Source of the DNA: Candidatus Omnitrophota bacterium
GTDB lineage: Bacteria; Omnitrophota; Gorgyraeia; Zapsychrales; Fredricksoniimonadaceae
Length of the DNA stretch: 64,000 nt
Direction of reading: 5' to 3'
Assembly: GCA_044225175.1 (NCBI GenBank)
Contig: JBGAJA010000002.1
Span: forward strand, 146,917-210,916
Made by a program: the position numbers and the translations under genes
Shown: piece by piece, positions 1-64,000 of the stretch
Layout of the letters: each line of letters opens with the position of its first letter
How positions within the stretch are numbered: position 1 is the first letter of the stretch
The notes under the pieces: generated by a model
What the model saw: the letters and a program-made list of their open reading frames with translations, nothing else
What the model was told of the DNA's origin: nothing
Database searches by the model: none

Positions 1-96
1 TAAAATAGTCATTCCTCCAGTAATTAGTACTCCGCCACAAATCTTGGCGGATCCGCCACAATGTATGGCGGGAAAGTGTTCTATTATCCCTAAATT

Positions 97-1827
97 CTAT
101 TTCTTGTCAATAATCTGTTGTTTAAGCTTGGTTAAAAGGGTTGGGACATCCATCGCCCCTAAATCGCCCCCGCCATGAGCTCTTAATGAAACTTGTTTGC
201 TTTGAACTTCCTTTTCTCCAAGAATAATCTGATAAGGGATCTTAAGCATGGAGCCTTCACGAATTCTTTTGGATAACGATTCATTGCGGCTGTCCACGCT
301 GACTCTAAATCCTGCCGCTTTGAGCTCTTGACTGACTTCTTGGGCGAAAGCATTTTGTTCTTCTCTAATGGGTATGATCAAGATCTGATTAGGAGCAAGC
401 CATAGAGGAAAATGTCCGGCATAATGTTCAATTAATGTTCCGATGAATCTCTCCAACGACCCTAAAATAGCACGATGCAACATAATCGGCCTGACTTGCG
501 CGCCCGTTTCATCGATGTAGTTCATCTCAAAACGTTCAGGCAAGTTAAAATCACATTGAATGGTACCGCATTGCCATTGACGACCAATGGCATCTTTTAG
601 TTTAATATCGATCTTAGGACCATAGAATGCGCCGCCGCCTTCATCCACATCATATTTAATTCCTTTGGTCTCAAGAGCATCTTTTAACGCAGCGGTTGCC
701 TTGTCCCAATTTTCTTGGGCCCCCATAGAATCTTTAGGTTGAGTGGAAAGTTCAATGTGCAAATCGTGAAAACCAAAATCGTTCATGGTTTCAAATATAA
801 AATCAATGACTTTCAAAACTTCCGACTTAATTTGATCTGGACGTATAAATAAATGTGCGTCATCCTGAGTAAATCCTCGTACGCGAAGAAGCCCATGCAA
901 AACCCCCACCTTCTCTTGACGATACACAGTGCCTAATTCGAAATAACGAATGGGCAAATCGCGATAAGAACGCACTTGGGATTTATAAATCAAAATGTGC
1001 CCTGGGCAATTCATAGGTTTGACGGCGTAATCTTCTTCATCCACCTTAAAGTAGTACATGTTTTCTTTGTAATGACCAGAGTGCCCTGAAACATCCCAAA
1101 GCTTACCCTTAAGAATATTGGGAGTAACGACCAATTTGTACTCATGCTTCAAATGTTGTTCGCGAAGATAGTCTTCAATGACTTTACGAAGCATGGCGCC
1201 ATTAGGATGATAAAACACTAACCCTGCACCAGCAGTGTCATGGTAAATATGAAATAAATCTAGTTGTGTTGCGATCTTGCGATGGTCGCGCTTGGCAGCT
1301 TCTTCTAGCATCTTTAAATATTCATCGAGTTCTTTTTGAGAACCAAAGGCAGTTCCATAAATGCGCTGAAGCATGGCATTTTTCTCATCACCACGCCAAT
1401 ATGCACCTGCAACGGAAAGTAATTTAAAACCTTTGATCGCACTCACATTCTCAACATGAGGACCTTTGCATAAATCCAGCCATTGATCGCCTGTTTTATA
1501 AATTGTCACTTCTTGATCTGGGAGGCGTTCAATTAAATCAACTTTGTATGTTTCATTCTTAGAACGGAAGAACTCAATTGCCTTTTGGCGTGGCCATGAT
1601 TCAAAAGACATGGCTGGTTTCTTTTCAATGATTTGACGCATCCTCTTTTCGATTGCTTTTAAATCTTCGTCGGAAAATGACTCTTTTCGATCAAAATCAT
1701 AATAAAAACCATTATCAATCGCAGGACCTATCGTGACCTTTGTTTCAGGCCAAAGCTCTTGCACAGCCTGAGCCATGACGTGTGCACAGGTGTGGCGAAT
1801 TTTATCTATATCTTTTGAGTAATCCAT
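97..1827 (-). CDS. thrS: Threonine--tRNA ligase. At 576 aa it is short and lacks the N-terminal TGS region.
   Basis: The ORF translation has class II aaRS motifs and typical ThrRS editing and catalytic regions (HxxxH zinc site, 'GPHV', 'RPIMLHRAILGS'). Confidence 0.88.
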   Translation of the reverse strand: MDYSKDIDKIRHTCAHVMAQAVQELWPETKVTIGPAIDNGFYYDFDRKESFSDEDLKAIEKRMRQIIEKKPAMSFESWPRQKAIEFFRSKNETYKVDLIERLPDQEVTIYKTGDQWLDLCKGPHVENVSAIKGFKLLSVAGAYWRGDEKNAMLQRIYGTAFGSQKELDEYLKMLEEAAKRDHRKIATQLDLFHIYHDTAGAGLVFYHPNGAMLRKVIEDYLREQHLKHEYKLVVTPNILKGKLWDVSGHSGHYKENMYYFKVDEEDYAVKPMNCPGHILIYKSQVRSYRDLPIRYFELGTVYRQEKVGVLHGLLRVRGFTQDDAHLFIRPDQIKSEVLKVIDFIFETMNDFGFHDLHIELSTQPKDSMGAQENWDKATAALKDALETKGIKYDVDEGGGAFYGPKIDIKLKDAIGRQWQCGTIQCDFNLPERFEMNYIDETGAQVRPIMLHRAILGSLERFIGTLIEHYAGHFPLWLAPNQILIIPIREEQNAFAQEVSQELKAAGFRVSVDSRNESLSKRIREGSMLKIPYQIILGEKEVQSKQVSLRAHGGGDLGAMDVPTLLTKLKQQIIDKK

Positions 1828-1840
1828 AGGAGTGTAGGAA

Positions 1841-1917
1841 TGGTGGACCCGACAAGACTCGAACTTGTGACCTTTTCCATGTCAAGGAAACGCTCTAACC
1901 AACTGAGCTACGGGTCC
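1841..1917 (-). tRNA. tRNA-Val (anticodon GAC), CCA encoded
   Basis: Reverse complement folds as a cloverleaf: acceptor ggacccg/cgggtcc, anticodon arm tttcc-ttgacat-ggaaa, T-arm acaag-ttcgagt-cttgt, 3' CCA. Confidence 0.8.
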
Positions 1918-1928
1918 TTTTAAAATAG

Positions 1929-2012
1929 TGGGCGGGGAGGGAATTGAACCCTCACGGCCTTGCGGCCACAGGATTTTAAGTCCTGCGTGTATACCAATTC
2001 CACCACCCGCCC
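1929..2012 (-). tRNA. tRNA-Leu (anticodon TAA), type II with a long variable arm
   Basis: Reverse complement: acceptor gggcggg/cccgccc, anticodon arm cagga-cttaaaa-tcctg, long variable arm gccgcaaggccgt, T-loop ttcaatt. Confidence 0.75.
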
Positions 2013-2035
2013 GTTGGTGCTACATGTTTCTATAT

Positions 2036-2110
<75 letters not shown>

Positions 2111-2114
2111 ATCA

Positions 2115-2645
2115 TTACTTCTTTAAAACAACTTTAACTATATCTTCAACCTCAGCTAAGTGGCCGACTCCTGTGATTCCGCAGGCGAGTTTGCCCTTAA
2201 TGGGTTCTATAAATTTGATGCCGTGTTTTTTAAGTTTTGCACAATTATCTTGGACAATTGTATTGTTGTACATATCTTCATTCATAGCCGGAGCTATGAA
2301 TACGGGGGATTTCATACTGATGACTAATGTTGTAAGTAAGTCATCTGCCATTCCTGATGCTAATTTGGCAATGATGTTAGCTGTTGCAGGTGCAATGACA
2401 AGGGCATCTGCTTTAGCTAACTCCAAATGGCTCATCTTCCAGCCGTCTTTTTCAAACATATCTGTAGAAACATCTTTGCCGCTTAAACTTGCCAGAGTTA
2501 ATGGTGTGATAAATCGTTCTGCTTCTTTGGTCATCACGACGGAGACATCGCATTTTTGATCTTGAAAACGACGAATTAGATCGCCTGCTTTATAAGCTGC
2601 AATGGACCCCGTCACACCTAAAATTATTCTCTTTGGCGCAGACAT
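2115..2645 (-). CDS. coaC: Phosphopantothenoylcysteine decarboxylase-like flavoprotein (stand-alone CoaC domain, 176 aa)
   Basis: Flavoprotein-family motifs: 'GVTGSIAAYK', 'PAMN', 'ACGxxG'. It overlaps the rpoZ stop by 1 nt. Confidence 0.7.
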   Translation of the reverse strand: MSAPKRIILGVTGSIAAYKAGDLIRRFQDQKCDVSVVMTKEAERFITPLTLASLSGKDVSTDMFEKDGWKMSHLELAKADALVIAPATANIIAKLASGMADDLLTTLVISMKSPVFIAPAMNEDMYNNTIVQDNCAKLKKHGIKFIEPIKGKLACGITGVGHLAEVEDIVKVVLKK

Positions 2646-2896
2646 TACTTTGTTTTACGTGTTGGTTTGGGTGGTGTTGGTGTTGTTTCTCTGGTATGAA
2701 CACCGCTTTGATCATAAACTCTGCCTTGTCTAATTTCTTCTAAAGCAGTAGTTGCAATTTTTTGATCTATTGGAGATGTGATCATTTTACCGCCAGTTTC
2801 TGAGATTTCTAAGGCGCGTCTGGACGCTAAACGGACAAGACGGTAAATACTGAAATTTGCTTTTGGTAATAACTCTTCTAGTGGTTGATACGCCAT
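2645..2896 (-). CDS. rpoZ: DNA-directed RNA polymerase subunit omega
   Basis: 83 aa with the omega signature 'RLASRRALEI', and the right size. Confidence 0.75.
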   Translation of the reverse strand: MAYQPLEELLPKANFSIYRLVRLASRRALEISETGGKMITSPIDQKIATTALEEIRQGRVYDQSGVHTRETTPTPPKPTRKTK

Positions 2897-2967
2897 TAAA
2901 TCCTCCTTAAAACACTTAATACAATAAGAAACAGCCTTTTTATGAAGCGATATTTATAACATATGCT

Positions 2968-4200
2968 CTATGTATTGTCAATTGACTTAGGAGGGTTGAC
3001 AGAAACAGCCTCTGGCCTGTTTACTTCCCCTTGAAATAATCCATAAATCACTACCAATAACAATCCGGATGGCGCTGTAAAAACGGTGTAGATTCCTAAT
3101 GAACAAATCAAATGTGCTAAAAGACACGCAAAAAGAATGTTCAGCATTTTAGTTTTAGGAGTTCGAATATATTGAACAAAAAGATGGCCAATGATAGCCA
3201 TTAAGCTTAAAAAGCCTATAATTCCCATTTCAAACAAAATTTCGAGATAATCATTGTGCACATGTTCATAAAAACGCCCTGAATCTTTGGTGTTTCCTAG
3301 GATCATGGATCCATTCATTTCAAAGAATGGTGACATTTGTGTAAAAGTCCCTAACCCAAATCCTAAAAAAGGGTTGCAGTTTCGAGATTGAAAAGCCATT
3401 TCCATATTGTTATTAGGATCCCTGTATTGAAGGTCTACTTTTCCTTGGTATATGGACTGAATTACAAATTGATAAACATTTAATCTTTCTTGAATACTGT
3501 CTTTGAGTTTATATTCAAATTTTCCCAAGAATATGGCTGTTCCTAATACAATTACACAAGCAACGATCCACAATTTCTTTTTGTTTTTGCTTGCAAGAAA
3601 TAAGCTTGCCGTTCCAAAGGCTACCCATGCAGCAGTTGTTTTGGAACACCACAAACCAAAAATCGTAAAAGGTAATGCCCAGGGAAATAATACTGCTGTA
3701 GCCGGCCCGCTATCTGCCATAAACAAAGCCAATTGATTTTTACTTCCTAGAAATCCAACATTGTCTGAATGTTCCGGGGCATTGGGATTATAGAACAAAG
3801 GGTCCATGTTAAAATATTGTAGAATAACCCAGATTCCTTGAATTAAGGCTGATAAACAAATCGCTTTTACCACCCAAACACGACTCTTTGAATCCAAAAA
3901 ACTTATTCCCCACATGGCCAGTGAACACAAATAAATTTGTAATAGACATACAATAGAGTGTGGTTGTTGCTTTGCGATAAAAACAGTTGAAAAGAGGGCT
4001 AAAAGTGTGAATATTGAAATGTATTTGTTAAAGGCCCAAAGAATTATTGAAGCTGCAATAAAAAATAGCGTTGTTAAAACAAGGTATTGGGGATACCACG
4101 GATCATCTTCAAGTACAGGTAATATCGAAGACAAAGGAACCGCGATAATGCCAAAAATAAGCAGTATAAAAAGCGGCTTTTTCAATGATATCAGGTTCAT
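2968..4200 (-). CDS. Polytopic inner-membrane protein, possibly Wzy/O-antigen ligase family
   Basis: 410 aa with about 10-12 hydrophobic helices and a large loop. The family assignment is a guess from its architecture. Confidence 0.3.
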   Translation of the reverse strand: MNLISLKKPLFILLIFGIIAVPLSSILPVLEDDPWYPQYLVLTTLFFIAASIILWAFNKYISIFTLLALFSTVFIAKQQPHSIVCLLQIYLCSLAMWGISFLDSKSRVWVVKAICLSALIQGIWVILQYFNMDPLFYNPNAPEHSDNVGFLGSKNQLALFMADSGPATAVLFPWALPFTIFGLWCSKTTAAWVAFGTASLFLASKNKKKLWIVACVIVLGTAIFLGKFEYKLKDSIQERLNVYQFVIQSIYQGKVDLQYRDPNNNMEMAFQSRNCNPFLGFGLGTFTQMSPFFEMNGSMILGNTKDSGRFYEHVHNDYLEILFEMGIIGFLSLMAIIGHLFVQYIRTPKTKMLNILFACLLAHLICSLGIYTVFTAPSGLLLVVIYGLFQGEVNRPEAVSVNPPKSIDNT

Positions 4201-4215
4201 TTTAATTGTATGTAA

Positions 4216-4249
4216 AAGACAAGGGCAATCCTAAGATTGCCCTTGTCTT
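4216..4249. terminator. Perfect 15-bp stem / 4-nt loop hairpin downstream of the 4273..4878 gene
   Basis: aagacaagggcaatc-ctaa-gattgcccttgtctt. Confidence 0.5.
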
Positions 4250-4272
4250 AAACTTTAACTTTCAGTTCATTA

Positions 4273-4878
4273 TTAATATTCAGCTACCAGCTGAGTATCC
4301 GAGGTCTGTTCAATGATGTCGGCAATATTATCATTGTTTAAATCATATTCAGTTAAAGGTTTTTGAAAAACTGCTCCCCCTCTAATTGCTGGATAATTAA
4401 CATCATTGGACCAAATTGTGCTTCCATTTAATCCGCTTAATAAATTCTGTTGTCTATAGATTGTAAAGCTTGAAGTGGGGTTATCAAAGATGGCATAAAT
4501 ATCATCTATATGATCGCCATTTTTGTCTGGAACAGCTTGAAGATTAACCAATCTTCGTGCGGTAGAACCAGAGGCTGCGGTGGTAAAGACACGGAACCAA
4601 CTTGCTGATCCGCCCACAGGATTTAAAAAATAAACTGTAGATACGCTTTGACTTGGGCTAGAAACATGTGATCCAACAACTATTCCATATAAAGAATCTT
4701 GTAATACCAAAGACGGATAGTGAACATCACGTTTTTTTCTTAAATAATCAAAAGCTTTTACTGTTGCTCCGGAAGTCGTATTAAAAGTCCATAAAATGTG
4801 AGGGGCGGCAGACGCTTTGCCAGGTACAAATGCTCCTAAAAACACTGCTATTAAAACTAAGCTGATCTTTGTTCTCAT
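4273..4878 (-). CDS. Secreted hypothetical protein (signal peptide)
   Basis: N-terminus MRTKISLVLIAVFLGAFVPGKASA|A; no recognizable family. Confidence 0.4.
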   Translation of the reverse strand: MRTKISLVLIAVFLGAFVPGKASAAPHILWTFNTTSGATVKAFDYLRKKRDVHYPSLVLQDSLYGIVVGSHVSSPSQSVSTVYFLNPVGGSASWFRVFTTAASGSTARRLVNLQAVPDKNGDHIDDIYAIFDNPTSSFTIYRQQNLLSGLNGSTIWSNDVNYPAIRGGAVFQKPLTEYDLNNDNIADIIEQTSDTQLVAEY

Positions 4879-4962
4879 GAATTATTTCTCCTTGATATTG
4901 TTAATAATCTGTAGCGAAATATAGCATTCCAGTTGGTTTTATTCAATCTAATTAGTTCGAAC

Positions 4963-5571
4963 TTAAGTTTTCTTTAAAATCTTGGCTACCAGGCTTTCTA
5001 AATCTTTCTTGGCTTTATCCAAGTTGCCATTGATGATCACATGATCGTAATCTTTAGAGCTTTTAAGCTCTTGGGTGGCTACTTTAAGTCTTAAGGCGAG
5101 TGTTTCTTGGGTTTCTGAGGCCCGTAATTTAAGGCGTTTGTGGAGTTCTTTCATAGAAGGGGGTTTAATAAAAATCTTGATGGCTTGTGGAAATTCTTGG
5201 GCAATGTACTGGGCCCCTTTGACATCAATGCACAATAAAACATGCTTTCCCTTCTTTAATAAATTAAGGACTTGGATTTTAGGAGTTCCATAGAAATTAT
5301 CAAAGACTTTCTCCCACTCTAGAAAATAACCGCGAAGAATCCTTCTGGCAAAAATCTGAGGAGTTAAAAAGATATAATCCTTACCGTCACGCTCTCCCTC
5401 ACGTTTAGGACGTGTAGTTGCCGAAATCGACTTAACTAGCTTTTCTTTAAGTTTAGGGGAAGCTAAGAGCTCTTTGTGCAATGTGGTTTTACCTGAACCG
5501 GATGGGCCAGAGAGGATGATGATCTTTCCCTTAAGAGCATTTTGCAAATGTCTTTGTTTCTTACTCAACAT
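4963..5571 (-). CDS. gmk: Guanylate kinase
   Basis: 'GPSGSGKTTL' P-loop and 'TTRPKREGE' motif. Confidence 0.9.
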   Translation of the reverse strand: MLSKKQRHLQNALKGKIIILSGPSGSGKTTLHKELLASPKLKEKLVKSISATTRPKREGERDGKDYIFLTPQIFARRILRGYFLEWEKVFDNFYGTPKIQVLNLLKKGKHVLLCIDVKGAQYIAQEFPQAIKIFIKPPSMKELHKRLKLRASETQETLALRLKVATQELKSSKDYDHVIINGNLDKAKKDLESLVAKILKKT

Positions 5572-6379
5572 TGTTGGCTTGCTCCCTGATCTTTTCTACT
5601 TTGGATTTGAGAGCAATCACAGCTGCAGACACGTCTTTGTCCTGGACCTTTGAACCAATGGTATTGGTTTCTCTTTGCATTTCTTGGGCAATGAAATCCA
5701 ATTTTTTCCCGGCTTCAGTCGTTTTAAAGAGGGCCTTAGCTTGATCAATGTGGTGGACTAGTCTCGAGAGCTCTTCATGAATATCGTTGCTCTTTTGGAA
5801 ACTCAAAAATTCATCCGGCGTCAGTTTTGCTTTTTTCTCTTTAAGTAAAAAATTAGCACGATTCTTGATCTGAGTGATTCTCCCTGACATCCTCTTTAAT
5901 TGTTCGTTAATATCTGCCACTAGAGACTTTCCTTCCTTCTTTCTCATACTAACAACTGCAGTGACCGTCTTTTCGATGGTTTTCTCCAAAGAAGCCCATA
6001 TCTGCTGAGCTTCAATAAAAGTCTCTTTGGTCTCTACCACTCCTGGCATCTTAAGCAAGTCGCCCGTCGTCAAATCATTTTTAAGGTTCATTTCTTTAGA
6101 AAGCATTCGGGCAATGTCTACATATCGCTTCAAAGCTTCTTTATTTAAACTAATCGTCATCTGAGGCTTATCGGTAATCCTCACGGACACCGTCACCCTT
6201 CCTCGCTTGATCTGACGAGCCACTATCTTTTGGATTTTTTCTTCATAAGAAGAAAATCCCGACGGTAAATAATAAACCACATCTAAATACCGGTGGTTGA
6301 CGCTTTTAATCTCGACTGTGATCTTAACTTTATTAAACACCAAATCTGTACTGCCAAACCCTGTCATTCCATTAACCAT
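5561..6379 (-). CDS. yicC: YicC-family stress-induced protein
   Basis: N-terminal 'MTGFG' and YicC-like topology. It overlaps gmk by 11 nt, the usual yicC-gmk arrangement. Confidence 0.65.
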   Translation of the reverse strand: MVNGMTGFGSTDLVFNKVKITVEIKSVNHRYLDVVYYLPSGFSSYEEKIQKIVARQIKRGRVTVSVRITDKPQMTISLNKEALKRYVDIARMLSKEMNLKNDLTTGDLLKMPGVVETKETFIEAQQIWASLEKTIEKTVTAVVSMRKKEGKSLVADINEQLKRMSGRITQIKNRANFLLKEKKAKLTPDEFLSFQKSNDIHEELSRLVHHIDQAKALFKTTEAGKKLDFIAQEMQRETNTIGSKVQDKDVSAAVIALKSKVEKIREQANNVE

Positions 6380-6396
6380 GATTTCTCCTAAAAATC

Positions 6397-6840
6397 TTAA
6401 TTTAAAATCTCACTTTTTTTAAACCACAAAGGAATTTCTCGACGGGACTCTTCGGGGGAACTCGATACATGAACTACGTTTTCGAACAATCCCTTGGTGG
6501 TAATCCTTCCGTATTTACCCCTGATAGACCTGGGGTCAGCTTCTTCGGGGTTTGTTGCCCCAGCAATGGTGCGGCACCTTTTGACTACATCTTTGCCTTC
6601 AAACACCATGGCAACCACAGGGGAGCCGTTGTGAAACTTTCCTGTCAAATAGTCTACGATTTGCTTATAAAAAAATTTATCCTTAAGAAGAATGTAATGT
6701 TTTTTAACGAGGCTGTTGGAGGGTTTAACAATCTTGAGGGCCACAATTTTTAAATCACTATGAATAAATTGATTAAGGATGTCTCCTGCAATGGCCTTTT
6801 GCATTCCTTCAGGTTTAATTAAAACCAAAACTTGTTCCAT
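6397..6840 (-). CDS. ndk: Nucleoside diphosphate kinase
   Basis: 'IKPEG', 'RGxxGATNP', 'NxxHxSDS'-type motifs. Confidence 0.9.
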   Translation of the reverse strand: MEQVLVLIKPEGMQKAIAGDILNQFIHSDLKIVALKIVKPSNSLVKKHYILLKDKFFYKQIVDYLTGKFHNGSPVVAMVFEGKDVVKRCRTIAGATNPEEADPRSIRGKYGRITTKGLFENVVHVSSSPEESRREIPLWFKKSEILN

Positions 6841-6872
6841 GGTAATCCCTCTTATTTTTCTATGAGCGTTAA

Positions 6873-7793
6873 TTATACCCCTTTGGGCCCTCTTATAATT
6901 TCCAAAATTCTATCTAAATCATCGAGGGTGTAGTATTCAATAATAAGCTTGCCCTTGCCCTTCTTGTCTTCAACAAGAACTTTTGTTCCAAGAACCGTGC
7001 GTAATTCATCCTCGAGATTAGTAATGTCTGGGTCTTTGGCTTTCTGGGTCTTGCTTTTATTTGGGGTTTTAGTTGATGCTTGACGGACCAATCCTTCCAC
7101 GGAACGAACAGATAAACTTTGTTCAGTGATTTGAGTGGCCATTTTTAATTGAGCTTCTTCGCTATTCAATGCCAGAAGCGCCCTCGCATGGCCCATAGAA
7201 ATCTTCTCTTGAATGATTTGATCTTGAATTTTAATGGGGAGTTTAAGTAGTCTTAGTGTGTTAGCGACAGTTGTCCGGTCTTTTCCGACTGCTTGGGCGA
7301 TTTGATCTTGGGACAAGTGGAAACTGTCTTCTAATCGTTGAAAGGCTTTAGCCTCGTCGATAACATTCAGGTCTTGCCTTTGAATGTTTTCGATTAGAGC
7401 CAATAAAAGCGTCTCACTATCCGAAACTTCTTTAATAATAGCTGGGATGACGGTGAGCCCTGCTTTCTTGGACGCTCGCAATCGACGCTCACCCATGACA
7501 ACTTCATAAATTCCTGCATCTTTGGAAGGTCGTACCATGATGGGCTGTAAAATCCCTTTTTCTTTGATGGAAGCGGTCAGCTCATTAAGGGAGTCTTCAT
7601 CATAATTTTGTCGAGGCTGAAAGGGATTGTAATGAATATTTTCAATATATAACATCTGAGGGGTCAAATTAAACATGCCTTCTAGTTCTTGGCCTCCATC
7701 CTTTTCCTGAATGTGTTCTATTTTAACTTTCGCTTTTTCCTGAGCCTGTGAAATCAGCGCTGATAAACCCTTACCTAAAGCTTTATTTTCCAT
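6873..7793 (-). CDS. parB: Chromosome partitioning protein ParB/Spo0J
   Basis: ParB box 'VVMGERRLRAS', HTH, and origin-proximal position next to parA. Confidence 0.85.
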   Translation of the reverse strand: MENKALGKGLSALISQAQEKAKVKIEHIQEKDGGQELEGMFNLTPQMLYIENIHYNPFQPRQNYDEDSLNELTASIKEKGILQPIMVRPSKDAGIYEVVMGERRLRASKKAGLTVIPAIIKEVSDSETLLLALIENIQRQDLNVIDEAKAFQRLEDSFHLSQDQIAQAVGKDRTTVANTLRLLKLPIKIQDQIIQEKISMGHARALLALNSEEAQLKMATQITEQSLSVRSVEGLVRQASTKTPNKSKTQKAKDPDITNLEDELRTVLGTKVLVEDKKGKGKLIIEYYTLDDLDRILEIIRGPKGV

Positions 7794-7822
7794 GGGCGTC
7801 TCCCCTCAATTAACATGATTAT

Positions 7823-8620
7823 CTAATTGCTTTTGTGATCCCCTAAAACACTTGGCTTTTGTTCTATATTTGCCAAAAATTCTTTAGCCATTTCTCTGTA
7901 TTTAACCGCACCCGCTGAGCTTGGATCATAAATATGAATAGGCTTACCAAAACTAGGGGCTTCGCTTAAACGAATGTTTCTGGGAATTACCGATTGATAA
8001 ACTTTTTCATTGAAAAAGTTCTTAATCTCTTTAATAACTTCATTGGTTAAGTTGGTTCTGTAATCCGCCATGGTCATTAAGACGCCTTCTATTTCCAGAC
8101 TGGAATTCAAACTATCTTTGACAAGATTTATCGTGTTTAATAAACCACTTACTCCTTCCAAAGCATAAAATTCACATTGAATAGGTATAATAATGCTGTC
8201 TGCTGCTACAAGTGTATTTAATGTTAAAAGTCCCAGGGATGGTGGTGAGTCAATAAAAACAAAATCAAAATTTTCTTTAACAGAGTCAAGTGCTTTTTTA
8301 AGCCTCGTTTCACGAGACATGGCACCCACTAGCTCTATTTCTGCTCCAGTTAGATTGATATTACATGGCGCTATACTCAAATTCGCATAAGCTGTTTGAA
8401 GAATGGTATCGATGATATTATTTTTATGAATAAGCACGTCATAAATGGATGTTTTAATTTCGTTTTTGTTAATCCCCACCCCGCTAGTAGCATTGCCTTG
8501 GGGATCCATATCAACGATTAAAACTCTCTTTCCCATTTCAGCTAGAACTGCGGAAAGATTTACAGAGGTCGTGGTTTTACCAGTTCCCCCTTTTTGATTA
8601 CATATAGCAATTATTTTCAT
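7823..8620 (-). CDS. parA: Chromosome partitioning ATPase ParA/Soj
   Basis: Deviant Walker A 'KGGTGKTT' at the N-terminus, as in the ParA/MinD family. Confidence 0.85.
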   Translation of the reverse strand: MKIIAICNQKGGTGKTTTSVNLSAVLAEMGKRVLIVDMDPQGNATSGVGINKNEIKTSIYDVLIHKNNIIDTILQTAYANLSIAPCNINLTGAEIELVGAMSRETRLKKALDSVKENFDFVFIDSPPSLGLLTLNTLVAADSIIIPIQCEFYALEGVSGLLNTINLVKDSLNSSLEIEGVLMTMADYRTNLTNEVIKEIKNFFNEKVYQSVIPRNIRLSEAPSFGKPIHIYDPSSAGAVKYREMAKEFLANIEQKPSVLGDHKSN

Positions 8621-8633
8621 ATTACCTCCCTAT

Positions 8634-9119
8634 CTAGCAAGCTCCTGCAAATAATCCAACTCCAAAACAAGCACTTTGATTATTTGATCCGTCACCACTC
8701 AGAACTAGAATATCTTCAGCATTAGTAACTGATGTTGCGGCTATTGTCCATCCCTGACTGTCAGTGTCTATATTATACTCGTTTCCAGACATTGTGATGT
8801 ATTCATCAAAAATTTGGTATTTGAAATTAGGACTTCCTGGTGTTATATAATCCCAACACTGTGTGGGAGGTCCTCCCGTGAAGTTGCTAGAACAATGCTC
8901 CTGAGAAGAAAAACAGGCGTTTTCTGTCCCCACATGCGCTCTTAAACACGGGACTAACCATGACTTGATGGATGCTGCTGTCAACATTGCTTCTGCACTT
9001 TGACTTCTTTTAATCCAGCTAAAATACGCTGGTATAGCTAAAGATGCGAGCAATCCAAGAATGATTAGCACAACAATTAATTCAATGAGTGTGAAGCCTT
9101 TTGCTTTATTTTTTTTCAT
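8634..9119 (-). CDS. Type IV pilin / pseudopilin (class III prepilin signal)
   Basis: N-terminus KG|FTLIELIVVLIILGLLASLAIP (G-FTLIE motif). The C-terminal part is Cys-rich. Confidence 0.7.
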   Translation of the reverse strand: MKKNKAKGFTLIELIVVLIILGLLASLAIPAYFSWIKRSQSAEAMLTAASIKSWLVPCLRAHVGTENACFSSQEHCSSNFTGGPPTQCWDYITPGSPNFKYQIFDEYITMSGNEYNIDTDSQGWTIAATSVTNAEDILVLSGDGSNNQSACFGVGLFAGAC

Positions 9120-9136
9120 GTCCTTAAAAAATGTTG

Positions 9137-9583
9137 TTAGTCTTTGTCGTACTGTGTTTTATTTTTAGTATAAAAATCCACTAGTACATTCACACGTTTT
9201 AAAAAATCTTCTGCTAGCTCATCCCCTGGACGACTGGTAATAAGTCTTTTAGTCTTTCCTTCAATCACATCATCTAATTCTTTGATAATTCTTCCAAAAG
9301 GTCCCACAATACGATGTGAAATTACAAATGAGAAAATCATTGATAATAAAATGATGAAACAAAGTAAAAAAATAATTGTACCTGTAAAGGTGTAAACAAG
9401 ATTTGTTATTGAGCTGACGGAGCTATGAAAAACAGCCTGACTAATGATAGGGTTTCCTATAAAAACAATGGTGATGAATGCTAGAAAAATGAGTGTTGAG
9501 GGTAAAAAACTAAGTAAAACTATTTTATCTTGATACTTGTTAGCGGTTGAAAAAACATTTCTTTTTTTTGATTTATTTGTCAT
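9137..9583 (-). CDS. Small 2-TM membrane protein with a stand-alone HAMP-like domain (paralog A)
   Basis: Two hydrophobic helices, then 'HRIVGPFGRIIKELDDVIEGKTKRLITSRPGDELAEDFLKRVNVL', which matches the HAMP consensus (P-L/F, xGDLxxRI, DEIGxLAxxFNxM). Confidence 0.5.
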   Translation of the reverse strand: MTNKSKKRNVFSTANKYQDKIVLLSFLPSTLIFLAFITIVFIGNPIISQAVFHSSVSSITNLVYTFTGTIIFLLCFIILLSMIFSFVISHRIVGPFGRIIKELDDVIEGKTKRLITSRPGDELAEDFLKRVNVLVDFYTKNKTQYDKD

Positions 9584-9628
9584 TCTAACCCCTTGTCTAT
9601 ATATCGTATTTCTATAACTTTTGCTATT

Positions 9629-10063
9629 CTAAGACTTATGTTTTACATAAAATTCAACTAAAATATTCACTCTTTTAAGAAGAGATGCCGCTAAATCATC
9701 CCCTGGACGACTGGTAATAAGTTTTTTGGATTTTCCCGCGATAATATCATCTAGTTCTTTATTGATTCTTCCAAAAGGTCCTACGATATGATGCGAGATT
9801 ACAAAAGATATCATGATTGATACAAGCATGATTAAACATAATAAGAATATAATTATGCCCGTAAATACGTATACCATCTTTGTCATCGACGGTATGGATG
9901 TATGGAAAATGGCTTTGGTAATGACAGGGTTTCCTATGAATACAATCCCTATGAAAGCAAAAAATATTAACATTGAAGGAAGAAAGCTTAATAGAATAAT
10001 TTTATTTTGATATGGATTTGCTGTTAAAAAAATATTACGTGCTGGTTTTTTAGGCGTTGTCAT
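9629..10063 (-). CDS. Small 2-TM membrane protein with a stand-alone HAMP-like domain (paralog B, tandem duplicate)
   Basis: Co-linear with 9137..9583 over its whole length; the same HAMP-like motif is present. Confidence 0.5.
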   Translation of the reverse strand: MTTPKKPARNIFLTANPYQNKIILLSFLPSMLIFFAFIGIVFIGNPVITKAIFHTSIPSMTKMVYVFTGIIIFLLCLIMLVSIMISFVISHHIVGPFGRINKELDDIIAGKSKKLITSRPGDDLAASLLKRVNILVEFYVKHKS

Positions 10064-10093
10064 CTGTATCTCCTTTATTTAATCTCTTGACCA

Positions 10094-10588
10094 TCAATTA
10101 TATTCCCCTTTATATATACCCCAACCCAACAAAGTGTATGTCCCATCAAAATTGCGACAAAGGCTTATTCCGCTTCTGTTTCGATACTGTGTTTTACCGT
10201 CGGGGGAACACACCGGCTCTTCCCCACCTTCGTCTGAAATTGTGAGATCATGATCTGTTCTAATTGCGAAAATTTCATAGGAAATTTGCTGCGAAGAAAT
10301 GGTGATGTTCTTTCCCTCACAACACTTAAAATGAATTGTGTTTGCTTCTTGAACACTAGAATTGAATATGCAGTTATCAATGCTGTTGATGTCATTCTTA
10401 GCCATCATACAAAGTTCAATTTTACTTTTAACCGTCTTTAATTGATGAACTGCTTCTGCCCAATTAAGACTTTCAGACCATTTGATGTACCATTGGATTG
10501 AAAAATAACCCAGGTACCCTGCTACAATTAAGGCTAAAATGATATCGAATAAAGAAAGTCCTCTGTTATTTTTTTTTGTAATATACAA
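10094..10588 (-). CDS. Pilin-like protein with a divergent prepilin N-terminus
   Basis: N-terminus RG|LSLFDIILALIVAGYLGYF, which resembles a class III signal with D at +5. It has several Cys. Confidence 0.45.
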   Translation of the reverse strand: MYITKKNNRGLSLFDIILALIVAGYLGYFSIQWYIKWSESLNWAEAVHQLKTVKSKIELCMMAKNDINSIDNCIFNSSVQEANTIHFKCCEGKNITISSQQISYEIFAIRTDHDLTISDEGGEEPVCSPDGKTQYRNRSGISLCRNFDGTYTLLGWGIYKGEYN

Positions 10589-10729
10589 ATAAGACTCCCT
10601 TTAGGGACACAATTAATAAAGATAATTAGTGTTTATAATATAACATTACACTGTCTTTGCAATATTTTTCAAAATTATTTTTGTTTTCCACGTGGAAAGC
10701 TCTGGTGTTGGAGAAACTAGTTCTGAGGA

Positions 10730-10954
10730 TTATTTCTTAATTACTTTTATTTTAGCTTGCTTTGAGCCTCTCATGCCAAAAAGGCCCTTTTTCTCTTCAC
10801 AAACAACCTTAATTTTCATTTCTTCGCGATCTACACCTAATATCTTTTCAGCTTTTTTTATAGCTTCTTCAGTGGTGTATCCTTCAAATTCCGTTTCTTC
10901 ATTGTCACTAGGGATTGTGCCAAATAACATACCTGTTTCCTTACTTCGCATCAT
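10730..10954 (-). CDS. jag: Jag/KhpB N-terminal-domain protein (small)
   Basis: Position immediately downstream of yidC and the 'EAIKKAEKILGV' Jag_N-like motif. The start is placed at the internal Met, because the longer ORF overlaps yidC. Confidence 0.45.
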   Translation of the reverse strand: MMRSKETGMLFGTIPSDNEETEFEGYTTEEAIKKAEKILGVDREEMKIKVVCEEKKGLFGMRGSKQAKIKVIKK

Positions 10955-12548
10955 TTTCACGTGAAACTGTTTTTTGATTCCCCATTTTCCATTGGGTCCA
11001 AGTAGATAATCCATAGAAGACTGTAAAATAAAGAGATAGTCCGCTAGCAAATTTATAAAACATAAAGCCAATGAAAAATGGAAAAATGTATTTCATCATC
11101 TTCTGCTGCATGGCTTGTGTCTCGTCGGTAATCACCATATTTTTGGCAGTAAGTGTTTGTTGCAAGAACATGACGCCTGCCATTGTAATAGGCAAAATAT
11201 TAAATTCATTTCCTAAAAAGGGTATATTAAATGGCAGGATAAAAAGCCTGTCTGGTTGAGCTAAATCCTTAATCCATAAAAAGCTTTTGCCTTGAAAGTA
11301 ATAAGCGCGCCACAGAACCTGGTAAAGCGCAATAAAGATAGGCATTTGCAAAAGAAATGGCAGGCATCCGGCTAAAGGATTAACCCCTTCCCTTCTATAC
11401 AAATCAACCATTTCCGTGTTAAGCTTTGTGGGGTCGCCTTTATACCTTTTCTGAAGGGCAGCTATTTTAGGTTGTACCATTTGCATTTTCTTCATGGACA
11501 TCATGCTTTTGTAAGTCAAAGGATATGTAAGTCCATAAATCAATATGCTTACTAAAATAATGGACAGCCCCCAGCTGTGGCAAATAGAATGTAGAACAGG
11601 AACAGTATAATATATCGCCTTTCCTAAGATATCTAGTATCCACCAATTACTAAAAGCTACGATCTTTTCAAATCCCCTATTAAATCCTTTTAACCAACCA
11701 ATATTTTGATCCCCTGCAACTAGAGTAAAGTCATAGCTAAACGTTTCTCCGGGACCAATTCCCTTCTTTGGCTTGATATTGGCTGAAAGCTGACTTTCGT
11801 TAAGTACTTCATTTTCATAGGCTTTTGACTCAAATTCTGGTTTTATAAGCAACATATGGAAATGATCCCTATAACCTACCCAAGTCGCCTCTTTATTTTC
11901 CAATTTATTATCTTTAGAAGTAAATTTACTGGATGTACCTTTGCGAATAATCTTTTTATTTTCTTCCAGAATGGAAAGTTCATCTAACATGGAATTGCGT
12001 CCCATATGCTCTTCTGGACTGGGAACATTTACTTTTAATGTTTTAAACTCTATTTCTTCCAGTCTGGAAGAAATGTTTGTCATTTTAATATTTGCTTTAA
12101 TGGATTTATCTTTATTTACAGTAAATGTTTTAACTATTTTCCATTGTAAATCTTGATATCCATAAGAAATAGCTTCACTGTTTTGAAATATTGTCTGAAA
12201 TGGCACTTCTTCCAGTCCTTTGATGACTAAAAGATCTGTTGCAGGAAAAAGATAGGAACTGCCGTTGAATTCTATTTTGTGGAGCGTACCACCCATGTTT
12301 GTAAAATTTAAATTCAGTTCAGGGGTTTTTAATACTGTTTTTACTTCTTTTTTTTCGACTTGAGTGGTTTTTTGTGATTTTTCAGAGGTGACTAGAGAAG
12401 GGATTGTTGTTTTTTCTGTAACTGTATTGTTTTGAACGACTTGTGCGTTTTTAATCTTTTCTTTTTCTTTTGGAACTATAAAAAAACTTTGATATCCTAC
12501 CAAAACAAGGAACGATAAAGCCATTGCAATGAAGAAATTTCTATCCAT
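10941..12548 (-). CDS. yidC: Membrane protein insertase YidC
   Basis: 535 aa with a large periplasmic domain, then the conserved 'QKRYKGDPxKLNxEMxxLYRxxGVNPLxGCLPxLLQMPIFIALY' core. Confidence 0.9.
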   Translation of the reverse strand: MDRNFFIAMALSFLVLVGYQSFFIVPKEKEKIKNAQVVQNNTVTEKTTIPSLVTSEKSQKTTQVEKKEVKTVLKTPELNLNFTNMGGTLHKIEFNGSSYLFPATDLLVIKGLEEVPFQTIFQNSEAISYGYQDLQWKIVKTFTVNKDKSIKANIKMTNISSRLEEIEFKTLKVNVPSPEEHMGRNSMLDELSILEENKKIIRKGTSSKFTSKDNKLENKEATWVGYRDHFHMLLIKPEFESKAYENEVLNESQLSANIKPKKGIGPGETFSYDFTLVAGDQNIGWLKGFNRGFEKIVAFSNWWILDILGKAIYYTVPVLHSICHSWGLSIILVSILIYGLTYPLTYKSMMSMKKMQMVQPKIAALQKRYKGDPTKLNTEMVDLYRREGVNPLAGCLPFLLQMPIFIALYQVLWRAYYFQGKSFLWIKDLAQPDRLFILPFNIPFLGNEFNILPITMAGVMFLQQTLTAKNMVITDETQAMQQKMMKYIFPFFIGFMFYKFASGLSLYFTVFYGLSTWTQWKMGNQKTVSRENDAK

Positions 12549-12550
12549 AT

Positions 12551-12781
12551 TTATTTTTTCAGCCTAGAAGACTCTTTTACAGGGTCAAAGCCGCCTTTAG
12601 ATAGGGGAGAACAGCGTAAAACTCGCCATACACTTAAAGCCGATCCCTTTAAAGCTCCGTATTTAACGATAGCTTCTATAGCATAGTGCGAACATGACGG
12701 ATGAAACCGGCAAGTATTGATATTAAACAGCCGACTTATGCGTTGGTATGCTCTTATGGCAAAAAGCAGGGCTCTGGCCAT
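12551..12781 (-). CDS. yidD: Membrane protein insertion efficiency factor YidD
   Basis: 76 aa with 'CRFxPSCSxYAxEAIxxYG' and 'RCxPxxxGGxDPV'. Confidence 0.8.
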   Translation of the reverse strand: MARALLFAIRAYQRISRLFNINTCRFHPSCSHYAIEAIVKYGALKGSALSVWRVLRCSPLSKGGFDPVKESSRLKK

Positions 12782-12796
12782 GGGTGTATGCAGAGG

Positions 12797-12935
12797 ATTA
12801 TGGGATTAGTTGACGACGGCCCTTAGCTCTACGACGCGCCAAAACCTTGCGTCCATCTTGAGAAGCCATACGTTTTCTAAATCCGTGTTTTCTGACCCCG
12901 ACAATATTTGTTGGTGTTTTTAGATGCTTTTTCAT
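12797..12935 (-). CDS. rpmH: 50S ribosomal protein L34, reading frame disrupted by one extra A in an A5 run (12841..12845)
   Basis: Hand translation gives [31 protein letters not shown], then stops (FGAS*). Deleting one A restores '...[14 protein letters not shown]', the canonical L34 C-terminus. Confidence 0.65.
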
Positions 12936-13208
12936 GATTAATTTACTTGACTTATACTGGTTTTTTCTTTTCTTATCTACCGTTTATCGACGAGAAATGC
13001 CTTTAAAACGATAAACAACCGATGTAATGGGGAGGATTATAGCACAGGCTTACCCTTCGTCAAGCATTTTAGGTGGTTATCTTATACTAATAACCCCTTG
13101 AGAAAGCATAAGTTAAGTTTCAACTAAAATGCGACGGAAGTCTTTCCAATCTGGACTATCAAAATCTCAATTTTAAGCTATATGGCAAAAATACCGGGAA
13201 AAAAATAA

Positions 13209-13236
13209 TTGCATTGGGAAGATGCTTTGTTATAAT
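13209..13236 (+). promoter_or_regulatory. Candidate sigma70 promoter of dnaA (TTGCAT - 16 nt - TGtTATAAT, extended -10)
   Basis: Sequence match about 65 nt upstream of the dnaA start. Confidence 0.4.
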
Positions 13237-13255
13237 GCCCAACAATTAAGGAAAA

Positions 13256-13274
13256 CTATCCACAGCTGTGAATA
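13256..13274. promoter_or_regulatory. Palindromic DnaA-box pair cTATCCACAGCTGTGAATA
   Basis: TTATCCACA-like 9-mer plus its near-inverted copy around CAGCTG. The same 19-mer recurs at 14665..14683. Confidence 0.55.
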
Positions 13275-13298
13275 ACCTGTGTACTAAGCTCGTCGAAA

Positions 13299-14633
13299 AT
13301 GACTCTAACAGACATCTGGCAAAAAACTCAAACGACAATCAAAGAACAAATAGGCTCAACTAGCTATGACACCTGGCTTTCAGGCCTAAAGGTTTTGGAT
13401 AAAAACACCAACACTCTTATCCTCCAAGCGCCAGATGAATTTTTTAAAAATTGGATCGTTGAACATTATGCTTCTGCTATTTCGCGCTGCTTAACTCAAG
13501 AAGCGGGCAGGGAAGTGGCCCTAGAGTTCGAAGTTAGCGCCCAGCTTTTAGAGCCTGTCCCCAAAAAGCTTCAGTCTTTAGAAAAAAATTTCAGTCATGA
13601 GCCTTCTAAAACTAATATTAATTTAAACGCACGTTTTCTTTTTGAGAATTTTGTTGTTGGTTCATCCAATCGTTTTGCTTTTGCAGCAGCTCAAGCGGTG
13701 GCCGAAGCTCCCGCTAAGATGTACAATCCATTTTTTATTTATGGTTCCGTAGGATTAGGGAAAACCCACTTGTTGCAGGCAATTACCCAAGAAATTCTTC
13801 GCAAACATCCTGGACTTAAAATTTGTTATATCTCCTCTGAACAATTTACCAATGAATTAATTAATGCCATTCGACACCGTTCTGCTGAAAATTTTCGCCT
13901 TAAATATAGAAACATTGATGTCTTGTTAATTGATGATATTCATTTTATCGCCGGTAAAGAAAGCACTCAGGAAGAATTTTTCCACACCTTTAATACTCTT
14001 CACGACCATCACAAACAAATTATTATTTGTTCTGACAGGCCTCCTAAAGAAATTGCTCATCTGGAAGAACGATTAGTTTCGCGTTTTTGTTGGGGACTCA
14101 TTACAGATATTCAGCCGCCAGACTATGAAACACGCGTAGCCATTTTACGCAAAAAACTGGAATTAGAATCCGTGAACGTCCCTGATGATGTGATTGATTT
14201 TATTGCAGCGGAAATTAAAACCAATATCCGCGAGTTAGAGGGCGCTTTATTAAGAGTAGTTGCTTATGCCTTGTTGGAAGATAAAACAATAAGTCTTTCT
14301 GTTGCTAAATCTGTCCTTAAGGATATGGTTAAAGAAACTGTTAAAACTATTTCTGTAGAAATGGTCCAAAAAGAAGTGGCAGAATTTTTTAATCTTTCTT
14401 TACCAGAGCTTAAAAATAAGAGTCGTCATAAAAATATTATTGTTCCAAGGCAAGTGGCTATGTATCTATCTAGGAAGCTTACCAATCATTCTTTGCCAGA
14501 AATTGGAGCTGCTTTTGGTGGTAAAGATCACACTACAATTTTACATGCAGTAAAAAAAGTTGAAGAAGTTCTTTTAAAAGACGAACAAATAAGGAAAATA
14601 GTAGAAACTTTACGTAATGCCTTGTTGGTATAA
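13299..14633 (+). CDS. dnaA: Chromosomal replication initiator DnaA
   Basis: AAA+ 'GxxGLGKTHL', sensor motifs, and the C-terminal DNA-binding domain 'VAMYLSRKLT...LPEIGxxFGGKDHTTILHA'. Confidence 0.95.
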   Translation: MTLTDIWQKTQTTIKEQIGSTSYDTWLSGLKVLDKNTNTLILQAPDEFFKNWIVEHYASAISRCLTQEAGREVALEFEVSAQLLEPVPKKLQSLEKNFSHEPSKTNINLNARFLFENFVVGSSNRFAFAAAQAVAEAPAKMYNPFFIYGSVGLGKTHLLQAITQEILRKHPGLKICYISSEQFTNELINAIRHRSAENFRLKYRNIDVLLIDDIHFIAGKESTQEEFFHTFNTLHDHHKQIIICSDRPPKEIAHLEERLVSRFCWGLITDIQPPDYETRVAILRKKLELESVNVPDDVIDFIAAEIKTNIRELEGALLRVVAYALLEDKTISLSVAKSVLKDMVKETVKTISVEMVQKEVAEFFNLSLPELKNKSRHKNIIVPRQVAMYLSRKLTNHSLPEIGAAFGGKDHTTILHAVKKVEEVLLKDEQIRKIVETLRNALLV

Positions 14634-14796
14634 CTGGGGATAAGTTCTTTGACTTATACTCAAGTTATCCACAGCTGTGAATATTGTAAACTATTGAAAT
14701 TTAAGTGTTTTTGCGTGTTATTCAAAGTATCCACAGGCATTACTAATATTGCTTCTATCTTTAAAACGTTAACAAAACAGTTATATTAGCAAAGGT
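14634..14796. promoter_or_regulatory. Putative oriC segment between dnaA and dnaN
   Basis: DnaA boxes at 14665..14683 (TTATCCACAGCTGTGAATA) and 14727..14735 (GTATCCACA), followed by an AT-rich stretch. Confidence 0.5.
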
Positions 14797-15891
14797 GTGA
14801 GTATGAAAATTAAGGTGAATAAAGATCAGTTATTGGGGGCAATTGCAGTTGTTGGGAACATCGTTTCAACCAGAGCAACACTCCCAATACTCTCTAATAT
14901 GATGCTTGAAGCAAAGGATGATGTTTTAAAGTTAAACACAACCGATTTAGACATTGGAATATCCTGTGAATTGCCTGTGCATATCTATGAACAAGGCGCC
15001 ATAACTGTCCCAGCTAAGAAATTTAGTGATATTATTCGTGAGTTACCTTCAGGAGATATTGTTTTGATCGTTCGAAAGAATAATCAAGTAGAAATTGAAG
15101 GGACTAATTGCCGATTTAAATTAAATGGACTTCCTAAAGAAGAATTTCCTAAATTTCCTGAATTTAAAGATAAAGATGTTGTATTGATTGATCAGAAGAG
15201 TCTTAAAGAAATGATCCGCATGACAAGCTTTGCTGTTTCTTTTGAGGAATCCCGGTATGTGTTAAATGGAATCCTTTTAGAAATTGCAGGAGATAAAGTT
15301 CGAATGATTGCAACGGATGGACGTCGTTTAGCAAAAATTGAAAAAAAGCTTTTACAAAATAGTAATAAAGAATTAAGTATTATTATTCCTATTAAAGCGA
15401 TCGGTGAGATCAATCGTAACCTCAAAGACACCGGAGACTGTTCTATTATTTGTTCAACCAACCAAGTTCTATTTAATATTGACGGCATTTTAATTGCTAC
15501 GCGAATCATTGAAGGAGAATTCCCTAATTATAAACAAGTCATTCCAAAAGAGATTACAACAAAAACAAAGATAAAAACACAGGACCTATTATCAGCCATT
15601 CGCCGAGCAAACCTATTATCAACACCAGATTTTCAAGCCATCAAATTCGAATTATTCAAAGACAATATGGTTATTTCAAAGTCCACTCCCGATGTTGGAG
15701 AGTCCAGAGAAGAAATGCCAGTCGAGTATGGTCAACAGGAACTAATGGTGGGCTTTAACCCACAATTTTTTATCGATGTTCTTAAAAATATCGAAGACGA
15801 AAAAATCGATTTAGAATTCTTAGGTTCTGACAAGCCTTGTGTTTTAAGGTTACGCGATTATCTATATTTAGCTTTGCCCATGCGTCTATAA
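14797..15891 (+). CDS. dnaN: DNA polymerase III beta subunit (sliding clamp)
   Basis: 364 aa with three-domain clamp architecture, immediately after dnaA. Confidence 0.9.
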   Translation: MSMKIKVNKDQLLGAIAVVGNIVSTRATLPILSNMMLEAKDDVLKLNTTDLDIGISCELPVHIYEQGAITVPAKKFSDIIRELPSGDIVLIVRKNNQVEIEGTNCRFKLNGLPKEEFPKFPEFKDKDVVLIDQKSLKEMIRMTSFAVSFEESRYVLNGILLEIAGDKVRMIATDGRRLAKIEKKLLQNSNKELSIIIPIKAIGEINRNLKDTGDCSIICSTNQVLFNIDGILIATRIIEGEFPNYKQVIPKEITTKTKIKTQDLLSAIRRANLLSTPDFQAIKFELFKDNMVISKSTPDVGESREEMPVEYGQQELMVGFNPQFFIDVLKNIEDEKIDLEFLGSDKPCVLRLRDYLYLALPMRL

Positions 15892-15892
15892 G

Positions 15893-18603
<2,711 letters not shown>

Positions 18604-18621
18604 TACAGAAAGGTTTAAGCA

Positions 18622-21078
18622 ATGATGCGCGATGCAAATAAAAAAGAGAGAATAATTCCAATCTACATCGAAGATGAGATGAAGAATTCCTATTTGTCTT
18701 ATTCGATGTCGGTTATTGTTGGCCGAGCTTTACCTGATGTGCGTGATGGTTTAAAACCGGTTCACCGCCGTATCTTATATGCAATGAAGGAATTGAACCT
18801 GGAACATAATAAGCCCTATAAGAAAAGTGCTCGTATTGTTGGGGAAGTATTAGGTAAGTACCATCCTCATGGAGACACTGCTGTGTATGACACCATGGTT
18901 CGCATGGTGCAGGAATTCTCTCTTCGTTATCCTTTGATCGACGGCCAAGGAAACTTTGGTTCAATCGACGGGGATGCAGCCGCTGCGATGCGTTACACGG
19001 AAGCCCGTATGGCGTCCGTCTCAGAGATCATGCTTGAAGACATCGATAAAGAAACAGTCGAATTTTCTCCAAACTTTGACGGATCTCTCACTGAACCAGA
19101 TATTTTGCCTGCTTTAGTTCCAAATCTTTTAGTCAATGGTTCTTCTGGTATTGCGGTTGGTATGGCGACCAACATGGCACCTCACAATTTAGGGGAAGTC
19201 ATCGATGGAATCGTATTTCTTTTAGACAATCCAGAGGCCACCATCAAGGAATTGATGAAATTTGTTAAAGGTCCAGATTTTCCAACAGCAGGAATTATCT
19301 GCGGCCGTGATGGATTTACCAGTGCATATAATACTGGCCGCGGTAAGGTGATTATCCGTGCCAGAGCTAACATCGAAGCACAAAAGAGCAACAAGGAAGC
19401 GATCATCATTACTGAGCTTCCCTATCAAGTCAACAAAGCCAATTTGATTACCGCCATCGCAGACCAAGTTCAAAATAAACAAATCGACGGAATTACAGAC
19501 ATTCGTGATGAGTCGGACAAGGAAGGTATTCGAGTCGTTATCGAACTTCGTCGCGATGTGGATGCCAACATTGTTTTAAATTACCTCTTCAAACACACCC
19601 AAATGGAAGTAACTTTTGGGATTATTAACCTAGCACTCGTTAATAAGTCTCCTAAGGTCTTAACATTAAAGCAGATTATGCAGCAGTACATTACGCATCG
19701 CCGTCAGGTGATTCGTCGTCGTACACAGTTCGATCTAGATAAAGCCTTGCGTCGTGCGCATATCTTGGAAGGATTCAAGATTGCTTTTAAGCATTTGGAA
19801 GAAATCATCAAAACAATCCGCGCATCAAAATCAACAGCAGATGCCAAAGAAGCATTGATGAAGAAGTTTGATCTATCTGACGTTCAAGCCCAAGCCATTT
19901 TGGAAATGCAATTGCAACGTTTGGCTGCTTTGGAACGAGACAAGATTGAAGCTGAATATCAGCAACTTTTGAAAGATATTGAGAACTATCGAGGCATCCT
20001 AGCTTCTGAAAAAAGAGTCGATGCGATCATTAAAGAAGAACTCGCTGAGCTTAGAAAGAAATATGCGGATCCACGCCGCACGGAAATTGCCGCCAAAGCA
20101 GAAGATATTGAAATTGAAGACATGATTGCCGATGAAGACATGGCGATCACCATCAGCAATAAAGGATATATTAAAAGACTGAATATCGATGGATATCGTT
20201 CCCAGAAACGTGGCGGCAAGGGTGTGACTGCCATGACGACTTCCGACGAAGACTTTGTCGAAAGACTCTTTGTGGCCTCCTCTAAAGACTGTTTATTGAT
20301 TTTTTCAAATCAGGGAACAGTTCGATGGTTGAAAGTTTATGAGATCCCCGTTGCTTCAAGAACTGCCAGAGGCAAAGCCATTATTAACCTGCTTTCTTTT
20401 AAACCAGGTGAAATGATTAGCGCAATTGTGGCTGTCAAAGAGTTTAGAGATGATGAATTTTTAGTCTTTGCAACCAAACAAGGGTTGGTTAAAAAGACCA
20501 AGGTCTCTGCCTATAACAATCCACGTAAAGGTGGAATCGTTGGCATTGGTTTAGAAAAAGACGATGAATTAATTGGCGTTGCTCTAAGCAATGGCAAAGA
20601 AGACGTCCTTCTAGCGACGCACGATGGAATTTCATTAAGATTCCAAGAAAAACAACTTCGCGATATGGGACGTTCTGCCAAAGGTGTTCGTGGAATCAAT
20701 TTAGATAAAAAAGACTATGTGGTTGGCATGCTGGTTTTTGCTCCTGATGTGGACAAAACAGGCGCTAAGCTACTTACCATTTGCGAACTCGGATACGCTA
20801 AACGATCCGACTTTGCCGACTATAGAACGCAATCCAGGGGTGGTCGAGGAGTCATCAACGTTAAAATCACCGAGAAAAATGGTGATGTGGTCGGGGTTTT
20901 AACGGTTGCTGAAGGAGATGAGATCATGGCTGTTACCAAAAAAGGCATGGTTGTACGTTCTAATCCATCAGAAATTCGTGAAACAGGCCGCTCTGCTGTC
21001 GGGGTCAGGCTGATTTCTTTAGAATCAGGCGACAAAGTTTCTTCAGTAGGTCATCTTGTTTCCCGTGAGGACGAATAG
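18622..21078 (+). CDS. gyrA: DNA gyrase subunit A
   Basis: '[11 protein letters not shown]' active-site Tyr region and C-terminal beta-pinwheel repeats. Confidence 0.95.
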
Positions 21079-21137
21079 CACCACAACTATTTTGCTCTTG
21101 ACTGAAAGAAGTCGCTCATTATAATAGTCAACTCTTT

Positions 21138-21211
21138 GACCCTGTCGTCTAGCCTGGTCAGGACAAGAGGTTTTCAATCTCTCAGCACGGGTTCAAATCC
21201 CGTCAGGGTCA
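21138..21211 (+). tRNA. tRNA-Glu (anticodon TTC)
   Basis: Acceptor gaccctg/cagggtc, anticodon arm agagg-ttttcaa-tctct, T-loop ttcaaat; no CCA encoded. Confidence 0.8.
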
Positions 21212-21234
21212 CTAATATTTTTAAGGAGCTTCAC

Positions 21235-21882
21235 ATGCTCACCATCTATGGTTCGGAACTTTCAGGTCCTGCCAACAAAGTACGTTTCACAGCCAATTTT
21301 CTCCAGATCCCCTATGAATACCGCCGCCTTAACTTACGCGAAGGCGAGCAAAAGCAAGAATGGTTTTTAAAAATCAATCCAATTGGAAAAATACCAGCGA
21401 TGGATGATGCTGGTTTTTATCTTTTTGAAAGCGGGGCAATCTGTAAATATTTATGCAACAAATCAACAAACAATCTCTATCCTCAAGAAATTAAGCAACG
21501 GGCCATCGTCGATCAATGGACTGATTTTTCAACATTACATATAACAATCAATGTTTCGAAAGTCATCTACAACAAACTTTTTGCTCCTCGAATGAATAGA
21601 CCCGTCAGTCAAGAATCAATTGCAGACGGACTTAATTTCTTAGAGCAATACTTACCTGTTTTAGAAACACAACTTTCCCAACATAAATTTTTATGCGGGG
21701 CAACGATTACTCTGGCGGATTTAACTCTGCTAGCCGGGCTTGATCCTTGTGAACTAGCTGAGATTGATTTAGCCAAATACCCGCAATTGACGGCTTGGCG
21801 CACTTATTTAAAAACTCAAGAATTTTATACGCGTTGTCACAAGGAATATGGCGAAAGCTTAAAACAAAGCGTAGTCAAGTAA
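21235..21882 (+). CDS. Glutathione S-transferase-like protein
   Basis: GST N-terminal thioredoxin-like fold motifs ('KIPAMDD', 'ESGAIxKYL'). An AAGGAG RBS lies 6 nt upstream of the ATG at 21235. The longer ORF (start 21136) overlaps tRNA-Glu. Confidence 0.6.
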   Translation: MLTIYGSELSGPANKVRFTANFLQIPYEYRRLNLREGEQKQEWFLKINPIGKIPAMDDAGFYLFESGAICKYLCNKSTNNLYPQEIKQRAIVDQWTDFSTLHITINVSKVIYNKLFAPRMNRPVSQESIADGLNFLEQYLPVLETQLSQHKFLCGATITLADLTLLAGLDPCELAEIDLAKYPQLTAWRTYLKTQEFYTRCHKEYGESLKQSVVK

Positions 21883-21888
21883 GTTAAC

Positions 21889-22737
21889 ATGAAGGTTGCT
21901 CTGATACAATTTAATGCTTCTGCAGACAAAGGCGACAATCTTCGTCGGGCAAAGGCAATGGTTTTAGAAGCTATTGATCACAAGGCAAAATGGATTCTTT
22001 TGCCTGAGATTTTTAGCTTTCGAGGAAATCTGCAAAACAAAGACGTTCTGCAGCAAGCCGCTGAAGGTATTCCAGATACAACCACCAAAGAGTTTTCTAA
22101 AGTAGCTAAACTCAAGAGTGTGCATATTCTTTTGGGATCATTGTTTGAGAAGGCACCCAAAGGAAAAGCATATAACACATCGGTGGCAATTGCACCTGAC
22201 GGAAAGATAGTAAAATATCGTAAAATTCATTTATTCGACGCAAGATTAGGTGATAACATAATCCTTGAATCGAATTATATTGTTGCTGGCCAAAAACTTC
22301 AAACTGCTCTCGTAGGAGAATTTGAGGTAGGCTTAAGCGTTTGTTATGATTTAAGATTCCCTGCTCTTTATCAAGCATATGCCCATAAAGGTGCAACAGT
22401 AATGACCGTCCCTTCATGTTTTACTAAAATTACAGGGGAAGCTCACTGGGAAGCTCTTCTTCGCGCAAGGGCCATTGAGAATCTTTCTTATGTTTTGGCC
22501 CCCAATCAGGTGGGGAAGGATGCTAGAGGAGTTTTCAGTTTTGGAAACAGTTTAATTGTGGACCCTTGGGGAACAATCATAGCCCGAGGATCTAACGATC
22601 AAGAAGAAATTATTTACGCAGATATTCATCAAGAGAAAATTAAAGAAGCTCGCAGTAAACTACCGGGATTATTTTCCGCCACAAGCGGACCCGCCTCCGG
22701 CGGTCAACATAGGAGATCGAATGGCAAAAAGAATTAG
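21889..22737 (+). CDS. Carbon-nitrogen hydrolase family protein (nitrilase/amidase-like)
   Basis: Catalytic-triad context: Glu 'LPEIF', Lys 'YRKIHLFD', Cys '[11 protein letters not shown]'. Confidence 0.7.
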
Positions 22738-23701
22738 AGTTGCAGTAACAGGAGCTGCTGGACAAATTGGGTATGCTTTATTGTTTCGCATTGCCGCTGG
22801 AGAAATGTTTGGCAAGGACACCCAGATTGATTTGAATCTCTTGGAATTAGAAAAAGCTTTAGGCGCATTAAGTGGCGTTGTCATGGAACTAGAAGATTGC
22901 GCGTTTCCTTTATTACAAAGCATTACAGTTTCATCAAATCCTAACATAGCTTTTAAAGATGTCGATTGGGCCTTACTAGTAGGCAGTGTTCCGCGTAAAG
23001 AAGGCATGGAGCGTGCAGATTTATTAAAGATCAATGCAGGTGTATTCATTGAGCAAGGCAAAGCCCTTTCGGATAATGCTAAACCAACATGTAAAGTTCT
23101 TGTCGTCGGTAATCCATGCAACACGAATGCCTACATTGCTAAAGGTGTTTGTAAAAATATTCCAGCAAAAAACTTTTTTGCTATGACCATGTTGGACCAG
23201 AATCGGGCCGTTACACAATTAGCCCAGAAAGCTTCCGCGCCAGTTTCAGAGGTCAAAAAATTAGCTATTTGGGGAAATCATTCAGCAACCCAGTACCCAG
23301 ATTTTTATAATGCAGCAATCAAAGGAAAATCCATCCCCGAAAGCATTTCAGATTTAAACTGGCTTCAAACCACTTTTATTGAGATTGTTCAAAAACGTGG
23401 TGCAGCTATTATTAAAGCTCGAGGCCTTTCATCAGCCGCTTCAGCAGCTAATGCTATTATTGATACCGTAAGAGGACTTACTACCCCTACTCCATCAGGA
23501 GAATACTTTTCCGTAGCTGTGTGTTCAGATGGTAGTTATGGAGTTCCAGAAGGAATTATGTTTGGATATCCTATACAAAGTGATGGAACCAACTGGAAGA
23601 TTGTCCAAGGAATCACACACAATGATTTTGCTCAAGAAAAGATCAAATCCACGTTAAATGAGCTTTTGAGTGAAAAAGAAGCTGTCCAAAGCATGATTTA
23701 A
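22721..23701 (+). CDS. mdh: Malate dehydrogenase (NAD-dependent, cytosolic-type MDH family)
   Basis: '[14 protein letters not shown]' Rossmann motif, '[15 protein letters not shown]', '[12 protein letters not shown]'. Confidence 0.85.
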
Positions 23702-23789
23702 CAGGAATTTAATGTTTTTGTAAGGTATTGCAGGTCATTTAGTTGGAATATAAAGTGTTTGGCAAATAGTAAAATTTTTTGAGTCGGGG

Positions 23790-23818
23790 TTGCATACTGA
23801 CATTTTAGAGGGTATACT
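23790..23818 (+). promoter_or_regulatory. Candidate sigma70 promoter (TTGCAT - 17 nt - TATACT) for the PPIase gene
   Basis: Sequence match 30 nt upstream of a GGGAGG RBS and the ATG at 23850. Confidence 0.35.
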
Positions 23819-23849
23819 TAAATACATATTTTCTTTTAGGGAGGCTTTT

Positions 23850-24785
23850 ATGAAAGAAGTTTCTAACAAAATTTACATTTTAATGACTATTTGTTTATTA
23901 TCCGGGCTATTTTCCGGATGCGATTTATTCTTTCCCGCAAAAAAATCAGCACCTAAAGCTTCCAGTGAAGCTAAGACCATTGAAGAACCTGTTTCAACCC
24001 CCGCTGCTCCAAGCACAGATAACCAAGGACCACTACCAGCCGATGTTGTAGCTCGCGTAGGCAATTGGAGCATGACAATCGATGAATTTAACCAAAGACT
24101 TAAGTTGCTCAAACAAGGCATGCCAGATTTTAATGACAAGGATCCCCAAGTTAAAGCTTCCGTATTAAATGAACTTATTCGTCAGCAGCTTCTTGTCAAA
24201 GACGCTGAGGCTTCAGATATTAGCGAACAAAAAGATATTAAAGATGCACTTGAGGATTTTCGACGCACCTTGCTTGTTCAAGAATTAGCTCAACGATTGA
24301 CCAAAGGCATTTCAGCAACAGAAATGGATGCCCAAAAGTATTATGATCAAAACAAGAATCTTTTTATTAAGTGGAAGGTTCGTGAAATTGTTGTCCCAGA
24401 TGAAGCAACAGCCAAAAATATTTTGGTCCAAGTATTGCAAGGCGGAGATTTTGCCGCTCTGGCAACTGCCCAATCTAAAGGAAAATCTGCTGCAAAAGGT
24501 GGATTGATTGAAGATCCCGCCCAATCCCCCGTCGAAGTTCAAAAGAATATCACAGCTCTTGAGGCCGGTGGAACAAGCGCAGTATTTAAAGGGCAGGGAG
24601 GCTATTACATTGTGCATGTGGATGAGAAAACATTTGTTCCTTTTTCAGAAGTCAAAGACGAGTTAAAGAACAGACTTTCGGCACGTAAACAACAAGAGAC
24701 AATTTTGGAGCACATTAATCAATTGTCTCAAAAAACAAAAGTTGAAGTTAATAAAGAACTCCTTGGGATTAGCGGTACGAAATAA
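23850..24785 (+). CDS. Parvulin-type peptidyl-prolyl isomerase (SurA/PrsA-like), lipoprotein signal
   Basis: Lipobox 'LLSGLFSG|C' and a PpiC domain ('KVREIVV...', 'GGDFxxLA', 'GGxLxxxx'). The start is set at the internal Met after the RBS. Confidence 0.55.
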   Translation: MKEVSNKIYILMTICLLSGLFSGCDLFFPAKKSAPKASSEAKTIEEPVSTPAAPSTDNQGPLPADVVARVGNWSMTIDEFNQRLKLLKQGMPDFNDKDPQVKASVLNELIRQQLLVKDAEASDISEQKDIKDALEDFRRTLLVQELAQRLTKGISATEMDAQKYYDQNKNLFIKWKVREIVVPDEATAKNILVQVLQGGDFAALATAQSKGKSAAKGGLIEDPAQSPVEVQKNITALEAGGTSAVFKGQGGYYIVHVDEKTFVPFSEVKDELKNRLSARKQQETILEHINQLSQKTKVEVNKELLGISGTK

Positions 24786-24810
24786 TCTCATCTGGAGTCG
24801 GAGGTAAGGC

Positions 24811-25635
24811 ATGGCTATCGAAAATCAAAAACAAATCATTCTAATTGGAATTGCCGTTGTCGCTGGTATTGGGGCTGCGGTTTTAATTGGCAATTGGAAG
24901 ACCCAAGAAATCAATCAAAAAACACAAGAGTTGCACGATCAATACGAACAACAACAAAAACAAATGGCTGCTGAAATTCAAAAAAGCAGTGAACAGCAAG
25001 TAGCAGCAGTCAGAGAAGAGCTTAACCAAGTCCGTCAACAGCAGCAGGAAGCAATTGAACAGGCCATGAAATCTGCAAAAGAAGCAGAAGCACAAAAGGG
25101 AGCAAGGCTTTCAAACACTCTTTTAACTGCTAAGACTCCTGGTGGTAAAAGAGCTGTAACAGTCATGGTGGATTCATTGAATGCTGTTGGGGGGTTGCTC
25201 AATGCAGGGGATTATGTTGATGTGATTGCTCATCTTGATGTTCCCGATAATGCATCAGACAAGAAAAAGACTTTAACAGCCATGGTTTTTCAAGACCTTC
25301 AGGTGTTGGCCATCAACACTAATTTGGATCAACCTGGAAATTATGATCAACAACAAGGCGCTCCATTTTTAAAAGTAACATTCGCGGTTGATCCACAAGA
25401 AGCAGGCCTTCTAGCTTTTGCCAATAAAAATGGTAAGTTAGAACTAGCGCTTCGTCCTTCCAACGACAACGATAAACAAACAGTCAAAAGCTCCACATGG
25501 AGTACTTTAGCTGAGTATGTTTTACAAAATCAAGGGTCTTCTCTTGATCTTCCAGGGATGGAAGCAGCTTCCGAAAAGACAGAAACTACTAATAAACCGT
25601 ACATACAAATTTTTAGAGGCGGTAAGGAGCTTTAA
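24811..25635 (+). CDS. cpaB: Flp pilus assembly protein CpaB/RcpC-like
   Basis: N-terminal TM helix, coiled/Q-rich linker, and a C-terminal SAF-like domain. It sits directly upstream of the secretin. Confidence 0.5.
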   Translation: MAIENQKQIILIGIAVVAGIGAAVLIGNWKTQEINQKTQELHDQYEQQQKQMAAEIQKSSEQQVAAVREELNQVRQQQQEAIEQAMKSAKEAEAQKGARLSNTLLTAKTPGGKRAVTVMVDSLNAVGGLLNAGDYVDVIAHLDVPDNASDKKKTLTAMVFQDLQVLAINTNLDQPGNYDQQQGAPFLKVTFAVDPQEAGLLAFANKNGKLELALRPSNDNDKQTVKSSTWSTLAEYVLQNQGSSLDLPGMEAASEKTETTNKPYIQIFRGGKEL

Positions 25636-25638
25636 TTC

Positions 25639-27606
25639 ATGAAAAAACATCTAAATAAAAGTGCAAGTATTTTGGTCGCAACAGCTTTTATTCTTTGCCA
25701 AAATCTTCCTTTGTTAGCTCTAGCTCAAGAAGACATGTCTACCAATGCAGTTTCTGAAGATGAGCAAACACCTCAAGTAGAAAAAACAGAGCATATTAAT
25801 TTAGTTATAGGAGATGTTCAGTCCATTGAAACAAGCAATCTCACCAGAGTGGCTGTGACCAGTCCAGAGATTGTAGATATTTCTGATGCAAAATCCGACA
25901 AAGTTTTTGTAGTAGGCAAAAAGGCAGGACAAACAGAAGTTTTTATTTGGGATGATAATGGTAAACGAAGCATAAGTGTAGGCGTTGCCAGTGAAAATCT
26001 AGATGTTTTAACTTCACGTATAGAAGAAGTCATATCTAAGGCCCAGATCAAAGGAATTGTTGTTGAAAAGAATTTGTATGAAGGTAAGGTCATTCTCTCT
26101 GGTGCAGCCACCAAAGAGGATAAAGACATTCTTGATAGGATCATGGATCCCTACAGCGAGAAAATCATTAATCTCGTTAAAAGAGCTGTGAACGATGATT
26201 TAATCCAAATTGATTGCCAAGTGACTGAGTTAAGTCAAACACTAGTCAAACAATTGGGGATTAATTGGAGCAATGCTACAGGGTCTTCCAGTTCAACGTC
26301 TTCCTCAAATAATACCAATACCGTAAATTTACAACCTACGTATCAAGAAACACTTCCCACATCTAATGGTAAACCAGAAGACTGGTTTAAGATTGGAAAC
26401 TTTAATCGTACAACGGCATTGCAGGCCACCGTAGATGCTTTGATTACGGAAGGAAAGGGACGAATTTTATCTAAACCACGTCTAGTTGTTCTAAGTGGAA
26501 AAGAAGCAAGTTTCTTAGTTGGTGGGCAAGTCCCCATCCGCACAACGACATTTAATTCAACCAATAGTTCTTCTGGTGGGGCAGGAACAAGTCAGGAAAA
26601 TGTGACCTACAAGCAATACGGGGTCAACATGACAATCACACCAACCATCCGTGAAGGCAAGGTGGACATTGTTCTTAATGTACAAATCAATGATATTGAT
26701 AAATCGACTTCTGACTCTCAAGGGGACGTTGGTTTTATCTCTCGTGAAGCATCCACCCATTTATTTCTTGATGACAAGCAGACGATTATTTTAGCTGGAT
26801 TTATTAAACATTCCGATGGTCGTACTGTTAACCGAGTGCCTTTTTTAAGCAAAATTCCTGTTGTGGGAATGTTCTTTAGAAATGTGACCAACGGTAATCC
26901 AGATTCAGATACAGAAATGGTTATTTCTCTGACACCAACCATTTTAAAATCAAAGAAGATCGCCACAGAACAGACAGTGTTGCCTAGTAAACGAACAAAG
27001 AGTTTTGTTAAAGAAGTAGACACCAATTATGAAAAAGAAACAATTGATGGCCAACAATTGATTGAACCAAAGGCTGAAGAACCAAAGGCGCAAGAAAAAC
27101 CAGCTGCGGTTATAACTGCTACACCTCCAGTAGAACCTAAACAAAACTTTGGACCGCACAATGTCTCAGTAGAACCTAAAGCTACGGATACAAAGAAAGC
27201 CGAAGTAAGCGCTCCAGTTGCAGATGTTAAACCTATCGAAGAAAAACCTGTACAAATTATCAATCAACCACAGGATCCTTTGACAAGCTATGTCCGTTCC
27301 GTTCAAATGAGAATTTCACAGAAAATCACATATCCTTTTGAAGCTCTCCAAAATAATCAAGAAGGAACTGTGAAGCTTAGACTACGCATTCTTAAAGATG
27401 GATCTTTAGCAGATTGTGATCTTTTAGAGTCTTCCGGGAAAGATATTTTTGACAGGGATGCTTTGAATACCGCAAAAATAGTAGCTCCTTTTCAGGCTTT
27501 TCCAGAGAACTTGCATCAAGAAGATTTGATTTTGACAATTCCTATCGTCTATAATCAGCGAACAGAAGTTACGAATAATACACAAGCAGTCATGGCTTCT
27601 TATTAG
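25639..27606 (+). CDS. cpaC: Tad/Flp secretin (CpaC/RcpA family) with a C-terminal Pro-rich linker and TonB-C-like domain
   Basis: Signal peptide and a pilus-secretin N-domain. Secretin core 'LSKPRLVVLSGKEASFLVGGQVPI', 'VPFLSKIPVVGMFFRN', 'MVISLTPTIL'. The extra C-terminal 'EPKAEEPKAQEKP...' linker is followed by 'YPFEALQNNQEGTVKLRLRILKDGSL...SSG...AL', a TonB_C signature. Confidence 0.8.
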   Translation: MKKHLNKSASILVATAFILCQNLPLLALAQEDMSTNAVSEDEQTPQVEKTEHINLVIGDVQSIETSNLTRVAVTSPEIVDISDAKSDKVFVVGKKAGQTEVFIWDDNGKRSISVGVASENLDVLTSRIEEVISKAQIKGIVVEKNLYEGKVILSGAATKEDKDILDRIMDPYSEKIINLVKRAVNDDLIQIDCQVTELSQTLVKQLGINWSNATGSSSSTSSSNNTNTVNLQPTYQETLPTSNGKPEDWFKIGNFNRTTALQATVDALITEGKGRILSKPRLVVLSGKEASFLVGGQVPIRTTTFNSTNSSSGGAGTSQENVTYKQYGVNMTITPTIREGKVDIVLNVQINDIDKSTSDSQGDVGFISREASTHLFLDDKQTIILAGFIKHSDGRTVNRVPFLSKIPVVGMFFRNVTNGNPDSDTEMVISLTPTILKSKKIATEQTVLPSKRTKSFVKEVDTNYEKETIDGQQLIEPKAEEPKAQEKPAAVITATPPVEPKQNFGPHNVSVEPKATDTKKAEVSAPVADVKPIEEKPVQIINQPQDPLTSYVRSVQMRISQKITYPFEALQNNQEGTVKLRLRILKDGSLADCDLLESSGKDIFDRDALNTAKIVAPFQAFPENLHQEDLILTIPIVYNQRTEVTNNTQAVMASY

Positions 27607-27658
27607 AGAAGAATTGTAAAAGCATAGATATATGCAAAACTAGACTGATGACAAAACT

Positions 27659-27703
27659 AAAAACCGTGATACAATATTTTCTATTGTCCACGGTTTTTAG
27701 TTT
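27659..27703 (+). terminator. Rho-independent terminator after the secretin gene
   Basis: 10-bp stem aaaaaccgtg/cacggttttt with a 20-nt loop, followed by tttttagttttt. Confidence 0.5.
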
Positions 27704-27770
27704 TTGCAGTATCCTCCATTCTTCAGAGTCTCCGAGAAGAAAAGGCAATATCTAACATGAAAGATTAATT

Positions 27771-29930
27771 ATGTTGAGCAAAGTCATTACGGTTTTCAGC
27801 AATAAAGGTGGAGTTGGAAAAACTTTCGTTGCGGTCAACGTTGCAGCTGCTTTAACACTTAAAGGAAAGAAGGTGTTAGTTGTAGACTTAGATCTTCAGG
27901 CGGGTCAAAACATGGCCCGTATGTTTAACTTAACTCCTGCCCACTCTCTCGTCGATATTCTAGAAGCAATTAAAACCGACGACCATGAAATGGTCAAAAA
28001 ATTAGTTACAGCTCATTCTAGCGGACTTGATTTCCTTCCTGCTGTTATGAATCTTCGACAAGCTGGACGCATTACAGCTGACAATATACGGCATTTCTTT
28101 AAAATGGTTAGCTCCTTATATGATTATGTCATTGTGGATGCTGACAAAATGTTTACAGAAACGCTCATCAGTGTTTTAGACAATACAAATTTAATTCTTT
28201 TAGTCACAACTCCAGATATTCTAGCTGTTACCCAAGCGAAGAACAGCATCGATATTTTACAAAGTTTGCACTTTCCTTTGAAGATGTCCAGATTGATTCT
28301 AAATCGTGCGGAGAGTCGAGGGGGAGTTGCATGGCAGGAAGTCCAATCAGCCCTGCCCGCTGAAATATTCTCTTTGATCCCTTCTGATGGTAAAACGGTA
28401 GGATTGGCTCTCAACAGGGGCATTCCTTGCGTGATTGATAGTCCTCGCACAAGAGTTTCCGAAGTATTTTTTGAGATGGCAGACAAGCTCCAAGCTCACG
28501 ACATCTATGTAGCTTCCTCAGATGTGGTGAAAGTCCGAGCCAGCGATACGATTGCTGCTAAAGGAAATGAATTTTGGGAGAAATTTGGAATCGGTCTAGG
28601 AGGAGCTCCACAGGTTAAGGATGCTTTTAGAAAAGAAGAAGACGAAATTATCCGACTCAAAAAAGCCATCCATCACAAACTTGTTGATCGAATGAACTTG
28701 AAAAAGATTTCAACAGAAACGATTACAGACATTCAACAAGCGGCTAATATTCGAAAAGCCGCAGAAAAGATCGTAACAGATTTGCTGGCTGAAACATCTG
28801 GTTCCATCCTCTCATCCCATGAACAGCGTTCACGTTTAGTCCGTGAAATTGTTAATGAAGCCGTTGGGTTGGGTCCTTTAGAAGATTTTCTTGCTGATGG
28901 GGACATAACAGACATCATGGTGAATAATAAAGATGAAATATTCGTCGAGAAAAGCGGAAAAATACTTTTAACAAACAAACACTTTATTTCCAATGAGCAA
29001 GTTCGAGCAACCATCGATAGAATTATTGCTCCTTTAGGAAGACGTATTGATGAATCCACCCCCATGGTGGATGCTCGCCTTCCCGATGGTTCGCGTATCA
29101 ATGCCATTATTCCTCCGTTGTCTTTAAATGGTCCAATGATCACTATCCGTAAATTCTCCCAAGAAAGATATACGATTGATGACATGCTCAATAAATTTAA
29201 CTCCCTCTCTGCCCCCATGGCCGAGTTCTTAAATGTTTGTGTTATTGGGCGAAAGAACATGATTATCTCCGGCGGAACAGGCGCAGGAAAGACAACTCTT
29301 TTAAACATTGTTTCTCAATTCATCCCTGATAACGAACGCATCATTACAATTGAAGATGCTGCAGAGTTACGCTTGTCTAAAAGTCACTGGGCCCGTTTAG
29401 AATCCAGGCCTGTTAACATTGAAGGCAAGGGAAAGATCACGATCAGAGATCTTTTTACCAACACTCTTCGTATGAGACCAGATCGCATTATTATTGGGGA
29501 ATGCCGTGGACCAGAAGTTTTAGACATGTTGCAAGCGATGAATACAGGCCACGACGGGTCTTTAACCACATTGCATGCGAATTCACCAAGAGATGTTCTT
29601 TCGCGTCTTTCTTCGATGGTCTTGTTATCGGGAATCGAATTACCTATTAGAGCCGTTTATGAAATGACAGCTTCCGCCATCAACATTATTGTCCAAATTT
29701 CTAGATTCTCCGACGGCACACGTAAAATAACTGCAATCTCTGAACTCACTGGAAAAATGTTGGATACCATCCCTGAAATGAAAGACATTTTTGTCTTTAA
29801 GCATGCGGGCATTAATGCAGATGGTGTAGTTCTTGGAGAATATGTTCCAACAGGGTATGTCCCTAAATGCTACGATGATTTTATAACTCGCGGGCTTCCT
29901 CTTAACAAAGAGATATTCAATCCTTCATAA
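27771..29930 (+). CDS. Fused TadZ/CpaE-like (MinD/ParA-type) plus TadA/CpaF secretion ATPase, 719 aa
   Basis: N-terminal deviant Walker A 'SNKGGVGKTFVAVN' (MinD-like, no receiver domain). The C-terminal half carries CpaF motifs: Walker A 'GGTGAGKTTLLN', 'IITIEDAAEL', His-box 'MNTGHDGSLTTLHAN'. Confidence 0.8.
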   Translation: MLSKVITVFSNKGGVGKTFVAVNVAAALTLKGKKVLVVDLDLQAGQNMARMFNLTPAHSLVDILEAIKTDDHEMVKKLVTAHSSGLDFLPAVMNLRQAGRITADNIRHFFKMVSSLYDYVIVDADKMFTETLISVLDNTNLILLVTTPDILAVTQAKNSIDILQSLHFPLKMSRLILNRAESRGGVAWQEVQSALPAEIFSLIPSDGKTVGLALNRGIPCVIDSPRTRVSEVFFEMADKLQAHDIYVASSDVVKVRASDTIAAKGNEFWEKFGIGLGGAPQVKDAFRKEEDEIIRLKKAIHHKLVDRMNLKKISTETITDIQQAANIRKAAEKIVTDLLAETSGSILSSHEQRSRLVREIVNEAVGLGPLEDFLADGDITDIMVNNKDEIFVEKSGKILLTNKHFISNEQVRATIDRIIAPLGRRIDESTPMVDARLPDGSRINAIIPPLSLNGPMITIRKFSQERYTIDDMLNKFNSLSAPMAEFLNVCVIGRKNMIISGGTGAGKTTLLNIVSQFIPDNERIITIEDAAELRLSKSHWARLESRPVNIEGKGKITIRDLFTNTLRMRPDRIIIGECRGPEVLDMLQAMNTGHDGSLTTLHANSPRDVLSRLSSMVLLSGIELPIRAVYEMTASAINIIVQISRFSDGTRKITAISELTGKMLDTIPEMKDIFVFKHAGINADGVVLGEYVPTGYVPKCYDDFITRGLPLNKEIFNPS

Positions 29931-29953
29931 CCCCTTATGGGTGATGATTAGCC

Positions 29954-30304
29954 ATGTCCATTGTCAATCTGACCAAAGAAACAACATTAGCCAGTTATGT
30001 TGAAATTGCTGACAACCCTTTAAAAAGAATGACGGGACTATTAGGAAGAGTTTCGTTAGAGCAGGGGTATGCGCTTGTGATTACCAACTGCAGTAGCATA
30101 CACATGCTTTTTATGAAGTTTTCGATTGATGTTATTTTTGTCGACCAGAACAAAAGAGTGGTTGGTCTTGTTAAGAACATACAACCATTCAAATTCTCTC
30201 CTGTTTTCTGGAAATCTTCTTGCGCCATTGAATTGCCCGCTGGTACAATTGAGTCAACAAAGACGCAAATTGCAGACCAACTATCTGTTTGTACATCATG
30301 GTAA
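29954..30304 (+). CDS. DUF192-family small protein
   Basis: 'MTGLLGR...IHMLFMKFSIDVIFVD...AIELPAGT' matches the DUF192/COG1430 pattern as I recall it. Confidence 0.45.
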   Translation: MSIVNLTKETTLASYVEIADNPLKRMTGLLGRVSLEQGYALVITNCSSIHMLFMKFSIDVIFVDQNKRVVGLVKNIQPFKFSPVFWKSSCAIELPAGTIESTKTQIADQLSVCTSW

Positions 30305-30326
30305 AGGAAACCTTCTTCATTGACAT

Positions 30327-31730
30327 ATGGGTGTTGTTTATAAATTAACTCCAGAGATCAGTGCTTTTATTATTGAGCATAAACAGAGCAATCCAGCGAC
30401 GACATGTCAGGCATTGTCAGATATTGTTTTAGCTAAATTTGACCAGCACGTTTCAAAATCTTCGGTTCACGAACTTCTTAAACAAGCTCATGTCATTACT
30501 CCCAGGGTTCGCAAAGTTAAAGAAAAATTTCAGATTCCGACACACAAGAAACAACAAATTTCAAAAGCATTAGCTCCTTTTGTAGCCATTGGATCATCAA
30601 CACCTCCAAACATTTCCTTGGTGCAAACAGTCCCTACAAAAGTTGCTCCCCCTGAGATAATAGAAGAGATCATCCCAGAAGAACAACCCACTCAACAACC
30701 TAAAGAATACATATCTGGAAAAGGCGATATTTTTATTCAAAGTGCCCTATTTGATTTATCTAACAAACCCATTGTTGGGATCAGCGATTTCAACCAGATG
30801 GATTCCGTTGATCAAAATAAAATAAAAATGGAATGGGAGTATTTAACACAGCTAGTGTATGCCATTAAAATTGAGTTAGAAAGCGGATATGTTTTTTTCA
30901 TTGATCCCAGATTTCAGGGAATTTATGATTACAATCCCAATACACCAACATTGGCAGCTCCCATAGAACGAGCGGCCTATGAAGTGGCAGACTACATTTT
31001 AAATAATATTAAGCCTATAATTATTCGCAAATTTGATGCAAGTTGTTCAAATGATTTAACTTATGATATTTTTTCCGCTTTCCAAAACATCTCTCTTAAG
31101 AAGATTATCAAAATTGCGCTAATAGGGGCCAAAGATGAACAAATTGTTGAATTTAATCATCCCCTTGGAATTCAAAGAAATTTTATCATAGCAGTTGATT
31201 CACAAAACACTCAGTACCAATGGTTTATGAATAATTCAGCTGTGGAAACTACATGGAATTTGCCAATGAAGGATAATTCAACCTCTCCCACCGTAAGGCT
31301 CCTTAAAAAGTCTAACAAAATCATCATAACTAACTTAGAATCAATGACTTATGCAGAATCTGTTAAAATGTATGAGGAAAGACATCCAGGAGAAAGTCTT
31401 CAGTTAAGTGTAATTGAGAATCAAAAATCAGAACAGAGTACAGATTTCATTGTTTGGTTTAAAAATAAGCTTCAACAACGAGCATTAATGTTTTTTCCCC
31501 AGTCTTTTTCACGACAGGCGCTTGAAGATGCGACCCGCTTAGAGGGTTATGAACAAAAGATCGTCGACAAGAAGAAAAATTTGATAGAAATCAAAGTGCA
31601 TTTGAGGGTTTCTTCCAATCATCCTCAAATACAACAATTTCAAAGGGCTGCTGAAAATATTAACAGTCTAAATATTAGCGATTTTCAGGGAATGAAAAGA
31701 ACCGTAAAGTTAGATATTAGCAGCGAATAG
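30327..31730 (+). CDS. Hypothetical protein with an N-terminal HTH-like region
   Basis: 467 aa with no TM. The N-terminus 'LTPEISAFIIEHKQSNPATTCQALSDIVLAKFDQHVSKSSVHELLK' looks like a transposase-type HTH. The rest is unrecognizable. Confidence 0.35.
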   Translation: MGVVYKLTPEISAFIIEHKQSNPATTCQALSDIVLAKFDQHVSKSSVHELLKQAHVITPRVRKVKEKFQIPTHKKQQISKALAPFVAIGSSTPPNISLVQTVPTKVAPPEIIEEIIPEEQPTQQPKEYISGKGDIFIQSALFDLSNKPIVGISDFNQMDSVDQNKIKMEWEYLTQLVYAIKIELESGYVFFIDPRFQGIYDYNPNTPTLAAPIERAAYEVADYILNNIKPIIIRKFDASCSNDLTYDIFSAFQNISLKKIIKIALIGAKDEQIVEFNHPLGIQRNFIIAVDSQNTQYQWFMNNSAVETTWNLPMKDNSTSPTVRLLKKSNKIIITNLESMTYAESVKMYEERHPGESLQLSVIENQKSEQSTDFIVWFKNKLQQRALMFFPQSFSRQALEDATRLEGYEQKIVDKKKNLIEIKVHLRVSSNHPQIQQFQRAAENINSLNISDFQGMKRTVKLDISSE

Positions 31731-31773
31731 AGAAAGGGTTTTCTTGAAAACAGTCTGGGGTGGTTGACAGCCT

Positions 31774-31808
31774 ATATAATATATGGCATACTTTAGCTAA
31801 GAAAACAT
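31774..31808 (+). promoter_or_regulatory. Candidate promoter (TTGACA - 17 nt - CATACT) upstream of the first flp gene
   Basis: Sequence match only. Confidence 0.3.
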
Positions 31809-31943
31809 AAACATGACTTCGTTTTCATGTCCTTCTTCATGAAGGGCTTCACATAAATAATGACCCAATTCCACGTGACTTTATTTGGGATGAAATAAAG
31901 TCAGGGTCACAATCGCCTTTATGAAGCATCATAAGGAGCAACA

Positions 31944-32099
31944 ATGATTCGCCACAGAAACACACACGGACAAAATATTATCGAATATGCGATCATTGTA
32001 GCTTTAGTGACGGCCGCACTGGCTGCCATGAGTACTTATGTGTTTCGTTCCGTACAAGCAACTCAAAAGGCCGTTGAAGGGGCAGCTGCTAATCAATAA
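31944..32099 (+). CDS. flp: Flp-family pilin (51 aa). Not in the ORF track because it is shorter than 60 aa.
   Basis: Hand translation: MIRHRNTHG|QNIIEYAIIVALVTAALAAMSTYVFRSVQATQKAVEGAAANQ*. AAGGAG RBS 7 nt upstream. Flp motif G/xxxxEY plus a hydrophobic helix. Confidence 0.7.
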   Translation: MIRHRNTHGQNIIEYAIIVALVTAALAAMSTYVFRSVQATQKAVEGAAANQ

Positions 32100-32117
32100 A
32101 ACTAAGAGAGGGTGTCT

Positions 32118-32390
32118 ATGGTAAGAACAATCAAATACCACACAATCAAAGACAATAAGGGGCAAAGTACAATTGAATACATTGTTCTTGTGACCGCTGT
32201 TATTGCCATCATCATTTTGTTTATGACTGGTCAAAACAGCATGTTTGGAAATAAAATAACAAATACGTACTGCACAACGGCAGAAGGAATGTCTGAAAGA
32301 GCATCAGCATTGTCAGAGACACATAACTCAGAAGCTGGAAATCAAGCGAATTCCATTGTGACAGTGAATGTATTACAAAACCTTTTTTAA
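32118..32390 (+). CDS. Flp/TadE-family prepilin
   Basis: ...KG|QSTIEYIVLVTAVIAIIILF. Confidence 0.6.
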   Translation: MVRTIKYHTIKDNKGQSTIEYIVLVTAVIAIIILFMTGQNSMFGNKITNTYCTTAEGMSERASALSETHNSEAGNQANSIVTVNVLQNLF

Positions 32391-32424
32391 TTAATGACCA
32401 AGAAATTTCCTAACAGGAGGATTT

Positions 32425-32778
32425 ATGTTAAGACAATTAGCTAATAAAAAAGCCCAAAACACCGCCGAATACGCGCTTTTGATTGCCCTTGTTGTAGCCG
32501 GTGTTATTGCCATGCAAACATATGCCCAACGCGCTTTGCAAGCCCGCGTGAGAGACGCTTCCTTATACATGAGTAATACAACAAAGGAAATAGGAACAAC
32601 TAATCAATACGAGCCTTATTACACGCAAAGTAATTATGCTGTCTCCCGAGAATCAGAAAGCAATAAACAGCTAGCTGAAGGAACAGTAGCTCAAGGACAG
32701 GCAACCAATAGAACCCGTGCAAAGGGTGGTGAACAAAAATCCACATATGACAATGCAGTACTTCAAAGTGGTATTTAG
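32425..32778 (+). CDS. Flp/TadE-family prepilin (paralog of 33462..33866)
   Basis: ...KA|QNTAEYALLIALVVAGVIAM; AGGAGG RBS; shares 'QYEPYYxQS' with paralog 6. Confidence 0.6.
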   Translation: MLRQLANKKAQNTAEYALLIALVVAGVIAMQTYAQRALQARVRDASLYMSNTTKEIGTTNQYEPYYTQSNYAVSRESESNKQLAEGTVAQGQATNRTRAKGGEQKSTYDNAVLQSGI

Positions 32779-32830
32779 GCAAACAATTGTAACTGTACAC
32801 ATAGTTTAAGACATATTTTAAGGAGGATGT

Positions 32831-33169
32831 ATGATTACATATCTTAATGGTAGAAAAGGGCAAAGCACCCTCGAATATGCGGTATTAATCATTATTATTA
32901 TCGCAGCCTTAATTGCCATCCAAACGTATATCAAGCGTGGTGTCCAGGGGCGCCTTAAATCCGCTTCAGACGATATTGGCGATCAATTTTCCCCAGGTAA
33001 TACCAATGTCATATGGGCAGAAAAAACCAGAACCAATGAACAACAGACTTTTGGGATTCAAGGGCAGGGAGTCCAATCAACTACATTGTTGTCCAATGAA
33101 GTAACTAACACAATCATGAAGTCGTCCGTTGCTAAATCAGACCAAGAATATTGGGGCACAGATAAATAA
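32831..33169 (+). CDS. Flp/TadE-family prepilin (paralog of 34201..34539)
   Basis: ...KG|QSTLEYAVLIIIIIAALIAI; AAGGAGG RBS; shares 'KRGVQGRLKxxxDDIGDQ' with paralog 8. Confidence 0.6.
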   Translation: MITYLNGRKGQSTLEYAVLIIIIIAALIAIQTYIKRGVQGRLKSASDDIGDQFSPGNTNVIWAEKTRTNEQQTFGIQGQGVQSTTLLSNEVTNTIMKSSVAKSDQEYWGTDK

Positions 33170-33259
33170 GGAGAAGTTTTTTAAAAGTAATGGAAGCACA
33201 AGAGGGTTCGGAAATCTCATTTCGAACCCTCTACACTTTAACTAATATTAAGGATGATT

Positions 33260-33451
33260 ATGAAAAAAAAGGGCCAAAGTACTGTGGAATACATTTTGCT
33301 CGTGACAGCAGTTGTAGCCGTCATTATTGTCATTGTTAACGGAGACAAGTCGCCTTTTCGCAAAAAGTTAAACACGACGATCGACACCATCACTAATGGA
33401 ATGGAAGATAAGGCGTTCACGCTTACCAATATGATGGGTAATCAACAGTAG
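33260..33451 (+). CDS. Flp-family pilin (about 63 aa)
   Basis: MKKKG|QSTVEYILLVTAVVAVIIVIV. Confidence 0.6.
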   Translation: MKKKGQSTVEYILLVTAVVAVIIVIVNGDKSPFRKKLNTTIDTITNGMEDKAFTLTNMMGNQQ

Positions 33452-33461
33452 GTGATCAGAC

Positions 33462-33866
33462 ATGTTTAAAAGCCGCCAACAAGGAACGGTTTCTATCAGT
33501 GAATATATTTTGGTGTTCATACTTGTGGTTGCTGTGGTCGCTGCTATGGCCGTGTACATCCAAAGATCCCTTCAAGGTCGGCTGCGAGATGGCAGGCATT
33601 ATGCCATGACTAAATTTAGAGAAGAATGTGTGCGTACTAATTGCGTAGGTACAGGAGAAGTAGGAGAACAGTATGAACCATACTATCTCCAATCCAAGGC
33701 AAACATTGCTACAGACAGCCTTAAACACAAAGGACTGATGACATCCAAATTAGGAAGCTCGGGAATATTTGTCGCCAGAACTAGTTCTAATAATCAAAGC
33801 AATGCCCAGGCTACACAGCTTCCTCCAATGAATGCCATCAATGATCAAGTCCTGGGGAAAAAATAA
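33462..33866 (+). CDS. Flp/TadE-family prepilin
   Basis: ...QQG|TVSISEYILVFILVVAVVAAM. Confidence 0.55.
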   Translation: MFKSRQQGTVSISEYILVFILVVAVVAAMAVYIQRSLQGRLRDGRHYAMTKFREECVRTNCVGTGEVGEQYEPYYLQSKANIATDSLKHKGLMTSKLGSSGIFVARTSSNNQSNAQATQLPPMNAINDQVLGKK

Positions 33867-34183
33867 TGAAGAACCAGGGACAAACCATACTGGAATATGT
33901 CATGCTCTTGGGGTTAGTCACAATTGTTTTGGTCTATATGAGTGTCGACATGAAACGAGCCGTGCAAAGTATGGTGAAAGTAACGGCCGACCAACTGGGC
34001 AATCAAGTCAATGCCGACCAAGACTTTAATGGTCAAATCAAACAAGGCATTATGACCAAATCTATGACCAATACATGGCAAGGACAGCAGCAGCTTCGCA
34101 GCGAAAGAGAAGGAATCATTAATCAGCAAGTAGGGGATTTCACAGATACGAAAACTAATACGACAACGAAAATAGATAATTAG
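33866..34183 (+). CDS. Flp/TadE-family prepilin
   Basis: MKNQG|QTILEYVMLLGLVTIVLVYM; TAATG overlap with the previous gene. Confidence 0.6.
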   Translation: MKNQGQTILEYVMLLGLVTIVLVYMSVDMKRAVQSMVKVTADQLGNQVNADQDFNGQIKQGIMTKSMTNTWQGQQQLRSEREGIINQQVGDFTDTKTNTTTKIDN

Positions 34184-34200
34184 CATCCAGAAAGACATTC

Positions 34201-34539
34201 ATGCTTATGAAAAGATTATCCATTCAAAGAGGCCAAAGTTTAATCGAATACTCTATCCTGATTATTATTGTTATCGCTGTGTTTTTATCCATGAATAGCT
34301 ATTTTAAAAGAGGTATTCAAGGCCGCTGGAAAGCATCGATTGATGATTTAGGCGAACAATATGACCCGCGCACAACTAATTCTCTCATCAACTATGTCCT
34401 TAATAGCAGTTCGAATACTTCAATAGATGTGGTTCCAACGAGCAATGGAGATTTTTGGACCAACCGTGTGGACACTTCTTCTTCTTCCGAATCTAAGGGT
34501 GGACAAACGGTTGTAGGAGCCTTGCTCAACAAACTTTGA
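34201..34539 (+). CDS. Flp/TadE-family prepilin
   Basis: ...RG|QSLIEYSILIIIVIAVFLSM. Confidence 0.6.
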   Translation: MLMKRLSIQRGQSLIEYSILIIIVIAVFLSMNSYFKRGIQGRWKASIDDLGEQYDPRTTNSLINYVLNSSSNTSIDVVPTSNGDFWTNRVDTSSSSESKGGQTVVGALLNKL

Positions 34540-34545
34540 GAAGAT

Positions 34546-36171
34546 ATGTTTAATAGAAAATTCGTCAGATTCTTTAATGGCCCTTTCAAATCTCCACGCT
34601 CACAAAGCGGACAGGCTGTTATTGAAATTGCCCTTTTTGGCGCCATCCTGATCTTTTTAATAGGCGTTATTCTTCGCACTCATCTAAGTCATTCTTTTAG
34701 CACCAACCATCAAGTCAGGGCCATGAAGCTGGCTTTGCAGCAAAGTTATTTAGGCAGCGTCGGAAAGATTCCCAATAGTTCCAGAAACTCTGCCAGTATT
34801 CTCTTTATAGAAGACAGGCTCTCACCGGACTTAAATAAATTTGCAGCGATTGAAAGAAATCCATTTGTCGCCAATGGTTCAGGAACAATGACTGATCGAC
34901 TAAACTACCCAATCGATTTTGGGGAGGTAGGGCATAATCTTCCTATCATGGATATTTTTGTCAACGGCCAGCACTTCCCTTTGACGGTAGGGGCCTATGT
35001 CTTTAGAGTCATTTATCCGCAAAATGACACAGATGCAAAAGGAGATGCTTGTCCTCCTGATTTTATGGGGCCTGATCATGGTCCAGAATTTATCAGATGC
35101 CTTCGTCAGGAGCATGAATGGAAAGAAGGATCACCCACATTCTATCAACAGATTGTTAACGGAACACAAGACTATAACCCCCTCGCTTCCAAAGACAGTT
35201 GGGACCTATTACGCAATAATTGGGACAAAAATCGTCTCACTAAGCCTATTACGGGCAATGTTTTCTCGGATGATGTGGATGAAGGCATTATTCGTAATTA
35301 TATTGCCTGGCAGTGGAAGCCTATCAAAGGCGTAGGCTCAAGTCTTGACTTTGGTTCAGACGATAATCCTAACTATCCTTCAATGGACTTTTTAGGGAAT
35401 CTTAGAGAACAAACCGCTTATTATGTCAGTCAAAAACCTGTAGATAAATTATTGGCCATTTTAAGTTCACCTTCTCTGGCGTTTTATGAAATTAACCCTG
35501 GCGGCGGCGGTAGTTATGCAGCAGGAAACAGCGGGTACGTCTTATCGTTGACCGATGAATTGACTAATGCTCCAACAGGATTTAATTTTACAAACCCCAA
35601 AAGTTGTGACACAGGAAACGGTATGGGAGTTTTGTGCTTGACCCGCGCCCCATCGGCAGGAAATATTACAGGAGTTGTTGTTTTGGATAATCAGGCAGGA
35701 GATATTGATCTGGCCTATGATGATAAAACATCTCCTGGTCCTAAACCAGGTCTTATGCAGCAAATGGCCATTTACAGCTGGGTCGTTCCTCCGGATGGTA
35801 AAAAACAAGGAACATTCATGCAAATTAAAGAAGGAAAATTGTATAATCCTGAGACCCATCAAGTCGTGCGAAGCATTAGCAGCAAAGACCACGTGGATTT
35901 GATCTCACGCATGTTTCAACTGAGCAATAATACCCAGCGCTTTTGCAAGACAAGCATTATGTATGGATCAACTCCTGTTCCTTATTTGGCCGATCAAAGT
36001 CCTGATGCTAATCATCCTGTTCCAAATCCGGTTGAGGCATGTGGAGAGTGTAATAGTAAAAACATTAACAAAACTTGTTTTGATCCGGCCTCTCGGATTT
36101 TATTTATCAGGACATTGATAGGGGATGCAACCACACGCAAGTGGTTTACAGATGTAACCAAGGGATTATAA
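34546..36171 (+). CDS. TadG-like large pseudopilin (541 aa)
   Basis: Flp/TadE-like N-terminus '...SG|QAVIEIALFGAILIFLIG' followed by a roughly 480-aa domain. Its size matches TadG. Confidence 0.45.
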   Translation: MFNRKFVRFFNGPFKSPRSQSGQAVIEIALFGAILIFLIGVILRTHLSHSFSTNHQVRAMKLALQQSYLGSVGKIPNSSRNSASILFIEDRLSPDLNKFAAIERNPFVANGSGTMTDRLNYPIDFGEVGHNLPIMDIFVNGQHFPLTVGAYVFRVIYPQNDTDAKGDACPPDFMGPDHGPEFIRCLRQEHEWKEGSPTFYQQIVNGTQDYNPLASKDSWDLLRNNWDKNRLTKPITGNVFSDDVDEGIIRNYIAWQWKPIKGVGSSLDFGSDDNPNYPSMDFLGNLREQTAYYVSQKPVDKLLAILSSPSLAFYEINPGGGGSYAAGNSGYVLSLTDELTNAPTGFNFTNPKSCDTGNGMGVLCLTRAPSAGNITGVVVLDNQAGDIDLAYDDKTSPGPKPGLMQQMAIYSWVVPPDGKKQGTFMQIKEGKLYNPETHQVVRSISSKDHVDLISRMFQLSNNTQRFCKTSIMYGSTPVPYLADQSPDANHPVPNPVEACGECNSKNINKTCFDPASRILFIRTLIGDATTRKWFTDVTKGL

Positions 36172-36173
36172 AA

Positions 36174-36425
36174 ATGAAAAACAAAACAGCCCAATCCACG
36201 ATTGAATTTACTTTTGCCATGGTTGCGGTTGCTTTGTTGATTTTTTCTTTGGTCAAAACTTTTCGATGGGTGGGTATGGATTACGCCCAAAGCGCCTATC
36301 TTCAAGAACAGTCTAATATTTTTGTTCATAACGATAAGTGTGAACAAAGAGGCGACTGCTTTAGTTTAAACGCTGAAAACAATACGCGTGGACAGCGATT
36401 AGGTGCTTTTACAAGGAAGTATTAA
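36174..36425 (+). CDS. TadE-like pseudopilin
   Basis: MKNKTA|QSTIEFTFAMVAVALLIF (TadE 'QSTIEF' motif). Confidence 0.55.
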   Translation: MKNKTAQSTIEFTFAMVAVALLIFSLVKTFRWVGMDYAQSAYLQEQSNIFVHNDKCEQRGDCFSLNAENNTRGQRLGAFTRKY

Positions 36426-36426
36426 T

Positions 36427-39400
36427 ATGGATCAAAACACTAAGAAGAAAAAATATCGCGGACTATTATCATCATTTCAAAGAGGCCCCCAAGGGCAGAC
36501 ATCTTTGATTATGATTTTGATATTGGCTGCGGCTTTTATTTTTTATGCGATTTCCTTAAATTGGAGCAAAATTTCCAGTGTTAAAACAACGTTGTGGATG
36601 GCGAGTGTCACGGCCTCTGCTCAATCGGCGTCGATGTTTGCCAGCTATGGCGAAAGGGTCATTCAAGAGCAGCTTATTCCTTTAGGAGGCATTGAATACA
36701 ATAACGGGAATCTTAGGCATGAAGAAAATGGCCTAGGGGTCCTTATCTTTAAGATATTTATTATTATCGTTGTAGCTATTTTAACCTGGTATATGGGTGG
36801 GTATCCTGCGGCTATTCTTGTGGCAGCCATGATGACAACAAGTTTGGTCATTGAATACATGGTCATTCGGCCCATGACATTTTCGATGTGGAACAAGCTG
36901 CAGCAAAACCTTCAGCCTGTCGACCAATTCCGTGAGTCTGCAATCACGACGGGGATGCAGCAAATCGTCACCGACAGCGTAACTGTGCCGGACCGCTTTG
37001 ATTTAAATGTGAATGGTCTTTGGGGTGCATCGACAAATCCTTCGGACCCCATCAGTCGTTTTGCTTTGTTTTATACCGAACGATTAAAAGCCGTCAAACC
37101 ACCAGATACGGCAGGGATTGAAGCCTTTCAAACAGGCCTTAATAATTTAATCACTCAACCAACACCAGCTAATATCATGGGTCCAACACTAGAAGAGCCG
37201 GGACTTGGGTTTACCCCCTATTGCACAGGAAAAAATTCTTCCGACCCACAATGCAATCCTCAGTGCACAGGAATTTTCAATAGACCTGCACTAGGTAATA
37301 AATCTTCTGGGTTTGGATGGCGGTATACCAAAGATACTGACCAGATCACTTATTATGTTCCAGGACAATGTATTCAAGCTAATGGCACAAAGTATCGTCT
37401 GCAATATAATAGCGCAAAAGAAGGAGGCCCTAAAAAAGCTGATCCTAATGATCCAACTAATTCTTTTCGATACCGTTTAGGCTTCGACGACGAAATAGGA
37501 AAAAGTTTAAATAGCGACAAAACCAATGGCTCAATAGATGGCTCTCCCGTTTACCATCCGGCTACATCTTTAAAAAATGGACTTGTTTTTCCCATGCTTA
37601 ATCAAATGTATAAGATAGATCCTTCTATCTATGAGCCCGTGGCTCTTGGAGCTTTGAGTGCTGATCTTTCTAAAGAGGCTCAAGCGCAGTATTCAAAATT
37701 ATATACGGACAGCGTCACGCCCATGGCTAACTATTTGGCAGGTGATGTTGATTGCGCACAAATGAGAAACTCATCCGAAGGCTTTTATTGGAAAAAAGGG
37801 GCAGACCGCTATTGCTCAGGATTTGTGCAAAGCTATCCTTTAGAAGTAGCAAGTCTAGCCAATAAAAATGTCAGCTACGCTCCATCCACAGCAAGCCAAG
37901 AGCCTAATTATCATTGGCCATATTATCAGTGTCAATACATGCTTAACTCCCAAGGAGAAATTCAGCAATGCGCAGACAGTCCTAATAAGAAACTTTGGCC
38001 TCAAGACCGCATGGACAATTTGGTGTATCAAATCAACGAATTTATTCAATTTAACAATACCATTAAAGGGATGGACAAAAAAAGTTTGGTTGCTTCTTTT
38101 GATCAATGGTATCAAACTGTAATGCCTTTTATTGCTCCTCGATGTTCAGAAGGAAATAGTAATACGCCACTAGATCAATTTGTTTCGGTCAATTTTAAAC
38201 ACATGACGGTCTTTACAAGTGATGCGGCTATTTGCAATCCAGATGCTCAAGGATACATGTATCAATGGATTTATGATTTGCAGAATTGGCAGAAGCTGAT
38301 TAAAGACCCTGCGGACCCTAAAAAAGGGTGGATCAATCAAAGTTTTGGGGACCCAGCAAAAGATTTATGCAGTGGAAAACTTTCGAATTCGGACCCTATG
38401 AACCCAGGGATTGCAGAGTGTTTGGAGAATAAATCCATCTATACGAAACAATTGGATAAGTGCGATAATAATTTTCCTAAACCTACAGAACAGGATGAAC
38501 ATGGGCAATGGATTTATAGCAATGTGTATTTAAATCCAGAGTGCATTGAAGTCATGTACCATCGTCAAACCCAACCATCCAGATTTTTGACCACGTTATC
38601 AGGAACATTTACAAATATTCCTTCATTCCCGCCGCCTTCAGATTTTAAGTTTCCTGTGAATAATAAAGAAACCTATTTCGCTATTAAAGGCTGGGTTAAA
38701 GACAACCGTATCTTAATGGATGCAGTGTATAACAAGAAAATCGTTGTTCAGAATTTGTATAAGTATGCTCAGCAATCCGCTAGTCTTTTTGAAGAAGGGG
38801 CCCAAGAGTTTAGTCGATTCTTAGGTCTGGGAGCTCCGGCCTATGCACTGATGGATAGTGTTTCTGATCGCATAAGTTCGATCAAACGATTGCCTAGTTT
38901 TGCTATCTATGGGTGGAAGGACCATAAGGGACCTATTGGCAGTAATACCAATAATGAATTGTGGCATTTGGCACGTATTGAAGTGGCCCAGCCAGGTCGA
39001 TTGCCGTGGATTAAGATTACCAAACACGGGGCTTTAGGTTCTAATGTGCGCTATACCTATACCGATGGGCAGGGGGATGTTTTGGTCAGAGCCACCCGTT
39101 GGGACCAAAGTTTCGATGGAGGAATAGCCAATTTTGCTAATGGTCTTAAGATATGGAAATTTAGATATGGGAATCCTAAATATAAGGATACGGACACAAA
39201 CACCGGCGGAGAATTAGAGAATATGTGTATGGAGAAAGATACCGGTGCGGGAGGAGTAATATTTGGATATGGTCTTACTTCAGACACCAGAGCTGCATTG
39301 CAAGCGAATTTGCCTCATAATCCTTCTGTTCAAAGTAATTCTTCGGAAGGCAAGGCTTATTCAACGGCTTTCATGCTGAATTTAGATCCAAGAGCCAGCA

Positions 39401-39807
39401 CAGATAAGCTCACATCTCAGATCAAAGATCCAGTGCCTGATAAAAACACGTGCCATTTCGCAGATAAATGCGGAACATTAAATGACTATGCCGCATGCTG
39501 TGCGAAAGCGCCCTCGGGATATTATGGCAAAGACTGGCAGCAGTATTGTCAAAAAACAAATTTGGCTCGATGCCAGAAAAACAAGCAAATCAAAGAGATT
39601 ATTGATAATTTAAAAGACACAGAAGGTTGTTTTTATGGGGCTACAGATTTATTAAACACAGGAGTTCAATCTATTTCAGGGGCGCACTTTGGTGTCCCCA
39701 ATGAAAAACCCTATCACTTAGGTATATTCTTTCACAGTTCAGCAGACGCAAAAAAACAGGGAGTTTTTACAAGGGATACGTATAATGATCATTCCCAATA
39801 TGACTAA
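36427..39807 (+). CDS. Giant pilin-like protein (1126 aa): Flp/TadE-like N-terminal helix, a second TM segment, and a large Cys-rich extracellular domain
   Basis: N-terminus '...QG|QTSLIMILILAAAFIFYAI' after an AAGGAAG RBS. Second hydrophobic segment around aa 120-150. About 30 Cys, including a 'CCAKAPSGYYGKDWQQYCQKTNLARCQ' cluster at the C-terminus. Confidence 0.5.
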   Translation: MDQNTKKKKYRGLLSSFQRGPQGQTSLIMILILAAAFIFYAISLNWSKISSVKTTLWMASVTASAQSASMFASYGERVIQEQLIPLGGIEYNNGNLRHEENGLGVLIFKIFIIIVVAILTWYMGGYPAAILVAAMMTTSLVIEYMVIRPMTFSMWNKLQQNLQPVDQFRESAITTGMQQIVTDSVTVPDRFDLNVNGLWGASTNPSDPISRFALFYTERLKAVKPPDTAGIEAFQTGLNNLITQPTPANIMGPTLEEPGLGFTPYCTGKNSSDPQCNPQCTGIFNRPALGNKSSGFGWRYTKDTDQITYYVPGQCIQANGTKYRLQYNSAKEGGPKKADPNDPTNSFRYRLGFDDEIGKSLNSDKTNGSIDGSPVYHPATSLKNGLVFPMLNQMYKIDPSIYEPVALGALSADLSKEAQAQYSKLYTDSVTPMANYLAGDVDCAQMRNSSEGFYWKKGADRYCSGFVQSYPLEVASLANKNVSYAPSTASQEPNYHWPYYQCQYMLNSQGEIQQCADSPNKKLWPQDRMDNLVYQINEFIQFNNTIKGMDKKSLVASFDQWYQTVMPFIAPRCSEGNSNTPLDQFVSVNFKHMTVFTSDAAICNPDAQGYMYQWIYDLQNWQKLIKDPADPKKGWINQSFGDPAKDLCSGKLSNSDPMNPGIAECLENKSIYTKQLDKCDNNFPKPTEQDEHGQWIYSNVYLNPECIEVMYHRQTQPSRFLTTLSGTFTNIPSFPPPSDFKFPVNNKETYFAIKGWVKDNRILMDAVYNKKIVVQNLYKYAQQSASLFEEGAQEFSRFLGLGAPAYALMDSVSDRISSIKRLPSFAIYGWKDHKGPIGSNTNNELWHLARIEVAQPGRLPWIKITKHGALGSNVRYTYTDGQGDVLVRATRWDQSFDGGIANFANGLKIWKFRYGNPKYKDTDTNTGGELENMCMEKDTGAGGVIFGYGLTSDTRAALQANLPHNPSVQSNSSEGKAYSTAFMLNLDPRASTDKLTSQIKDPVPDKNTCHFADKCGTLNDYAACCAKAPSGYYGKDWQQYCQKTNLARCQKNKQIKEIIDNLKDTEGCFYGATDLLNTGVQSISGAHFGVPNEKPYHLGIFFHSSADAKKQGVFTRDTYNDHSQYD

Positions 39808-40243
39808 AAAGAACTTTAAGAACAATCAGGGAGCGAGTTTGATTGAGTATGCTTTTCTGATTATTCTTATTCTCTCAGCCATGTGGGTCATGAAAGACAT
39901 GATCAGTCGTGGAATTTTTGCCAAGTACAGGCAATCTGGAGAAAGTTTTGGATTTGGTCGTCAGTATGATGCTAAACGCACGAGTGTGTGCAGGCAGGAC
40001 GTCAAAAGTTATAAAGACGATGGTACAGTCAATGAAGTAAGCGAATTTTATGATGAAGATTGTTATCAAACCCGTGTTAGGCGTCCGGCGAGTTTCAATT
40101 TAGAAGCACCGGGAACCTGGAACACCGAAGGCGGATGCCCTGCATGTGACCCCGGCAACACATCGGATTCCAAAGCATGCTTTAAATGTGAGGATGACAT
40201 TAAAAAACAATGCGCTGTTGATCACGCATATTGTTTGCAATAG
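39800..40243 (+). CDS. Flp/TadE-family prepilin with a Cys-rich C-terminal domain
   Basis: ...QG|ASLIEYAFLIILILSAM; C-terminal 'CPACDPGNTSDSKACFKCEDDIKKQCAVDHAYC'. Confidence 0.55.
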   Translation: MTKKNFKNNQGASLIEYAFLIILILSAMWVMKDMISRGIFAKYRQSGESFGFGRQYDAKRTSVCRQDVKSYKDDGTVNEVSEFYDEDCYQTRVRRPASFNLEAPGTWNTEGGCPACDPGNTSDSKACFKCEDDIKKQCAVDHAYCLQ

Positions 40244-40249
40244 AATGAC

Positions 40250-40277
40250 GTAGAGACGCAAAATCTTGCGTCTCTAC
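40250..40277 (+). terminator. 12-bp perfect hairpin (gtagagacgcaa-aatc-ttgcgtctctac) closing the pilin gene array
   Basis: Strong stem but no T-tract. It may be a terminator or an RNA-processing element. Confidence 0.4.
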
Positions 40278-40295
40278 AGAAATATTTAAGGACAT

Positions 40296-41153
40296 ATGAT
40301 TACACTTATTTTATTTTTGATTTTTATTTCTTTTGCAGCATTGACGTATAGCCTTCTTCCCATCTTGACCAGAGGCGCAACAGACATCAATCAGCGTCAG
40401 GCCCAGCAGGTCTTAAATAATGCAGATCTTTATTTGCAAGATGCAGATTTGCAAAAGGCCCAACGCATTACGCTCGTCATGCCCGCTGTTCTGGCCATTT
40501 GTGGTTTCTTGTTTTTTCCAGAAAATCTTCGCGTTCCAGGGGCTATTATCGGAGTGATCGTTGGAATCATTATCCCGCGTATTTATGTTTCTAGCCTTAT
40601 CAGCAAAAGAAAAGAAAAGTTTAATGATCAGCTGGTTGATGCTCTGATGATTATGTCGAGTTCTTTTCGAGGGGGGCTTTCTTTGGTGCAGGCGATTGAG
40701 GCGGTCGTTGATGAAATGCCAGATCCTGTTAAGCGAGAGTTCGGAATTGTTTTGGGAGAAAATAAAATGGGCGTTTCTTTGGAAGAAAGCTTGACGCGTC
40801 TACAGGTTCGCATGCCATCGGTTGCCCTTCAACAAATGATTACAGCCATCTTGCTTGCTCGTGAAACAGGCGGTAATCTGCCTGTGATTTTCTCAAGGAT
40901 TGTCAGCACCATTCGAGAACGAAAGAAAATTGAACAAAATCTGAAGACATTAACCATTCAAGGAAAGATTCAAGCCGTTGTCATGACCCTCCTTCCTCTG
41001 TTCTTTGTGATGGGTGTTAGTGCGACGAATCCAAAGTTTTTTGATGTCATGTTTCGTCTCCCCGAAGGCAGGCAGATGTTAATGGTTTGTGTTGTTCTAT
41101 GGGTTGTTGGGGCTATATTAATTTGGAGAATCAGCAAATTTAAGGAAGTTTAA
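40296..41153 (+). CDS. tadB: Tad/Flp pilus inner-membrane platform protein TadB (T2SS-F family)
   Basis: 285 aa, polytopic, with a GspF-like cytoplasmic domain. It sits in the Tad locus. Confidence 0.75.
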   Translation: MITLILFLIFISFAALTYSLLPILTRGATDINQRQAQQVLNNADLYLQDADLQKAQRITLVMPAVLAICGFLFFPENLRVPGAIIGVIVGIIIPRIYVSSLISKRKEKFNDQLVDALMIMSSSFRGGLSLVQAIEAVVDEMPDPVKREFGIVLGENKMGVSLEESLTRLQVRMPSVALQQMITAILLARETGGNLPVIFSRIVSTIRERKKIEQNLKTLTIQGKIQAVVMTLLPLFFVMGVSATNPKFFDVMFRLPEGRQMLMVCVVLWVVGAILIWRISKFKEV

Positions 41154-41156
41154 TTT

Positions 41157-42062
41157 ATGTTAACCATGGCCATGTTGTTAGTTTTTCTAGCTATTTTTGC
41201 GGCGATCTTAGCTTTCATTCCTTTTGATAGTCGTCCCACATTAAAGTTGGACATGACATTGACGCCAAGCCCCTTTGGACAAGAAATACAGACCAAAAAG
41301 AAAAGCCCTCTTTCCGGTCTAGTAAGTCTTTTAAGAAAGGCGGCTTTTTTTAATAAGCCTTTTACCAAGTCGGATTTAGGACAAAGAATATTCAGAGATT
41401 TGTCCTTAAGTCAGACACCCATATCGACGGAAGAATTCCTTTTGATAAAACAAATTTTGGTTGTCGTCCTTATTTTGATTTCTATCAAGATCAATCCAGA
41501 CCCCTCCTTCTTAATGTTTTCTGTTTTAATGGCGGTTGCAGGTGGGTATATTCTTCCCGAATTCTGGCTACGTATGCGAGTTAAAAAAATTAAAGAGTCC
41601 ATTTTGCGTGATTTGCCAGATACGGTTGATCTTTTAGGTCTTTGCGTGAACGCTGGTCTTGATTTTATGATGGCCCTTCGTTATGTGGTGGAAAAGTCAC
41701 AACCCTCAGTCATCATCGAAGAGCTTAGGATCATGATGCAGGAAATCAATGTAGGTAAGCCTCGCAGGGATGCTCTGCGGGATTTATCTAGGAAATATGA
41801 AATGCCGGATTTGGCGACCTTCTCTCGTACCTTGATCCAAGCAGATCGCATGGGTACCTCGGTGTCAGAGGCCCTTAATATTCTCTCCGAAGATATGCGC
41901 GAAACCCGCTATCGCAGAGGCGAAGCCATGGCGCTCAAAGCCCCTCTTAAAATGCTTATTCCCCTGTTATTGTGCATTTTCCCAGTTGTGGCCCTTTTAG
42001 TCGCCGGCCCCATCTTCCTAGACTTCATGCACAACAACCCTCTACAGAACTTAGCCAAATAA
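41157..42062 (+). CDS. tadC: Tad/Flp pilus inner-membrane platform protein TadC (T2SS-F family)
   Basis: 301 aa, a paralog of TadB, in the locus position expected for tadC. Confidence 0.75.
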   Translation: MLTMAMLLVFLAIFAAILAFIPFDSRPTLKLDMTLTPSPFGQEIQTKKKSPLSGLVSLLRKAAFFNKPFTKSDLGQRIFRDLSLSQTPISTEEFLLIKQILVVVLILISIKINPDPSFLMFSVLMAVAGGYILPEFWLRMRVKKIKESILRDLPDTVDLLGLCVNAGLDFMMALRYVVEKSQPSVIIEELRIMMQEINVGKPRRDALRDLSRKYEMPDLATFSRTLIQADRMGTSVSEALNILSEDMRETRYRRGEAMALKAPLKMLIPLLLCIFPVVALLVAGPIFLDFMHNNPLQNLAK

Positions 42063-42083
42063 AAAGGTGTCAGACACCTTTTT
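42061..42083. repeat. REP-like palindrome copy 1: AAAAAGGTGTCAGACACCTTTTT
   Basis: Exact 23-mer, one of four copies. Confidence 0.75.
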
Positions 42084-42192
42084 ATTGACTATTTTTAGAT
42101 GAATAATTATCATTTTGTCATCTGATTCTCCCCATCAGAAGCAATCCATACCCCAATTGCTAAGTAATTTCAAAAAATCAAAATTCCTATCC

Positions 42193-42215
42193 AAAAAGGT
42201 GTCAGACACCTTTTT
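42193..42215. repeat. REP-like palindrome copy 2
   Basis: Identical 23-mer, 37 nt upstream of the RAYT start. Confidence 0.75.
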
Positions 42216-42251
42216 GACATTATCTAACCTCCCCGTTCAAGAAAGGTCAAT

Positions 42252-42935
42252 ATGCCTCGAAAACCACGAATCATCATCCCAGGAGAAATGTTTCATGTAA
42301 CCCAAAGAGGAAATTATCAACAACCTGTCTTTGAAGATGATCAAGACAGGGTAGTTTATTTAAAACTTTTACAAAAATATAAACAACAGCATGCTCTTAA
42401 TCTTTTTGCCTATTGCTTAATGAGTAATCATGTTCATTTGATTGTAAAACCAGAAGATCATACTTCCTTAGCTAAAACAATGGCCCATACCCATCAGAAC
42501 TATGCTCTTTATTTTCATAAAAGAAGAAAACGTCAAGGTCATTTATGGCAGCAAAGGTATTATTCCTGTTTGCTATATGGTCAGCATATTTTACAGGCCA
42601 TACGATATGTGGAAAGAAATCCAGTAAGGGCCGGTATGGTCGCTCAACCTTGGGAGTACGTTTGGTCCAGCGTTAACGCGCATCTAGGTAAAGTATATAA
42701 AATAATTACGTTAGAAGATAGTTCAGCTTTAATAAAAGATTCGGAATGGAAAGATTTTATTAGCTCTCCAGAAGACCTGACTCAAAATGATCAGCTTAGG
42801 CAAAGAACTCTCAAAGGATCTGTTTTAGGTGCGAAAGAAGACATTCAAGCTTTAGAAGAACGCCTAGGTCGCAAAGTCATCTTTATCCCTAAAAAAGTAA
42901 AGAAGATGTCAAAAAGGTGTCAGACACCTTTTTGA
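42252..42935 (+). CDS. IS200/IS605-family Y1 (HUH) transposase, REP-associated tyrosine transposase (RAYT)-like
   Basis: HUH motif 'SNHVHLIV', 'GHLWQQRYYS' catalytic-Tyr region, and about 60 aa of N-terminal similarity to TnpA_IS200. The C-terminus is translated through a REP copy. Confidence 0.8.
   Translation: MPRKPRIIIPGEMFHVTQRGNYQQPVFEDDQDRVVYLKLLQKYKQQHALNLFAYCLMSNHVHLIVKPEDHTSLAKTMAHTHQNYALYFHKRRKRQGHLWQQRYYSCLLYGQHILQAIRYVERNPVRAGMVAQPWEYVWSSVNAHLGKVYKIITLEDSSALIKDSEWKDFISSPEDLTQNDQLRQRTLKGSVLGAKEDIQALEERLGRKVIFIPKKVKKMSKRCQTPF
42912..42934. repeat. REP-like palindrome copy 3 (overlaps the RAYT 3' end)
   Basis: Identical 23-mer. Confidence 0.75.
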
Positions 42936-42984
42936 TGGTCTTAGGCAGGTCTTATTTGGGTGTAAATGGGTTTTACAGCTATTT

Positions 42985-43022
42985 TTCCAGTCTGGAACAT
43001 ATTTGGTTCATCCAGACTGGAA
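42985..43022. repeat. Inverted repeat ttccagtctggaa ... tccagactggaa (12-bp arms, roughly 13-nt spacer)
   Basis: Seen directly; function unknown. Confidence 0.4.
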
Positions 43023-43109
43023 ATTAGCTAAAAAGGTTATTTACGGTTAAATAATGGCCATTTAAGAAGATTATATAATTGCAGGCTGGCTTAATTGTAA
43101 AAATAGATC

Positions 43110-43132
43110 AAAAAGGTGTCTGACACCTTTTT
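43110..43132. repeat. REP-like palindrome copy 4 (central A to T variant)
   Basis: AAAAAGGTGTCTGACACCTTTTT. Its flank 'gattactattttta' resembles the copy-1 flank 'attgactattttta'. Confidence 0.7.
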
Positions 43133-43460
43133 GATTACTATTTTTAAGAAAGCCTTTTCTTGGAATGGGTGGATAAGAGGGGTTTTTTGGTTTCAAAAGG
43201 GGGTTGATATAAATTTAGGACGAACCGAAAAAAGCTTTCTTAGAAGGCACACCCCATCCTTTAAAAATAGATATTCCATAAACTATTTGATTTTAATAGG
43301 TTATAACTTAGAAAAAATAATTAAAGTGGTGGATGAAAATTATTTTTATGACATTTTATATATAAAAACTGATTTCAATTTTATTTTCTAGATTAATTTA
43401 AGTAGAATCGTAAACCATTGGTACTAAAGAGGATAAAATTGAAATAATATTTTGGAAAAT

Positions 43461-43488
43461 TTGCCATTTGTATATAATATGTTATACT
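43461..43488 (+). promoter_or_regulatory. Candidate promoter (TTGCCA - 16 nt - TATACT) about 50 nt upstream of the giant ORF
   Basis: Sequence match inside a roughly 400-nt AT-rich region with no ORFs. Confidence 0.3.
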
Positions 43489-43539
43489 CGTTGCATCAGG
43501 TAATTACCGTCGACAACTTGAAAATGTATCAAAAAATAA

Positions 43540-46500
43540 ATGGATAAAAACGAAGAATTCGAAAATCCAATTTCCTCTAACGAGGGCATCAAGTCTGATG
43601 GATCAGAGTCTGTATCTGCAGATAATATAGATATAGGCCACTCATCAGAATCTTCTTATTTGAAATTTCCAGAAAACCTTTCCCCCGTCGCTGCTAGTAC
43701 GAACCCCGAAGAAAGTTTTAATTCTATCGACGACAAAGACTTTAGAAATGGATCCGCCTTTGGCGGAGACCCAAGTCTCATTCAAATTCCACGCGCTGAT
43801 CAAAATCCATTTGTAAGTAACTTTAAACAATGGATCAAAGCGGTTGCTATTTTTGTATTAATAGTATTTATACCTGATCAAATAAGCTGGGCTTTTGGGT
43901 ATAATCCACAAGTCCTTTATAAAGATTTGCCTATTACAAGCGCCCCTATGTCATCGTCGGTGATGAATATGGCGGCCAATGACGCCGGCAAGATTTTACC
44001 TCACCAACAAATTTCCGGTTCCGTTGAATATTTGCTTAACCAAATCAAAGACAAAGAAAATCTTCGTGTGCAGTTGAACGTAGAGAATCCTAAAGATGCA
44101 AACAAATCCGCAGCTCATCAACTTGAAGTGGACACAAAGATTAAATTCGACAAACAAACCATTCAAGAAATTACAAAATGGTTGTCTCAAGAGAATCTAA
44201 ACATTCTTAATTGCGGTGTTTATTCCTTGCAAAAATTGCTTGAGCACAGAGGCATCAAACGCTCGCTGGAAGAAATTGCTGTTTTAACAATCGCCACCGA
44301 TTTAATGACCAACATTATTAAAATCGGTGAACCAAAACTCAAGACCACATTATTCTCAATGGCTAAAGTTGGAGATGCCTTAGGTTTAAATTACAAAGCC
44401 ATCAAGCTAGAGGCAAAAGACGAATTAACATTACCCACGCCTTTCATTGCCTCCATCAAAGGCGAACACTTTGTGACTGTCAAAAAAGTGACAGACACAC
44501 AAGTTTTTGTAGAGGACTTAGGCCAATCCAAAACATTAGATAGAAGAATTTTTGAAGACAGCCTGACTGGTTTTGCTTATGCCAATGTTGGCGAACATTT
44601 TAAATCTGAACTTTACGAAGTAGTCCCTGAAGCTTTGCAAGCATTTGTCTGGGGAGATAAATGGCGTGACCGCACCGGAGACTTGCCTGGATTGACCAAC
44701 TGGAACCAAGTCATTATTACTGGGGTCATTCAAGTGGCCATGTGCTTTATTCCCTTAGCTGGAGAATATGTGGGTGCATCGGCCGGAATCACAGCCACAA
44801 CAACCATGGAAGTCACCAATAGCGCAGGTGAATTAATTGCAGCCGGTGCTATCGCCATGGCTGCCAGCCAATTAGCCGGAAACATTGCAACAGTTTGTAC
44901 GATGAAAGGTGCCTGTAATGCCACGACGGGATTCTTATTAAGTACGGCGCTTTCTGTTGGTTTGACCATGGGAGCAAGCTCTGCTGCAGGTATAGCTCAC
45001 GGAGGATTTGCCAATAATATTTTAGGAAAAGAAGCTAATCCAGTTTCAAAGTTTGCCGTAGATTTTGCTTTTAATTTTTCTATGGGACTTGTCGCTGGTT
45101 ATGCCAGCCTTGAAGCAACCCGAGCTGTTCAAGAAGCCATTTGTAAAGATTCGAAAAAATGCTCAGGGACTCAAGCCATTCTCTCCCAAGCACTCGGCAC
45201 TATTGCTGGATCAGTTGCTTCCATTGCAGCAACCACAGTCACTGCCTATGGGCTATCTCAAATGCCTGGCAAATTTGGTGAAGCCGTTTCAGACACTTAT
45301 GGATTCAGAGAAAAGAATGCTGCCAAGGCCGCTCGCGAAAATGTGGTGAATAATCAACCTGAAATTAAGCAGAGTGGGGATGCTATCATTAAAGCAGCTA
45401 CCATAGATAATCTACCCGCTGACCAAGTCCTGCAAATAGATCCTCATTTTACAGACACACCTCAAAACAGGGCGATTGTTCAAGACTTGCAAAGTCCAAC
45501 TCCTGGAACTGTTAATGAAGCCATAGGTAAAGTCAGAGAAAGCCTTACTCAAGACTATAGAAATGAAGGTGTTGGCACATGGGCAGCGGATGATGCCATT
45601 AAAAATAATCCTGATTTGGCCCCCCAACGCGCAGAAATGATTAGAGACCTGAAATCCGGTGTGGTTTTAGGAAGTGATGGAAACTATAGTTTTAATAATC
45701 CAACTTTAGAACCAGCTGTTCTTCATGCCATGGACAATGCCAATGCCTGGCACAATACTTCTTTTGGCCAAGTGATGTCCGACATGGCCATCAGCCAATT
45801 GCCTGCGATCGCCGGACAGTTAACAGGAATGATTGCCCAAATCGTCGCCTACAAAGCAGGAGGCGTTGATCCTGATAGTGGAATGTCCCAAGGATTAAAT
45901 CAATTCTTTAGTTCAGCAGGAAGCTTGGCGGCAGGTTACGGCATGCAGCAATCAGGCATGGTCCCAAGAAGCACATCCGAAAATATTTCAGCAGCGATCA
46001 AAACAGGTCTTATCCGATCTGCCTTTGCCTTAGGTTTAGGAATTGTGGAAGATAAGATTATTGAGAAACCAGCCAAAGGGTCTTCCGCCCGCGCTCAATG
46101 GCGTTATGAAGAAAAATTGGCCCAGCTTCGCGCTTTCAATTTTGTGGCCTCCAGCTTTTTAACAGGGGCCATCATCGCAACCACCGATGAACAAAATACC
46201 GGTATCGAAGGCGTATCCGTAGACTCTATGAAGAACGCCATTGCCCAGCGTGCCCGAGCCAAAGCCTCTCAAGAAGCTGAAAACAATCCCTACATGATTA
46301 ATTATGCAACCCAAGAAACAGATACTCCACAAATGGATACGTCTAAGGGCCCATTATATGGAAAGATGATGGAAGATTTTAAAACTAAAGCAGGAGAAGA
46401 TGCTTACCAAGCAACCATGGACAGTATGAATGTTTCCTGGGGACGTCGAGCTTTGTTTTCAAGCCTTCATATAATGGGCAACACGGACAACAGCTTTGTG

Positions 46501-49500
46501 GCTAACTTCATGGGAATTCCTGAATCACGAAACTATTACACCAATGGCAGCTGGGGTCCAACCCAAGGAGCCTATGGAGTCACACCTGGACCCAACAATT
46601 TTGTGGCCTACAGTAATACACTACAGCAGTTAAGCGGATGGACAGTTAACATGGCCCTCCAAGCTGATCAAATGTGGAAAGACATGAAGGAGACCAATAA
46701 TTTGATCACAGGAATGCCAACGAGTGCAACTAATGTCGGCGGCCTAGTTGTGGCTGACTATATTGGCGCTCCTCAGAGAATGACCCAGGAACGCCTCCAT
46801 GATCAATGGGTGTTGCAATTATTCAGTTCCAAAATGTTAAATCCCAATCGATTGAATTACAGCTATATCAACTCGACTCTTCAAAATGCCAACATTGATA
46901 ATTATGGTCACTATTTGCCAGGGGCCATTGTAAGCGCCTTAACCAAACCAAAAGTTTATGATGTCACCAAGAATGAAGACGGAAGCTTCTCTTATATAAA
47001 CGAGGACAATCAGAAAGTTACTTTAGATAAACAAGAGGAACAAGATATTTCTTACAAACCTGTTTGGGATGATAAGGGCAATCAAACCACCGCTCCAATT
47101 TATGTCGATGATAAAGCCCAAATTGCTGCCATCAAATGGGGATTGCCTGTGGTTCGTATGGCAACGGTATTAGGTGACAATGGCGGATTTAATTTAGTGC
47201 AAGGCGATGTGACAACCATGAAAAGCGGCGTGACAGGTAAGGATGAAACTGTGTATGTGGGTCGAGGATTTAGAGGAGTTGAATTAGATGTGATCAATCA
47301 TCGCGGCAATGGATTCATTGAAAGAACTTGGGTCAATCCTAATGATGAGAGAAGAGAACATATCCGCATAGGCGGCAAAGCTTACGTCGATCCAGCAGAA
47401 TTAGAAAGCCAATTAGAAACGTTACGTAACGAAGGAAAGACGCTGGAGATTCAAGACCGCACAGGTAATCTTTTAACAATTACGGCTAAGACTGAGGAAG
47501 AACTCAAAAGTAAAATCGACAGCTTAGATGATGACACCGTCTCAAATTTTGCCACAAGCTATGGTCCATCAGTCAGCAATGAGGCTGTATCGCAAGAAGG
47601 CAGAGACAAGCTCAAACAAAAATTGAGTCAAGATTTCCAAGCTCAAAACAGCGGTCCTCAGAAATGGGGCTATGAATATGACGTCTCTGGACAAGCCATA
47701 GGTTTTAAAGATACAGACGGAGAAGCCATTGCGCTCAATCAAGTGACCCAGCGATTGGTTGAGAAACATAACCATCAAATGAATGAAGCAACCCAGGGAC
47801 TGGTACCTATTGTTAATGGGGCCATATCTGCTCCATTAGTCAATGCCGATGGACGTTCCTTAGCTGCAGAAAATGGAGGTAATAAAGCTGCTCAATTATT
47901 GGCTGGAAGAAATTTCTGGGTGGAAGGTACAACAGAAAGCCAAGAAATGCAAAAGTTCATCAAAACCTCCGGAGGCATTCACAATATTATTGGGGGAGAT
48001 GGACGAGGGTTTAATTTCAATTATAGAGGTACGTACGATAACTCCTCTTTAAACTTGCAGCTTCCAACAACTACCCATGAAATGAAGGATGGCAAAGCCC
48101 AGCCTGTATTCGTCAACCAAGCCATTTTTGGAAATAAAAATTTCAGCAGCATGTACATGACGGGGGCTATGTCGGATGGAACATTCTGGTCTACCAAGGA
48201 CGGCTCAGCCATTTCTTCGGCATTTTTAAGTTTCGATTCCCTAAGCGGAAGGATTGCAGGGTATAACGAGAGTATTGTAAGTTCGAAAGAAGGTCTTCAA
48301 TACAATGATTTCCAAAACGCTTATCAACAACAATTGGCCCCAGATCAAAAATTTGATTCTGCTCAAATGGCCGCAGCTGCTGGTCCTTTAGCTGCCCAAC
48401 GATATTTAGCTGCCCATGCGTTTGCGGCTCGCTTAGGGACTTTGAATGCTTCTCCAGCCAGTTCGATGGTTGCTTTCCAAGCCTTTGGACGTGATGACCA
48501 AAGGGTCACAGACACGCCGCTGTATGAGGACCAATTTGTCTACAGTCCTCAAGCTAAGCAAAATGCAGAAGAACCCGATACGTATGAAGGTTCAGCTATA
48601 CCTACATCTCACGTAGATAGCAAAAAGCTGAATATTCAAGGCCAAGGATTAGTGTATTCCTCGGCCAATCAAGCCAACATGTTTGCCATCAATAAAAGCG
48701 TTAATCAGAACAGTCGATTCACTTCTGGTTTGATGACCACATCGCCTTTGAATGTCCTCGATCAAGGAACACTAACAGCAACCGTTAATCATGGAGAAGT
48801 CGTTTTCAAATCATTTGCCGAAGATGCATCCGGTAACGTCACCGATTTCGCTGGGGCTCCATCTATTCAAGGAGATACCGCTACAAAATCCAAGGCATTC
48901 GCAAACCAATTACAAAGTCCAAGCCCGTTAATGTTGTCAGATGTACAAGCGGATAATGAGGCATGGAAAACTCAATTCCCAGCATTAGATATTTTCTCAA
49001 CTACCAATAGCAATTCTCCCCAATTGAAATCCATGATTGAGGAAGGTATCAAAAACACTAACCCAGAGAACTCTACTTTAACGGTTAATTTTAATAATGG
49101 ACGTTTGGCCAATATGAATTTCCAAGGATATTTCGGGACCCAAGCAGGATCATCCTCCAGTGGAATATTATATGAATCCCAGGAATCTTCTGGAGGCAGC
49201 AAGGATGAAGGTTGGAAAGGGGCCACAATCGCCCCATTTGTCTTTCCTTCTGAAGCTGCTTTGCAAAGCAATCCAACCTTACGTAAATTAGCGTTGAATG
49301 ACAACTCCCAGGTGGCCGCTACATTTAATTCTCAATCAGGCGGTTTACAGGTCAAGTTTGGTAAGGGAAGTATTCTATATTCTGACTCTACAGGTGGTTT
49401 GAATCCATTTAATCCAACATTAGATTATAAGGGCCAAGCGTATTCTCAAAATGAATACAACAGTGCTATTTATGTTGGCCAAAATTCCGATGGAAGCCCA

Positions 49501-52500
49501 ACGCACATGAGATTCGGGTGGGTGGCAGATAGAGATCAGAATGGAAACATTAAAAAAGATGCTCGAGGAAATACAGTTTTTTTAAGTCCTACATCTACGC
49601 TGTTAGTTGATAAAACTACATTTACCAATAAAGAAATATTTCTTAATAATACTTCTCGATTGGATTTAGAAACATTCACATCTGAAGAGTCCCACGTCTT
49701 TAAAGTCAATGATGCATCCAAGCCATTTGTCTGGAACAGCGGGAACTGGGAATTACCCGCTGATAGCAAGTCGCTATCTGTGGGTGTCAATTATGTCAAA
49801 AGTCAGTTAGGCAAAGATTTAACTGATCAGAAGAAAGTTGCGGACGCCAATGCCATGATGGCTTCCTCGCAATTAGGACTAACGCCAATTAGGGGTGTGA
49901 CTGAAGATGAACAAAAGAAATTCTATCAGGCTGTTTACAGCGATATCAAAGCTGGTCCAGGAGGTGTGTTCCTTTATCAACCTACGCCAAGTGAAACACA
50001 CAATCAGCTTTTAAGTAATATCTTTCTAAGTCCTGTTTTAAATACCAGCTTAAGCAATCCTTTATCTCAAATTGGAGTTGGTCAAGTCATCAATAATATG
50101 GAAGGAAGTGTATCTAATACAGGAGATTTTGCCCAAAGTGGTTCTCATTCCATTTTGCATGATTTAAGAAGCAAATTCGATCAAAATCAATCCCCGCAGC
50201 CAACAGCTAATGCTGATCAGGCGCCCGCAAGTGTTCGTCTTCCTGCTGGAGACAAAGCCACAACAACCATTAATCCGCTTGTTCAAGGCTATGTTAATCG
50301 TGTGGACACGACAGCTGGAGGCGTGTGGTATGGAGAAAGTTCAAGGTCTTTACATAACAATGTGACAAGTGAAAACAGTCTTATACTAGAGAATGAACCT
50401 GAATATGCCATCTTAGGACAGGCCCAATTTAATGTGGGAGATCAAACACATTCATTTAGCGCAACAACATATTTTAGACCCAATAGTACAAGGATTGTCG
50501 GTCAATTAGGTCAAAACGGATACACATTAAGAGGTGTAGGCAATGCAGAATCAGCGATGGATATGTTTGACGGTGGATATTTAGCTGTTTCAGATAATGG
50601 GCCACATCCAGGTTTAGGGTTGGGATATGCTCGAACCATTGGCATTGATCGCGTGACGAAAAATGGCCAGGAAATTTCCAATGGTTTATGGACAGCTAAT
50701 GTGGGCTCTGTTCGAAAAGCAATTGGTTCTATTCTAGGATTTCCAGGACGCAGCGATGGTTCATTTAGTTTAGAAGACGGAAAGATGGTTGTTTCCTCAG
50801 ATACCGCAACCAACAATCTTCTAGAAGGCAAAGCTTCGTTCCAAGGATTTGCCCGTGCCGAAAATGGTGTGGAAGATGTAGCCATGAATTTCAACAGTCT
50901 TCAATATACGCCTAATAATGAAATCATGTTTGTAGCAACTGCTAAAGATAATGCCCAAGAAGGTAAATTCCCTATTTCTGGAGAAGCTTTTATAGGGGGA
51001 GCAAATCCTTCTAATGGCGCAGCTGGAGCAGCTGCAGAAAAAACAGATCCTGGTATTGCTAATATCGCCCGCCTTAGAAATCCACAAGGAAACAAAGATG
51101 TAGTCTTGGCCCTCGTCGGGGGTACAGGTGGAAATGCCAATGAACAATTAGGTGTTCTTTACTCGACCAATGGATTTACATTTAATCCTAATGCGGAAGG
51201 TTCCAAGTATTCATTTGTTAATGGAACCAACAACAGCAATCGAGTTTATTTTGGAGACCACAATTCCGCTTGGGGGCTTGGTTTTGGTATTGAAGGTGGA
51301 CGTAAAGTAGGATTAGAGGGTAGCGAACCAACCTATTTCAATAACACCCGCCAAATCAATGAAGCTGGAACAATCACCGACGAGGAACAAGGTTTCACAT
51401 ATGTCTTTGAAGGGGACGCCAAGAAGGGTTCATGGAATTTAGCTAAAGAAGACAGCTTGTTCCCAGACACGATGAATAAAGGTTTGACTCCACAAAGACA
51501 GGCCGTAATTTATAGTGGAAAAGCTAAGGGTATTGGGATCACTCAGAATTATGTTGATTTCATGATGAACCAAGAAGGAACGCTTCAGTATCTACCTTTA
51601 AATGCTAACCATGCTAAAATTCCAAGAACAGTCGTGGCAGACACACCCATTGATTCTTCTTTAGATTTTGAAACTTCCCAAGGCATTGCAGCCCGCGCTA
51701 GCGCGGATACGGGGATTGGTCTGACTGCGTTCAATGCACCAGCAGAGTTATCGACTCAAAACACTGCGGAATTTACAAGTCCAAATTCATTTGGAGATAG
51801 TACACCTAAAACAAACAACACGTCTTTAATTGAAACAGCCCTAAGTTCCAAACCAGTTTCCCAAACAAATGATCTGGGTATTGATTTACTTTTACCTCGA
51901 CAAGCATCTTCTGCCATATCCAACATGGATTCAAGCAGATCTCCTCAACAAATTTTGACCGCTCCTGAAGACCCTGCTTTTGAATCAGTCACAGGAAGTG
52001 GACTTACACGCCAGGTTGGCACAACAGCTAATGGTACTCCTATCTATGAAACAGAAATATCTTCGGATGACAGTTTGGTTGCAAGGGCCCCAGAAAGTGT
52101 AAGAGACGTAAATCAAATCACATTGTCCTATGCCCCTATGTATCAGGGTTTTAACCATCTTTTTGAAGGTCAATTCCAAGCTGAAAAATTAGGCAGCAAA
52201 AACCAATTCATTTCCGGTGTCCAAACGGATGCTCAAGGCAATTTAACAGGTGGTTATATCGTGGCTGCTGAAAACCATGAGTATAACAATCCAGCCAGCT
52301 TGACCAATCGTCCTTTGGCAGGATATCAAGTGTGGTTAGGCCAAGACGGATTTGCCAAACGCGGCATGAGAAGCGGCTGGGTGAACATGACAGCCACAGG
52401 TACAGCTAACCTAGCATTAAAAACAGGCGGTGTTGTTCAGGCAGAAGGATTGTTAAGCGGCATTAATTTTATGGCGGTTGAGGGTGTCGGTCAGCCTAAG

Positions 52501-55500
52501 TTTTTAAATTTCAATGTAGCTCAAGCCCAGATCGATGGCAGAAATTTTGATGTCACATCCGGTGTTTATAGCGAAGGGGTTAATAGCGGCAAACCTTTTG
52601 TGGATGTAACAGGCGAACATATGCCTCTTGTCTTATCAGAGATGTCTGCCCCACGATCTGTTCCAAGTGCATCTTCACCAACAGACAGTGAACATACCGA
52701 TACACAAAATCCTTACCGTGATCCTAAGATCACTGGACAATTAATGGTCGATGCCACAAGCAATGAATTTATGACAGCTGCTCAAAAGGCAGGATACAGG
52801 ACCATGAATGTTGTTAATGGTACAAGCGATGTCACAGAGGTCAATGGTCAAGAACGTGTTAGTGTAGGGATATCTAATCTTAATAATCCATCATTAGGAT
52901 TCTCAGGAGATTTTACCAACACGGTCATTGGCACACAAGGAAATCAACCCTTGACATATGGTGTGCAAGTGGATTCAACAGGCAAACCATTAGCACGATT
53001 CTATGCACAAAACGACAATGCAATCAATGATCTGATTGCCTTTGATTCCAGTGCAACGCCTGTCAATATCGGCGGCGGGGCCCGTGGCGTTGGCGGCAAT
53101 GAAGTTGTATTCCTTCATCAAGCCACTGTTCAAGGCCAAGACGGCAGGGCGCAACAAACCAAATATGCCCTTTCTCAAGGTGTGAACGTTAAATGGAATG
53201 CTCAAGGGGCTATTGAACAATTAAATGGATTCAACCATGTAGCCACAGATAATGAGGGGACAGGGGCTAATGCCACACCTAACTGGCAATTGGCCACATC
53301 CAAGATTGACAATGGCAAAGCTGTATTCTCTTTAATAGGAGACAATGCTCATGGAAGTTTCTTCTTACCTCAAAGTGTCTCCTCTTCGGATGATGCAAAG
53401 CAAGCTGGTAACCCAAATCAACCCAAAGCGCAGGATATTAATGCTACACAATTAAGTGCTTCTATTGCGGATGGTGTAGTTGGACTTCGTGGAGACGGAC
53501 TAGCTTATGATTTGACATTCGGCCATAAAGGAACAGGCTCTATTCAAACGGATTTAAGGAATGTCAACATTGACAACAATACTGGACTCACTGATTTGGC
53601 CTATGGCTTACAAACCAATATCAACTCCAAAGACCAAACAAGCACAACAAATGCTTTGATTGCAGATAATGAACGTCAATTGTCATTTAACGGGGAAGGA
53701 CAAATTTTAAATAAAAATGTTTCTGCCAAACCAGCTGATATGGATTCAACTACCTATCGTGAGTTGGCTTCCACCAGGGCCAATTTGATCGGCGATGTCC
53801 AAAGCGCTTACCAAGCATTCGATGCTGTTAAGACAAGTAAGAACGATGATCAAAGACAAGCTGCAGCCAAAGAATTGGTCACGGCTTTAGGGGAACTTCA
53901 AAACTTTTCTTTGACCGACGGAAAATTCTTTAATCATGCCTCCGAGCTATCTTCCAATATTTCTTTTGCCATAAGCGAAGTTGAAAAAGCAGCCGCTAGC
54001 CCTGTGCAATCTCAGAATAACCAAGAGCAAGCCGTGCACAGTATTTATTTAAATGAAATCAAAGATCTTCAGAATAAAAAAGCCCAACTCTCTCAAACGC
54101 CAACCGTCCAAGAGTTAGTTGATAAAGGTGATAATGATCCAATTAAGAGACAAAAAGCCGATGAAAACAGGAAAGAACTGGACCAAGTGGAAGAACGTTT
54201 AAACCGCTTGATCAATGGCGGGGAATCCATTACGGAAATGGAGCATGTGAATGACATCGCCAGCGGCAATTTAGATATTTCGACCATACAACAGAACAGC
54301 TTCTTAAGCGCTTTGGGGGCCATGAAAACATATGACACGGCTGTTGCTACTCAAGACATGGGCAAAGATAAAATGGGCGAGGCTTCTCAAGCAGCGTTCT
54401 CACAAGCTTTTGCAGACCATGCAGCAGGGACGGCCTTATCCAATTTAAATAATGATGATATGTACAACACCGTGCATCATGAATTTCAACACCAAAACAT
54501 CAATCCTGGACAGGGAGAAATTGTTGCCTTCAACAAATTGTCTAATCTCTTCTCAGCAGATCCAAATAGCTTTAATGCCTTTGTTCCAAAAGAATACACA
54601 GATTCTCCGTATGAACGACGAGTGATGGCTGAGAGAATCATTGCCGCTAATCAAAACGGCGATTATGCCGCAGAAGTGGCTATGGAAGGTTTGGGATATT
54701 CGCAGCATAAATTATTGACTCTGGCAGGTTCTCTTTCAGACTTAGCCTCCATTGCAGGAATCCACGTAAGCAATCCAATTGCATTTAACACTTATCGCCA
54801 AACAGATAATGAACGATTCATTGAAGATGTGGTCAGTGGAAAAATTGCATTGAATGGTAATTTCGGTTTGTTAGATCAAATGGATCGCATCAAACAAGAT
54901 GAATTAACTGGAGTTTCAGGTGGAGTTACCAAAGCTGCCCAATGGGTCTCAAATTTTGGATACACATTCTTTGTCCCAACGGATGATGCGTTAAGTCAGA
55001 TGACGAATACCGGCATGGCCCTTCATGCCTCTGGTCCTGCTTCCTTAATTGCATCAGTAGTCACCGCACCTATTTCATTGGCAGCCGCTGGTTCTAATGC
55101 GGCTAGAATTACAGCCACAGAAATTGCAACGGAAGCTGCTGCAAATTCTGGAGTCAGAGCCGCAGGTAGTGCCGTTACAGAGGCTGCTTTGAATACAGGA
55201 GCTAAGAGTGCAGCGAAGTTTTGGTCTACATCGGTTAATCCAATGAATGTGGTAAATTCACTTTCTGGAATCAATTCTGCCAGAGGACTTAGTACAGCAG
55301 CCCTTTATCCTGTGATGAGAAGAGTAGGATTTACCGCAGGTAGTGTGGGAATTGCTAACGTGAGCAATTACATCGCTCACGGCGAGGCCTTATCTTCGGC
55401 CGAAAGCGGTATGGTGGCTGCCGGTGCTTTTGGTACAGCAACTGCCTTTGATGTGTTAGGGCAAGCCAATATGTTTAAAGTTAATGCAGCTGGTCAAACA

Positions 55501-58500
55501 TCTAATTCTGGGATAGCTGGAAGATTAGTCACCAAAGCAACTGGTTTAGAATCAGGAGCAGGTTATCAGTCTTTAGTATTTGGAACACGGTTGGCTGCAA
55601 GTGAAGCTCTCACGGTAGGTGTTCCTAATGCGATCAGCTTCCTTAATACGGGACATGGCCTATCCTCTAAAACAAACTGGACATTGGCAGGGATTGGTTT
55701 GTCTTATCCTATCGCTCGTGTGGTCACATCGTCTTCATTCGTCCCAGTCGTCTTTAGCAGACGATTGACAGACGCTCCAAGCGTGTTTGGTACGGTCGCT
55801 CGAATGGGACAATCAGCAGTGTCTCAAGGATTACTCTGGGGCCAAATTGATGCCTCTGTGGCTGCAGCTCATTCAGCCATGGGCAATGGATCAATCACCG
55901 CCAGCGATGTATTCTTCAAAAATTATCTTCCTGGATTAGGCACAGGTGCGGCCTTTGGAGCTGTGACTGGTTCTATGCGCGGTGTAGTGGAAAGACCTAT
56001 GACGCCTGATACGATGTTGAAAAAATATGCAGCTGCAGCCAGTATTGGGGCCACTGCTAATATTTTAAACGGCTGGATCAATCACGGTTCAAACTATAGC
56101 ACCAAACAGATGTTAGAAGATGCAACTGTAGGCGTTGGCATGGGCCTATTTGGAATGGCTGCTTTGAAGAATCCAGAATGGTTCAAAAGTTTATCAACGA
56201 CTAACAAACTGCTTGTAGGAGCTGGTGTAGGAAGCATAGCAAGAATAACAGATCAAGCGGTCTTTCATTCAGACTCTATTATTGGTTGGGAATCAGAAAA
56301 AGACCATCATTATACAAAGGGAAGAGCTTTAACGGATGCAATCGTAGGTGCAGGCATGGGAGCTTTAGGGGCCCACTTCATTGGGGGTACCAAATTAGGG
56401 GGGGCAAGTGCTGAAAGTGAAATTGCTAAAAAGATGCTTCCAGAGAACCTATTGTCCACAGCTACCTCAGGGGCATTGAAATGGACCTATGTTTCTCCCG
56501 CCTTCACATTAGGACAATCAATTTGGCAAGGAAGATTAGACAAATTAACAGCCAGAGAACTCATCGACTCTTCCATCGAAGGTCCTAGATCCGGTCGCTG
56601 GATGGGTGTTGCCTTTGATGCGGCCCAAGTCCATGGCACAGCCAGAAGTGTAGCCCAATTAGAAGAAGCAGGGTATTCGAAATTCGGCGCCAGAATGGTG
56701 GCTGGATTTGAAAATACCGTGATGAATATGCAAAAAGGCCCATGGGAAGGAAATTTAGGCAAGCACATTTGGAGCAACATCATTTACATGCCAGGGCTGA
56801 TGAAAACCGTGGATGCTTTTACTCAAGCGGCAGATATTGGATTTGAAGTCAATGGTCAAAAGGTTTTTGGAGGATTGACAGACTTAAGAAACTCCATTGA
56901 CGGCACCCAAAATTTACAACCTGTGATTGGCCGCTATGTCGTCAATGACAGAGGTGAGGCCACATACGCTCCTGATACAAAAACATCTCAATACTTTAGT
57001 TTTGGGGTCATGACCGCTTTGCCTGCTTATCAGCCAGGTGTTAGTTCATCTAATCAAGCAAGAACAATCGTGGATCTTTTAAGAACTCCAAATAGAACCG
57101 AGGGGGCTGCAGAACAAGGATGGTTTAAAAAGGTTGTCGGCAAAACAAGGTCTTATATCAGTGATCTTTCTAGAACTCAAAGACGAGGTGCGTTTTATAC
57201 AGGATGGATTCCTTCCCGATTTTCTTCTTCGACTAATAATGTCGAACGAGCTAAGAAGGTGGTGGAAGCTTCGCCTCAAGCTAAGAGCACAACGCCCACA
57301 GAACTATCAACGGCTTCAAAGGTCACCTCAGCTATCGAAAGCTATAGAGCTTCTATGGGCTCACAAACAGCAGAGCAATTGACCATCGACCAGGCCCATA
57401 TGGCAGCTGAATTCTCCAAGCTATCTGCCACTGACACAGATTTGCATGCGGCCGTTGGAGGAGATGTCGTTAGTTTCTTAAGAGATGTAAGACAAGCTTC
57501 TCAAAGACAATCGGTTACCGAAGCTTTAAGAGGGTTAAGTGACGGTACAAAAAGAACAATTTTAGGTAATGTCGACGCACCATCAGGCAGTATTGCAAAG
57601 CTTTTTGAAGCTAAAATTAAAGGTCTTGATTTCAACAATCTTCCCAAGGACATTGATCCAACTTTAAGAAGAACAATCAAAGATACCCAAAGTGCCCATG
57701 ACCAATACACCAAAGACCTCAATGACGCATTTCGTTTAAGGACTGCAGTGCAATTCATTAAAGGAAGCCAAGGTATGACAGATCAAAGAGCTCGGGCCTA
57801 TGAGTTCTTTAGAATTTTGGGAGCTATGCCTGAAAAAGGAGCTGAGGGACTTGGGAATGCTCAAGTCAAAGACATCGAAGCCGAACGAGTGACGCTTGAA
57901 CGCTTGCACCAACAATACTTAGCTGAAGGTGGACCAGTAGAACGGTTCATTGGCGAGATTGTAGGCAGTTCACAAAGAGATTTGGTTAGAAAAGCCATGC
58001 AATTGACCAAAAAAGCATTTAGTGGTGGAAGCAGCGATGCTAGAAATCTTGATACACAAAATGTCCTTACAAAAATCCGCAATATCCTTGTAGACAATAT
58101 GCAGTCACGTCTTCAAGTGAGCCTTCAAGACTTAGGGATCAGGGTGGATTCCCATACTGTAGATGGCAAGAAGATACTTACCTTAAAAGATGCAACCAAT
58201 GAGAATAGAGCGCTCACAGACAAAGAAAAAGCCCAGGCTTTTGACAGAGTTTTAAGATCAAACATTTCATTTGAACAAAAGGTCTTTGAACTTTTAATCC
58301 TCTCTAAATCAGAACAAGGCCAAAGCTGGGACATTGATTTAAATGACATTGCGTCCATCATGGATTTTCATGCTGTAGCCAAAGAAGCCAAAGATAACCG
58401 CACTCAATTAGCTGTCTTAGATAAATACATGGGGGGTGGTAAATCAGAAATCGCAACCATGTTGGCCTTAGCTGCCTTCCATGATAGTGGAAATAGCTTC

Positions 58501-61500
58501 CTTAAAGGCAGGACCCTGGTGTTGGCAAGTAAAGACGGATCATTGCTAAGCAAATGGTTAAAATTGACAGAAAAAGACAATAGTATCTTTAATTTTAAAC
58601 CAGCCCCATTGGTGGAAGTCACGATCCCAACCTCTAGATTTTCAACAGAAGTGTTAGAGCAATTACAACAAAGAGGCATTGTAGAAAATGTCGAAGGCAC
58701 CACCACCCAAGTGAGACTTAAAGCAGAGAATTTGAATAGAGATGTAATCAAAGACATTGCCAAGTCAGAAGCTGAGGATGTTTGGAAGACATTAGAAAAT
58801 GCCAAGGAAGCTCAAGATGCCAAGCGCATTGATTTCAATGAACGCTTACCAGAGGGGATCGTCGTTTTAGATTATAAACAAATCTTTGAATACGTCTTAA
58901 ATGGTTTGGAAACTGGACACTCTCATTTTAAGAATTCGGTGTTAATTGGAGATGAAATCCATGAATTGCTTTCATCCGCTCCTTTGATTTCTGGGGTATC
59001 CATGGAAGTCATTTCCAAGGGTATTGAAGAAATGAGAAAAGATCCAAAATTAAGCGCTGCCCTTGAAAATGACCGTATTTTTGAACTGGCCACAGCCAAA
59101 GCATCCACCCAGACCCAAGAGAGTTTAAGCAAACGAGTACTTGCATCCCATGTGGAAAAAGCTGGGTTTAATTATAGTCAGTTGATGGGTGAGATTGAAC
59201 GATTAGGCTATGTGCAAAAAGACGCGCAAGGAAATTATCGAGTAACGGACAGCTTTAAGAAGGACAAGAACACATTGAAAGACCAGTTATCTGGCCAATA
59301 CTCTCAAGATCAAATCTCTCATGTGGAATGGATGCTTGATCGCTCTCAAAATGATGCATTCTATAATTTAGTGACCCATAAAGACGGCGGGCGATTTGCC
59401 CCTGAATTTACCAAAGAAGCCCAAGAAGCCATTCAAGAACAATTAACGGCCCAAAGGGAAATAGAAAATCCTTACTCCGACGCAGGTGGAGCCGATAAGT
59501 TTAAAGATTTTCTAGATAAGCTTGCCTGGATTTCATTGGCCAGAAGTGAAAAGGCTGATGGGACCATGGTGGATTTCTTCAAAGACAAAGATGGCAAACT
59601 TAATTTCACTCCTGCTGATCCATTCAATGGAGGCAAGAAAAATGTTGGCCAGGTATGGAATGATGATCAATTAGTTCGTGCTGCATTTGCGTATGAAGGA
59701 GCCCGAGGCGAGCAAGTGAATGCTACAGATCGTTTGGAAAAGGTCTACCATCAAATGGGTCTTCAGGCCACATCCAGTGATGTTATTAAGGCCTTTGACC
59801 AGGTCTTTGGGTTAACAGGGACCATGAATGAAAGTCCTAACGTGTCTTTGTTTGCTTCCAAGGTCAACCGATTTGTCCGCTCCATCACATCCAGAGACGT
59901 GCAAACAACATTTAGATTAGGCGGCAATGAAACAATCCGTACTTCATGGAATAACTTCCTTTCCAAGATCAATGGGAAATTAGGTTTTGGAATCATCCAT
60001 AAAATTGGTAAAGAATCCGTAAAGGCCTTAAATGACCAAATCCTTGAAAGCACAGATCACGCAGGCAGGTTAGTGAAAGATAAAAATGGAGAATATGAGC
60101 TTCAAGTTGAAATTTCTAAAGGTGAATGGGTCAAAGCAAGTGAAGAACAAGCAGCTAAAATTAAAACCGTAGTCATTATGGCTGAGAATCAAGAAAGCTG
60201 GGGGCAAGACCAAGCAGCCAGCATGAAAGGTCAAGAAAACACTGTCATTACATTTGCCGATATTGCGGACATCACTAAGGAATGGAAATCTGTCATTAAA
60301 AACTCAGAAGAATTAACTGGAGTGCTTAAACTCTTGTCGGGTAAGAATATCTTGGCCATTGGACAATTTGGTCCTGGGTTAAGTATTGAAGCGGTAGATG
60401 GCTATCGCGGGCTTGAAATCATTACATCACCTACAAGCTCGGATCGTATCTTGCAGCAATCCACCCGTATGAACACGTTAAATTCAAAGGGTAAGAAATC
60501 TTTTGCCGTGTCTCGTATGGAAGGTGAAGTTGAAGTGATTTTAGATGGCAATGAATTCCATCTTTCCAGCAATCAAACACAAACATTAAGATTACAGCAA
60601 GCCAAATTAGACAGGGCCCAAGAGAAAGTCAATGCCAATCCAAATGACACGCAAGCCAAGGCAGAATTAGAAAACGCTCAAAGAGAACATCGAGAAGCAT
60701 TTGAAGGGACATTCAGAGAAATTGGTAAAGGGATCATTTCCACAAGCATTGTCTCAACCATGGCCCATCAAAAAGGCGGTTCATTTGAACAAGCCATTCA
60801 TCGACTCAATCAAATTTATGAACACTTAGATGCCAATGCCGCACGTTTGCAGATGAAGTCCACCAATTTGCCTCAAGCTTATTTGCTTAACCCTATGGGG
60901 GTCGGGGTATTTAATGTTTATAGTGAAGGAAAGACCCAATTCAAATCAGGGGTCAAAAATGCCGCAACAATCGTCACTCCCGGCAGCCAATTGGCTCTGG
61001 ATCAATTTGGCAATATCATTTATGGCGGCCAACATGGGGTTGTGGTTGATCCAATGAGTGGATGGATTTATGACCTTCAAGATTACCAAAAAGACCCAAC
61101 TTTAAAAGGAGTGCAAGCATTAGGTAGTATTGTGGATGTTGATCAGCCAACAACCATTCAAGGATTTAATGGTACATTCACCACAGAAAAAGCTAAAGCA
61201 GTTATGCTTTTTGATGACTCTTCTTTAGAAGGCGCTGCGGAAAGCAAAGCTAGGGTGGGTCGTGTGATGACAAAGGCTGTTTTGAATGGGACCAATCAAA
61301 TGGTGGATATTGAAGACTCATGGGTATCTCCTCACCAAACAGGCGCACCAGAACATGCCGGTGGAACAATCAAGAATGCTGCCCTTTTTGGATTACCAGC
61401 CAACATTAAAGTTTCCAAAGTCCAAACAACCAAGCATGGAACAGCCTATCGATTGGTTTATTCCCAACATGATGGTCAAGATGAATTGCATGCGGCTATT

Positions 61501-64000
61501 GTCGATGGCCAAATGTATATGCTTAAAAAGATCAATGAAAAGACTGGTGAAAATTTAAAGACCGTTTACAGGTTCCAACACAAAGCGATTGAAGAAATAC
61601 GACAAAAAGATTTAGTATCTGCCAGAGCAGTCATGGAGCGTGATTTTGAAATCACCGAGAATCCAAGCTCACAAACAGGATATGAAGTTAAGGCTGATCA
61701 AGGAAGGTTCTTAGGGTTTGCCAGTTCAGCGAAGAACTTGAGTGTTAATCTTAAACCTGGACAACAATGGGAAAATAATTTTAATGATCAAGAGCAAAAA
61801 CAATGGACCATTGTTCGTGATGACAAGGGTAACATTACCTCTGGGATCTTAGATGGCAATGTCTACAACGCCGACAATTATGGACGATTAGTTGCTAATA
61901 ACTTTAATTTCAAATACCGCTATAAAGATGACAAGGGTGAAAAACAAACAGTCCTTTTGTCAACCACAGACAGATATTCCATGCAAGACAATGTGATGAC
62001 CAGAAACCGCATGGCCTGGCAAGTGTCCAGTGAACAGCTTAAGCATTTATCCGCTAAATTCCCAAGATTTAACACGAATAATTGGATTGATCCAAGGACA
62101 GGAGTCATTCATGACAATCAAGGTGCTATTGGTTTAATTTATGATGGCATGATTTTACCTTTGGCAGAAGATGGGACTTTGGATATTGAATTAAATATGC
62201 GCGGGGTAGACATGCTAAGGGCTGCAGGTATTTTGGTGCCTGGTTCATCTTATATGCAAAATCTAGAAGAATTGACGGGTAATTGGAACGATTATGCTAA
62301 AACGATTGAAAGACCTTCTCAGAGCGGATTTAAGTCGATTAATATCAAGTATACTGACTTGCAACAGGGAATTGAAAACGCCAAACAAGAGCAAGACAAA
62401 GCCTTAAGAATGAAAGAGCAGCTTAAGGATTCTAAATTAAACGATGTGGAACGTACCAGGATTGCCCAAGAATTTAACACTTTGATTGAAGCCAAAGCCA
62501 AACAGCAGGGCTTTGTGCTTACTCAAGGAACAGATGGCATGTTAACGATTGAAACAGGAACAGCGTTAGGTTCACACCCATTGGCTGAACTCATCAATGA
62601 GGTGAACAAACTTAAAGGCTTAGGTAAAGAAGAAGGTTCTCAGGAAATCCCTGCTGTCCGTATCAATTCTCATTTGGATGCTGAAGGTGTGGCTGCCAAC
62701 ATGAACAATAAAGAAATGCAAATCGGGCCAAGTACATTGATCTCTGCCTTATTTAGTGTAAGCACACTGGAAGCCGGGGTTTTGAACCACGAAGTGCACC
62801 ATGGTCAAGAACGTTTGGCCAGATGGGTTGGAGAAAAGAAGATTTTGGGTCAGTCTCGTATTGATAATCAAACTGGCTGGTATGTGGATTACAACCGTGG
62901 TGTGTACCATACCAATTTCTCCGTGAACGAATATGCGACCCATGTCATTGAAGCCCATGGTAAATATAGAGAATATGTGAAGCTCATGCAAGATGGAGAT
63001 TGGGAAGAAGCCCGCCATTATGCTTCTGAAGCAGCCAAAGTATTAAATCGCGGACGTAACATTGCTTTGACCAATCATGATATTTATCGCATGGCTAGAC
63101 AGGTAGTTTCCAAGAATTTCTCGAATGTGATTATTGAGGAAGATATTGATCCAGTCAGTAAAGAACGACAAGGACATGGGCATGTGGCCCACATTTTTAT
63201 TCCTAATTCTCAGCAAGAAATTGTTGCCCAATTGGAAATGGCTTTGCCTAAAGATTTGTCGTCTGATCCAGATGCTAGAAAAACATTGATTTTAAAAATG
63301 ATCGATGATTCCTTGGTTGTTTTAAAGGAAGCCCAGGCAGCCATGGGATTAAAAGCCGCTATTTATGAATATTTTCCAGAAGATGAACGTGTGCAAGCCT
63401 TGGAAGCCAAGGTCAATGGCGCAATCGACATTAAAGACACCAACAACTTAGCGACATGGAAATTAACCAGAGAGATTCGCCAAAAATTTGCAGGTAAGGC
63501 CAACGATGATCAGGACGTCAGGCTAATTCTGGAGAACATTTTTAGTCAAACAACTATCCCTGAGAAAACCTCAGCAGGCTATGTTTACACGAATAGCAAA
63601 AATGGCTTTAGCATCACATTAAAAGACAATGGCGACATTTTCAAAGTGGATTTACCGCAAGATTACAGATCACGCATGGTCAGCTTCATGAGAGATTTTG
63701 AAGCAAAAGTCGAACAACGAAAGAGTGAATCAAACGCCATCAGTCAAGACAACAGGGCCAAGTTCTATGCTCAATTAAAGACAGCTTCGCCTCAAGAATT
63801 AGAAAACGGAAAAGAAGAACTCCTTACCTATCAATTGCCTAAAGACCAGGTAGTTAGTTGGTTGAAATATGGTCAAGACCAACGTTATGCCATGGTCCTG
63901 GGAGGAGATAGAAACCTATTTGTCCAAACAGCCGGCTTACTGCACGTTAAATTTGGGACAGACAAGGGTAAAGACAATCAAGCGATTGATGACAGAGACA
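43540..64000 (+). CDS. Giant protein, at least 6820 aa and truncated by the window end: membrane anchor, C39-like papain-fold peptidase domain, Gly/Ala-rich hydrophobic tracts, SF2/SecA-like ATPase motifs
   Basis: I hand-translated the frame from the ATG at 43540 to position 64000 and met no stop. The ORF track shows no stop-delimited plus-strand ORF anywhere in 43392..64000 in this frame, and the other frames are chopped. The sequence is protein-like throughout. Confidence 0.8.
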   Translation, partial: MDKNEEFENPISSNEGIKSDGSESVSADNIDIGHSSESSYLKFPENLSPVAASTNPEESFNSIDDKDFRNGSAFGGDPSLIQIPRADQNPFVSNFKQWIKAVAIFVLIVFIPDQISWAFGYNPQVLYKDLPITSAPMSSSVMNMAANDAGKILPHQQISGSVEYLLNQIKDKENLRVQLNVENPKDANKSAAHQLEVDTKIKFDKQTIQEITKWLSQENLNILNCGVYSLQKLLEHRGIKRSLEEIAVLTIATDLMTNIIKIGEPKLKTTLFSMAKVGDALGLNYKAIKLEAKDELTLPTPFIASIKGEHFVTVKKVTDTQVFVEDLGQSKTLDRRIFEDSLTGFAYANVGEHFKSELYEVVPEALQAFVWGDKWRDRTGDLPGLTNWNQVIITGVIQVAMCFIPLAGEYVGASAGITATTTMEVTNSAGELIAAGAIAMAASQLAGNIATVCTMKGACNATTGFLLSTALSVGLTMGASSAAGIAHGGFANNILGKEANPVSKFAVDFAFNFSMGLVAGYASLEATRAVQEAICKDSKKCSGTQAILSQALGTIAGSVASIAATTVTAYGLSQMPGKFGEAVSDTYGFREKNAAKAARENVVNNQPEIKQSGDAIIKAATIDNLPADQVLQIDPHFTDTPQNRAIVQDLQSPTPGTVNEAIGKVRESLTQDYRNEGVGTWAADDAIKNNPDLAPQRAEMIRDLKSGVVLGSDGNYSFNNPTLEPAVLHAMDNANAWHNTSFGQVMSDMAISQLPAIAGQLTGMIAQIVAYKAGGVDPDSGMSQGLNQFFSSAGSLAAGYGMQQSGMVPRSTSENISAAIKTGLIRSAFALGLGIVEDKIIEKPAKGSSARAQWRYEEKLAQLRAFNFVASSFLTGAIIATTDEQNTGIEGVSVDSMKNAIAQRARAKASQEAENNPYMINYATQETDTPQMDTSKGPLYGKMMEDFKTKAGEDAYQATMDSMNVSWGRRALFSSLHIMGNTDNSFVANFMGIPESRNYYTNGSWGPTQGAYGVTPGPNNFVAYSNTLQQLSGWTVNMALQADQMWKDMKETNNLITGMPTSATNVGGLVVADYIGAPQRMTQERLHDQWVLQLFSSKMLNPNRLNYSYINSTLQNANIDNYGHYLPGAIVSALTKPKVYDVTKNEDGSFSYINEDNQKVTLDKQEEQDISYKPVWDDKGNQTTAPIYVDDKAQIAAIKWGLPVVRMATVLGDNGGFNLVQGDVTTMKSGVTGKDETVYVGRGFRGVELDVINHRGNGFIERTWVNPNDERREHIRIGGKAYVDPAELESQLETLRNEGKTLEIQDRTGNLLTITAKTEEELKSKIDSLDDDTVSNFATSYGPSVSNEAVSQEGRDKLKQKLSQDFQAQNSGPQKWGYEYDVSGQAIGFKDTDGEAIALNQVTQRLVEKHNHQMNEATQGLVPIVNGAISAPLVNADGRSLAAENGGNKAAQLLAGRNFWVEGTTESQEMQKFIKTSGGIHNIIGGDGRGFNFNYRGTYDNSSLNLQLPTTTHEMKDGKAQPVFVNQAIFGNKNFSSMYMTGAMSDGTFWSTKDGSAISSAFLSFDSLSGRIAGYNESIVSSKEGLQYNDFQNAYQQQLAPDQKFDSAQMAAAAGPLAAQRYLAAHAFAARLGTLNASPASSMVAFQAFGRDDQRVTDTPLYEDQFVYSPQAKQNAEEPDTYEGSAIPTSHVDSKKLNIQGQGLVYSSANQANMFAINKSVNQNSRFTSGLMTTSPLNVLDQGTLTATVNHGEVVFKSFAEDASGNVTDFAGAPSIQGDTATKSKAFANQLQSPSPLMLSDVQADNEAWKTQFPALDIFSTTNSNSPQLKSMIEEGIKNTNPENSTLTVNFNNGRLANMNFQGYFGTQAGSSSSGILYESQESSGGSKDEGWKGATIAPFVFPSEAALQSNPTLRKLALNDNSQVAATFNSQSGGLQVKFGKGSILYSDSTGGLNPFNPTLDYKGQAYSQNEYNSAIYVGQNSDGSPTHMRFGWVADRDQNGNIKKDARGNTVFLSPTSTLLVDKTTFTNKEIFLNNTSRLDLETFTSEESHVFKVNDASKPFVWNSGNWELPADSKSLSVGVNYVKSQLGKDLTDQKKVADANAMMASSQLGLTPIRGVTEDEQKKFYQAVYSDIKAGPGGVFLYQPTPSETHNQLLSNIFLSPVLNTSLSNPLSQIGVGQVINNMEGSVSNTGDFAQSGSHSILHDLRSKFDQNQSPQPTANADQAPASVRLPAGDKATTTINPLVQGYVNRVDTTAGGVWYGESSRSLHNNVTSENSLILENEPEYAILGQAQFNVGDQTHSFSATTYFRPNSTRIVGQLGQNGYTLRGVGNAESAMDMFDGGYLAVSDNGPHPGLGLGYARTIGIDRVTKNGQEISNGLWTANVGSVRKAIGSILGFPGRSDGSFSLEDGKMVVSSDTATNNLLEGKASFQGFARAENGVEDVAMNFNSLQYTPNNEIMFVATAKDNAQEGKFPISGEAFIGGANPSNGAAGAAAEKTDPGIANIARLRNPQGNKDVVLALVGGTGGNANEQLGVLYSTNGFTFNPNAEGSKYSFVNGTNNSNRVYFGDHNSAWGLGFGIEGGRKVGLEGSEPTYFNNTRQINEAGTITDEEQGFTYVFEGDAKKGSWNLAKEDSLFPDTMNKGLTPQRQAVIYSGKAKGIGITQNYVDFMMNQEGTLQYLPLNANHAKIPRTVVADTPIDSSLDFETSQGIAARASADTGIGLTAFNAPAELSTQNTAEFTSPNSFGDSTPKTNNTSLIETALSSKPVSQTNDLGIDLLLPRQASSAISNMDSSRSPQQILTAPEDPAFESVTGSGLTRQVGTTANGTPIYETEISSDDSLVARAPESVRDVNQITLSYAPMYQGFNHLFEGQFQAEKLGSKNQFISGVQTDAQGNLTGGYIVAAENHEYNNPASLTNRPLAGYQVWLGQDGFAKRGMRSGWVNMTATGTANLALKTGGVVQAEGLLSGINFMAVEGVGQPKFLNFNVAQAQIDGRNFDVTSGVYSEGVNSGKPFVDVTGEHMPLVLSEMSAPRSVPSASSPTDSEHTDTQNPYRDPKITGQLMVDATSNEFMTAAQKAGYRTMNVVNGTSDVTEVNGQERVSVGISNLNNPSLGFSGDFTNTVIGTQGNQPLTYGVQVDSTGKPLARFYAQNDNAINDLIAFDSSATPVNIGGGARGVGGNEVVFLHQATVQGQDGRAQQTKYALSQGVNVKWNAQGAIEQLNGFNHVATDNEGTGANATPNWQLATSKIDNGKAVFSLIGDNAHGSFFLPQSVSSSDDAKQAGNPNQPKAQDINATQLSASIADGVVGLRGDGLAYDLTFGHKGTGSIQTDLRNVNIDNNTGLTDLAYGLQTNINSKDQTSTTNALIADNERQLSFNGEGQILNKNVSAKPADMDSTTYRELASTRANLIGDVQSAYQAFDAVKTSKNDDQRQAAAKELVTALGELQNFSLTDGKFFNHASELSSNISFAISEVEKAAASPVQSQNNQEQAVHSIYLNEIKDLQNKKAQLSQTPTVQELVDKGDNDPIKRQKADENRKELDQVEERLNRLINGGESITEMEHVNDIASGNLDISTIQQNSFLSALGAMKTYDTAVATQDMGKDKMGEASQAAFSQAFADHAAGTALSNLNNDDMYNTVHHEFQHQNINPGQGEIVAFNKLSNLFSADPNSFNAFVPKEYTDSPYERRVMAERIIAANQNGDYAAEVAMEGLGYSQHKLLTLAGSLSDLASIAGIHVSNPIAFNTYRQTDNERFIEDVVSGKIALNGNFGLLDQMDRIKQDELTGVSGGVTKAAQWVSNFGYTFFVPTDDALSQMTNTGMALHASGPASLIASVVTAPISLAAAGSNAARITATEIATEAAANSGVRAAGSAVTEAALNTGAKSAAKFWSTSVNPMNVVNSLSGINSARGLSTAALYPVMRRVGFTAGSVGIANVSNYIAHGEALSSAESGMVAAGAFGTATAFDVLGQANMFKVNAAGQTSNSGIAGRLVTKATGLESGAGYQSLVFGTRLAASEALTVGVPNAISFLNTGHGLSSKTNWTLAGIGLSYPIARVVTSSSFVPVVFSRRLTDAPSVFGTVARMGQSAVSQGLLWGQIDASVAAAHSAMGNGSITASDVFFKNYLPGLGTGAAFGAVTGSMRGVVERPMTPDTMLKKYAAAASIGATANILNGWINHGSNYSTKQMLEDATVGVGMGLFGMAALKNPEWFKSLSTTNKLLVGAGVGSIARITDQAVFHSDSIIGWESEKDHHYTKGRALTDAIVGAGMGALGAHFIGGTKLGGASAESEIAKKMLPENLLSTATSGALKWTYVSPAFTLGQSIWQGRLDKLTARELIDSSIEGPRSGRWMGVAFDAAQVHGTARSVAQLEEAGYSKFGARMVAGFENTVMNMQKGPWEGNLGKHIWSNIIYMPGLMKTVDAFTQAADIGFEVNGQKVFGGLTDLRNSIDGTQNLQPVIGRYVVNDRGEATYAPDTKTSQYFSFGVMTALPAYQPGVSSSNQARTIVDLLRTPNRTEGAAEQGWFKKVVGKTRSYISDLSRTQRRGAFYTGWIPSRFSSSTNNVERAKKVVEASPQAKSTTPTELSTASKVTSAIESYRASMGSQTAEQLTIDQAHMAAEFSKLSATDTDLHAAVGGDVVSFLRDVRQASQRQSVTEALRGLSDGTKRTILGNVDAPSGSIAKLFEAKIKGLDFNNLPKDIDPTLRRTIKDTQSAHDQYTKDLNDAFRLRTAVQFIKGSQGMTDQRARAYEFFRILGAMPEKGAEGLGNAQVKDIEAERVTLERLHQQYLAEGGPVERFIGEIVGSSQRDLVRKAMQLTKKAFSGGSSDARNLDTQNVLTKIRNILVDNMQSRLQVSLQDLGIRVDSHTVDGKKILTLKDATNENRALTDKEKAQAFDRVLRSNISFEQKVFELLILSKSEQGQSWDIDLNDIASIMDFHAVAKEAKDNRTQLAVLDKYMGGGKSEIATMLALAAFHDSGNSFLKGRTLVLASKDGSLLSKWLKLTEKDNSIFNFKPAPLVEVTIPTSRFSTEVLEQLQQRGIVENVEGTTTQVRLKAENLNRDVIKDIAKSEAEDVWKTLENAKEAQDAKRIDFNERLPEGIVVLDYKQIFEYVLNGLETGHSHFKNSVLIGDEIHELLSSAPLISGVSMEVISKGIEEMRKDPKLSAALENDRIFELATAKASTQTQESLSKRVLASHVEKAGFNYSQLMGEIERLGYVQKDAQGNYRVTDSFKKDKNTLKDQLSGQYSQDQISHVEWMLDRSQNDAFYNLVTHKDGGRFAPEFTKEAQEAIQEQLTAQREIENPYSDAGGADKFKDFLDKLAWISLARSEKADGTMVDFFKDKDGKLNFTPADPFNGGKKNVGQVWNDDQLVRAAFAYEGARGEQVNATDRLEKVYHQMGLQATSSDVIKAFDQVFGLTGTMNESPNVSLFASKVNRFVRSITSRDVQTTFRLGGNETIRTSWNNFLSKINGKLGFGIIHKIGKESVKALNDQILESTDHAGRLVKDKNGEYELQVEISKGEWVKASEEQAAKIKTVVIMAENQESWGQDQAASMKGQENTVITFADIADITKEWKSVIKNSEELTGVLKLLSGKNILAIGQFGPGLSIEAVDGYRGLEIITSPTSSDRILQQSTRMNTLNSKGKKSFAVSRMEGEVEVILDGNEFHLSSNQTQTLRLQQAKLDRAQEKVNANPNDTQAKAELENAQREHREAFEGTFREIGKGIISTSIVSTMAHQKGGSFEQAIHRLNQIYEHLDANAARLQMKSTNLPQAYLLNPMGVGVFNVYSEGKTQFKSGVKNAATIVTPGSQLALDQFGNIIYGGQHGVVVDPMSGWIYDLQDYQKDPTLKGVQALGSIVDVDQPTTIQGFNGTFTTEKAKAVMLFDDSSLEGAAESKARVGRVMTKAVLNGTNQMVDIEDSWVSPHQTGAPEHAGGTIKNAALFGLPANIKVSKVQTTKHGTAYRLVYSQHDGQDELHAAIVDGQMYMLKKINEKTGENLKTVYRFQHKAIEEIRQKDLVSARAVMERDFEITENPSSQTGYEVKADQGRFLGFASSAKNLSVNLKPGQQWENNFNDQEQKQWTIVRDDKGNITSGILDGNVYNADNYGRLVANNFNFKYRYKDDKGEKQTVLLSTTDRYSMQDNVMTRNRMAWQVSSEQLKHLSAKFPRFNTNNWIDPRTGVIHDNQGAIGLIYDGMILPLAEDGTLDIELNMRGVDMLRAAGILVPGSSYMQNLEELTGNWNDYAKTIERPSQSGFKSINIKYTDLQQGIENAKQEQDKALRMKEQLKDSKLNDVERTRIAQEFNTLIEAKAKQQGFVLTQGTDGMLTIETGTALGSHPLAELINEVNKLKGLGKEEGSQEIPAVRINSHLDAEGVAANMNNKEMQIGPSTLISALFSVSTLEAGVLNHEVHHGQERLARWVGEKKILGQSRIDNQTGWYVDYNRGVYHTNFSVNEYATHVIEAHGKYREYVKLMQDGDWEEARHYASEAAKVLNRGRNIALTNHDIYRMARQVVSKNFSNVIIEEDIDPVSKERQGHGHVAHIFIPNSQQEIVAQLEMALPKDLSSDPDARKTLILKMIDDSLVVLKEAQAAMGLKAAIYEYFPEDERVQALEAKVNGAIDIKDTNNLATWKLTREIRQKFAGKANDDQDVRLILENIFSQTTIPEKTSAGYVYTNSKNGFSITLKDNGDIFKVDLPQDYRSRMVSFMRDFEAKVEQRKSESNAISQDNRAKFYAQLKTASPQELENGKEELLTYQLPKDQVVSWLKYGQDQRYAMVLGGDRNLFVQTAGLLHVKFGTDKGKDNQAIDDRD

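What the first reader, a model, noticed from the sequence alone, without database searches (positions are those of the whole stretch)
8634..10588. Pilin / 2TM-HAMP / 2TM-HAMP / pilin-like gene cluster adjacent to parA
A class-III-signal pilin (8634..9119) and a divergent pilin-like gene (10094..10588) bracket two tandem, clearly paralogous 144-148-aa proteins. Each of those consists only of two TM helices plus a HAMP-like linker ('HRIVGPFGRIxKELDDxIxGKxKxLITSRPGDxLAxxxLKRVNxLVxFY') with no output domain.

Stand-alone HAMP modules next to pilins suggest a minimal signalling or assembly-control device for a type IV pilus or T2SS-like filament. They could also be degraded chemoreceptor remnants.
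Basis: partly seen in the sequence, partly recalled or inferred. Interest (0 to 1): 0.55.

Follow-up and report, generated by a model that had tools for sequence, protein, structure and literature searches.

The report
Pilin genes paired with mini-HAMP proteins
Two pilin genes flank two copies of a small, unannotated inner-membrane protein (two membrane helices plus a HAMP-like helical hairpin and nothing else), and close relatives of this protein always sit next to a pilin gene, so it is probably a dedicated membrane partner of the pilin rather than a broken chemoreceptor.

Summary
On the minus strand, 10588 to 8634, lie a divergent prepilin (164 aa, Asp at +5), two paralogous 144/148-aa proteins (68% identical), a canonical prepilin (161 aa) and then parA. 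The gaps are short, each gene has a ribosome-binding site, and there is no terminator.

The small proteins are predicted N-in/C-in. They have two TM helices, an uncharged loop of about 22 aa, and a cytoplasmic helix, 13-residue connector and helix.

They belong to a family absent from Pfam and NCBIfam, with at least 428 clusters at 50% identity. All 150 hits that were listed are short (62-272 aa, mostly 130-155) and none has an output domain. dN/dS is about 0.06-0.18, so they are not receptor remnants.

HAMP membership is plausible but unproven:
- The Pfam HAMP model does not detect the family.
- The layout and heptad pattern fit HAMP.
- hhalign against seven E. coli HAMPs gives P of about 0.01.
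- Members weakly match the TM2-HAMP segments of MCPs, kinases, a cyclase and a phosphatase (best E 1e-4 to 6e-6).

In every independent locus of the close clade (about ten, in at least six unrelated neighbourhoods) and in one distant member, the gene lies beside or near a prepilin gene. PilZ genes adjoin twice. Other distant clades lack pilins.

Most likely this is a pilin-cognate intramembrane adaptor or sensor. That mechanism is inferred, not shown.

The parts
10094..10588 (-). Divergent type-IV-pilin-like gene (164 aa; leader MYITKKNNRG, then LSLFD: Leu at +1 and Asp at +5 instead of Phe and Glu)
   Evidence: ORF. It is 28% identical to the 161-aa pilin, E 1e-8. It aligns with partner pilins of other loci and is the counterpart of L001 6983-7444, which also has Asp at +5. 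It has a weak hit to the same PHROG as the canonical pilin. There is no Pfam N_methyl hit.
9629..10063 (-). 2TM + HAMP-like stand-alone protein, paralogue A (144 aa)
   Evidence: It matches the family HMM at E 7.5e-46. No Pfam or NCBIfam family matches above cut-off.
9137..9583 (-). 2TM + HAMP-like stand-alone protein, paralogue B (148 aa)
   Evidence: AF2 models with pLDDT 75 and 79 show H16-43/53, H56-107, a loop at 108-121 and H122-145.
9164..9313 (-). HAMP-like module of paralogue B (residues about 91-140): AS1-like helix 92-108, Gly109, connector 109-121 with an always-hydrophobic residue 115 and near-invariant R118/D121, and AS2-like helix 122-138 with invariant N132
   Evidence: Column conservation and hydrophobic periodicity. 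hhalign against E. coli HAMPs. NCBIfam colinear matches.
9314..9523 (-). Membrane part of paralogue B: TM1 (residues about 21-43), uncharged periplasmic loop (about 44-65) and TM2 (about 66-90)
   Evidence: Hydropathy and charge distribution. The TM residues are strongly conserved in the close clade.
8634..9119 (-). Canonical type IV (class III signal) prepilin, 161 aa, 17 bp downstream of paralogue B and 13 bp upstream of parA
   Evidence: Pfam N_methyl E 9e-9; TIGR02532; matches to the GspG and PilA N-termini; PHROG pilin families.
7823..8620 (-). parA. This is context rather than part of the module: it is co-oriented, lies 13 bp after the pilin, and no terminator lies between them.
   Evidence: The syntenic locus L001 also ends its cluster at parA.

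Best explanation
The region is a pilin-plus-partner module present twice: pilin-like164, 2TM144, 2TM148, pilin161. It is inserted between jag/yidC and parAB at the replication origin and is probably co-transcribed with parAB.

Each 2TM protein is an inner-membrane protein with both ends in the cytoplasm. It has a periplasmic loop too short to be a sensor domain, and a cytoplasmic helix-connector-helix module laid out like a HAMP domain, so it probably forms a dimeric four-helix bundle.

I propose that it acts inside the membrane on its cognate pilin. Its conserved TM helices would contact the pilin's hydrophobic N-terminal helix while the pilin waits in the inner membrane. The HAMP-like bundle would report or relay that contact to a cytoplasmic partner, for example a PilZ-type protein or the assembly machinery. 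Alternatively, the protein may simply hold or deliver the pilin, thereby setting the pilin pool or its entry into the filament.

The logic resembles intramembrane sensing of PilA by PilS, and BceS/LiaS-type 2TM-HAMP input modules, but without a kinase.

Shown: the genes are real, paralogous and under selection; the family is stand-alone; the predicted topology; the conserved pairing with prepilin genes.

Inferred: the HAMP fold and dimerisation, physical contact with the pilin, and any regulatory or assembly effect.
For: (1) The family is real and stand-alone. There are 428 representative clusters at E<=1e-3 and 153 at <=1e-10. The 150 listed are 62-272 aa, mostly 130-155 aa matched end to end, and none has an output domain. 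dN/dS is 0.06-0.18.

(2) Pairing with prepilins holds across unrelated neighbourhoods:
- window and L001, at the origin region;
- L004/L020, 2TM-pilin-2TM-pilin beside isoprenoid and Mo-cofactor genes;
- L007, L019, L022 and L021;
- L010/L011, pilin457-2TM-PilZ-x-PilZ;
- L023, pilin681-2TM-ABC;
- L024/L025 and L026, inside a MoxR/Bat operon;
- L027, a member at about 26% identity, PilZ-x-2TM-pilin.
Numbers of 2TM genes and pilin genes roughly match within a locus.

(3) Topology and layout. The protein is N-in/C-in with a short uncharged loop. The helix-connector-helix has the lengths and heptad pattern of HAMP.

(4) Remote similarity to TM2-HAMP of sensors with different outputs. Of 125 members, 31 match LiaS, 29 PorY, 28 CtpM MCP, 14 DgcN/YfiN, 11 BaeS and 10 Tar; WalK gives the best E, 6.4e-6. 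The alignments run colinearly to the end of the protein. hhalign gives P of about 0.01, and 2 of 300 shuffles reach the score.

(5) TM residues are very strongly conserved in the close clade, as expected for a helix-helix contact surface.
Against: - No direct evidence of interaction exists.
- Pfam HAMP does not detect the family. PDB profile searches and Foldseek give nothing significant.
- A monomer AF2 model cannot show a four-helix bundle.
- Distant clades of the same family are not next to pilins: L008; L012; L028 beside a hybrid kinase; and L009/L031 beside a conserved 166-196-aa protein, with flhA-flhF-flhG downstream in L009. So pilin partnership is a clade property, not a family property.
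- In L001 the gene order leaves no pilin directly after the second 2TM gene.
- In L021 an opposite-strand glycosylase gene lies between the pair.
- No T4aP machinery (PilB/C/D/M-Q) lies in the window. Only a Tad system with its own Flp-type pilins is present.
Confidence: 0.45

Rival explanations
1. It is a structural or assembly accessory of the filament machine rather than a sensor. This would be a small inner-membrane factor that helps extract, prime or load its cognate pilin. Functional analogues are TfpY/FimB-like pilin accessory proteins, or M. xanthus PilG, the 'accessory factor' of the PilGHI ABC system encoded directly after pilA. The helical hairpin would then serve only for oligomerisation.
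For: The gene sits next to the pilin gene, as tfpY does (PMC11841053). L023 has the order pilin, 2TM, ABC ATPase, ABC-2 permease, which matches the pilA-pilG-pilH-pilI operon of M. xanthus (PMC3546991, PMC3724824). 2TM and pilin genes occur in roughly equal numbers.
Against: TfpY-like proteins have three TM helices and a periplasmic globular domain and are about 235 aa (PMC11841053), whereas this protein puts its only soluble domain in the cytoplasm. Only one of about 13 loci has an adjacent ABC transporter. Homology to PilG could not be tested because no sequence was available.
Confidence: 0.25
2. It is a general-purpose small membrane protein family whose link to pilins is only genomic. The pair would travel together as an insertion cassette or share a promoter without acting on each other.
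For: Distant clades have other neighbours. The pair appears as an insertion in otherwise conserved operons, namely the Bat operon and the origin region.
Against: The pairing persists across members down to about 26% identity (L027), across at least six unrelated neighbourhoods, and through rearrangements of order (pilin-2TM, 2TM-pilin and 2TM-2TM). Hitch-hiking does not explain that well.
Confidence: 0.15
3. The cytoplasmic module is not a HAMP but a family-specific ligand- or partner-binding hairpin. The near-invariant polar residues (R98, E102, D104, R118-x-x-D121, R130, N132) would form a binding site, for instance for c-di-GMP or for a PilZ protein.
For: Invariant charged residues are unusual for generic HAMPs, which are defined mainly by hydrophobic heptads. 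PilZ genes adjoin the gene in two independent loci. Pfam HAMP does not match.
Against: The pattern R-x-x-D/E-hydrophobic at the connector/AS2 junction, and the Asn in the AS2 helix, also occur in canonical HAMPs (the alignment of E. coli HAMPs). There is no evidence for nucleotide binding. This reading is compatible with a HAMP fold rather than exclusive of it.
Confidence: 0.1
4. They are degraded remnants of chemoreceptors or histidine kinases.
For: There are weak sequence matches to the TM2-HAMP parts of MCPs and kinases.
Against: At least 428 clusters exist, and all listed hits are short with full-length matches and no downstream kinase or MCP sequence. dN/dS is 0.06-0.18. The N-terminal NKYQ motif and both TMs are conserved. 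The next gene starts 17-45 bp later.
Confidence: 0.02

Closest known systems
Af1503 of Archaeoglobus fulgidus (prototype HAMP; a membrane protein that ends in a HAMP with no output domain)
   Same: It is a transmembrane protein whose cytoplasmic part is only a HAMP-type helix-connector-helix with no kinase, MCP or cyclase domain behind it (PMC3585426).
   Different: No detectable sequence relationship was found: a PDB profile search with the family, which includes 2L7H/2ASW, gives no hit at E<=10. The present family adds a conserved cytoplasmic N-terminal NKYQ motif and, in one clade, a fixed pilin neighbour.
2TM-HAMP input modules of intramembrane-sensing histidine kinases (LiaS, BceS type) and other TM-HAMP sensors (BaeS, WalK, PorY, MCPs, DgcN/YfiN)
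   Same: They share two TM helices, a minimal extracytoplasmic loop and a HAMP directly after TM2. They are the best (weak) sequence matches, and the matches are colinear over TM2 plus the C-terminal module. By established knowledge, such kinases sense through a partner membrane protein.
   Different: There is no DHp/CA, MCP, GGDEF or PP2C output. All scores lie far below the family cut-offs, so this is resemblance, not membership.
PilS-PilA intramembrane pilin sensing in Pseudomonas aeruginosa (Kilmury and Burrows 2016; from my own knowledge, not read here)
   Same: The proposed logic is the same: a membrane protein reads the inner-membrane pilin pool through the pilin's N-terminal helix.
   Different: PilS has six TM helices and a kinase and acts through PilR. 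No homology was found and no response regulator is nearby.
TfpY/TfpX/TfpZ/FimB-like pilin accessory proteins
   Same: They are small membrane proteins encoded next to the major pilin gene, they are thought to interact with pilins, and they are needed for optimal assembly (PMC11841053).
   Different: They have three TM helices plus a periplasmic beta-rich domain, are about 235 aa, and occur in Pseudomonadota (PMC11841053). Here there are two TMs plus a cytoplasmic helical hairpin in about 145 aa. No sequence match was found.
Myxococcus xanthus PilG (accessory factor of the PilGHI ABC system, operon pilA-pilG-pilH-pilI)
   Same: The gene order pilin, small accessory gene, ABC ATPase, ABC-2 permease is reproduced in L023 (PMC3546991).
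   Different: Homology was not tested. Only one locus has the ABC genes adjacent.

Membership tests
HAMP domain (Pfam PF00672) | Match to the Pfam HAMP profile at or near the gathering threshold | tested here: not met
   There was no HAMP hit at E<=10 for either window protein. HAMP was not among the 25 families most often matched by the 125 full-length members at E<=1. Only 2 of 101 isolated C-terminal modules hit HAMP, best E 0.011.
HAMP domain (Pfam PF00672) | Two amphipathic helices of about 16 residues with heptad periodicity, joined by a connector of about 13-14 residues that starts at a Gly and holds a conserved hydrophobic residue; placed directly after TM2 in the cytoplasm | tested here: met
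   AF2 shows TM2 continuing to residue 107, a loop at 108-121 and a helix at 122-145. Hydrophobic columns fall at 92/93, 96, 99/100, 103 and 106/107; then G109 and I115 (100% hydrophobic); then 123/124, 127/128, 131, 134/135 and 138. The N-in/C-in topology follows from the charge distribution.
HAMP domain (Pfam PF00672) | Profile-level sequence similarity to bona fide HAMP domains | tested here: inconclusive
   hhalign against Tsr, Tar, Tap, EnvZ, CpxA, NarX and PhoQ HAMPs gives P 0.008-0.014 and probability 1-5%, in the expected register. Two of 300 column shuffles reach the score. HMMER with the family profile against the same seven proteins is not significant. Many members give weak, colinear matches to the TM2-HAMP of MCPs, kinases, a cyclase and a phosphatase (best E 6.4e-6). 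The hydrophobic TM2 may contribute to those scores.
HAMP domain (Pfam PF00672) | Parallel four-helix bundle formed by a dimer | not testable with these tools
Type IV pilin (class III signal peptide, N_methyl) | Short basic leader, Gly at -1, Phe/Met/Leu at +1, Glu at +5, then about 20 hydrophobic residues; match to N_methyl / TIGR02532 | tested here: met
   For 8634-9119: KAKG|FTLIELIVVLIILG, with Pfam N_methyl E 9e-9 (34.9 bits against a cut-off of 21.2) and TIGR02532 31.1 bits against 16.3.
Type IV pilin (class III signal peptide, N_methyl) | The same features in the second gene, 10094-10588 | tested here: inconclusive
   The sequence RG|LSLFDIILALIVAG has Gly at -1 and a hydrophobic helix, but Asp at +5, and it has no N_methyl hit. 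It is homologous to the canonical pilin (E 1e-8), and its counterpart in L001 keeps Asp at +5. It is a pilin homologue; whether it is processed and assembled is unknown.
Type IV pilin (class III signal peptide, N_methyl) | Cleavage by a prepilin peptidase and polymerisation by a T4P/T2SS machine | not testable with these tools
   No Peptidase_A24 or PilB/C/M-Q genes were found among the window ORFs scanned. Only a Tad system is present. The rest of the genome could not be read.
TfpY/FimB-like pilin accessory proteins | Three N-terminal TM helices followed by a periplasmic beta-rich C-terminal domain, about 235-245 aa | tested here: not met
   The protein has two TM helices and a cytoplasmic all-helical C-terminus in 144-148 aa. 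The family description comes from PMC11841053.
Truncated MCP or histidine kinase (remnant) | Relatives with an intact output domain, variable truncation points, relaxed selection, or leftover coding sequence downstream | tested here: not met
   The 150 best of 428 family hits are all short, most with end-to-end matches. dN/dS is 0.06-0.18. The downstream gaps are 17-45 bp.
M. xanthus PilG (PilGHI accessory factor) | Sequence homology to MXAN_5782 and adjacency to PilH/PilI-type ABC genes | not tested
ABC genes are adjacent only in L023.

The most novel reading that the evidence does not exclude
This is a previously undescribed class of output-less, minimal TM-HAMP-like proteins that serve as cognate inner-membrane receptors for individual type IV pilins, with one partner per pilin. 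They would couple the state of the membrane pilin pool to cytoplasmic effectors such as PilZ proteins purely through protein-protein contacts. The same scaffold would be re-used in other phyla with other partners, for example near the flagellar export gate genes. That would make it a general 'kinase-less intramembrane sensing' module.
Probability: 0.25. Interest if true: 0.7.

Novelty: new variant of a known kind. Interest (0 to 1): 0.5.

Why it matters
Type IV pilins wait in the inner membrane before assembly, and little is known about who handles them there outside a few model proteobacteria. Here a small family with no Pfam or NCBIfam model is paired with pilin genes across many uncultured lineages. 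The window is probably from an Omnitrophota-like bacterium, a group in which pili are thought to mediate attachment to host or prey cells. The pairing gives a concrete, testable candidate for a pilin-specific membrane partner. It would also be a natural example of a HAMP-type module that works without any enzymatic output, which is useful for understanding what HAMP bundles can do on their own.

Tried and rejected
- Pfam, NCBIfam, PADLOC and PHROGs scans of the four proteins gave nothing for the 2TM proteins beyond weak TM or TM-HAMP matches.
- Pfam scans of 125 family members and of 101 isolated C-terminal modules showed HAMP essentially undetected.
- PDB profile searches with the whole family and with the C-terminal module returned no HAMP structure.
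- HMMER with the family C-terminal profile against seven E. coli HAMP proteins was not significant. The best stretch fell inside the HAMP only for Tsr and Tap, and a secondary stretch did so for PhoQ.
- Scans of genome contigs and metagenome contigs with family patterns yielded only 3 and 4 loci. The 125-member alignment was too diverse for pattern scanning.
- Assigning orthologues between the window's and L001's paralogues by identity was ambiguous.
- No source gives any family member a name other than 'hypothetical protein'.
- Literature searches for stand-alone or orphan HAMP proteins linked to pilins found nothing.
- The idea that the module is a defence system or a phage element was rejected because nothing matched.
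- The idea that these are receptor remnants was rejected.
Full report
**What is there.** The window region 8634-10588 carries four co-oriented minus-strand genes. In order of transcription they are:
- a pilin-like gene (10588-10094, 164 aa);
- a 144-aa protein (10063-9629);
- a 148-aa protein (9583-9137);
- a pilin (9119-8634, 161 aa).

parA follows after 13 bp. Upstream lie a 65-75-aa Jag_N-only gene, yidC and yidD, and then the divergent dnaA-dnaN. The cluster therefore sits at the replication origin, and the cumulative GC skew turns at about 12-14 kb. The gaps are 30, 45, 17 and 13 bp. Each gene has a Shine-Dalgarno-like sequence, and no terminator-like hairpin occurs in 7700-11200. Co-transcription with parAB is therefore likely, though this is inference.

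**The pilins.** The 161-aa protein has a textbook class III signal (KAKG|FTLIELIVV). It passes Pfam N_methyl (E 9e-9) and TIGR02532. The 164-aa protein (RG|LSLFDIILAL) fails those profiles and has Asp, not Glu, at +5. Even so, it is a homologue of the first pilin (28% identity, E 1e-8). It also belongs to the pilin subfamily found next to 2TM genes in other loci, with a shared C-terminal LC..G....G.G.Y.G.Y motif. Its counterpart in locus L001 keeps Asp at +5.

**The two small proteins.** They are 68% identical (E 8e-75).
- Hydropathy and charge give a K/R-rich N-terminus, TM1 at about 21-43, an uncharged loop of about 22 residues, TM2 at about 66-90, and a charged C-terminal 55 residues. That indicates an N-in/C-in topology.
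- Two AF2 models (pLDDT 75 and 79) show TM2 running on as a helix to residue 107, a loop at 108-121, and a last helix at 122-145.
- They are the only members of their family in the window.

**The family.**
- A first search found 19 close relatives, none with a Pfam domain or a name.
- An exhaustive profile search of 1.84 billion representatives found 428 clusters at E<=1e-3 and 153 at <=1e-10. The 150 listed are 62-272 aa, mostly 130-155 aa matched from end to end, and none carries an output domain.
- The family signature is an N-terminal cytoplasmic R..F..N[KR][YF]Q..I motif, two TMs with a variable loop, and S..LVG[PA]F.RI[IL]RELD[ED].I.G..K..I..R..D.LA.ELLKR[IV]N.LI. Within it, N132 is invariant and Q18, G94, R98, E102, D104, R118, D121 and R130 are nearly so.
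- dN/dS among paralogues and orthologues is 0.06-0.18, although dS is saturated.
- These are functional stand-alone genes, not receptor remnants. No source names any member beyond 'hypothetical protein'.

**Is the C-terminal module a HAMP? Evidence against:**
- Pfam HAMP gives no hit for the window proteins at E<=10.
- It is not among the families recurrently matched by 125 members.
- It hits only 2 of 101 isolated C-terminal modules (best E 0.011).
- PDB profile searches and Foldseek find nothing significant.

**Evidence for:**
- The geometry fits. AS1 spans 92-108, Gly109 ends it, a 13-residue connector holds an always-hydrophobic position 115, and AS2 spans 122-138. Both helices show a clean 7-residue hydrophobic periodicity.
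- hhalign of the family module against an alignment of seven real E. coli HAMPs (Tsr, Tar, Tap, EnvZ, CpxA, NarX, PhoQ) aligns Pro/Gly, Gly, the acidic AS2 cap and the Asn in the expected register. It gives P 0.008-0.014, and only 2 of 300 column-shuffled controls reach the score.
- When 125 members are scanned against NCBIfam, the recurrent weak hits are almost all TM-HAMP sensors of different output classes: LiaS 31 members, PorY kinase 29 (best 1.5e-5), CtpM MCP 28, DgcN/YfiN 14, BaeS 11, Tar 10, SiaA phosphatase 4, and WalK (6.4e-6).
- For distant members these alignments run colinearly from TM2 to the very end of the protein, onto the HAMP part of both an MCP and a kinase.

My reading is that this is a divergent HAMP or HAMP-like module, with probability about 0.65. 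Membership remains unproven.

**Genomic context.** This is the strongest result. In the clade at 45% identity or more to the window proteins, every independent locus that could be read has a prepilin gene beside or near the 2TM gene, while the surrounding genes differ:
- Window: pilin-2TM-2TM-pilin at the origin.
- L001: the same place, but the order is pilin, Cys-rich secreted protein, pilin(D5), 2TM, 2TM, parA.
- L004/L020: 2TM-pilin363-2TM-pilin391, beside ispH/ispG and molybdopterin genes.
- L007, L019 and L022: 2TM then pilin, overlapping or 8 bp apart.
- L021: 2TM, an opposite-strand glycosylase gene, then the pilin.
- L010/L011: pilin457-2TM-PilZ-x-PilZ.
- L023: pilin681 (TSP1 repeats)-2TM-ABC ATPase-ABC-2 permease.
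- L024/L025 and L026: the pair inserted, in either order, into a MoxR-DUF58-BatA-D operon.

A member only about 26% identical (L027) shows PilZ-x-2TM-pilin197.

Several partner pilins are long and carry Cys-rich or TSP1-type modules, suggesting adhesive filaments.

Other distant clades have no pilin nearby:
- L008 and L012.
- L028, beside a hybrid kinase.
- L009 and L031, where the gene follows a conserved 166-196-aa protein. In L009 it also precedes flhA-flhF-flhG-fliA-cheY-cheZ.

The pilin link is thus a property of a large clade, not of the whole family.

**Pilus machinery.**
- The window holds a complete-looking Tad system at about 24.8-42 kb. It comprises RcpC/CpaB, a secretin with a C-terminal TonB_C domain, a TadZ-CpaF fusion ATPase, at least seven Flp-type prepilins (G|QSTIEY...), TadB and TadC.
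- No PilB/C/D/M-Q or prepilin peptidase was found among the ORFs scanned.
- The GFTLIE-type pilins of the finding differ from the Flp-type substrates of Tad.
- Relatives' records are titled 'uncultured Planctomycetales bacterium'.
- The window also has Tad genes 11-29 kb past dnaA and a giant ORF of at least 6,820 aa. This matches published descriptions of Omnitrophota (Velamenicoccia), in which nearly all genomes also encode T4aP (PMC10066038). A T4aP machine elsewhere in this genome is therefore plausible but was not checked.

**Mechanism.** I propose that each 2TM protein is a pilin-cognate intramembrane adaptor or sensor. Its conserved TM helices would contact the pilin's N-terminal helix in the inner membrane. 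The HAMP-like bundle, formed by a homodimer or by a heterodimer of the two paralogues, would relay this contact to cytoplasmic partners, or would control retention or delivery of the pilin.
- The analogy is to PilS sensing PilA within the membrane (my own knowledge), and to the 2TM-HAMP input modules of intramembrane-sensing kinases, which are also the best weak matches.
- Precedent for a membrane protein ending in a HAMP without output is Af1503 (PMC3585426).

The main rival is a purely assembly-related accessory role. It is analogous, but not homologous, to TfpY/FimB-like proteins, which have three TMs and a periplasmic domain (PMC11841053). It may also relate to M. xanthus PilG, since the pilA-pilG-pilH-pilI order is mirrored in L023 (PMC3546991, PMC3724824). 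Homology to PilG could not be tested.

**Novelty and verdict.** The family is not covered by Pfam (2025 copy) or NCBIfam (2026), and none of my literature searches found a description of stand-alone HAMP-like proteins coupled to pilins.
- It is best rated a new variant of a known kind: a TM-HAMP-type module, output-less, pilin-coupled.
The pilin link is strongly supported, the HAMP label weakly, the remnant idea is refuted, and the function is inferred.
- Interest is moderate (0.5). This is a real, conserved and testable association, but the mechanism is unproven and the HAMP assignment is not settled.

Noticed in passing
window 24811-42062 (+): A complete-looking Tad/Flp pilus locus with unusual fusions. 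It holds RcpC/CpaB (24811-25635), a secretin carrying a C-terminal TonB_C domain (25639-27606), a single 719-aa TadZ-like ParA/MinD ATPase fused to CpaF/T2SSE (27771-29930), DUF192, TadB and TadC (40296-41153, 41157-42062), and three large proteins without any Pfam match (30327-31730, 34546-36171, 36403-39807).
   Followed up: partly
window 31944-34539 and 39785-40243 (+): A run of at least seven Flp/TadE-type prepilin paralogues of 51-152 aa, all with the G|Q(S/T)xxEY motif. They are distinct from the GFTLIE-type pilins of the finding.
   Followed up: partly
window 43540 to beyond 64000 (+): A giant open reading frame of at least 6,820 codons that runs off the end of the window. Its N-terminal part contains a Peptidase_C39 domain (residues 225-345). 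This is reminiscent of the giant ORFs described in Omnitrophota.
   Followed up: partly
window about 10730-10954 (-); L001 5758-5955: The jag gene downstream of yidC is reduced to the Jag_N domain only (about 65-75 aa, with no KH or R3H domains). The same short form is conserved in the syntenic relative, so it is not a local pseudogene.
   Followed up: no
window 2968-4200 (-): A 410-aa polytopic protein with a Wzy_C (O-antigen ligase) domain lies about 4.4 kb downstream of the pilin cluster. PglL/PilO-type pilin O-glycosyltransferases carry this domain, so it may modify pilins. This was not examined.
   Followed up: no
window 42252-42935 (+): An IS200-like Y1 transposase gene lies between the Tad locus and the giant ORF. 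A Y1_Tnp-like gene (faint hit) is also present near the module in L004 (783-1298).
   Followed up: no
L004 6798-7889 and 8422-9603; L010 4584-5957; L023 4857-6902: The pilins paired with 2TM genes in other lineages are very long (363-681 aa). They have Gly/Ser-rich linkers and repeated Cys-rich or thrombospondin-type-1 modules, suggesting adhesin-tipped or adhesin-decorated pilins. L001 (6548-6934) and L024 (1358-1939) carry separate small Cys-rich secreted proteins in or near the cluster.
   Followed up: no
L009 377-1472; L031 5690-6875: In a clade with proteobacterial-style neighbours (cheZ is present), the 2TM family gene is always preceded by a conserved 166-196-aa protein (...YPNAR.KPRTSYGCGFS...SKGYEVVERLHY). 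In L009 it lies directly upstream of flhA-flhF-flhG-fliA-cheY-cheZ. This suggests a different partner and perhaps a link to flagellar genes.
   Followed up: partly
L010 6536-7502; L027 314-637: Small single-domain PilZ proteins adjoin the 2TM gene in two loci whose 2TM proteins are only distantly related to each other. This hints at a c-di-GMP connection.
   Followed up: no
L023 4857-9116: The gene order pilin, 2TM, ABC ATPase, ABC-2 permease mirrors the Myxococcus xanthus pilA-pilG-pilH-pilI operon. Whether PilG belongs to this family is untested.
   Followed up: partly

Follow-up and report, generated by a model that had tools for sequence, protein, structure and literature searches.

The secretins best comparable to the protein described here are RcpA and CpaC of Tad (type IVc) pilus systems. 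The RcpA of Pseudomonas aeruginosa (PDB 8ODN), whose ring is found as 13- and 14-mers, ends in a short unstructured S-domain, the last four residues of which bind the TPR lipoprotein pilotin TadD (PMC10499894). The alignment-ring role of RcpC likewise comes from work on P. aeruginosa, and no peptidoglycan-interacting component has been reported for canonical Tad systems (PMC12307814).

Several other envelope proteins offer partial parallels. In TonB (H. pylori, PDB 6SLY and 5LW8; E. coli, 1XX3 and 2GSK), a proline-rich linker leads to a C-terminal domain (CTD), and the whole is tethered to an inner-membrane helix coupling to ExbB/ExbD. In the OmpA-type layout, an outer-membrane barrel is followed by a proline-rich hinge and a periplasmic peptidoglycan-binding domain. 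Proteins that carry the cell-wall-targeting domain AMIN, frequently as tandem copies, include the PilQ secretin, TonB-dependent receptors and OEP channels (PMC2572700). Finally, GltG and GltJ of the Myxococcus Agl-Glt machinery and domain III of TolA employ the TonB/TolA-III fold as a trans-envelope connector and not for nutrient import, docking in Agl-Glt taking place by parallel beta-strand addition (PMC11761067).

The present analysis deals with a 64-kb stretch of Omnitrophota DNA, called the window below, in which a first-pass annotation had noticed a secretin gene with a TonB-like 3' end. Omnitrophota are ultra-small, are thought to be predatory or parasitic, and have a Tad machine for which a part in host attachment has been proposed. 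In Velamenicoccus archaeovorus the Tad locus spans 12382-29832 of CP019384.1 (PMC10066038). The secretin of the window resembles RcpA and CpaC in its N-terminal PF13629 domain, its secretin core and its Tad gene partners, and both kinds of secretin have an accessory function attached at the C-terminus. However, where RcpA has its S-domain, the Omnitrophota secretin carries a disordered tether of 109 aa and, after it, a folded TonB_C domain; a TadD-like gene was not found in the window, and TadZ and CpaF form one protein. As in TonB, a proline-rich linker leads up to the C-terminal domain, whose fold is the same, and the YP and SSG motifs as well as a third strand reading 'IPI(V/A)Y' recur in H. 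pylori TonB. The topology is nevertheless inverted, since the domain is tethered to an outer-membrane channel and not to an inner-membrane helix, so that the known mechanism of transducing the proton-motive force is not open to the Omnitrophota protein. GltG, GltJ and TolA differ from it in the same respect, being inner-membrane anchored and coupled to TolQR-like motors. The overall logic is that of OmpA, except that the globular domain is TonB_C instead of OmpA_C and that the barrel is a multimeric secretin. The architecture pattern is also that of the PilQ secretins of type IVa pili, namely a periplasmic module, often in tandem, on a secretin, and in Omnitrophota TonB_C follows AMIN further in being carried by TolC-like channels as well. 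The AMIN fold is unrelated, however, and AMIN lies N-terminal to the secretin whereas TonB_C lies C-terminal to it; cell-wall targeting is documented for AMIN and hypothesised for TonB_C. The likeness to AMIN is one of architecture only.

No description of a secretin-TonB_C fusion was found in the literature on Omnitrophota/Velamenicoccus with secretin and TonB. The first-pass annotation gave no such domain as known for CpaC/RcpA, and the literature found on characterised RcpA/CpaC secretins makes no mention of one either.

Results

Gene layout and Tad context

The identical 655-aa protein is encoded in an independent assembly (Logan SRR28480388, locus L001). The N-terminus, a lone helix in the AlphaFold2 (AF2) model (aa 2-31), is predicted to be a signal peptide cleaved after ...LLALA. 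The PF13629 match (E 4.3e-12; pLDDT 86-92) is conserved at 2.46 bits per site over 235 family members. The PF00263 match is stronger (E 7.8e-39), and the solved chains nearest to the core are 8jvb (E 1.7e-27), GspD 6i1x (E 4e-21) and RcpA 8odn (E 1e-19). [quoted passage not shown] The Pfam secretin domain is followed by 218 residues that make up linker, TonB_C domain and tip (Table 1). An extension of about 180 aa starting at 27060 had been reported in the first-pass annotation. The extension itself is borne out, as it counts 181 aa from that start and every peptide string quoted is present in the ORF, but the coordinate is one base out of frame, the codon starting at 27061.

Table 1. Features of the secretin gene and of the surrounding Tad locus, in window coordinates
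Feature	Position	Strand	Basis
Complete gene for the Tad-type secretin and its C-terminal TonB-type tail, 655 aa + stop codon	25639..27606	+	Single uninterrupted ORF; Pfam PF13629 + PF00263 + PF03544
Signal peptide, predicted cleavable, aa 1-29, ends ...LLALA before QED	25639..25725	+	Hydrophobic N-terminus, A-x-A motif
T2SS-T3SS_pil_N, periplasmic N-terminal domain typical of CpaC/RcpA secretins, aa 51-111	25789..25971	+	Pfam PF13629
Secretin core domain, aa 267-437	26437..26949	+	Pfam PF00263
Disordered tether, aa 438-546: semi-conserved segment 438-475, then P/E/K/A-rich spacer 476-545	26950..27276	+	AF2 pLDDT, composition
TonB C-terminal-domain fold, aa 547-640	27277..27558	+	PF03544, TIGR01352, AF2, Foldseek
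C-terminal tip, aa 641-655, ...TNNTQAVMASY-COOH	27559..27603	+	Family endings
SurA/PrsA-like PPIase	23790..24785	+	Pfam Rotamase_2
RcpC/CpaB, periplasmic alignment-ring protein of Tad systems	24811..25635	+	Pfam PF16976, E 5.5e-25
Fused TadZ (ParA-like) + CpaF/TadA (T2SSE ATPase), 719 aa	27771..29930	+	Pfam AAA_31/ParA aa 3-239, T2SSE aa 364-642
DUF192 protein	29954..30304	+	Pfam PF02643
About nine Flp/TadE-like pilin genes	32112..36425	+	Translations; G(Q)STxEY-type class III signal motif in each
TadB and TadC platform proteins	40296..42062	+	Pfam T2SSF, 1.2e-17 and 1.5e-17

The gene sits in a cassette with the order PPIase, RcpC, secretin-TonB_C, TadZ::CpaF, DUF192, and the Tad partners RcpC/CpaB, TadZ, CpaF/TadA, TadB, TadC and the Flp pilins all lie within 24.8-42.1 kb of the window. 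The PPIase contains a putative lipobox, 'LFSGC'. One gene of the pilin array encodes 541 aa, and Flp_Fap and Class_IIIsignal matches are found at the equivalent position in the related locus L002. A giant ORF of at least 6820 aa adjoins the Tad locus, while the related loci L002 and L086 are flanked by long ORFs. The search for window genes covered ORFs of at least about 110 aa outside the Tad locus and of at least 55 aa inside it. No prepilin peptidase was recognised at the window Tad locus and no pal or ompA-like gene among the window ORFs scanned; a TPR/TadD-like pilotin gene was found neither among these ORFs nor in loci L002 and L004.

The tail domain has a TonB-type fold

Two profile libraries recognise the tail domain well above their thresholds. 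Pfam TonB_C (PF03544) matches aa 562-639 with an E-value of 2e-16 and 60.6 bits, against a gathering score of 24.6, and NCBIfam TIGR01352 (tonB_Cterm) gives 49.9 bits against a cutoff of 27.1. The TonB_2 match is barely at its cutoff (22.3 versus 22). In the AF2 model the domain (pLDDT 84-96) consists of helices 547-562 and 567-571, strands 576-585 and 590-597, helix 602-615 and strand 629-638. When aa 540-655 were modelled alone from a 93-sequence alignment, the same helix-helix-strand-strand-helix-strand order was obtained with confidence (mean pLDDT 83.6, pTM 0.70). A Foldseek comparison with the PDB returned TonB-CTD, HasB, FusB or TolA-III structures as all of its top 24 matches, headed by the H. 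pylori TonB-CTD 6SLY (E 1.4e-6, 32% identity, TM-score 0.68/0.73). The tail domain is a true TonB-CTD/TolA-III fold, fused C-terminally to a Tad-type secretin; on this point profile scan, structure prediction and structural matches agree with what the first-pass annotation had read from the sequence. A six-frame search found no second TonB_C elsewhere in the 64-kb window.

Over 235 family members, TonB_C is conserved at 2.45 bits per site with 100% occupancy, as compared to 2.62 bits for the secretin core, and its most conserved elements are strands 1 and 3 (about 3.0 bits). The domain is conserved about as strongly as the secretin core and is kept under strong selection.

The fusion characterises a large Omnitrophota family

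The fusion is not a one-off oddity of this gene but the rule in a large Omnitrophota family. Two homologue searches were carried out, one starting from the most divergent locus, with the best 80-150 matches listed, and the secretin-TonB_C fusion was present in all of the ~230 protein clusters among the matches listed. Eighty species-level loci, taken among the matches listed from a scan of 185,579 species genomes, were compared. A single TonB_C copy was found in 68 of them and two copies in nine (about 11% tandem); of the three exceptions, one lies at a contig end, one has a frameshift and one is an aberrant read-through ORF. The first-pass annotation had allowed that the extension might be absent or frameshifted in close relatives, yet it is present and in frame in every complete relative examined, close as well as distant. 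Apart from placeholder labels ('uncultured Planctomycetales', 'bacterium') and three odd bins, the named sources among the matches listed are Omnitrophota. The three bins, 'Elusimicrobia' (L073), 'Phycisphaerae' (L049) and a 'Hydrothermarchaeota' fragment, are probably mislabelled; L073 and L049 have the same cassette as the Omnitrophota loci.

Synteny holds in 70-78 of the 80 species-level loci. The PPIase gene lies upstream of the secretin in 73 (and also in L002 and L004), RcpC/CpaB lies upstream in 77, and TadZ::CpaF lies downstream in 78, as a single ORF in at least 70; the DUF192 gene was found in 55, with 3 kb of flank covered. An outer-membrane beta-barrel gene (336-404 aa, with a long disordered N-terminus) directly follows the secretin on its 3' side in seven species-level loci (6 of the 80, plus L004); neither the window nor the majority of loci contains it.

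The same TonB_C subtype also occurs outside the secretins, in three and six copies on TolC-like OEP channels, two clusters of which are named Omnitrophota, and in repeat proteins with 4-7 copies. Because TolC-like channels there bear 3-6 TonB_C copies too, these data suggest that TonB_C is a general periplasmic anchor for outer-membrane channels in Omnitrophota.

The linker and the question of energy transduction

The spacer that precedes the domain is P/E/K-rich, as annotated, aa 476-545 containing 17% P, 13% E, 13% K and 13% A, and AF2 predicts it to be disordered (pLDDT below 50 across aa 439-544). In the 235-member family alignment this spacer shows 0.25 bits per site and 19% occupancy. 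Linker length ranges from 21 to 168 aa across the family, some members having 21-28 aa. The description of the tether as periplasm-spanning consequently fails for the family, in which the linker is hypervariable. At ~0.34 nm per residue, the contour length of the shortest linkers is calculated as about 7-10 nm, which limits their reach to targets near the outer membrane. The conserved job of the domain must therefore be feasible there.

These lengths bear on the idea of an energised 'reverse TonB', according to which an inner-membrane motor of the ExbBD, TolQR or AglRQS type, or a canonical TonB or TolA, would pull the secretin via the tethered domain, the effect being channel gating or a coupling between pilus dynamics and the proton-motive force. 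Linker and CTD do look like those of TonB, to the point that full-length TonB gives weak NCBIfam matches over aa 476-608, and the 109-aa linker of the window protein could span the periplasm. Linkers of 21-28 aa, however, cannot reach the inner membrane. Neither is there a TonB-type inner-membrane anchor helix or an ExbB/ExbD-interacting N-terminus: the signal peptide is followed by the secretin domains, and the remainder is modelled by AF2 as soluble domains, barrel domains and disordered linker, none of it forming a hydrophobic helix. The window ORFs scanned and the neighbourhoods of L002 and L004 yielded no exbB, exbD, tolQ or tolR gene, and no TonB-dependent receptor is encoded in the 64-kb window or in these two neighbourhoods. 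A 2026 preprint likewise reports no canonical TonB-dependent-receptor/sus architecture in the Omnitrophota giant-protein neighbourhoods that it examined. Taken together, this makes such a motor-driven device very improbable.

Because the inner-membrane anchor is absent and ExbBD genes are not found nearby, the secretin-TonB_C protein is not a TonB protein. Databases automatically label the family 'TonB family protein' or 'TonB C-terminal domain-containing protein', and the first of these names is misleading for these secretins. Energy transduction is also the least likely of the three roles offered in the first-pass annotation; from among them I infer that anchoring to peptidoglycan or to another envelope structure is the best reading.

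A possible anchor near the outer membrane

By analogy with the solved RcpA structure, the secretin would form a ring of about 13-14 subunits whose C-termini would exit on the outside of the barrel, just below the outer membrane. If both features hold, a crown of 13-14 tethered TonB_C domains, or 26-28 in tandem forms, would result in the periplasm near the outer membrane. Through these domains the channel would be fixed to some abundant or polymeric structure by the outer membrane, the peptidoglycan layer being the favoured candidate ligand, and docking would provide a load-bearing, positioning or assembly anchor comparable to that which AMIN domains give PilQ secretins. Neither an AMIN-like anchor nor a TadD pilotin was found in the window locus. 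The favoured, still tentative hypothesis is that the TonB_C tail is a passive docking module, and not an energy transducer, that anchors the secretin near the outer membrane, with peptidoglycan as its favoured ligand.

The view that TonB CTDs bind peptidoglycan is that of a minority and has limited data behind it. Such binding is mentioned as a proposal in a review (PMC9022066, citing Kaserer 2008), and a literature search for direct evidence of such binding gave only this citation. The multiplicity of TonB_C copies in tandem secretins, OEP channels and 4-7-copy proteins fits avidity for a polymer. Strand capture, on the other hand, is the well-established activity of the fold, and the conserved strand 3, which is the Ton-box-pairing one, fits a protein ligand at least as well as the cell wall.

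The domain may thus capture a Ton-box-like beta-strand of a defined envelope protein, in which case it would recruit or align the secretin instead of tying it to the cell wall. Candidate partners are an outer-membrane or periplasmic assembly factor, a pilotin substitute, the RcpC ring, or the downstream beta-barrel protein of some relatives. Capturing strands is what the fold canonically does (TonB/Ton box, TolA/TolB, GltG/GltF), the top structural matches are all strand-capturing, with a bound partner in several of the solved structures, and conservation is highest in strands 1 and 3. The Agl-Glt model has partner strands docked by TonB-CTD-like domains within a trans-envelope machine (PMC11761067), and canonical RcpA requires a partner, TadD, at its C-terminus (PMC10499894). 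The beta-barrel gene that directly follows the secretin in seven loci would supply such a partner, but it is missing from the window and from most loci, and no locus partner was found to have a conserved Ton-box-like motif. The string 'AEKVFVNTN' of the L004 beta-barrel protein, considered as a Ton box for its likeness to the tip, is unconserved in seven aligned homologues and was dismissed as a coincidence. Arrays of up to 6-7 copies and the presence of the domain on an unrelated TolC-like channel also sit poorly with a one-to-one partner. Docking to a specific protein is the nearest rival of the peptidoglycan anchor, albeit a rather doubtful one.

The C-terminal tip

Another potential ligand lies in the protein itself. 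Among 152 classified family proteins, the ending is A[ST]Y in 65, short in 66 and of another kind in 21; V[VIM]A[SA]Y is kept in 65 of the 152, and the conserved tip lies some 14-17 aa beyond the TonB_C domain. The anchor model leaves this conserved V[VI]A[SA]Y tip unexplained. The tip (...TQxVxASY or ...EKVIASY) recalls Ton-box consensus sequences such as (D/E)T(I/L/V)VVTA, and might pair with strand 3 of its own or of a neighbouring TonB_C domain, thereby locking the oligomer or auto-inhibiting the domain. TonB CTDs are indeed able to dimerise (PMC9022066). Alternatively, the tip might be a pilotin-binding peptide as in RcpA, a variant against which it counts that no TPR pilotin gene was found in the window. 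In both AF2 monomer models, however, the tip is disordered (pLDDT below 50) and undocked on the domain, and it is missing in more than half of the classified members, all tandem forms included. For these two reasons the docking in cis of ...TQAVMASY as a Ton-box mimic was rejected as the core mechanism. Since it is missing from more than half of the family, the tip cannot be the core function of a universally kept domain, and a role as self-ligand or pilotin-binding peptide seems unlikely.

The neighbouring giant gene raises a further question, namely whether the crown catches a Ton-box-like strand of a substrate, either minor pilins or the giant protein, and so raises the substrate's concentration where the channel opens to the periplasm. 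The giant ORF next to the Tad locus and the long ORFs around L002 and L086 would supply such a cargo. According to the 2026 preprint, secretion/pilus genes and 'TonB-domain' genes, the kind of protein being unstated, flank Omnitrophota giant genes in regions that also hold Tad cassettes. Ton boxes, moreover, let bacteriocins engage TonB (PMC9022066). This evidence is circumstantial, no candidate cargo was identified with a Ton-box motif, and the occurrence of the same domain on TolC-like channels points to a general envelope role. Of the explanations considered, capture of cargo is accordingly given the least credence, and I regard it as highly improbable.

Discussion

Across the phylum, the pilotin-binding C-terminus of the Tad secretin has been replaced by a tethered TonB-fold domain under strong selection. 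Hundreds of these secretins stand under the name 'TonB family protein' and are thereby hidden from secretin surveys, and the annotation of Ton systems could be misled in turn.

In its most far-reaching form, which I consider improbable, TonB_C would be a repurposed, phylum-wide connector of outer-membrane channels to the remaining envelope, present in 1-7 copies on Tad secretins and TolC-like channels, and would, at least on the secretin, act not passively but as a force handle for an inner-membrane Ton/Tol-type motor or for the retracting pilus; a TonB working in reverse would then gate or energise a secretin used against host cells. More simply, the parallel fusion to TolC-like channels suggests a general and undescribed principle of envelope architecture in Omnitrophota. 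Should the secretin tail prove to be the anchor tentatively favoured here, it would represent a new way of holding a force-bearing pilus pore in the envelope, and would add an outer-membrane-anchored, inverted topology to those in which the TonB/TolA fold is known to be used.

The Tad secretin ends in a genuine TonB_C domain

The secretin gene is a single unbroken ORF in the translation of the window, and the 655-residue protein it encodes is found unchanged in an independent public assembly. The first-pass annotation had described a Tad secretin fused to a proline-rich spacer and a TonB-type domain. Every peptide it quoted is present in the translation, and of its coordinates only the start, 27060, is off frame, by one base. 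The three Pfam domains (see the table) all far exceed their curated thresholds, and the NCBIfam tonB_Cterm model concurs on the tail (50 bits vs 27), which bears out the proposed domain identity. Pro makes up 17% of the spacer, and Glu, Lys and Ala 13% each.

In the full-length AlphaFold2 model, the N domains, the secretin core and the C-terminal domain (aa 547-640, pLDDT 84-92) are all confident, and residues 439-544 and 642-655 fall below a pLDDT of 50. Modelled alone with 93 homologues (pLDDT 83.6, pTM 0.70), the tail adopts a TonB-type fold, as had been anticipated, with the order helix-helix-strand-strand-helix-strand. When this model was compared with the PDB using Foldseek, the first 24 places were occupied exclusively by TonB/HasB/FusB C-terminal domains and TolA domain III, the top match being the H. 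pylori TonB-CTD (32% identity, TM-score 0.68/0.73). H. pylori TonB is also matched by plain sequence search (E 1.5e-5) and has the third strand, IPI(V/A)Y, in common with the tail. From the ORF, the domain matches, the model and the spacer composition it follows that the factual content of the annotation was right throughout; the protein holds a genuine TonB_C family member.

Features of the window and of the secretin-TonB_C protein (aa, residues of that protein)
Feature	Position	Strand	Remarks
Four-small-gene cluster	8634-10588	-	separate, adjoins parAB; one gene with an N-terminal methylation (type IV pilin/pseudopilin) motif
yidC, dnaA, dnaN, gyrB, gyrA	10941-21078		first in the gene order
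GST, nitrilase-family hydrolase, malate/lactate dehydrogenase			after gyrA, before PPIase
SurA-like PPIase	23790-24785	+	followed by RcpC/CpaB, then secretin
Secretin-TonB_C gene	25639..27606	+	655 aa
T2SS-T3SS_pil_N	aa 51-111		Pfam 4e-12
Secretin	aa 267-437		Pfam 8e-39
Spacer	aa 476-545
TonB_C	aa 562-639		Pfam 2e-16, 60.6 bits vs threshold 24.6
C-terminal tip	27559-27603		aa 641-655, ...TQAVMASY
TadZ::CpaF fusion	27771-29930	+	719 aa, directly after secretin
DUF192, then uncharacterised 467-aa protein			between TadZ::CpaF and pilin genes
Flp/TadE-like pilin genes	from 32112	+	about 9, one of 541 aa; G(Q)STxEY motifs
1134-aa ORF	36403..39807	+	after pilin genes; hydrophobic, possibly pilin-like N-terminus
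152-aa ORF	39785-40243		just 5' of TadB; candidate prepilin peptidase
TadB, TadC			after pilin-like genes, before transposase
IS200-like Y1 transposase	42252-42935	+	between TadC and giant ORF
Giant ORF	43540-64000	+	at least 6820 aa; straight after Tad locus, extends beyond window end

A complete Tad-type locus next to the likely replication origin

The secretin-TonB_C gene lies within a complete Tad-type locus. Given the yidC-gyrA genes upstream and a minimum of the cumulative GC skew near 12-14 kb of the window, this locus likely adjoins the replication origin. In two distant relatives (loci L002 and L004), gyrB and gyrA are also upstream of the Tad locus, with the gene run from them to the secretin retained, and the Tad locus published for V. 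archaeovorus lies at genome positions 12.4-29.8 kb. Textbook Tad systems encode TadZ, a ParA/MinD-like ATPase, and the secretion ATPase CpaF/TadA in separate genes; in at least 70 of the 80 species-level Omnitrophota loci compared below, the two form one ORF. Ahead of its SurA-like domain, the PPIase displays a possible lipoprotein signal (LFSGC, then D) and a linker rich in Pro, Ala and Ser, and it may act as a chaperone anchored in the membrane and devoted to the Tad machine. The pilin gene set of 32112-39807 is unusually large, and neither its pilin-like genes nor the 1134-aa ORF gave any Pfam match. No prepilin peptidase was recognised. The sole Pfam match of the giant ORF is Peptidase_C39 (aa 225-345); very long ORFs also adjoin the related loci L002 and L086, in agreement with a 2026 preprint that places giant Omnitrophota genes beside pilus/secretion genes.

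The fusion is conserved throughout the phylum

All of the 120 best homologues, with identities down to 37%, combine PF13629, PF00263 and PF03544. A second search, started from the genome locus that diverges most (31% identity), yielded about 115 further clusters, all with Secretin and TonB_C, and with PF13629 in all but one. The source names are Omnitrophota/Omnitrophica, 'bacterium' or function labels such as 'TonB family protein' and 'pilus assembly protein CpaC'; one homologue is named 'TonB C-terminal domain-containing protein' in UniProt. When 185,579 species were scanned, each through a single genome, 320 relatives were found, of which the best 80 were examined. Here the fusion, whose presence in orthologues the first-pass annotation had left to be checked, is found in 77: TonB_C is single in 68 and in tandem in 9. 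Of the other three, one is at a contig end, one is split by a frameshift and one is an aberrant 1127-aa read-through ORF (L074, 1802-5185), in which a secretin cut near residue 386-420 runs, with no TonB_C, into TadZ-CpaF, probably through deletion or misassembly. In these 80 loci, RcpC (77) and the PPIase (73) are upstream of the secretin and TadZ-CpaF (78) is downstream. Two loci labelled Elusimicrobia and Phycisphaerae have the same cassette as the Omnitrophota loci, and these labels are doubtful. Since the cassette is conserved in the 80 loci and the gyrB/gyrA-to-secretin run is kept in two distant relatives, the fusion appears to be old and to have been passed on vertically within the phylum.

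At E <=1e-10, the tail matches 223 representative proteins (50% clustering). Two secretins with two TonB_C domains, P0355 (1045 aa) and P0275 (1091 aa), bear an additional unannotated C-terminal extension, of about 300 aa and up to about 490 aa, respectively; one cluster member in this group has an archaeal label (Hydrothermarchaeota), probably a binning error.

A conserved domain on a tolerant linker

Over 235 family members, the TonB_C domain (2.45 bits per site, 100% occupancy) is conserved like the N domain (2.46 bits, 100%) and the secretin core (2.62 bits, 95%), in contrast to the spacer (0.25 bits, 19%). Its best-conserved elements are strands 1 and 3 (about 3.0 bits). The linker, 109 aa in the protein under study, ranges from 21 to 168 aa across the family (median 52 in the homologue clusters). 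At about 0.34 nm per residue, the shortest linkers span just 7-10 nm or so. The conserved function of the tail must therefore be feasible near the outer membrane, and a family-wide requirement to reach the inner membrane is ruled out.

Judging from its sequence, the protein cannot work as a TonB: a signal peptide and then secretin domains make up its N-terminal part, so that TonB_C is tethered to the outer membrane instead of to an ExbBD-coupled inner-membrane helix. Among the window ORFs scanned (at least about 110 aa outside the Tad locus, at least 55 aa inside), none encodes a TPR pilotin (TadD), RcpB, ExbB/ExbD, TolQ/TolR, Pal or an OmpA-like protein, and a six-frame search of the window found no second TonB_C domain. 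Energised pulling of the tails by a Ton/Tol-type motor is given very little weight, and capture of cargo by the tails even less.

A passive anchor as the preferred reading

In Omnitrophota, the same TonB_C subtype also occurs on an unrelated type of outer-membrane channel. In four clusters of TolC-like OEP proteins, of which two bear the name Omnitrophota, it is present at the N-terminus in 3 or 6 copies (P0273, P0379 with its partial cluster mate P0245, P0386, P0387; also locus L086, 6001-8391), and repeat-only proteins are made of 4-7 copies (P0300, P0310, P0323 and P0354, the last from a KSB1 bacterium). The same set of architectures (secretin, OEP and tandem arrays) has been described for AMIN, a module that targets the cell wall and belongs to PilQ secretins (PMC2572700). 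The reading tentatively preferred here, at somewhat less than even chances, is that the TonB_C tails would anchor the secretin passively and multivalently to something abundant or polymeric close to the outer membrane. The obvious candidate ligand would be peptidoglycan, which the TonB CTD of E. coli has been proposed to bind (PMC9022066). Arguing for an anchor are the occurrence on OEP channels and the AMIN-like set of architectures, the tandem copies on the secretin, the 13-14-fold multiplicity of tails expected from RcpA, the tolerant linker, and the fact that no peptidoglycan-interacting part has been reported in canonical Tad machines (PMC12307814). The main rival, somewhat less probable than the anchor, is that TonB_C would dock onto a specific protein through strand addition, the well-established activity of this fold, with which the high conservation of strand 3 is consistent.

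The C-terminal tip and a neighbouring beta-barrel gene

Of 152 family proteins classified, 65 end in V[VI]A[SA]Y-COOH, 14-17 residues past the domain (...TQTVVASY, ...EKVIASY), a motif resembling a Ton box. In another subgroup, a second ending, ...SFLKNVAxHK, recurs. The V[VI]A[SA]Y tip also recalls the four C-terminal residues through which P. aeruginosa RcpA binds the pilotin TadD (PMC10499894), and it could serve as a ring lock or pilotin site. This is improbable, and the tip was rejected as the core of the mechanism: it is not docked onto TonB_C in the AlphaFold2 models and is missing from tandem and short-tailed members. It is nevertheless a real feature of one subfamily. Ring lock, energised pulling and cargo capture are all less likely than anchoring or strand-addition docking.

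In seven species-level loci (L006, L013, L014, L017, L020 and L021 of the 80-locus set, and L004, 11736-12950), an outer-membrane beta-barrel gene of 336-404 aa lies immediately 3' of the secretin, occasionally overlapping it; it is missing from the window. Its product combines a signal peptide with a disordered N-terminus, in which (K/R)xxAVNxQLN is conserved, and carries a terminal beta-signal, GS(K/R)FG(V/I/L)QF. An apparent Ton-box-like match in this protein was discarded, not being conserved.

Relation to known systems

Functionally, the nearest analogues are the AMIN-bearing PilQ and OmpA, whose barrel is joined through a hinge to a periplasmic domain; in fold, they are TonB, TolA-III and the connectors GltG and GltJ. 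Unlike RcpA, the protein lacks the short pilotin-binding S-domain. A literature search found no paper describing a secretin-TonB_C fusion. RcpA is treated in the main paper on Omnitrophota genomics, which does not mention TonB; the 2026 preprint reports 'TonB-domain' genes, of a protein kind left unstated, adjoining giant ORFs in regions where Tad cassettes are present as well. Automatic annotations already show the architecture, so that the sequence family as such was known before. What appears to be new is that the Tad secretin of a whole phylum bears an inverted TonB-type tail, and that TolC-like channels likewise carry TonB_C.

Follow-up and report, generated by a model that had tools for sequence, protein, structure and literature searches.

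A TadZ-type domain fused to a CpaF/TadA ATPase, the probable motor of a Tad-type gene cluster in Omnitrophota

We analyzed a 64,000-nucleotide stretch of DNA from a Candidatus Omnitrophota bacterium, referred to here as the window, which carries tadZA, a single gene for two joined ATPases. Its product very probably serves as motor ATPase to the Tad-type (type IVc) pilus/secretion cluster that is conserved in Omnitrophota; it consists of a TadZ domain that has lost the receiver-like domain (ARD), a linker, and a complete CpaF/TadA. A TadZ-TadA fusion is not new: it is already known as TadZA in Bdellovibrio, and the initial annotation of this DNA overstated the novelty of the fusion. The gene and its parts are as follows.

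27771..29930, plus strand: tadZA, one 719-aa ORF comprising a TadZ-type ATPase domain, a linker, and a TadA/CpaF motor ATPase
27777..28505, plus strand: TadZ-type ParA/MinD-fold ATPase domain, aa 3-245 (Pfam AAA_31/ParA/CbiA)
27795..27827, plus strand: deviant Walker A FSNKGGVGKTF, aa 9-19, which keeps Lys12, the signature lysine, as well as Lys17 of the P-loop
28506..28643, plus strand: inter-domain linker, aa 246-291, mostly modeled at low confidence
28560..28595, plus strand: conserved motif KGNEFWEKFGIG of the linker, aa 264-275, located where free-standing TadZ has its C-terminal tail
28644..28865, plus strand: CpaF-type N-terminal three-helix-bundle region, aa 292-365 (AF2 helices at 292-308, 321-342, and 350-365)
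28866..29927, plus strand: CpaF/TadA NTD and CTD, aa 366-719, with Walker A GGTGAGKTT at aa 501-509, Asp box, Walker B, and His box

The initial annotation had described one polypeptide of 719 residues carrying both domains, and the reading frame bears this out: it begins with ATG and has no internal stop across its 719 codons. The stop-free frame opens at position 27756, leaving at most five additional codons upstream, and a receiver-like domain therefore cannot fit ahead of tadZA. We also looked for an ORF in the 164-nt interval between the secretin gene and tadZA and found none.

The same appearance could arise if a missed stop or a frameshift near the middle had merged adjacent tadZ and tadA genes during sequencing or assembly. 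In 67 of 80 related genome loci tadA is indeed not fused to a TadZ-type domain, and in about 50 of those 67 a separate tadZ ends 4 to 40 nt before the tadA frame, a spacing at which one error could in principle join both genes. Such an error is contradicted by several observations. An ortholog comparison, proposed in the initial annotation, found both domains fused alike in 118 of the 120 homologues among the matches listed (65 to 84% identity, 714 to 729 aa), which come from independent assemblies and sequencing centers (NCBI, JGI, ENA, and Logan). In an alignment of 115 homologues the gap fraction stays at or below 0.04 throughout the junction (aa 241-320), which includes invariant residues, and the alternative frames across the junction contain 6 and 8 stops. 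Moreover, an ORF-level check of the 80 related loci identified single-ORF fusions in 13 independently assembled genomes, one of them a complete Bdellovibrio chromosome. We regard the chance of a merging error as vanishingly small; as judged by comparison with homologues, a frameshift or missed stop in tadZA is excluded. We also searched for an internal start that would yield free TadA. The in-frame starts between aa 230 and 370 have no Shine-Dalgarno-like motif, a weak test since the true start also has no clear one, and the sole Met in this interval is not conserved. The 1:1 coupling of the two ATPases that had been claimed earlier is thus given by their covalent linkage, with no sign of an internal start in this weak test.

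A domain scan, likewise proposed in the initial annotation, placed AAA_31/ParA/CbiA at aa 3-245 and T2SSE at aa 364-642 (4.1e-59). The MinD/ParA-type deviant Walker A expected at the extreme N terminus lies at aa 9-19, within the motif FSNKGGVGKTFVAVNVAAAL (aa 9-28). As had also been noted, no receiver-like domain stands in front of it: the ATPase domain begins at residue 3. The deviant Walker A is at least 95% conserved among 115 relatives; K12, G13 to G16, and F19 are invariant, and K17 and T18 are at least 90% conserved. In the AF2 model the N-domain has a pLDDT of approximately 85 to 95.

To place this domain, we used a profile of 50 free-standing TadZ ATPase domains encoded directly upstream of tadA. 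Members of the profile score 208 to 311 bits and were retrieved by similarity to the window query, which introduces some bias in the query's favor. The window N-domain scored 233 bits, whereas MinD reached 124 and the Soj encoded in the window 85. Its closest free-standing relatives (36 to 39% identity) have the same KGGVGK[ST] loop and are encoded directly upstream of tadA in Firmicutes/Actinobacteria. The domain is itself fused in frame before tadA, in the order seen for the separate genes. Among solved structures the best match was PDB 3EA0 (74 bits; TM 0.90, rmsd 2.0 A), which outranked the MinD, FlhG, and FleN structures. We take 3EA0 to be TadZ-like; the TadZ profile gives it 194 bits.

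The TadZ Walker A consensus has been quoted as K/RGGxGxS/T (bioRxiv 10.64898/2026.07.08.737194). The KGGVGKT loop of the window differs from this atypical form, in which the P-loop lysine is replaced. The lysine is also kept (KGGxGK[ST]) in many free-standing TadZ proteins, among them the free-standing, tadA-adjacent TadZ proteins of Firmicutes, Actinobacteria, and Chloroflexota.

Alternatively, the N-domain might be a generic MinD/ParA-type ATPase of independent recruitment, such as a membrane-binding switch of the MinD/FlhG kind, and the name TadZ-TadA would then be wrong. Such an origin would fit the missing receiver-like domain and the canonical deviant Walker A with its P-loop lysine, the TadZ-domain tree has no resolution at depth, and many family members are labeled "septum site-determining protein MinD" by JGI. 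The best NCBIfam matches are likewise archaeal MinD (minD_arch, 93.7 bits) and bacterial MinD (minD_bact, 87.2 bits), but both fall far below their equivalog cut-offs of 201.75 and 212.9 bits, and the neighboring genes are Tad genes. Together with the profile scores, the ranking of 3EA0, and the location of the nearest free-standing relatives, this makes an independent recruitment highly improbable. The comparisons identify the domain specifically as TadZ-type and argue against a generic MinD or ParA. A chromosomal ParA was considered separately and ruled out, as a canonical Soj/ParB pair is encoded elsewhere in the window, at 6873-8620.

The C-terminal half had been assigned to CpaF/TadA from its Walker A, Asp box, and His box, and alignment to Caulobacter CpaF agreed with this. 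The Walker A lies in the motif GGTGAGKTTLLN at aa 501-512, and the Asp box ERIITIEDAAEL, Walker B DRIIIGECRG, and His box NTGHDGSLTTLHAN match Caulobacter CpaF residue for residue. These nucleotide-binding motifs are invariant among 55 relatives. Judged from the alignments, strong purifying selection on the nucleotide-binding motifs of both halves of TadZA is evident. Against C. crescentus CpaF (9e24), the C-half scored 388 bits from the helix bundle through to the C terminus, compared to 129 bits for archaeal GspE-like proteins, 125 for FlaI, 111 for VirB11, and less than 40 for PilT/PilB. Identity to the solved Caulobacter CpaF is 43 to 44%, and the alignment of the helix-bundle region starts at CpaF residue 66. 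The top four Foldseek matches of the C-half were all CpaF (8rjf, E 3.8e-41). By sequence and predicted fold, residues ~292 to 719 are clearly a CpaF/TadA orthologue. The best-scoring NCBIfam model was TIGR03819 (TadA-family ATPase), yet its 324.5 bits lie below the trusted cut-off of 373.15. Judging by its name, this model covers a conjugal-transfer-associated subfamily.

In the AF2 model, two confident domains flank a linker whose pLDDT falls below 50 at aa 259-264 and 272-290. The pTM is only 0.44, so the arrangement of the domains relative to each other is not predicted. The length of the linker is conserved (gap fraction of at most 0.04), and its ~45 residues are probably flexible, as the model suggests. 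Within the linker motif, F268 and W269 are invariant, K271, F272, and G273 are at least 90% conserved, and a mini-helix is predicted at 266-271. Among free-standing TadZ proteins, 21 of 50 tails resemble a MinD-like membrane-targeting helix, compared to 10% of controls. The Omnitrophota motif, compared with such a helix, is acidic and of modest amphipathicity (muH 0.34). We treat its possible role as a MinD-like membrane-targeting helix as a lead only.

The genes surrounding tadZA in the window are the following.

24811..25635, plus strand: rcpC/cpaB (Pfam RcpC, 5.5e-25), syntenic in three other loci (L001-L003)
25639..27606, plus strand: secretin, RcpA/CpaC-like (Pfam Secretin, 7.8e-39; T2SS-T3SS_pil_N)
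29954..30304, plus strand: DUF192 gene (Pfam DUF192, 3e-18), directly 3' of tadZA
31944..34539, plus strand: array of ~8 Flp/TadE-like prepilin paralogues, from translations with a GQ[ST]xxEY motif
40296..41153, plus strand: tadB, T2SSF platform protein (Pfam T2SSF, 1.2e-17)
41157..42062, plus strand: tadC, T2SSF platform protein (Pfam T2SSF, 1.5e-17)
43540..64000, plus strand: giant ORF of at least 6,820 aa, extending beyond the window end; downstream of the Tad cluster and given as context only

The Tad-type cluster around tadZA (rcpC, secretin, DUF192 gene, prepilins, tadB, and tadC) is complete, and its gene order is retained in other Omnitrophota loci. No prepilin peptidase was visible within the 64-kb window. 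The secretin bears an additional C-terminal TonB_C domain (Pfam, 2.1e-16), and the DUF192 gene adjoins Tad ATPase genes in other loci as well. Published studies, including West-Roberts et al., already document the Omnitrophota Tad cluster and its association with a giant ORF, report expression of the cluster in V. archaeovorus, and describe most Omnitrophota as ultra-small cells.

The position of the cluster, directly upstream of the giant ORF, suggests another possible output. Instead of forming an adhesive Tad pilus, the machine could act as a type-II-secretion-like pseudopilus for the export or deployment of the neighboring giant protein, with the TadZ domain serving the assembly of the secretion site and not the polar placement of a pilus. 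West-Roberts et al. call the conserved locus type-II-secretion-like and tie it to giant-protein deployment, and in a 2026 preprint secretion or pilus genes flank 13 of 14 giants. The unusually many prepilin paralogues (~10) and the large unannotated proteins in the window point the same way. However, the identifiable parts (RcpC, the RcpA-like secretin, CpaF, the split TadB/TadC, and the Flp-like prepilins) are all of Tad type and none is Gsp, and adjacency to a giant gene is no evidence of secretion. We consider a secretion output rather unlikely, while giving it real weight; since it concerns only what the machine delivers, it is compatible with the identification of TadZA.

An atypical receiver domain is part of canonical TadZ and is proposed to mediate TadZ interactions. 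This domain is missing here, which counts against our reading of the protein. TadZ itself takes up position at the assembly site and draws in Tad components in Aggregatibacter actinomycetemcomitans, Caulobacter, and Bdellovibrio (bioRxiv 10.64898/2026.07.08.737194). By analogy with CpaF, TadZ, MinD/ParA, and Bdellovibrio TadZA, the CpaF half of TadZA would form a hexamer that drives the polymerization, and perhaps the depolymerization, of Flp pilins on the TadB/TadC platform, and every protomer of the hexamer would carry its own TadZ domain. With Lys12, Lys17, Asp39, and Asp123 intact, the TadZ domain is predicted to bind ATP and to form ATP-sandwich dimers, either within a hexamer (no more than three) or between hexamers. 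Domain and linker together may offer a site for a positional cue or for membrane contact. Since every protomer would carry this site, the means of bringing the motor to the assembly site would be an intrinsic part of the protein, present at a fixed 1:1 ratio, and would not depend on a separate receiver-bearing TadZ hub. Polar targeting of Omnitrophota TadZA is something we infer from other organisms, and the term "polar" may not apply because most Omnitrophota are reported to be ultra-small.

The initial annotation had stated that TadZ and TadA are separate proteins in known Tad systems. This holds for the classical models and fails as a general statement, given the TadZA already described in Bdellovibrio and the fused architecture of 63 of 149 representative clusters. 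A wider distribution had been suggested by tblastn matches spanning query residues 4-717, which implied fusions in ~60 loci across more than 15 phyla; it was rejected, as most of these proved to be a separate tadZ followed by tadA within 4 to 40 nt. We built neighbor-joining trees of the TadA and TadZ domains with 100 bootstraps; neither tree is supported at its deep nodes, and distances between the TadZ domains have reached saturation. The TadA-domain tree places 83 of 91 fused proteins in one group of 99 leaves that includes Omnitrophota and Bdellovibrio (bootstrap 0). In the TadZ-domain tree, the Omnitrophota N-domains lie nearer the free-standing TadZ of Firmicutes/Actinobacteria (bootstrap 0).

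A broader reading would make the ARD-less TadZ::TadA an ancient, widespread Tad subtype with in-cis control of the motor. In this joint reading, the subtype would span Omnitrophota, Bdellovibrionota, Elusimicrobiota, WOR-3, and many other groups, possibly with an enrichment in predatory or host-dependent bacteria. The ParA-like domain would act in cis through ATP-dependent pairing of neighboring TadZ domains; this pairing and a MinD-like tail retained in the linker (FWxKFG in Omnitrophota) would jointly fasten the CpaF hexamer to the membrane or platform and control its activity. The Omnitrophota motor would then drive an apparatus that deploys the adjacent giant proteins. Taken jointly, these propositions are doubtful, and we offer them as speculation.

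In the literature that we searched, the fused motor is mentioned for Bdellovibrio only, and two publications on the Omnitrophota Tad-type locus, searched for the relevant terms, do not mention it. Our analysis adds that the fused form is the standard Tad ATPase of the Omnitrophota cluster preceding giant genes, and thus ordinary for the lineage, and that the architecture is common in metagenomic diversity. The Bdellovibrio work thereby gains a broad comparative base, in which motifs are conserved, the linker varies, and the receiver-like domain has been lost. There are also consequences for annotation: pipelines are inconsistent in naming the fused proteins "MinD," "CpaF," or "TadA," and software that recognizes systems by their components may list TadZ as absent where it is fused. 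The general understanding of Tad systems is not fundamentally changed by the TadZA of the window.

Compared with known proteins, the N-domain shares with MinD and FlhG (FleN) its fold, a deviant Walker A with the signature lysine, and an expected ATP-dependent dimerization, and the short motif that follows the ATPase domain sits at the position of their membrane-targeting helix. Unlike them, it is fused to a secretion ATPase, in a window without minC, minE, or a flagellar context. PDB 3EA0 ("ParA family ATPase," Chlorobium tepidum, stand-alone, 245 aa) also has no receiver-like domain, but it is free-standing and its P-loop, KGGDGGS, has no P-loop lysine. The canonical TadZ/CpaE and TadA/CpaF pairs of A. 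actinomycetemcomitans and C. crescentus consist of the same two modules, with tadZ immediately before tadA. There, TadZ is a separate protein of ~390 to 450 aa with an N-terminal atypical receiver domain, and in the free-standing TadZ proteins of the loci that we fetched, 140 to 180 residues precede the ATPase domain. The P-loop of Proteobacteria/Acidobacteria TadZ often has no lysine (KGGxG[TA]T). The window protein, by contrast, has no receiver domain, its P-loop is of the canonical form, and its TadZ domain is covalently joined to the motor.

The nearest parallel is the essential TadZA fusion characterized in tad locus 1 of Bdellovibrio bacteriovorus in a July 2026 preprint, where the TadZ region and linker bind the polarity hub RomR and localization is biased to the invasive pole (bioRxiv 10.64898/2026.07.08.737194). 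The window protein is collinear with TadZA of Bdellovibrio sp. HCB288 (39% identity over 698 residues, E 8e-174). In both, an ARD-less TadZ region, a flexible linker, and TadA form one polypeptide, the gene lies beside the secretin gene and rcpC in a Tad locus, and the bacterium is predatory or host dependent; the TadA halves fall in the same large neighbor-joining group, which is unsupported. The N-domains of Bdellovibrio are only 24 to 30% identical to those of Omnitrophota, and the linker sequence is not shared, the FWxKFG motif being that of Omnitrophota. The gene order also differs: in Bdellovibrio tadZA is followed by tadB, with tadC elsewhere, whereas in the window tadZA is followed by the DUF192 gene, then by ~10 kb of pilins and uncharacterized genes, and then by tadB-tadC.

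The initial annotation described the gene at 27771 to 29930 (+), tadZA, as a single fusion of a TadZ-type ATPase with a TadA/CpaF motor, lacking a receiver-like domain in front, and both the observation and its structural interpretation proved correct. tadZA is one open reading frame (ORF) with an ATG start and 719 codons plus a stop, and it contains no internal stops. Its stop-free frame opens at 27756, which limits any N-terminal extension to at most 5 residues and leaves no receiver-like domain before the P-loop. The reported Walker A motifs were found at residues 9 to 28 and 501 to 512. Pfam detected AAA_31/ParA/CbiA at residues 3 to 245, followed by T2SSE at residues 364 to 642 (4e-59).

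A frameshift or missed stop had been raised as a possible source of the fusion. We searched 5.8 billion proteins; both domains were kept in 118 of the 120 homologues listed, at 65 to 84% identity. These two-domain proteins were 714 to 729 residues long, save for a few shorter, probably partial entries, and came from many independent assemblies (NCBI, JGI, ENA, and Logan), the named sources being Candidatus Omnitrophota. Across 115 full-length relatives, the gap fraction at the junction (residues 241 to 320) was at most 0.04, and F268, W269, E289, D291, K297, H301, and L304 were invariant. The alternative frames across the junction contained 6 and 8 stops. Together, the homologue architecture, the indel-poor junction, and the stops in the other frames exclude such an artifact for practical purposes. 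Judged by its sequence, tadZA is a real, conserved, and functional-looking gene. In a weak test, no internal in-frame start with a ribosome-binding site able to yield free TadA was found in tadZA.

Some 10 kb downstream from dnaA-dnaN-gyrB-gyrA, tadZA sits in a complete Tad-type cluster:

23790-24785, peptidyl-prolyl isomerase (PPIase; Rotamase_2)
24811-25635, rcpC/cpaB
25639-27606 (+), secretin with an added TonB_C domain
27771-29930 (+), tadZA
29954-30304 (+), DUF192 gene, directly after tadZA
30327-31730, 467-aa protein without a Pfam match
31944-34539, 36141-36425, and 39785-40243 (+), about ten Flp/TadE-like prepilins
34546-36171 and 36403-39807, 541-aa and 1134-aa proteins without a Pfam match
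40296-41153, tadB
41157-42062, tadC
42252-42935, IS200-like Y1 transposase gene
43540 to beyond 64000 (+), giant ORF of at least 6,820 codons, running off the window

Neither a free-standing tadZ nor a prepilin peptidase gene was seen within the window. The order PPIase-cpaB-secretin-tadZA(-DUF192) was found again in other Omnitrophota loci. The secretin comprises T2SS-T3SS_pil_N (aa 51 to 111), Secretin (aa 267 to 437), and a C-terminal TonB_C domain (aa 562 to 639; 2e-16), a fusion that is, to our knowledge, atypical for RcpA/CpaC. The prepilin ORFs are small and arranged in tandem, with a GQ(S/T)xxEY motif near the N terminus and then a hydrophobic helix; the repertoire is unusually large, and the 467-, 541-, and 1134-aa proteins are interspersed with it. 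Among 80 tadA loci (L001 to L080) retrieved in a genome survey of GTDB species representatives, DUF192 (COG1430) likewise occurred at L001:12174-12518, L003:10645-10980, and L031:8904-9233, and tblastn located it in 29 of 67 non-fusion loci; it appears to be a common Tad-associated component that has gone unrecognised. The gap upstream of tadZA (27607 to 27770, +) holds a long AU-rich hairpin at about 27653 to 27705 (minimum free energy, -39.1 kcal/mol; z = -4.4; 0 of 200 shuffles equally stable). A U-rich stretch follows it, and a promoter-like ATGACA-16-TACAAT (27648 to 27675) overlaps it. Lying between the secretin gene and tadZA, the hairpin could act as a terminator, an attenuator, or a regulatory element.

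The cluster is the conserved Omnitrophota locus of two published studies. Seymour et al. 2023 reported a Tad complex expressed in V. archaeovorus, and West-Roberts et al. 2023 described a "type II secretion-like locus" that precedes giant genes and includes rcpC and a Rotamase_2 PPIase, giving its ATPase gene as a gspE homologue. Matching of relevant terms against the two texts returned no mention of the fusion. The giant ORF directly downstream of our cluster fits the published association between Omnitrophota giant genes and a conserved secretion/pilus locus. The origin gene set (dnaA, dnaN, gyrB, and gyrA; 13299 to 21078, +) adjoins the Tad cluster, with yidC and a separate chromosomal parA/parB pair (6873 to 8620, -) on its far side. 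Since the V. archaeovorus Tad locus is likewise reported at 12 to 30 kb of the chromosome (Seymour et al. 2023), a conserved origin-proximal position is suggested. Adjoining parA is a gene for a type IV pilin-like protein with an N_methyl motif (8634 to 9119, -); parts of a second type IV filament system, distinct from Tad, are thus encoded here as well.

The C-terminal half was confirmed as CpaF/TadA. It aligned with Caulobacter CpaF (9e24) at 388 bits over CpaF residues 66 to 482, spanning the helix bundle, NTD, and CTD, and every other secretion ATPase scored far below. CpaF structures also ranked first in Foldseek for the AF2 model. The top NCBIfam model was TIGR03819 (TadA-family ATPase; 324.5 bits, residues 324 to 657), under its cut-off of 373 bits. 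Walker A/B, the Asp box, and the His box are invariant in relatives; among the 115 full-length relatives, the nucleotide-binding sites of both halves are essentially invariant.

For the N-terminal half, the best NCBIfam models were MinD families, with scores far under their cut-offs. The top solved match by sequence (74 bits) and structure (TM, 0.90; rmsd, 2.0 Å) was 3EA0, a stand-alone 245-aa "ParA family" ATPase from Chlorobium, which outranked MinD, FlhG, FleN, and Soj. We took 50 free-standing genes that immediately precede tadA in retrieved genomes and built a TadZ profile from their ATPase domains; retrieval by query similarity lends it some bias, of which the genomic-context criterion is independent. 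The N-domain scored 233 bits, within the range of the profile's own members (208 to 311), followed by 3EA0 (194), the Bdellovibrio fused N-domain (163), Aquifex MinD (124), and the chromosomal Soj of the window (85). By these profile scores, the N-domain is therefore TadZ-type. Textbook TadZ has an atypical receiver domain (ARD) and a Walker A of the form K/RGGxGxS/T. Both features are missing here: the ARD is absent, and the Walker A is the canonical KGGVGKT. The K/RGGxGxS/T form is not universal in TadZ, because free-standing TadZ adjoining tadA in Firmicutes, Actinobacteria, and Chloroflexota also keeps the P-loop lysine. In relatives, K12, G13 to G16, D39, and D123 are invariant, with conservation of at least 90% for K17 and T18.

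An AF2 model built with 55 sequences (mean pLDDT, 76; pTM, 0.44) gave no prediction of relative domain orientation. The N-domain (residues 1 to 245) was confident (pLDDT about 85 to 95); three helices at residues 292 to 365, the counterpart of the CpaF helix bundle, precede the NTD and CTD. The intervening linker fell below pLDDT 50 at residues 259 to 264 and 272 to 290 and is probably flexible according to the model, and its length is conserved among relatives. It carries a conserved motif, KGNEFWEKFGIG, at residues 264 to 275, the position of the short basic-aromatic C-terminal tail of free-standing TadZ. Similar motifs occur in WOR-3 and other fused linkers. Many canonical TadZ (L006 to L080) end 15 to 30 residues past the ATPase domain in basic-aromatic tails, such as RTGFFGR, KKGFSLWK, and GWLDRLWKRG, which are similar to the membrane-targeting helix of MinD/FlhG. 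A crude rule picked out such a tail in 21 of 50 free-standing TadZ versus 10% of control windows. Because the Omnitrophota motif is acidic, we put forward its reading as a MinD-like membrane-targeting tail as a hypothesis.

With the TadZ-type and CpaF modules covalently linked, the CpaF half would form a hexamer and power Flp-pilin assembly on TadB/TadC. By analogy with MinD/ParA-type ATPases, the TadZ domains, one per protomer, would bind ATP and pair via the signature lysine, and the TadZ domain and linker could be the contact site for a positional cue or the membrane. Motor recruitment would be hard-wired at 1:1, in which case we propose that the receiver-like domain is dispensable. As to the obligate 1:1 localisation claimed initially, the covalent linkage is given by the one 719-aa ORF, and we infer 1:1 motor recruitment in cells.

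The fusion itself is not new: the window TadZA is an Omnitrophota-lineage representative of an already described TadZA fusion ATPase. Useful by-products of the analysis are the spread of TadZA, the constant absence of the ARD, the linker motif, and inconsistent database labels. Thirteen of the 80 loci held true single-ORF fusions, from Omnitrophota, Bdellovibrionota/Oligoflexia (n = 6), Elusimicrobiales (n = 1), WOR-3 (n = 1), and several unclassified sources. In about 50 of the 67 others, a separate tadZ ends 4 to 40 nt before tadA; unlike the window TadZA, this canonical TadZ has roughly 390 to 450 aa and a receiver-like N terminus. An exhaustive search of 1.84 billion representatives found the fused ARD-less architecture in 63 of 149 listed 50%-identity clusters, so it is widespread and peculiar neither to the window nor to Bdellovibrio. 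The receiver-like domain was always missing from it. Members of this one family (P0029, P0039, P0042, P0011, P0016, P0131, P0145, and other proteins from our searches) are variously labelled "septum site-determining protein MinD," "pilus assembly protein CpaF," "TadA," or "ATPase, T2SS/T4P/T4SS family." In P0089 (1156 aa), P0100 (1155 aa), P0121 (1605 aa), and P0124 (1356 aa), the TadA half matched two to four times or long extensions were present, which suggests tandem multi-TadA polypeptides. The TadA proteins with the top C-domain identity to the window (55 to 61%; L040 to L048, L054, L059, L062, L063, L066, and L070, from Myxococcota, Acidithiobacillus, and others) have non-TadZ-like N-terminal extensions of 150 to 310 residues and lack a neighbouring tadZ-like gene; the motor is the same, but its N terminus is elaborated in another way.

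In a neighbor-joining tree of 229 TadA domains, 83 of the 91 from fused proteins fell in one 99-leaf group, whose uniting node had a bootstrap of 0; it holds an Omnitrophota-type clade (bootstrap, 93) and a Bdellovibrio clade. In the TadZ-domain tree, in a placement that likewise lacked support, Omnitrophota N-domains were nearer free-standing Firmicutes/Actinobacteria TadZ (36 to 39% identity) than Bdellovibrio, with whose N-domains they share only 24 to 30% identity. Over 698 residues, the window TadZA is collinear with the product of the fused Bdellovibrio sp. HCB288 ORF, at 39% identity (E, 8e-174). In Bdellovibrio bacteriovorus, TadZA is essential, dynamic, and biased to the invasive pole, and its TadZ region and linker are necessary and sufficient for binding the polarity hub RomR; that preprint credits the existence of the Bdellovibrio fusion to an earlier source (bioRxiv 10.64898/2026.07.08.737194).

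Follow-up and report, generated by a model that had tools for sequence, protein, structure and literature searches.

Twelve consecutive prepilin-like genes form the probable pilin module of a Tad-type pilus locus in Omnitrophota

The window, that is, the whole 64-kb stretch of DNA that was analysed, carries at 31944-40243 a row of twelve plus-strand ORFs (g1-g12), tightly packed with gaps of -8 to 84 nt, which sits between an outer-membrane/ATPase module of Tad type and the TadB/TadC platform. Pfam searches identify RcpC, an RcpA-type secretin, a TadZ-like/CpaF ATPase, TadB and TadC as the context of the array. The original prediction had placed it between the Tad ATPase and tadB/tadC, and this location holds, although a DUF192 gene and a gene for a 467-aa protein also intervene on the ATPase side. 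The features surrounding the array are as follows.

23790-24785, +, SurA-like peptidyl-prolyl isomerase (Rotamase_2, 1.3e-16), first gene of the conserved locus
24811-25635, +, RcpC/CpaB (RcpC, 5.5e-25)
25639-27606, +, RcpA/CpaC-type secretin with C-terminally fused TonB_C (T2SS-T3SS_pil_N 4.3e-12, Secretin 7.8e-39, TonB_C 2.1e-16)
27771-29930, +, TadZ-like ParA/MinD domain (AAA_31/ParA/CbiA, residues 3-240) fused to a CpaF/TadA secretion ATPase (T2SSE 4.1e-59, residues 364-642), 719 aa
29954-30304, +, DUF192 protein (DUF192, 3e-18), syntenic in every related locus
30327-31730, +, conserved 467-aa protein; N-terminus soluble, HTH-like (MGVxYKL...) and conserved in the positional orthologues (351-562 aa) present in all loci
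31764-31792, +, promoter-like element TTGACA-N17-CATACT with TG extension, scan score 10/12, about 150 nt upstream of g1
40296-41153, +, TadB-like platform protein with one T2SSF domain (1.2e-17)
41157-42062, +, TadC-like platform protein with one T2SSF domain (1.5e-17)
43540-64000, +, giant ORF of >6820 aa that exits the window (six-frame scan); context, outside the array

The N-terminal domain of the secretin is PF13629 in Pfam, and its fusion to TonB_C is also found in the related loci L003, L018 and L019. Orthologues of the TadZ-like/CpaF ATPase measure 717-721 aa across all relatives. A Rotamase_2 gene, which heads the L018 locus too, is among the conserved locus members named by West-Roberts 2023 (10.1101/2023.11.21.568195). 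The 467-aa protein, for which Pfam gave nothing above noise (best HTH_32, 0.069), is possibly a regulator. Searches for a prepilin peptidase (Peptidase_A24) were negative for the 64-kb window and for the DNA up to 10 kb from the related loci that were examined; TadV is sometimes encoded away from the Tad locus. The array itself comprises the following genes, a slash marking the predicted processing site.

31944-32099, +, g1, Flp-type prepilin, 51 aa, mature about 42 aa; HG/QNIIEY and helix
32118-32390, +, g2, small pilin-like, about 90 aa, paralogue of g5; KG/QSTIEY; Class_IIIsignal passed at 24.2 bits (cut-off 23.7)
32425-32778, +, g3, pilin-like, 117 aa, QYEPYY motif, paralogue of g6; KA/QNTAEY; mean orthologue identity 62%
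32831-33169, +, g4, pilin-like, 112 aa, paralogue of g8; KG/QSTLEY
33254-33451, +, g5, small pilin-like, 63-65 aa, paralogue of g2; KG/QSTVEY; Class_IIIsignal 25.4 bits, above the cut-off
33462-33866, +, g6, pilin-like, 134 aa, two conserved Cys; QG/TVSISEY; TadF 0.024
33866-34183, +, g7, pilin-like, 105 aa; QG/QTILEY; orthologues in 10 loci
34201-34539, +, g8, pilin-like, 110-112 aa, paralogue of g4, related to g12 (hhalign E 1.4e-19); RG/QSLIEY
34546-36171, +, g9, large pilin-like, 541 aa; SG/QAVIEI, Glu5 followed by Ile
36174-36425, +, g10, small TadE-like, 83 aa; TA/QSTIEF; orthologues reach 19.8 bits against TadE (PF07811), cut-off 22.9
36427-39807, +, g11, giant pilin-like, 1126 aa, 22 Cys, extra transmembrane hairpin, without Glu5; QG/QTSLIM
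39800-40243, +, g12, Cys-rich pilin-like, 147 aa (152 aa from 39785), 8 Cys; QG/ASLIEY

The start of g2 is more likely ATG 32118, preceded by the RBS AGAGAGGG, than GTG 32112, that of g10 has been corrected to 36174, and two ATGs are plausible for each of g5 (33254/33260), g8 (34201/34207) and g12 (39785/39800).

All twelve proteins have pilin-like N-termini. Eleven display a basic leader followed by [G/A]/Q-x-x-x-E-[Y/F/I] and a hydrophobic helix, and all twelve motifs precede about 20 hydrophobic residues. The pilin signature originally attributed to every gene is therefore present as a processing site and helix throughout, but g11, which shares the G/Q site, lacks the Glu at +5. In g6 an insertion of one residue, also present in its orthologues, shifts this Glu to +6; most of these orthologues read GQSxxxEY. 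A relaxed prepilin motif, scanned in all six frames of the window, gave 12 matches, corresponding to eleven array genes and an N_methyl-type pilin, with no false positives, whereas twenty codon-shuffled windows yielded 0 or 1 match apiece (mean 0.15). The pilin outside the array (8634-9119, minus strand) is a genuine type IVa (N_methyl) pilin. Against curated HMM cut-offs, the proposed Flp/TadE membership stays below threshold for the window copies: Flp_Fap was missed by g1 (20.8 versus 32.2 bits) and TadE by the g10 orthologues, and the single family passed, by g2 and g5, was the archaeal Class_IIIsignal (PF04021). Compared with solved structures, the N-terminal profile matches type IV pilins best (Geobacter PilA-N, 4e-4), followed by archaellin and Flp pilins at non-significant E values of 0.03-0.5.

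One-to-one orthologues of all twelve genes, in the same order, occur in about 13 other Omnitrophota loci, whose G+C content ranges from 39% to 55% and whose proteins are 22-74% identical to the window copies; L002, L003, L005, L007, L011-L015, L017, L018 and L019 carry all twelve. Because of this conservation, the array is ancient and lineage-wide rather than a recent expansion, and the duplication described below and the twelve-gene set are older than the divergence of these Omnitrophota lineages. The twelve genes in a row that had been read as a marked expansion are indeed there, but as a lineage-wide architecture and not as an expansion within this genome. The same data dispose of the reading of the small ORFs as chance open frames or annotation noise, with the motif recurring as low-complexity hydrophobic sequence. 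Several ORFs are admittedly short (51-117 aa), g1 was absent from the ORF track behind the original prediction, and the L003 orthologue of g1 was left uncalled by the source's gene finder. However, strong conservation in relatives over such ranges of G+C and identity, a motif count of 11 against about 0.15 in shuffles and RBS-like sequences ahead of most array starts make this reading extremely improbable, and the conservation data refute it.

Profile comparisons substantiate both paralogue pairs named in the original prediction, g3/g6 (32425/33462; hhalign E 2e-24, and 1.7e-12 after removal of the N-terminal helix) and g4/g8 (32831/34201; E 2.3e-29, or 3.9e-9 with the helix removed). A third pair, g2/g5 (E 1e-28), extends the proposed segmental duplication to a three-gene block; all three are ancient paralogue pairs. 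For g7, g8 and g4 are next in similarity.

Among the twelve, g1 is the most conserved (mean identity 65%). Many of its 82 homologues of about 50 aa have a precomputed PF04964 match or the JGI name Flp, 56 of 67 g1 homologues match Flp_Fap at E<=0.01, and g1 reads as a member of a divergent Flp family. Although the promoter scan as a whole was not above chance, the TTGACA-N17-CATACT element lies in a block, GGTTGACA...TATATGGCATACTT, kept in 8 of 9 aligned loci. The candidate promoter and strong RBS that had been assigned to g1 thus both find support, and g1 is likely the major pilin, as had been proposed, because it combines top conservation, Flp_Fap similarity, an AAGGAG RBS and the conserved element.

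The two members singled out earlier as atypical, those starting at 36427 and 39800, are so: g11 lacks Glu5, and g12 is Cys-rich, with 4 Cys columns kept in at least 80% of orthologues. In g11, a second transmembrane helix spans residues 102-120 (Kyte-Doolittle 2.79) and a third is probable; because these would hinder extraction from the membrane, g11 may not be an extractable pilin. It has no Pfam match, is the fastest-evolving of the twelve and belongs to a large, uncharacterised family of 592 representative clusters, in which Gln occupies +1 in 146/146 sequences and Glu +5 in 0/146, a second transmembrane helix is present in 142/146, the median Cys count is 44 and some members contain Big_7 Ig domains. 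Prediction of the C-terminal domain structures succeeded for g9, whose confident model shows a long N-terminal helix (53 residues) leading into beta sheet/beta domains that match no solved structure, but not for g11, whose AlphaFold2 model is poor (pLDDT 50).

The array probably supplies the pilins of a Tad-type (type IVc) pilus, encoded by an operon characteristic of Omnitrophota. The N_methyl motif is typical of T2SS and T4aP pseudopilins; it is matched by none of the twelve array proteins, yet by the real N_methyl pilin elsewhere in the window. The parts are likewise Tad- and not Gsp-type (TadZ-like domain, CpaF-type ATPase, RcpC, PF13629 secretin, a platform made of two proteins with one T2SSF domain each), and the array opens with a Flp-type pilin of 42 residues. 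These features make it unlikely that the twelve proteins form, in a T2SS-like machine, a short periplasmic pseudopilus, or piston, exporting or positioning the giant protein or other effectors, instead of an extended adhesive pilus. In favour of such a machine, a secretin is present, a separate retraction ATPase was not seen in the locus, and the many minor subunits, including one without Glu5, recall GspH-K by analogy. West-Roberts 2023 likens the locus to a T2SS and reports its conservation upstream of giant genes, and in the window, L002, L007 and L012 a giant frame lies downstream of TadC. Nevertheless, no giant frame occurs within 4-10 kb downstream in L003, L005 or L018 (of at least 1300 codons in L003 and L005; in L018 the genes beyond TadC reach at most 1352 aa), and the numerous transmembrane regions ascribed to the giant proteins in the abstract of that paper (10.1101/2023.11.21.568195) are unlike folded periplasmic T2SS substrates.

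It is also quite unlikely that the filament consists of g1 alone, or of g1 with a few of the small members, with g9, g11 and g12 as membrane-anchored or surface proteins for which the class III signal serves only in targeting or processing, and g11 as an integral inner-membrane base component. Sugar-binding proteins of the archaeal bindosome use such a signal, and non-pilin components occur in archaeal loci alongside class III signal proteins. The second strong transmembrane helix of g11 and its family, the lack of Glu5, a residue used in subunit-subunit contacts, and the resemblance of the large globular part of g9 to no solved pilin would fit this arrangement. It is countered by the strict one-to-one co-conservation of all twelve genes, packed tightly in an operon with the machinery, by the canonical long N-terminal helix and ensuing beta sheet of the g9 model, and by documented Tad pili with large tip pilins and novel distal domains (KilN, TadG).

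As a Tad-type pilin module, the array would function as follows. A prepilin peptidase encoded elsewhere would cut after G/A, so that the mature proteins mostly begin with Gln (+1). The filament would be a polymer of g1, an all-helical Flp-type subunit of about 42 residues with its own conserved promoter, whose assembly on the TadB/TadC platform would be powered by the CpaF-type ATPase and which would exit via the secretin. By analogy, the other eleven proteins may act as minor pilins, priming assembly and making up a complex structure at the tip or the base, in which the triplets of small paralogues (g2-g4, g5-g8) would form a helix-bundle adaptor and g9, g10 (TadE-like), g12 and g11 the large distal module. 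Because g11 lacks Glu5, like GspK, evolves fastest and has a large Cys-rich ectodomain, it could be the capping or host-contact subunit; alternatively, it may stay membrane-anchored via its extra hydrophobic hairpin. The pilus would attach to host or prey cells, acting with the adjacent giant protein. In V. archaeovorus LiM, a Tad complex is expressed in co-culture with an archaeal host (Seymour 2023, PMC10066038).

Since it is conserved gene for gene across tiny, probably predatory Omnitrophota, the locus is a well-resolved case of one already sketched in the literature and not a new kind of system. It was described coarsely by West-Roberts 2023 and by Seymour 2023, from the same phylum as the related loci here; in Ca. 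Velamenicoccus archaeovorus LiM it lies near dnaA (chromosome 12382-29832), as does the present locus. Whereas these accounts treat the small genes collectively, here they are resolved into twelve orthologous families, and what goes beyond both is the block duplication, the assignment of g1 as a subunit of Flp type preceded by a conserved promoter-like element, the same signal on 541-aa and 1126-aa proteins, and the Glu5-less multi-transmembrane g11.

A comparable system is Kil, a Tad-like predation pilus of M. xanthus with KilP, KilK/KilO and four KilLMN tip complexes (Herrou et al. 2025, PMC12075869). Both are Tad machines of predators with one small Flp major pilin and many minor pilins, including paralogue sets from duplication, and in both one large minor pilin, rich in disulfides and with a novel distal domain, is the proposed tip. 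In Myxococcus Tad pili, several pilins build the tip, with a large subunit at its distal end and many disulfides (PMC12075869). However, the genes for Kil pilins are spread across several loci, whereas one operon holds all twelve here; g11 has extra transmembrane helices and lacks Glu5; the T3SS* partner was not seen here; no sequence relationship between Kil pilins and the array was detected; and Kil tips are reported to be essentially restricted to Myxococcota (PMC12075869).

The archaeal Epd (EppA-dependent) pili of Methanococcus and the archaeal class III signal proteins (PF04021) share Gln at +1, Glu at +5, short major pilins and loci with five or more minor pilins, and g2 and g5 pass the PF04021 threshold; Tad systems are inferred to descend from Epd-like archaeal pili. 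Gln+1 may be linked to EppA specificity or pyroglutamate formation. The present host is instead a diderm bacterium with secretin and RcpC, and its platform and ATPase have the bacterial Tad organisation. Classical Tad/Flp loci (Aggregatibacter flp-1/flp-2, tadE/F/G; Caulobacter pilA, cpaJ/K/L) share the G/XXXXEY motif, a small helical major pilin and the CpaF/TadA, TadB, TadC, RcpA, RcpC and TadZ functions, but have roughly three to six pilin-like genes against twelve. Canonical Tad pilins carry Ala/Val at +1, unlike the Gln found here; tadV, tadD and rcpB are absent from the present locus, a TadZ-like domain is fused to the ATPase and TonB_C to the secretin, and DUF192 and the 467-aa gene are inserted. 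GspK, the T2SS pseudopilus tip, lacks Glu5 and has GspI/J/H as partners. One large Glu5-less subunit beside several Glu5-bearing minor ones is likewise present here, which by analogy suggests a capping position for g11, although the array has neither the N_methyl motif nor Gsp assembly proteins and g11 is about three times larger than GspK, with extra hydrophobic helices.

The locus combines a Tad-type machine with twelve conserved proteins bearing prepilin-type N-termini, the first of which is of the Flp type, and it adjoins dnaA-dnaN-gyrB-gyrA. Its genes and their neighbours lie in the following order.

23790-24785, SurA-like PPIase, first in the locus order
24811-25635, RcpC (RcpC match, 5.5e-25)
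25639-27606, + strand, RcpA-type secretin with a C-terminal TonB_C domain (Secretin plus PF13629)
27771-29930, + strand, ParA/MinD (TadZ-like) domain fused to a CpaF-type ATPase, 719 aa (T2SSE, 4.1e-59)
29954-30304, + strand, DUF192 protein
30327-31730, + strand, 467-aa protein, no family assigned
31944-40243, + strand, twelve co-oriented ORFs, named here g1 to g12
40296-41153, TadB-like protein with a single T2SSF domain, after the array
41157-42062, TadC-like protein with a single T2SSF domain, after the TadB-like gene
42252-42935, IS200-like Y1 transposase gene, between TadC and the giant gene
43540-64000, + strand, single open frame longer than 6820 codons, lying 1.5 kb past TadC and cut off by the window end

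Compared with the Tad/type IVc pilus model (TXSScan/MacSyFinder; Denise et al. 2019), the locus contains the CpaF/TadA-type ATPase, the RcpA secretin and RcpC, and two contiguous platform genes with one T2SSF domain each, which bears out the Tad context originally proposed for the array. TadZ is represented by a fused TadZ-like domain, which general ParA/AAA_31/CbiA profiles place at residues 3-240 of the ATPase gene. This fusion recurs in relatives (717-721 aa), and the secretin-TonB_C fusion is kept in three of the related Omnitrophota loci used for comparison (L003, L018 and L019). In every related locus the ATPase is separated from the pilin array by a DUF192 gene and a gene of the 467-aa type. 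A literature search on DUF192 found nothing relevant to pili; the 467-aa protein, whose N-terminus (MGVxYKL) is conserved and HTH-like, could regulate the promoter lying just downstream. No A24 prepilin peptidase (TadV/CpaA) was found in the 64-kb window or at distances of up to 10 kb from the related loci; TadV/CpaA may be encoded apart from the Tad locus, tadV often being a 'loner' gene. The giant frame matches the giant genes reported for Omnitrophota, and in L002 (where a gene of 19166 aa is called), L007 and L012 TadC is likewise followed by a giant frame. Within 42058-43136 the transposase gene is accompanied by three hairpins that are nearly identical to one another, with the form AAAAAGGTGTCAGACACCTTTTT (42058-42086, 42909-42935 and 43106-43136).

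The proteins encoded by g1 to g12 measure, in order, 51, about 90, 117, 112, 65, 134, 105, 112, 541, 83, 1126 and 147 aa, with intergenic gaps of -8 to 84 nt and purine-rich RBS-like sequences upstream of most genes, such as AAGGAG (g1), CAGGAGGA (g3) and AAGGAGGA (g4). Two start sites are corrected: that of g10 is 36174 and that of g2 is probably the ATG at 32118. The N-termini follow a common plan, in which a short Lys/Arg-rich leader ends in Gly/Ala and is followed by Glu at position +5 of the mature side (Glu5) and about 20 hydrophobic residues; that of g1 reads MIRHRNTHG/QNIIEYAIIVALV..., the slash marking the predicted cleavage site. Gln occupies +1 in 10 of the 12 families, g12 having Ala at this position. 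The motif is varied in g6, where a one-residue insertion shifts Glu to +6, in g9, where Glu-Ile replaces Glu-Tyr, in g10, which has Glu-Phe, and in g11, which keeps the G/Q site but carries Ile at +5. A six-frame scan of the window with a relaxed motif recovered the 11 Glu-bearing array members and one unrelated, genuine type IVa-style pilin (8634-9119, - strand), with no false positives, and each of 20 codon-shuffled control windows gave 0 or 1 match. The predicted run of twelve consecutive genes with prepilin-type N-termini is thus upheld by the ORFs, the N-terminal comparison and the shuffled control, and an array far beyond chance is confirmed.

Twelve loci were recovered when species-representative genomes were scanned, each of them in a metagenome-assembled genome labelled Omnitrophota or, in third-party assemblies, 'uncultured Planctomycetales'; homologues of the 1126-aa g11 are likewise confined to metagenomic proteins and proteins labelled Candidatus Omnitrophica. 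Gene content, order and similar sizes are kept in each locus with enough sequence (L002, L003, L005, L007, L011-L015 and L017), and the more distant L018 and L019 have the same array genes in the same order. A 51-aa g1 orthologue is present even in L003, where the source gene caller had missed it. The G+C content of the related loci ranges from 39% to 55%. Of the twelve proteins, g1 (65%), g3 (62%) and g4 (59%) show the greatest mean identity to their window copies and g11 (32%) the smallest. These syntenic orthologues identify the small ORFs as real, conserved genes, a point on which the original prediction had staked itself. Since gene set and order are shared across the loci, the twelve-gene set is ancestral in the lineage: the marked expansion first proposed holds as twelve genes in a row, but did not arise within this genome.

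Profile-profile comparison of the orthologue alignments confirmed the two paralogous pairs noticed initially, g3/g6 (E 2.4e-24 at full length; 1.7e-12 with the leader and the first 28 helix residues removed) and g4/g8 (2.3e-29; 3.9e-9), and added a third, g2/g5 (1e-28; 2e-5), with g12 more distantly related to g8 (E 1.4e-19). The gene order g2-g3-g4 and g5-g6-(g7)-g8 indicates that three neighbouring genes were duplicated together. Within each locus, every gene resembles its orthologues more than it resembles its paralogue, which places the block duplication before the divergence of these lineages and rules out a recent event; the proposed segmental duplication therefore stands only as an ancient one. 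Among individual loci, the g3-g4 pair is repeated in tandem in L017 (111-2129). Between g11 and g12, L012, L014 and L015 have one more gene, whose product of about 800-980 aa bears a signal peptide and lacks the pilin motif, and in L005 and L007 g12 has a longer orthologue of about 400-470 aa.

The first gene has the features by which Flp pilins are recognized, namely a protein of about 50-90 aa without a globular domain and a G/XXXXEY motif followed by a hydrophobic helix. The window copy scores 20.8 bits against PF04964 Flp_Fap (E 3.3e-4), below the curated 32.2 bits. Many of its 82 homologues, of about 50 aa each, carry a precomputed PF04964 match or are named 'Flp pilus assembly pilin Flp' by JGI, and Flp_Fap is matched by 56 of 67 at E<=0.01 (best 7e-8). 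Family-level matches together with a sub-threshold window score define g1 as a divergent Flp-family pilin rather than a threshold-passing member. Elsewhere in the array, the best TadE (PF07811) score among g10 orthologues is 19.8 bits, just below the threshold of 22.9, and g6 matches TadF (PF16964) at E 0.024, short of the curated threshold of TadE/TadF pseudopilins; an NCBIfam scan of the ten small proteins (all but g9 and g11) returned nothing meaningful. The Flp/TadE identity proposed for the N-termini is thus reflected in family-level matches, the window copies staying below the curated Flp_Fap and TadE thresholds.

The spacer of 213 nt upstream of g1 contains TTGACA-N17-CATACT with a TG extension. 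Although the promoter scan overall performed no better than chance, this promoter-like block (GGTTGACA...TATATGGCATACTT) is kept in 8 of 9 aligned loci despite differing base composition. Of the candidate promoter and strong RBS originally assigned to g1, a conserved element and the AAGGAG sequence are thus present. A sigma-54 reading of the conserved TGGCAT block was rejected on inspection, the GC element being off by one position and not kept in other loci. The g1 leader (31793-31943, + strand, about 150 nt) shows conserved blocks and is predicted to fold into two hairpins, in which an alignment of sequences from six loci reveals some compensatory changes. It could be a regulatory leader; Rfam gave no match in the locus or the g1 leader.

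The two large members represent protein families without a Pfam model, documented here with at least 122 members (g9) and at least 592 clusters (g11), and neither window protein matches PF13400 (Tad). Structure prediction of the C-terminal domains, envisaged from the outset, succeeded for g9 but not for g11. The confident g9 model is helix-plus-beta and might place g9 with the TadG/KilN-type tip pilins, in which an N-terminal pilin helix carries a large distal domain, although g9 gave no match to the N-terminal PF13400 domain of that type; the g11 model, made from 10 sequences, is too poor for a structure search (pLDDT 50). With a cut-off of E<=1e-3 an exhaustive profile search recovered 592 representative g11 clusters, and with E<=1e-30 it recovered 291. 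Among 153 members examined, 146 showed an N-terminal Gly-Gln or Ala-Gln site, with Gly (141) or Ala (5) at -1 and Gln at +1 in all. None of the 146 has Glu at +5, the position being held mostly by Ile (87) or Val (49), so that the deviation first noticed in the gene at 36427 is family-wide. A second strongly hydrophobic helix follows 45-150 residues downstream in 142 of them, the median cysteine content is 44, and Pfam searches with full-length relatives gave only occasional Big_7 (Ig domain) matches. Residues 26-44 and 102-120 of the window g11 form segments of transmembrane grade, with a weaker third at about 127-148; having several predicted hydrophobic helices is unusual in a subunit whose assembly requires extraction from the membrane. 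In its lack of Glu5, g11 resembles GspK, which is also without this residue.

We propose that a peptidase encoded elsewhere would cut after Gly/Ala, that g1 would polymerize as the filament and that the other eleven proteins would be minor pilins in priming and tip complexes, by analogy with the Tad-like Kil pilus of Myxococcus, whose tips consist of several pilins, among them a large distal subunit rich in disulfides (Herrou et al. 2025, PMC12075869). The pilus might serve attachment to host or prey, since giant genes flank the locus and the Tad complex of Ca. Velamenicoccus archaeovorus LiM is expressed in co-culture (Seymour et al. 2023, PMC10066038). The best candidate for a capping or contact subunit would be g11, as the fastest-evolving member, Cys-rich and Glu5-less in the manner of GspK, although with its extra helices it may instead stay membrane-anchored. 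A bolder extension, which we consider improbable, is that the g11 family, with its hundreds of clusters, forms a hitherto unrecognised 'anchor-pilin' class, with invariable G/Q, no Glu5, an extra TM hairpin and a hypervariable 900-1800-aa ectodomain (about 44 Cys), that would cap a heteromeric Tad filament of an unusually large set of eleven other archaeal-style (Gln+1) subunits and tie the filament physically to the giant protein encoded next door, as an Omnitrophota-specific prey- or host-attack organelle.

Two less likely rival explanations bear on this proposal. The array might form a T2SS-like pseudopilus serving the giant protein, a reading to which the likeness of g11 to GspK may be related; against it, none of the twelve proteins matches PF07963 N_methyl, the profile of the G/F-T-L-x-E motif of type II/type IVa pseudopilins, whereas the unrelated pilin at 8634-9119 does so at 9.3e-9. 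The proteins might also be class III signal proteins and not filament subunits. 

As to family assignment, the only curated threshold passed in the array is that of the archaeal-defined Class_IIIsignal (PF04021; 23.7 bits), by g2 (24.2) and g5 (25.4), the remaining ten genes being sub-threshold, and this profile leads among the 127 array N-termini of all loci at E<=0.01 (27 matches, against 20 for Flp_Fap, 10 for Flp1_like and 4 for TadE). Gln at +1 is reportedly a signature of the archaeal class III/EppA-type signal. Tad systems have themselves been inferred to derive from archaeal Epd-like pili, an origin that the Gln+1 signature fits. Beside the Flp-family assignment of g1, the profile of all N-termini finds type IV pilins as its best match among solved structures (Geobacter PilA-N, 4e-4), its matches to archaellin and Flp pilins being not significant (E 0.03-0.5).

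Omnitrophota are ubiquitous, ultra-small, uncultured bacteria thought to be predators or parasites, and Tad-like loci with adjoining giant genes are the main genomic clues to their host attack. Tad complexes have been reported across the phylum (Seymour et al. 2023, PMC10066038), this conserved locus upstream of giant genes is already described by West-Roberts et al. (2023, bioRxiv 10.1101/2023.11.21.568195) and the association is repeated in a 2026 preprint, so that the window adds a further member to a known, poorly characterised kind of locus. To what these papers report, the present analysis adds the division of the array into twelve orthologous families, the ancient duplication of a gene block, the recognition of g1 as a divergent Flp with a conserved promoter-like element, the array signal shared by the 541-aa and 1126-aa proteins and the family-wide properties of g11. 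Where a vague annotation spoke of 'many small class III signal genes', the twelve families now defined yield testable hypotheses on a filament subunit of Flp type, adaptor triplets that arose by duplication, two large subunits without known fold and a Glu5-less multi-TM giant, for which V. archaeovorus is the single available co-culture.

Apart from the array, a separate small cluster on the - strand (8634-10588) contains two Cys-rich type IVa/T2SS-style pilin-like genes, at 8634-9119 (the N_methyl match) and 10094-10588, which flank two paralogous two-TM proteins at 9137-9583 and 9629-10063.
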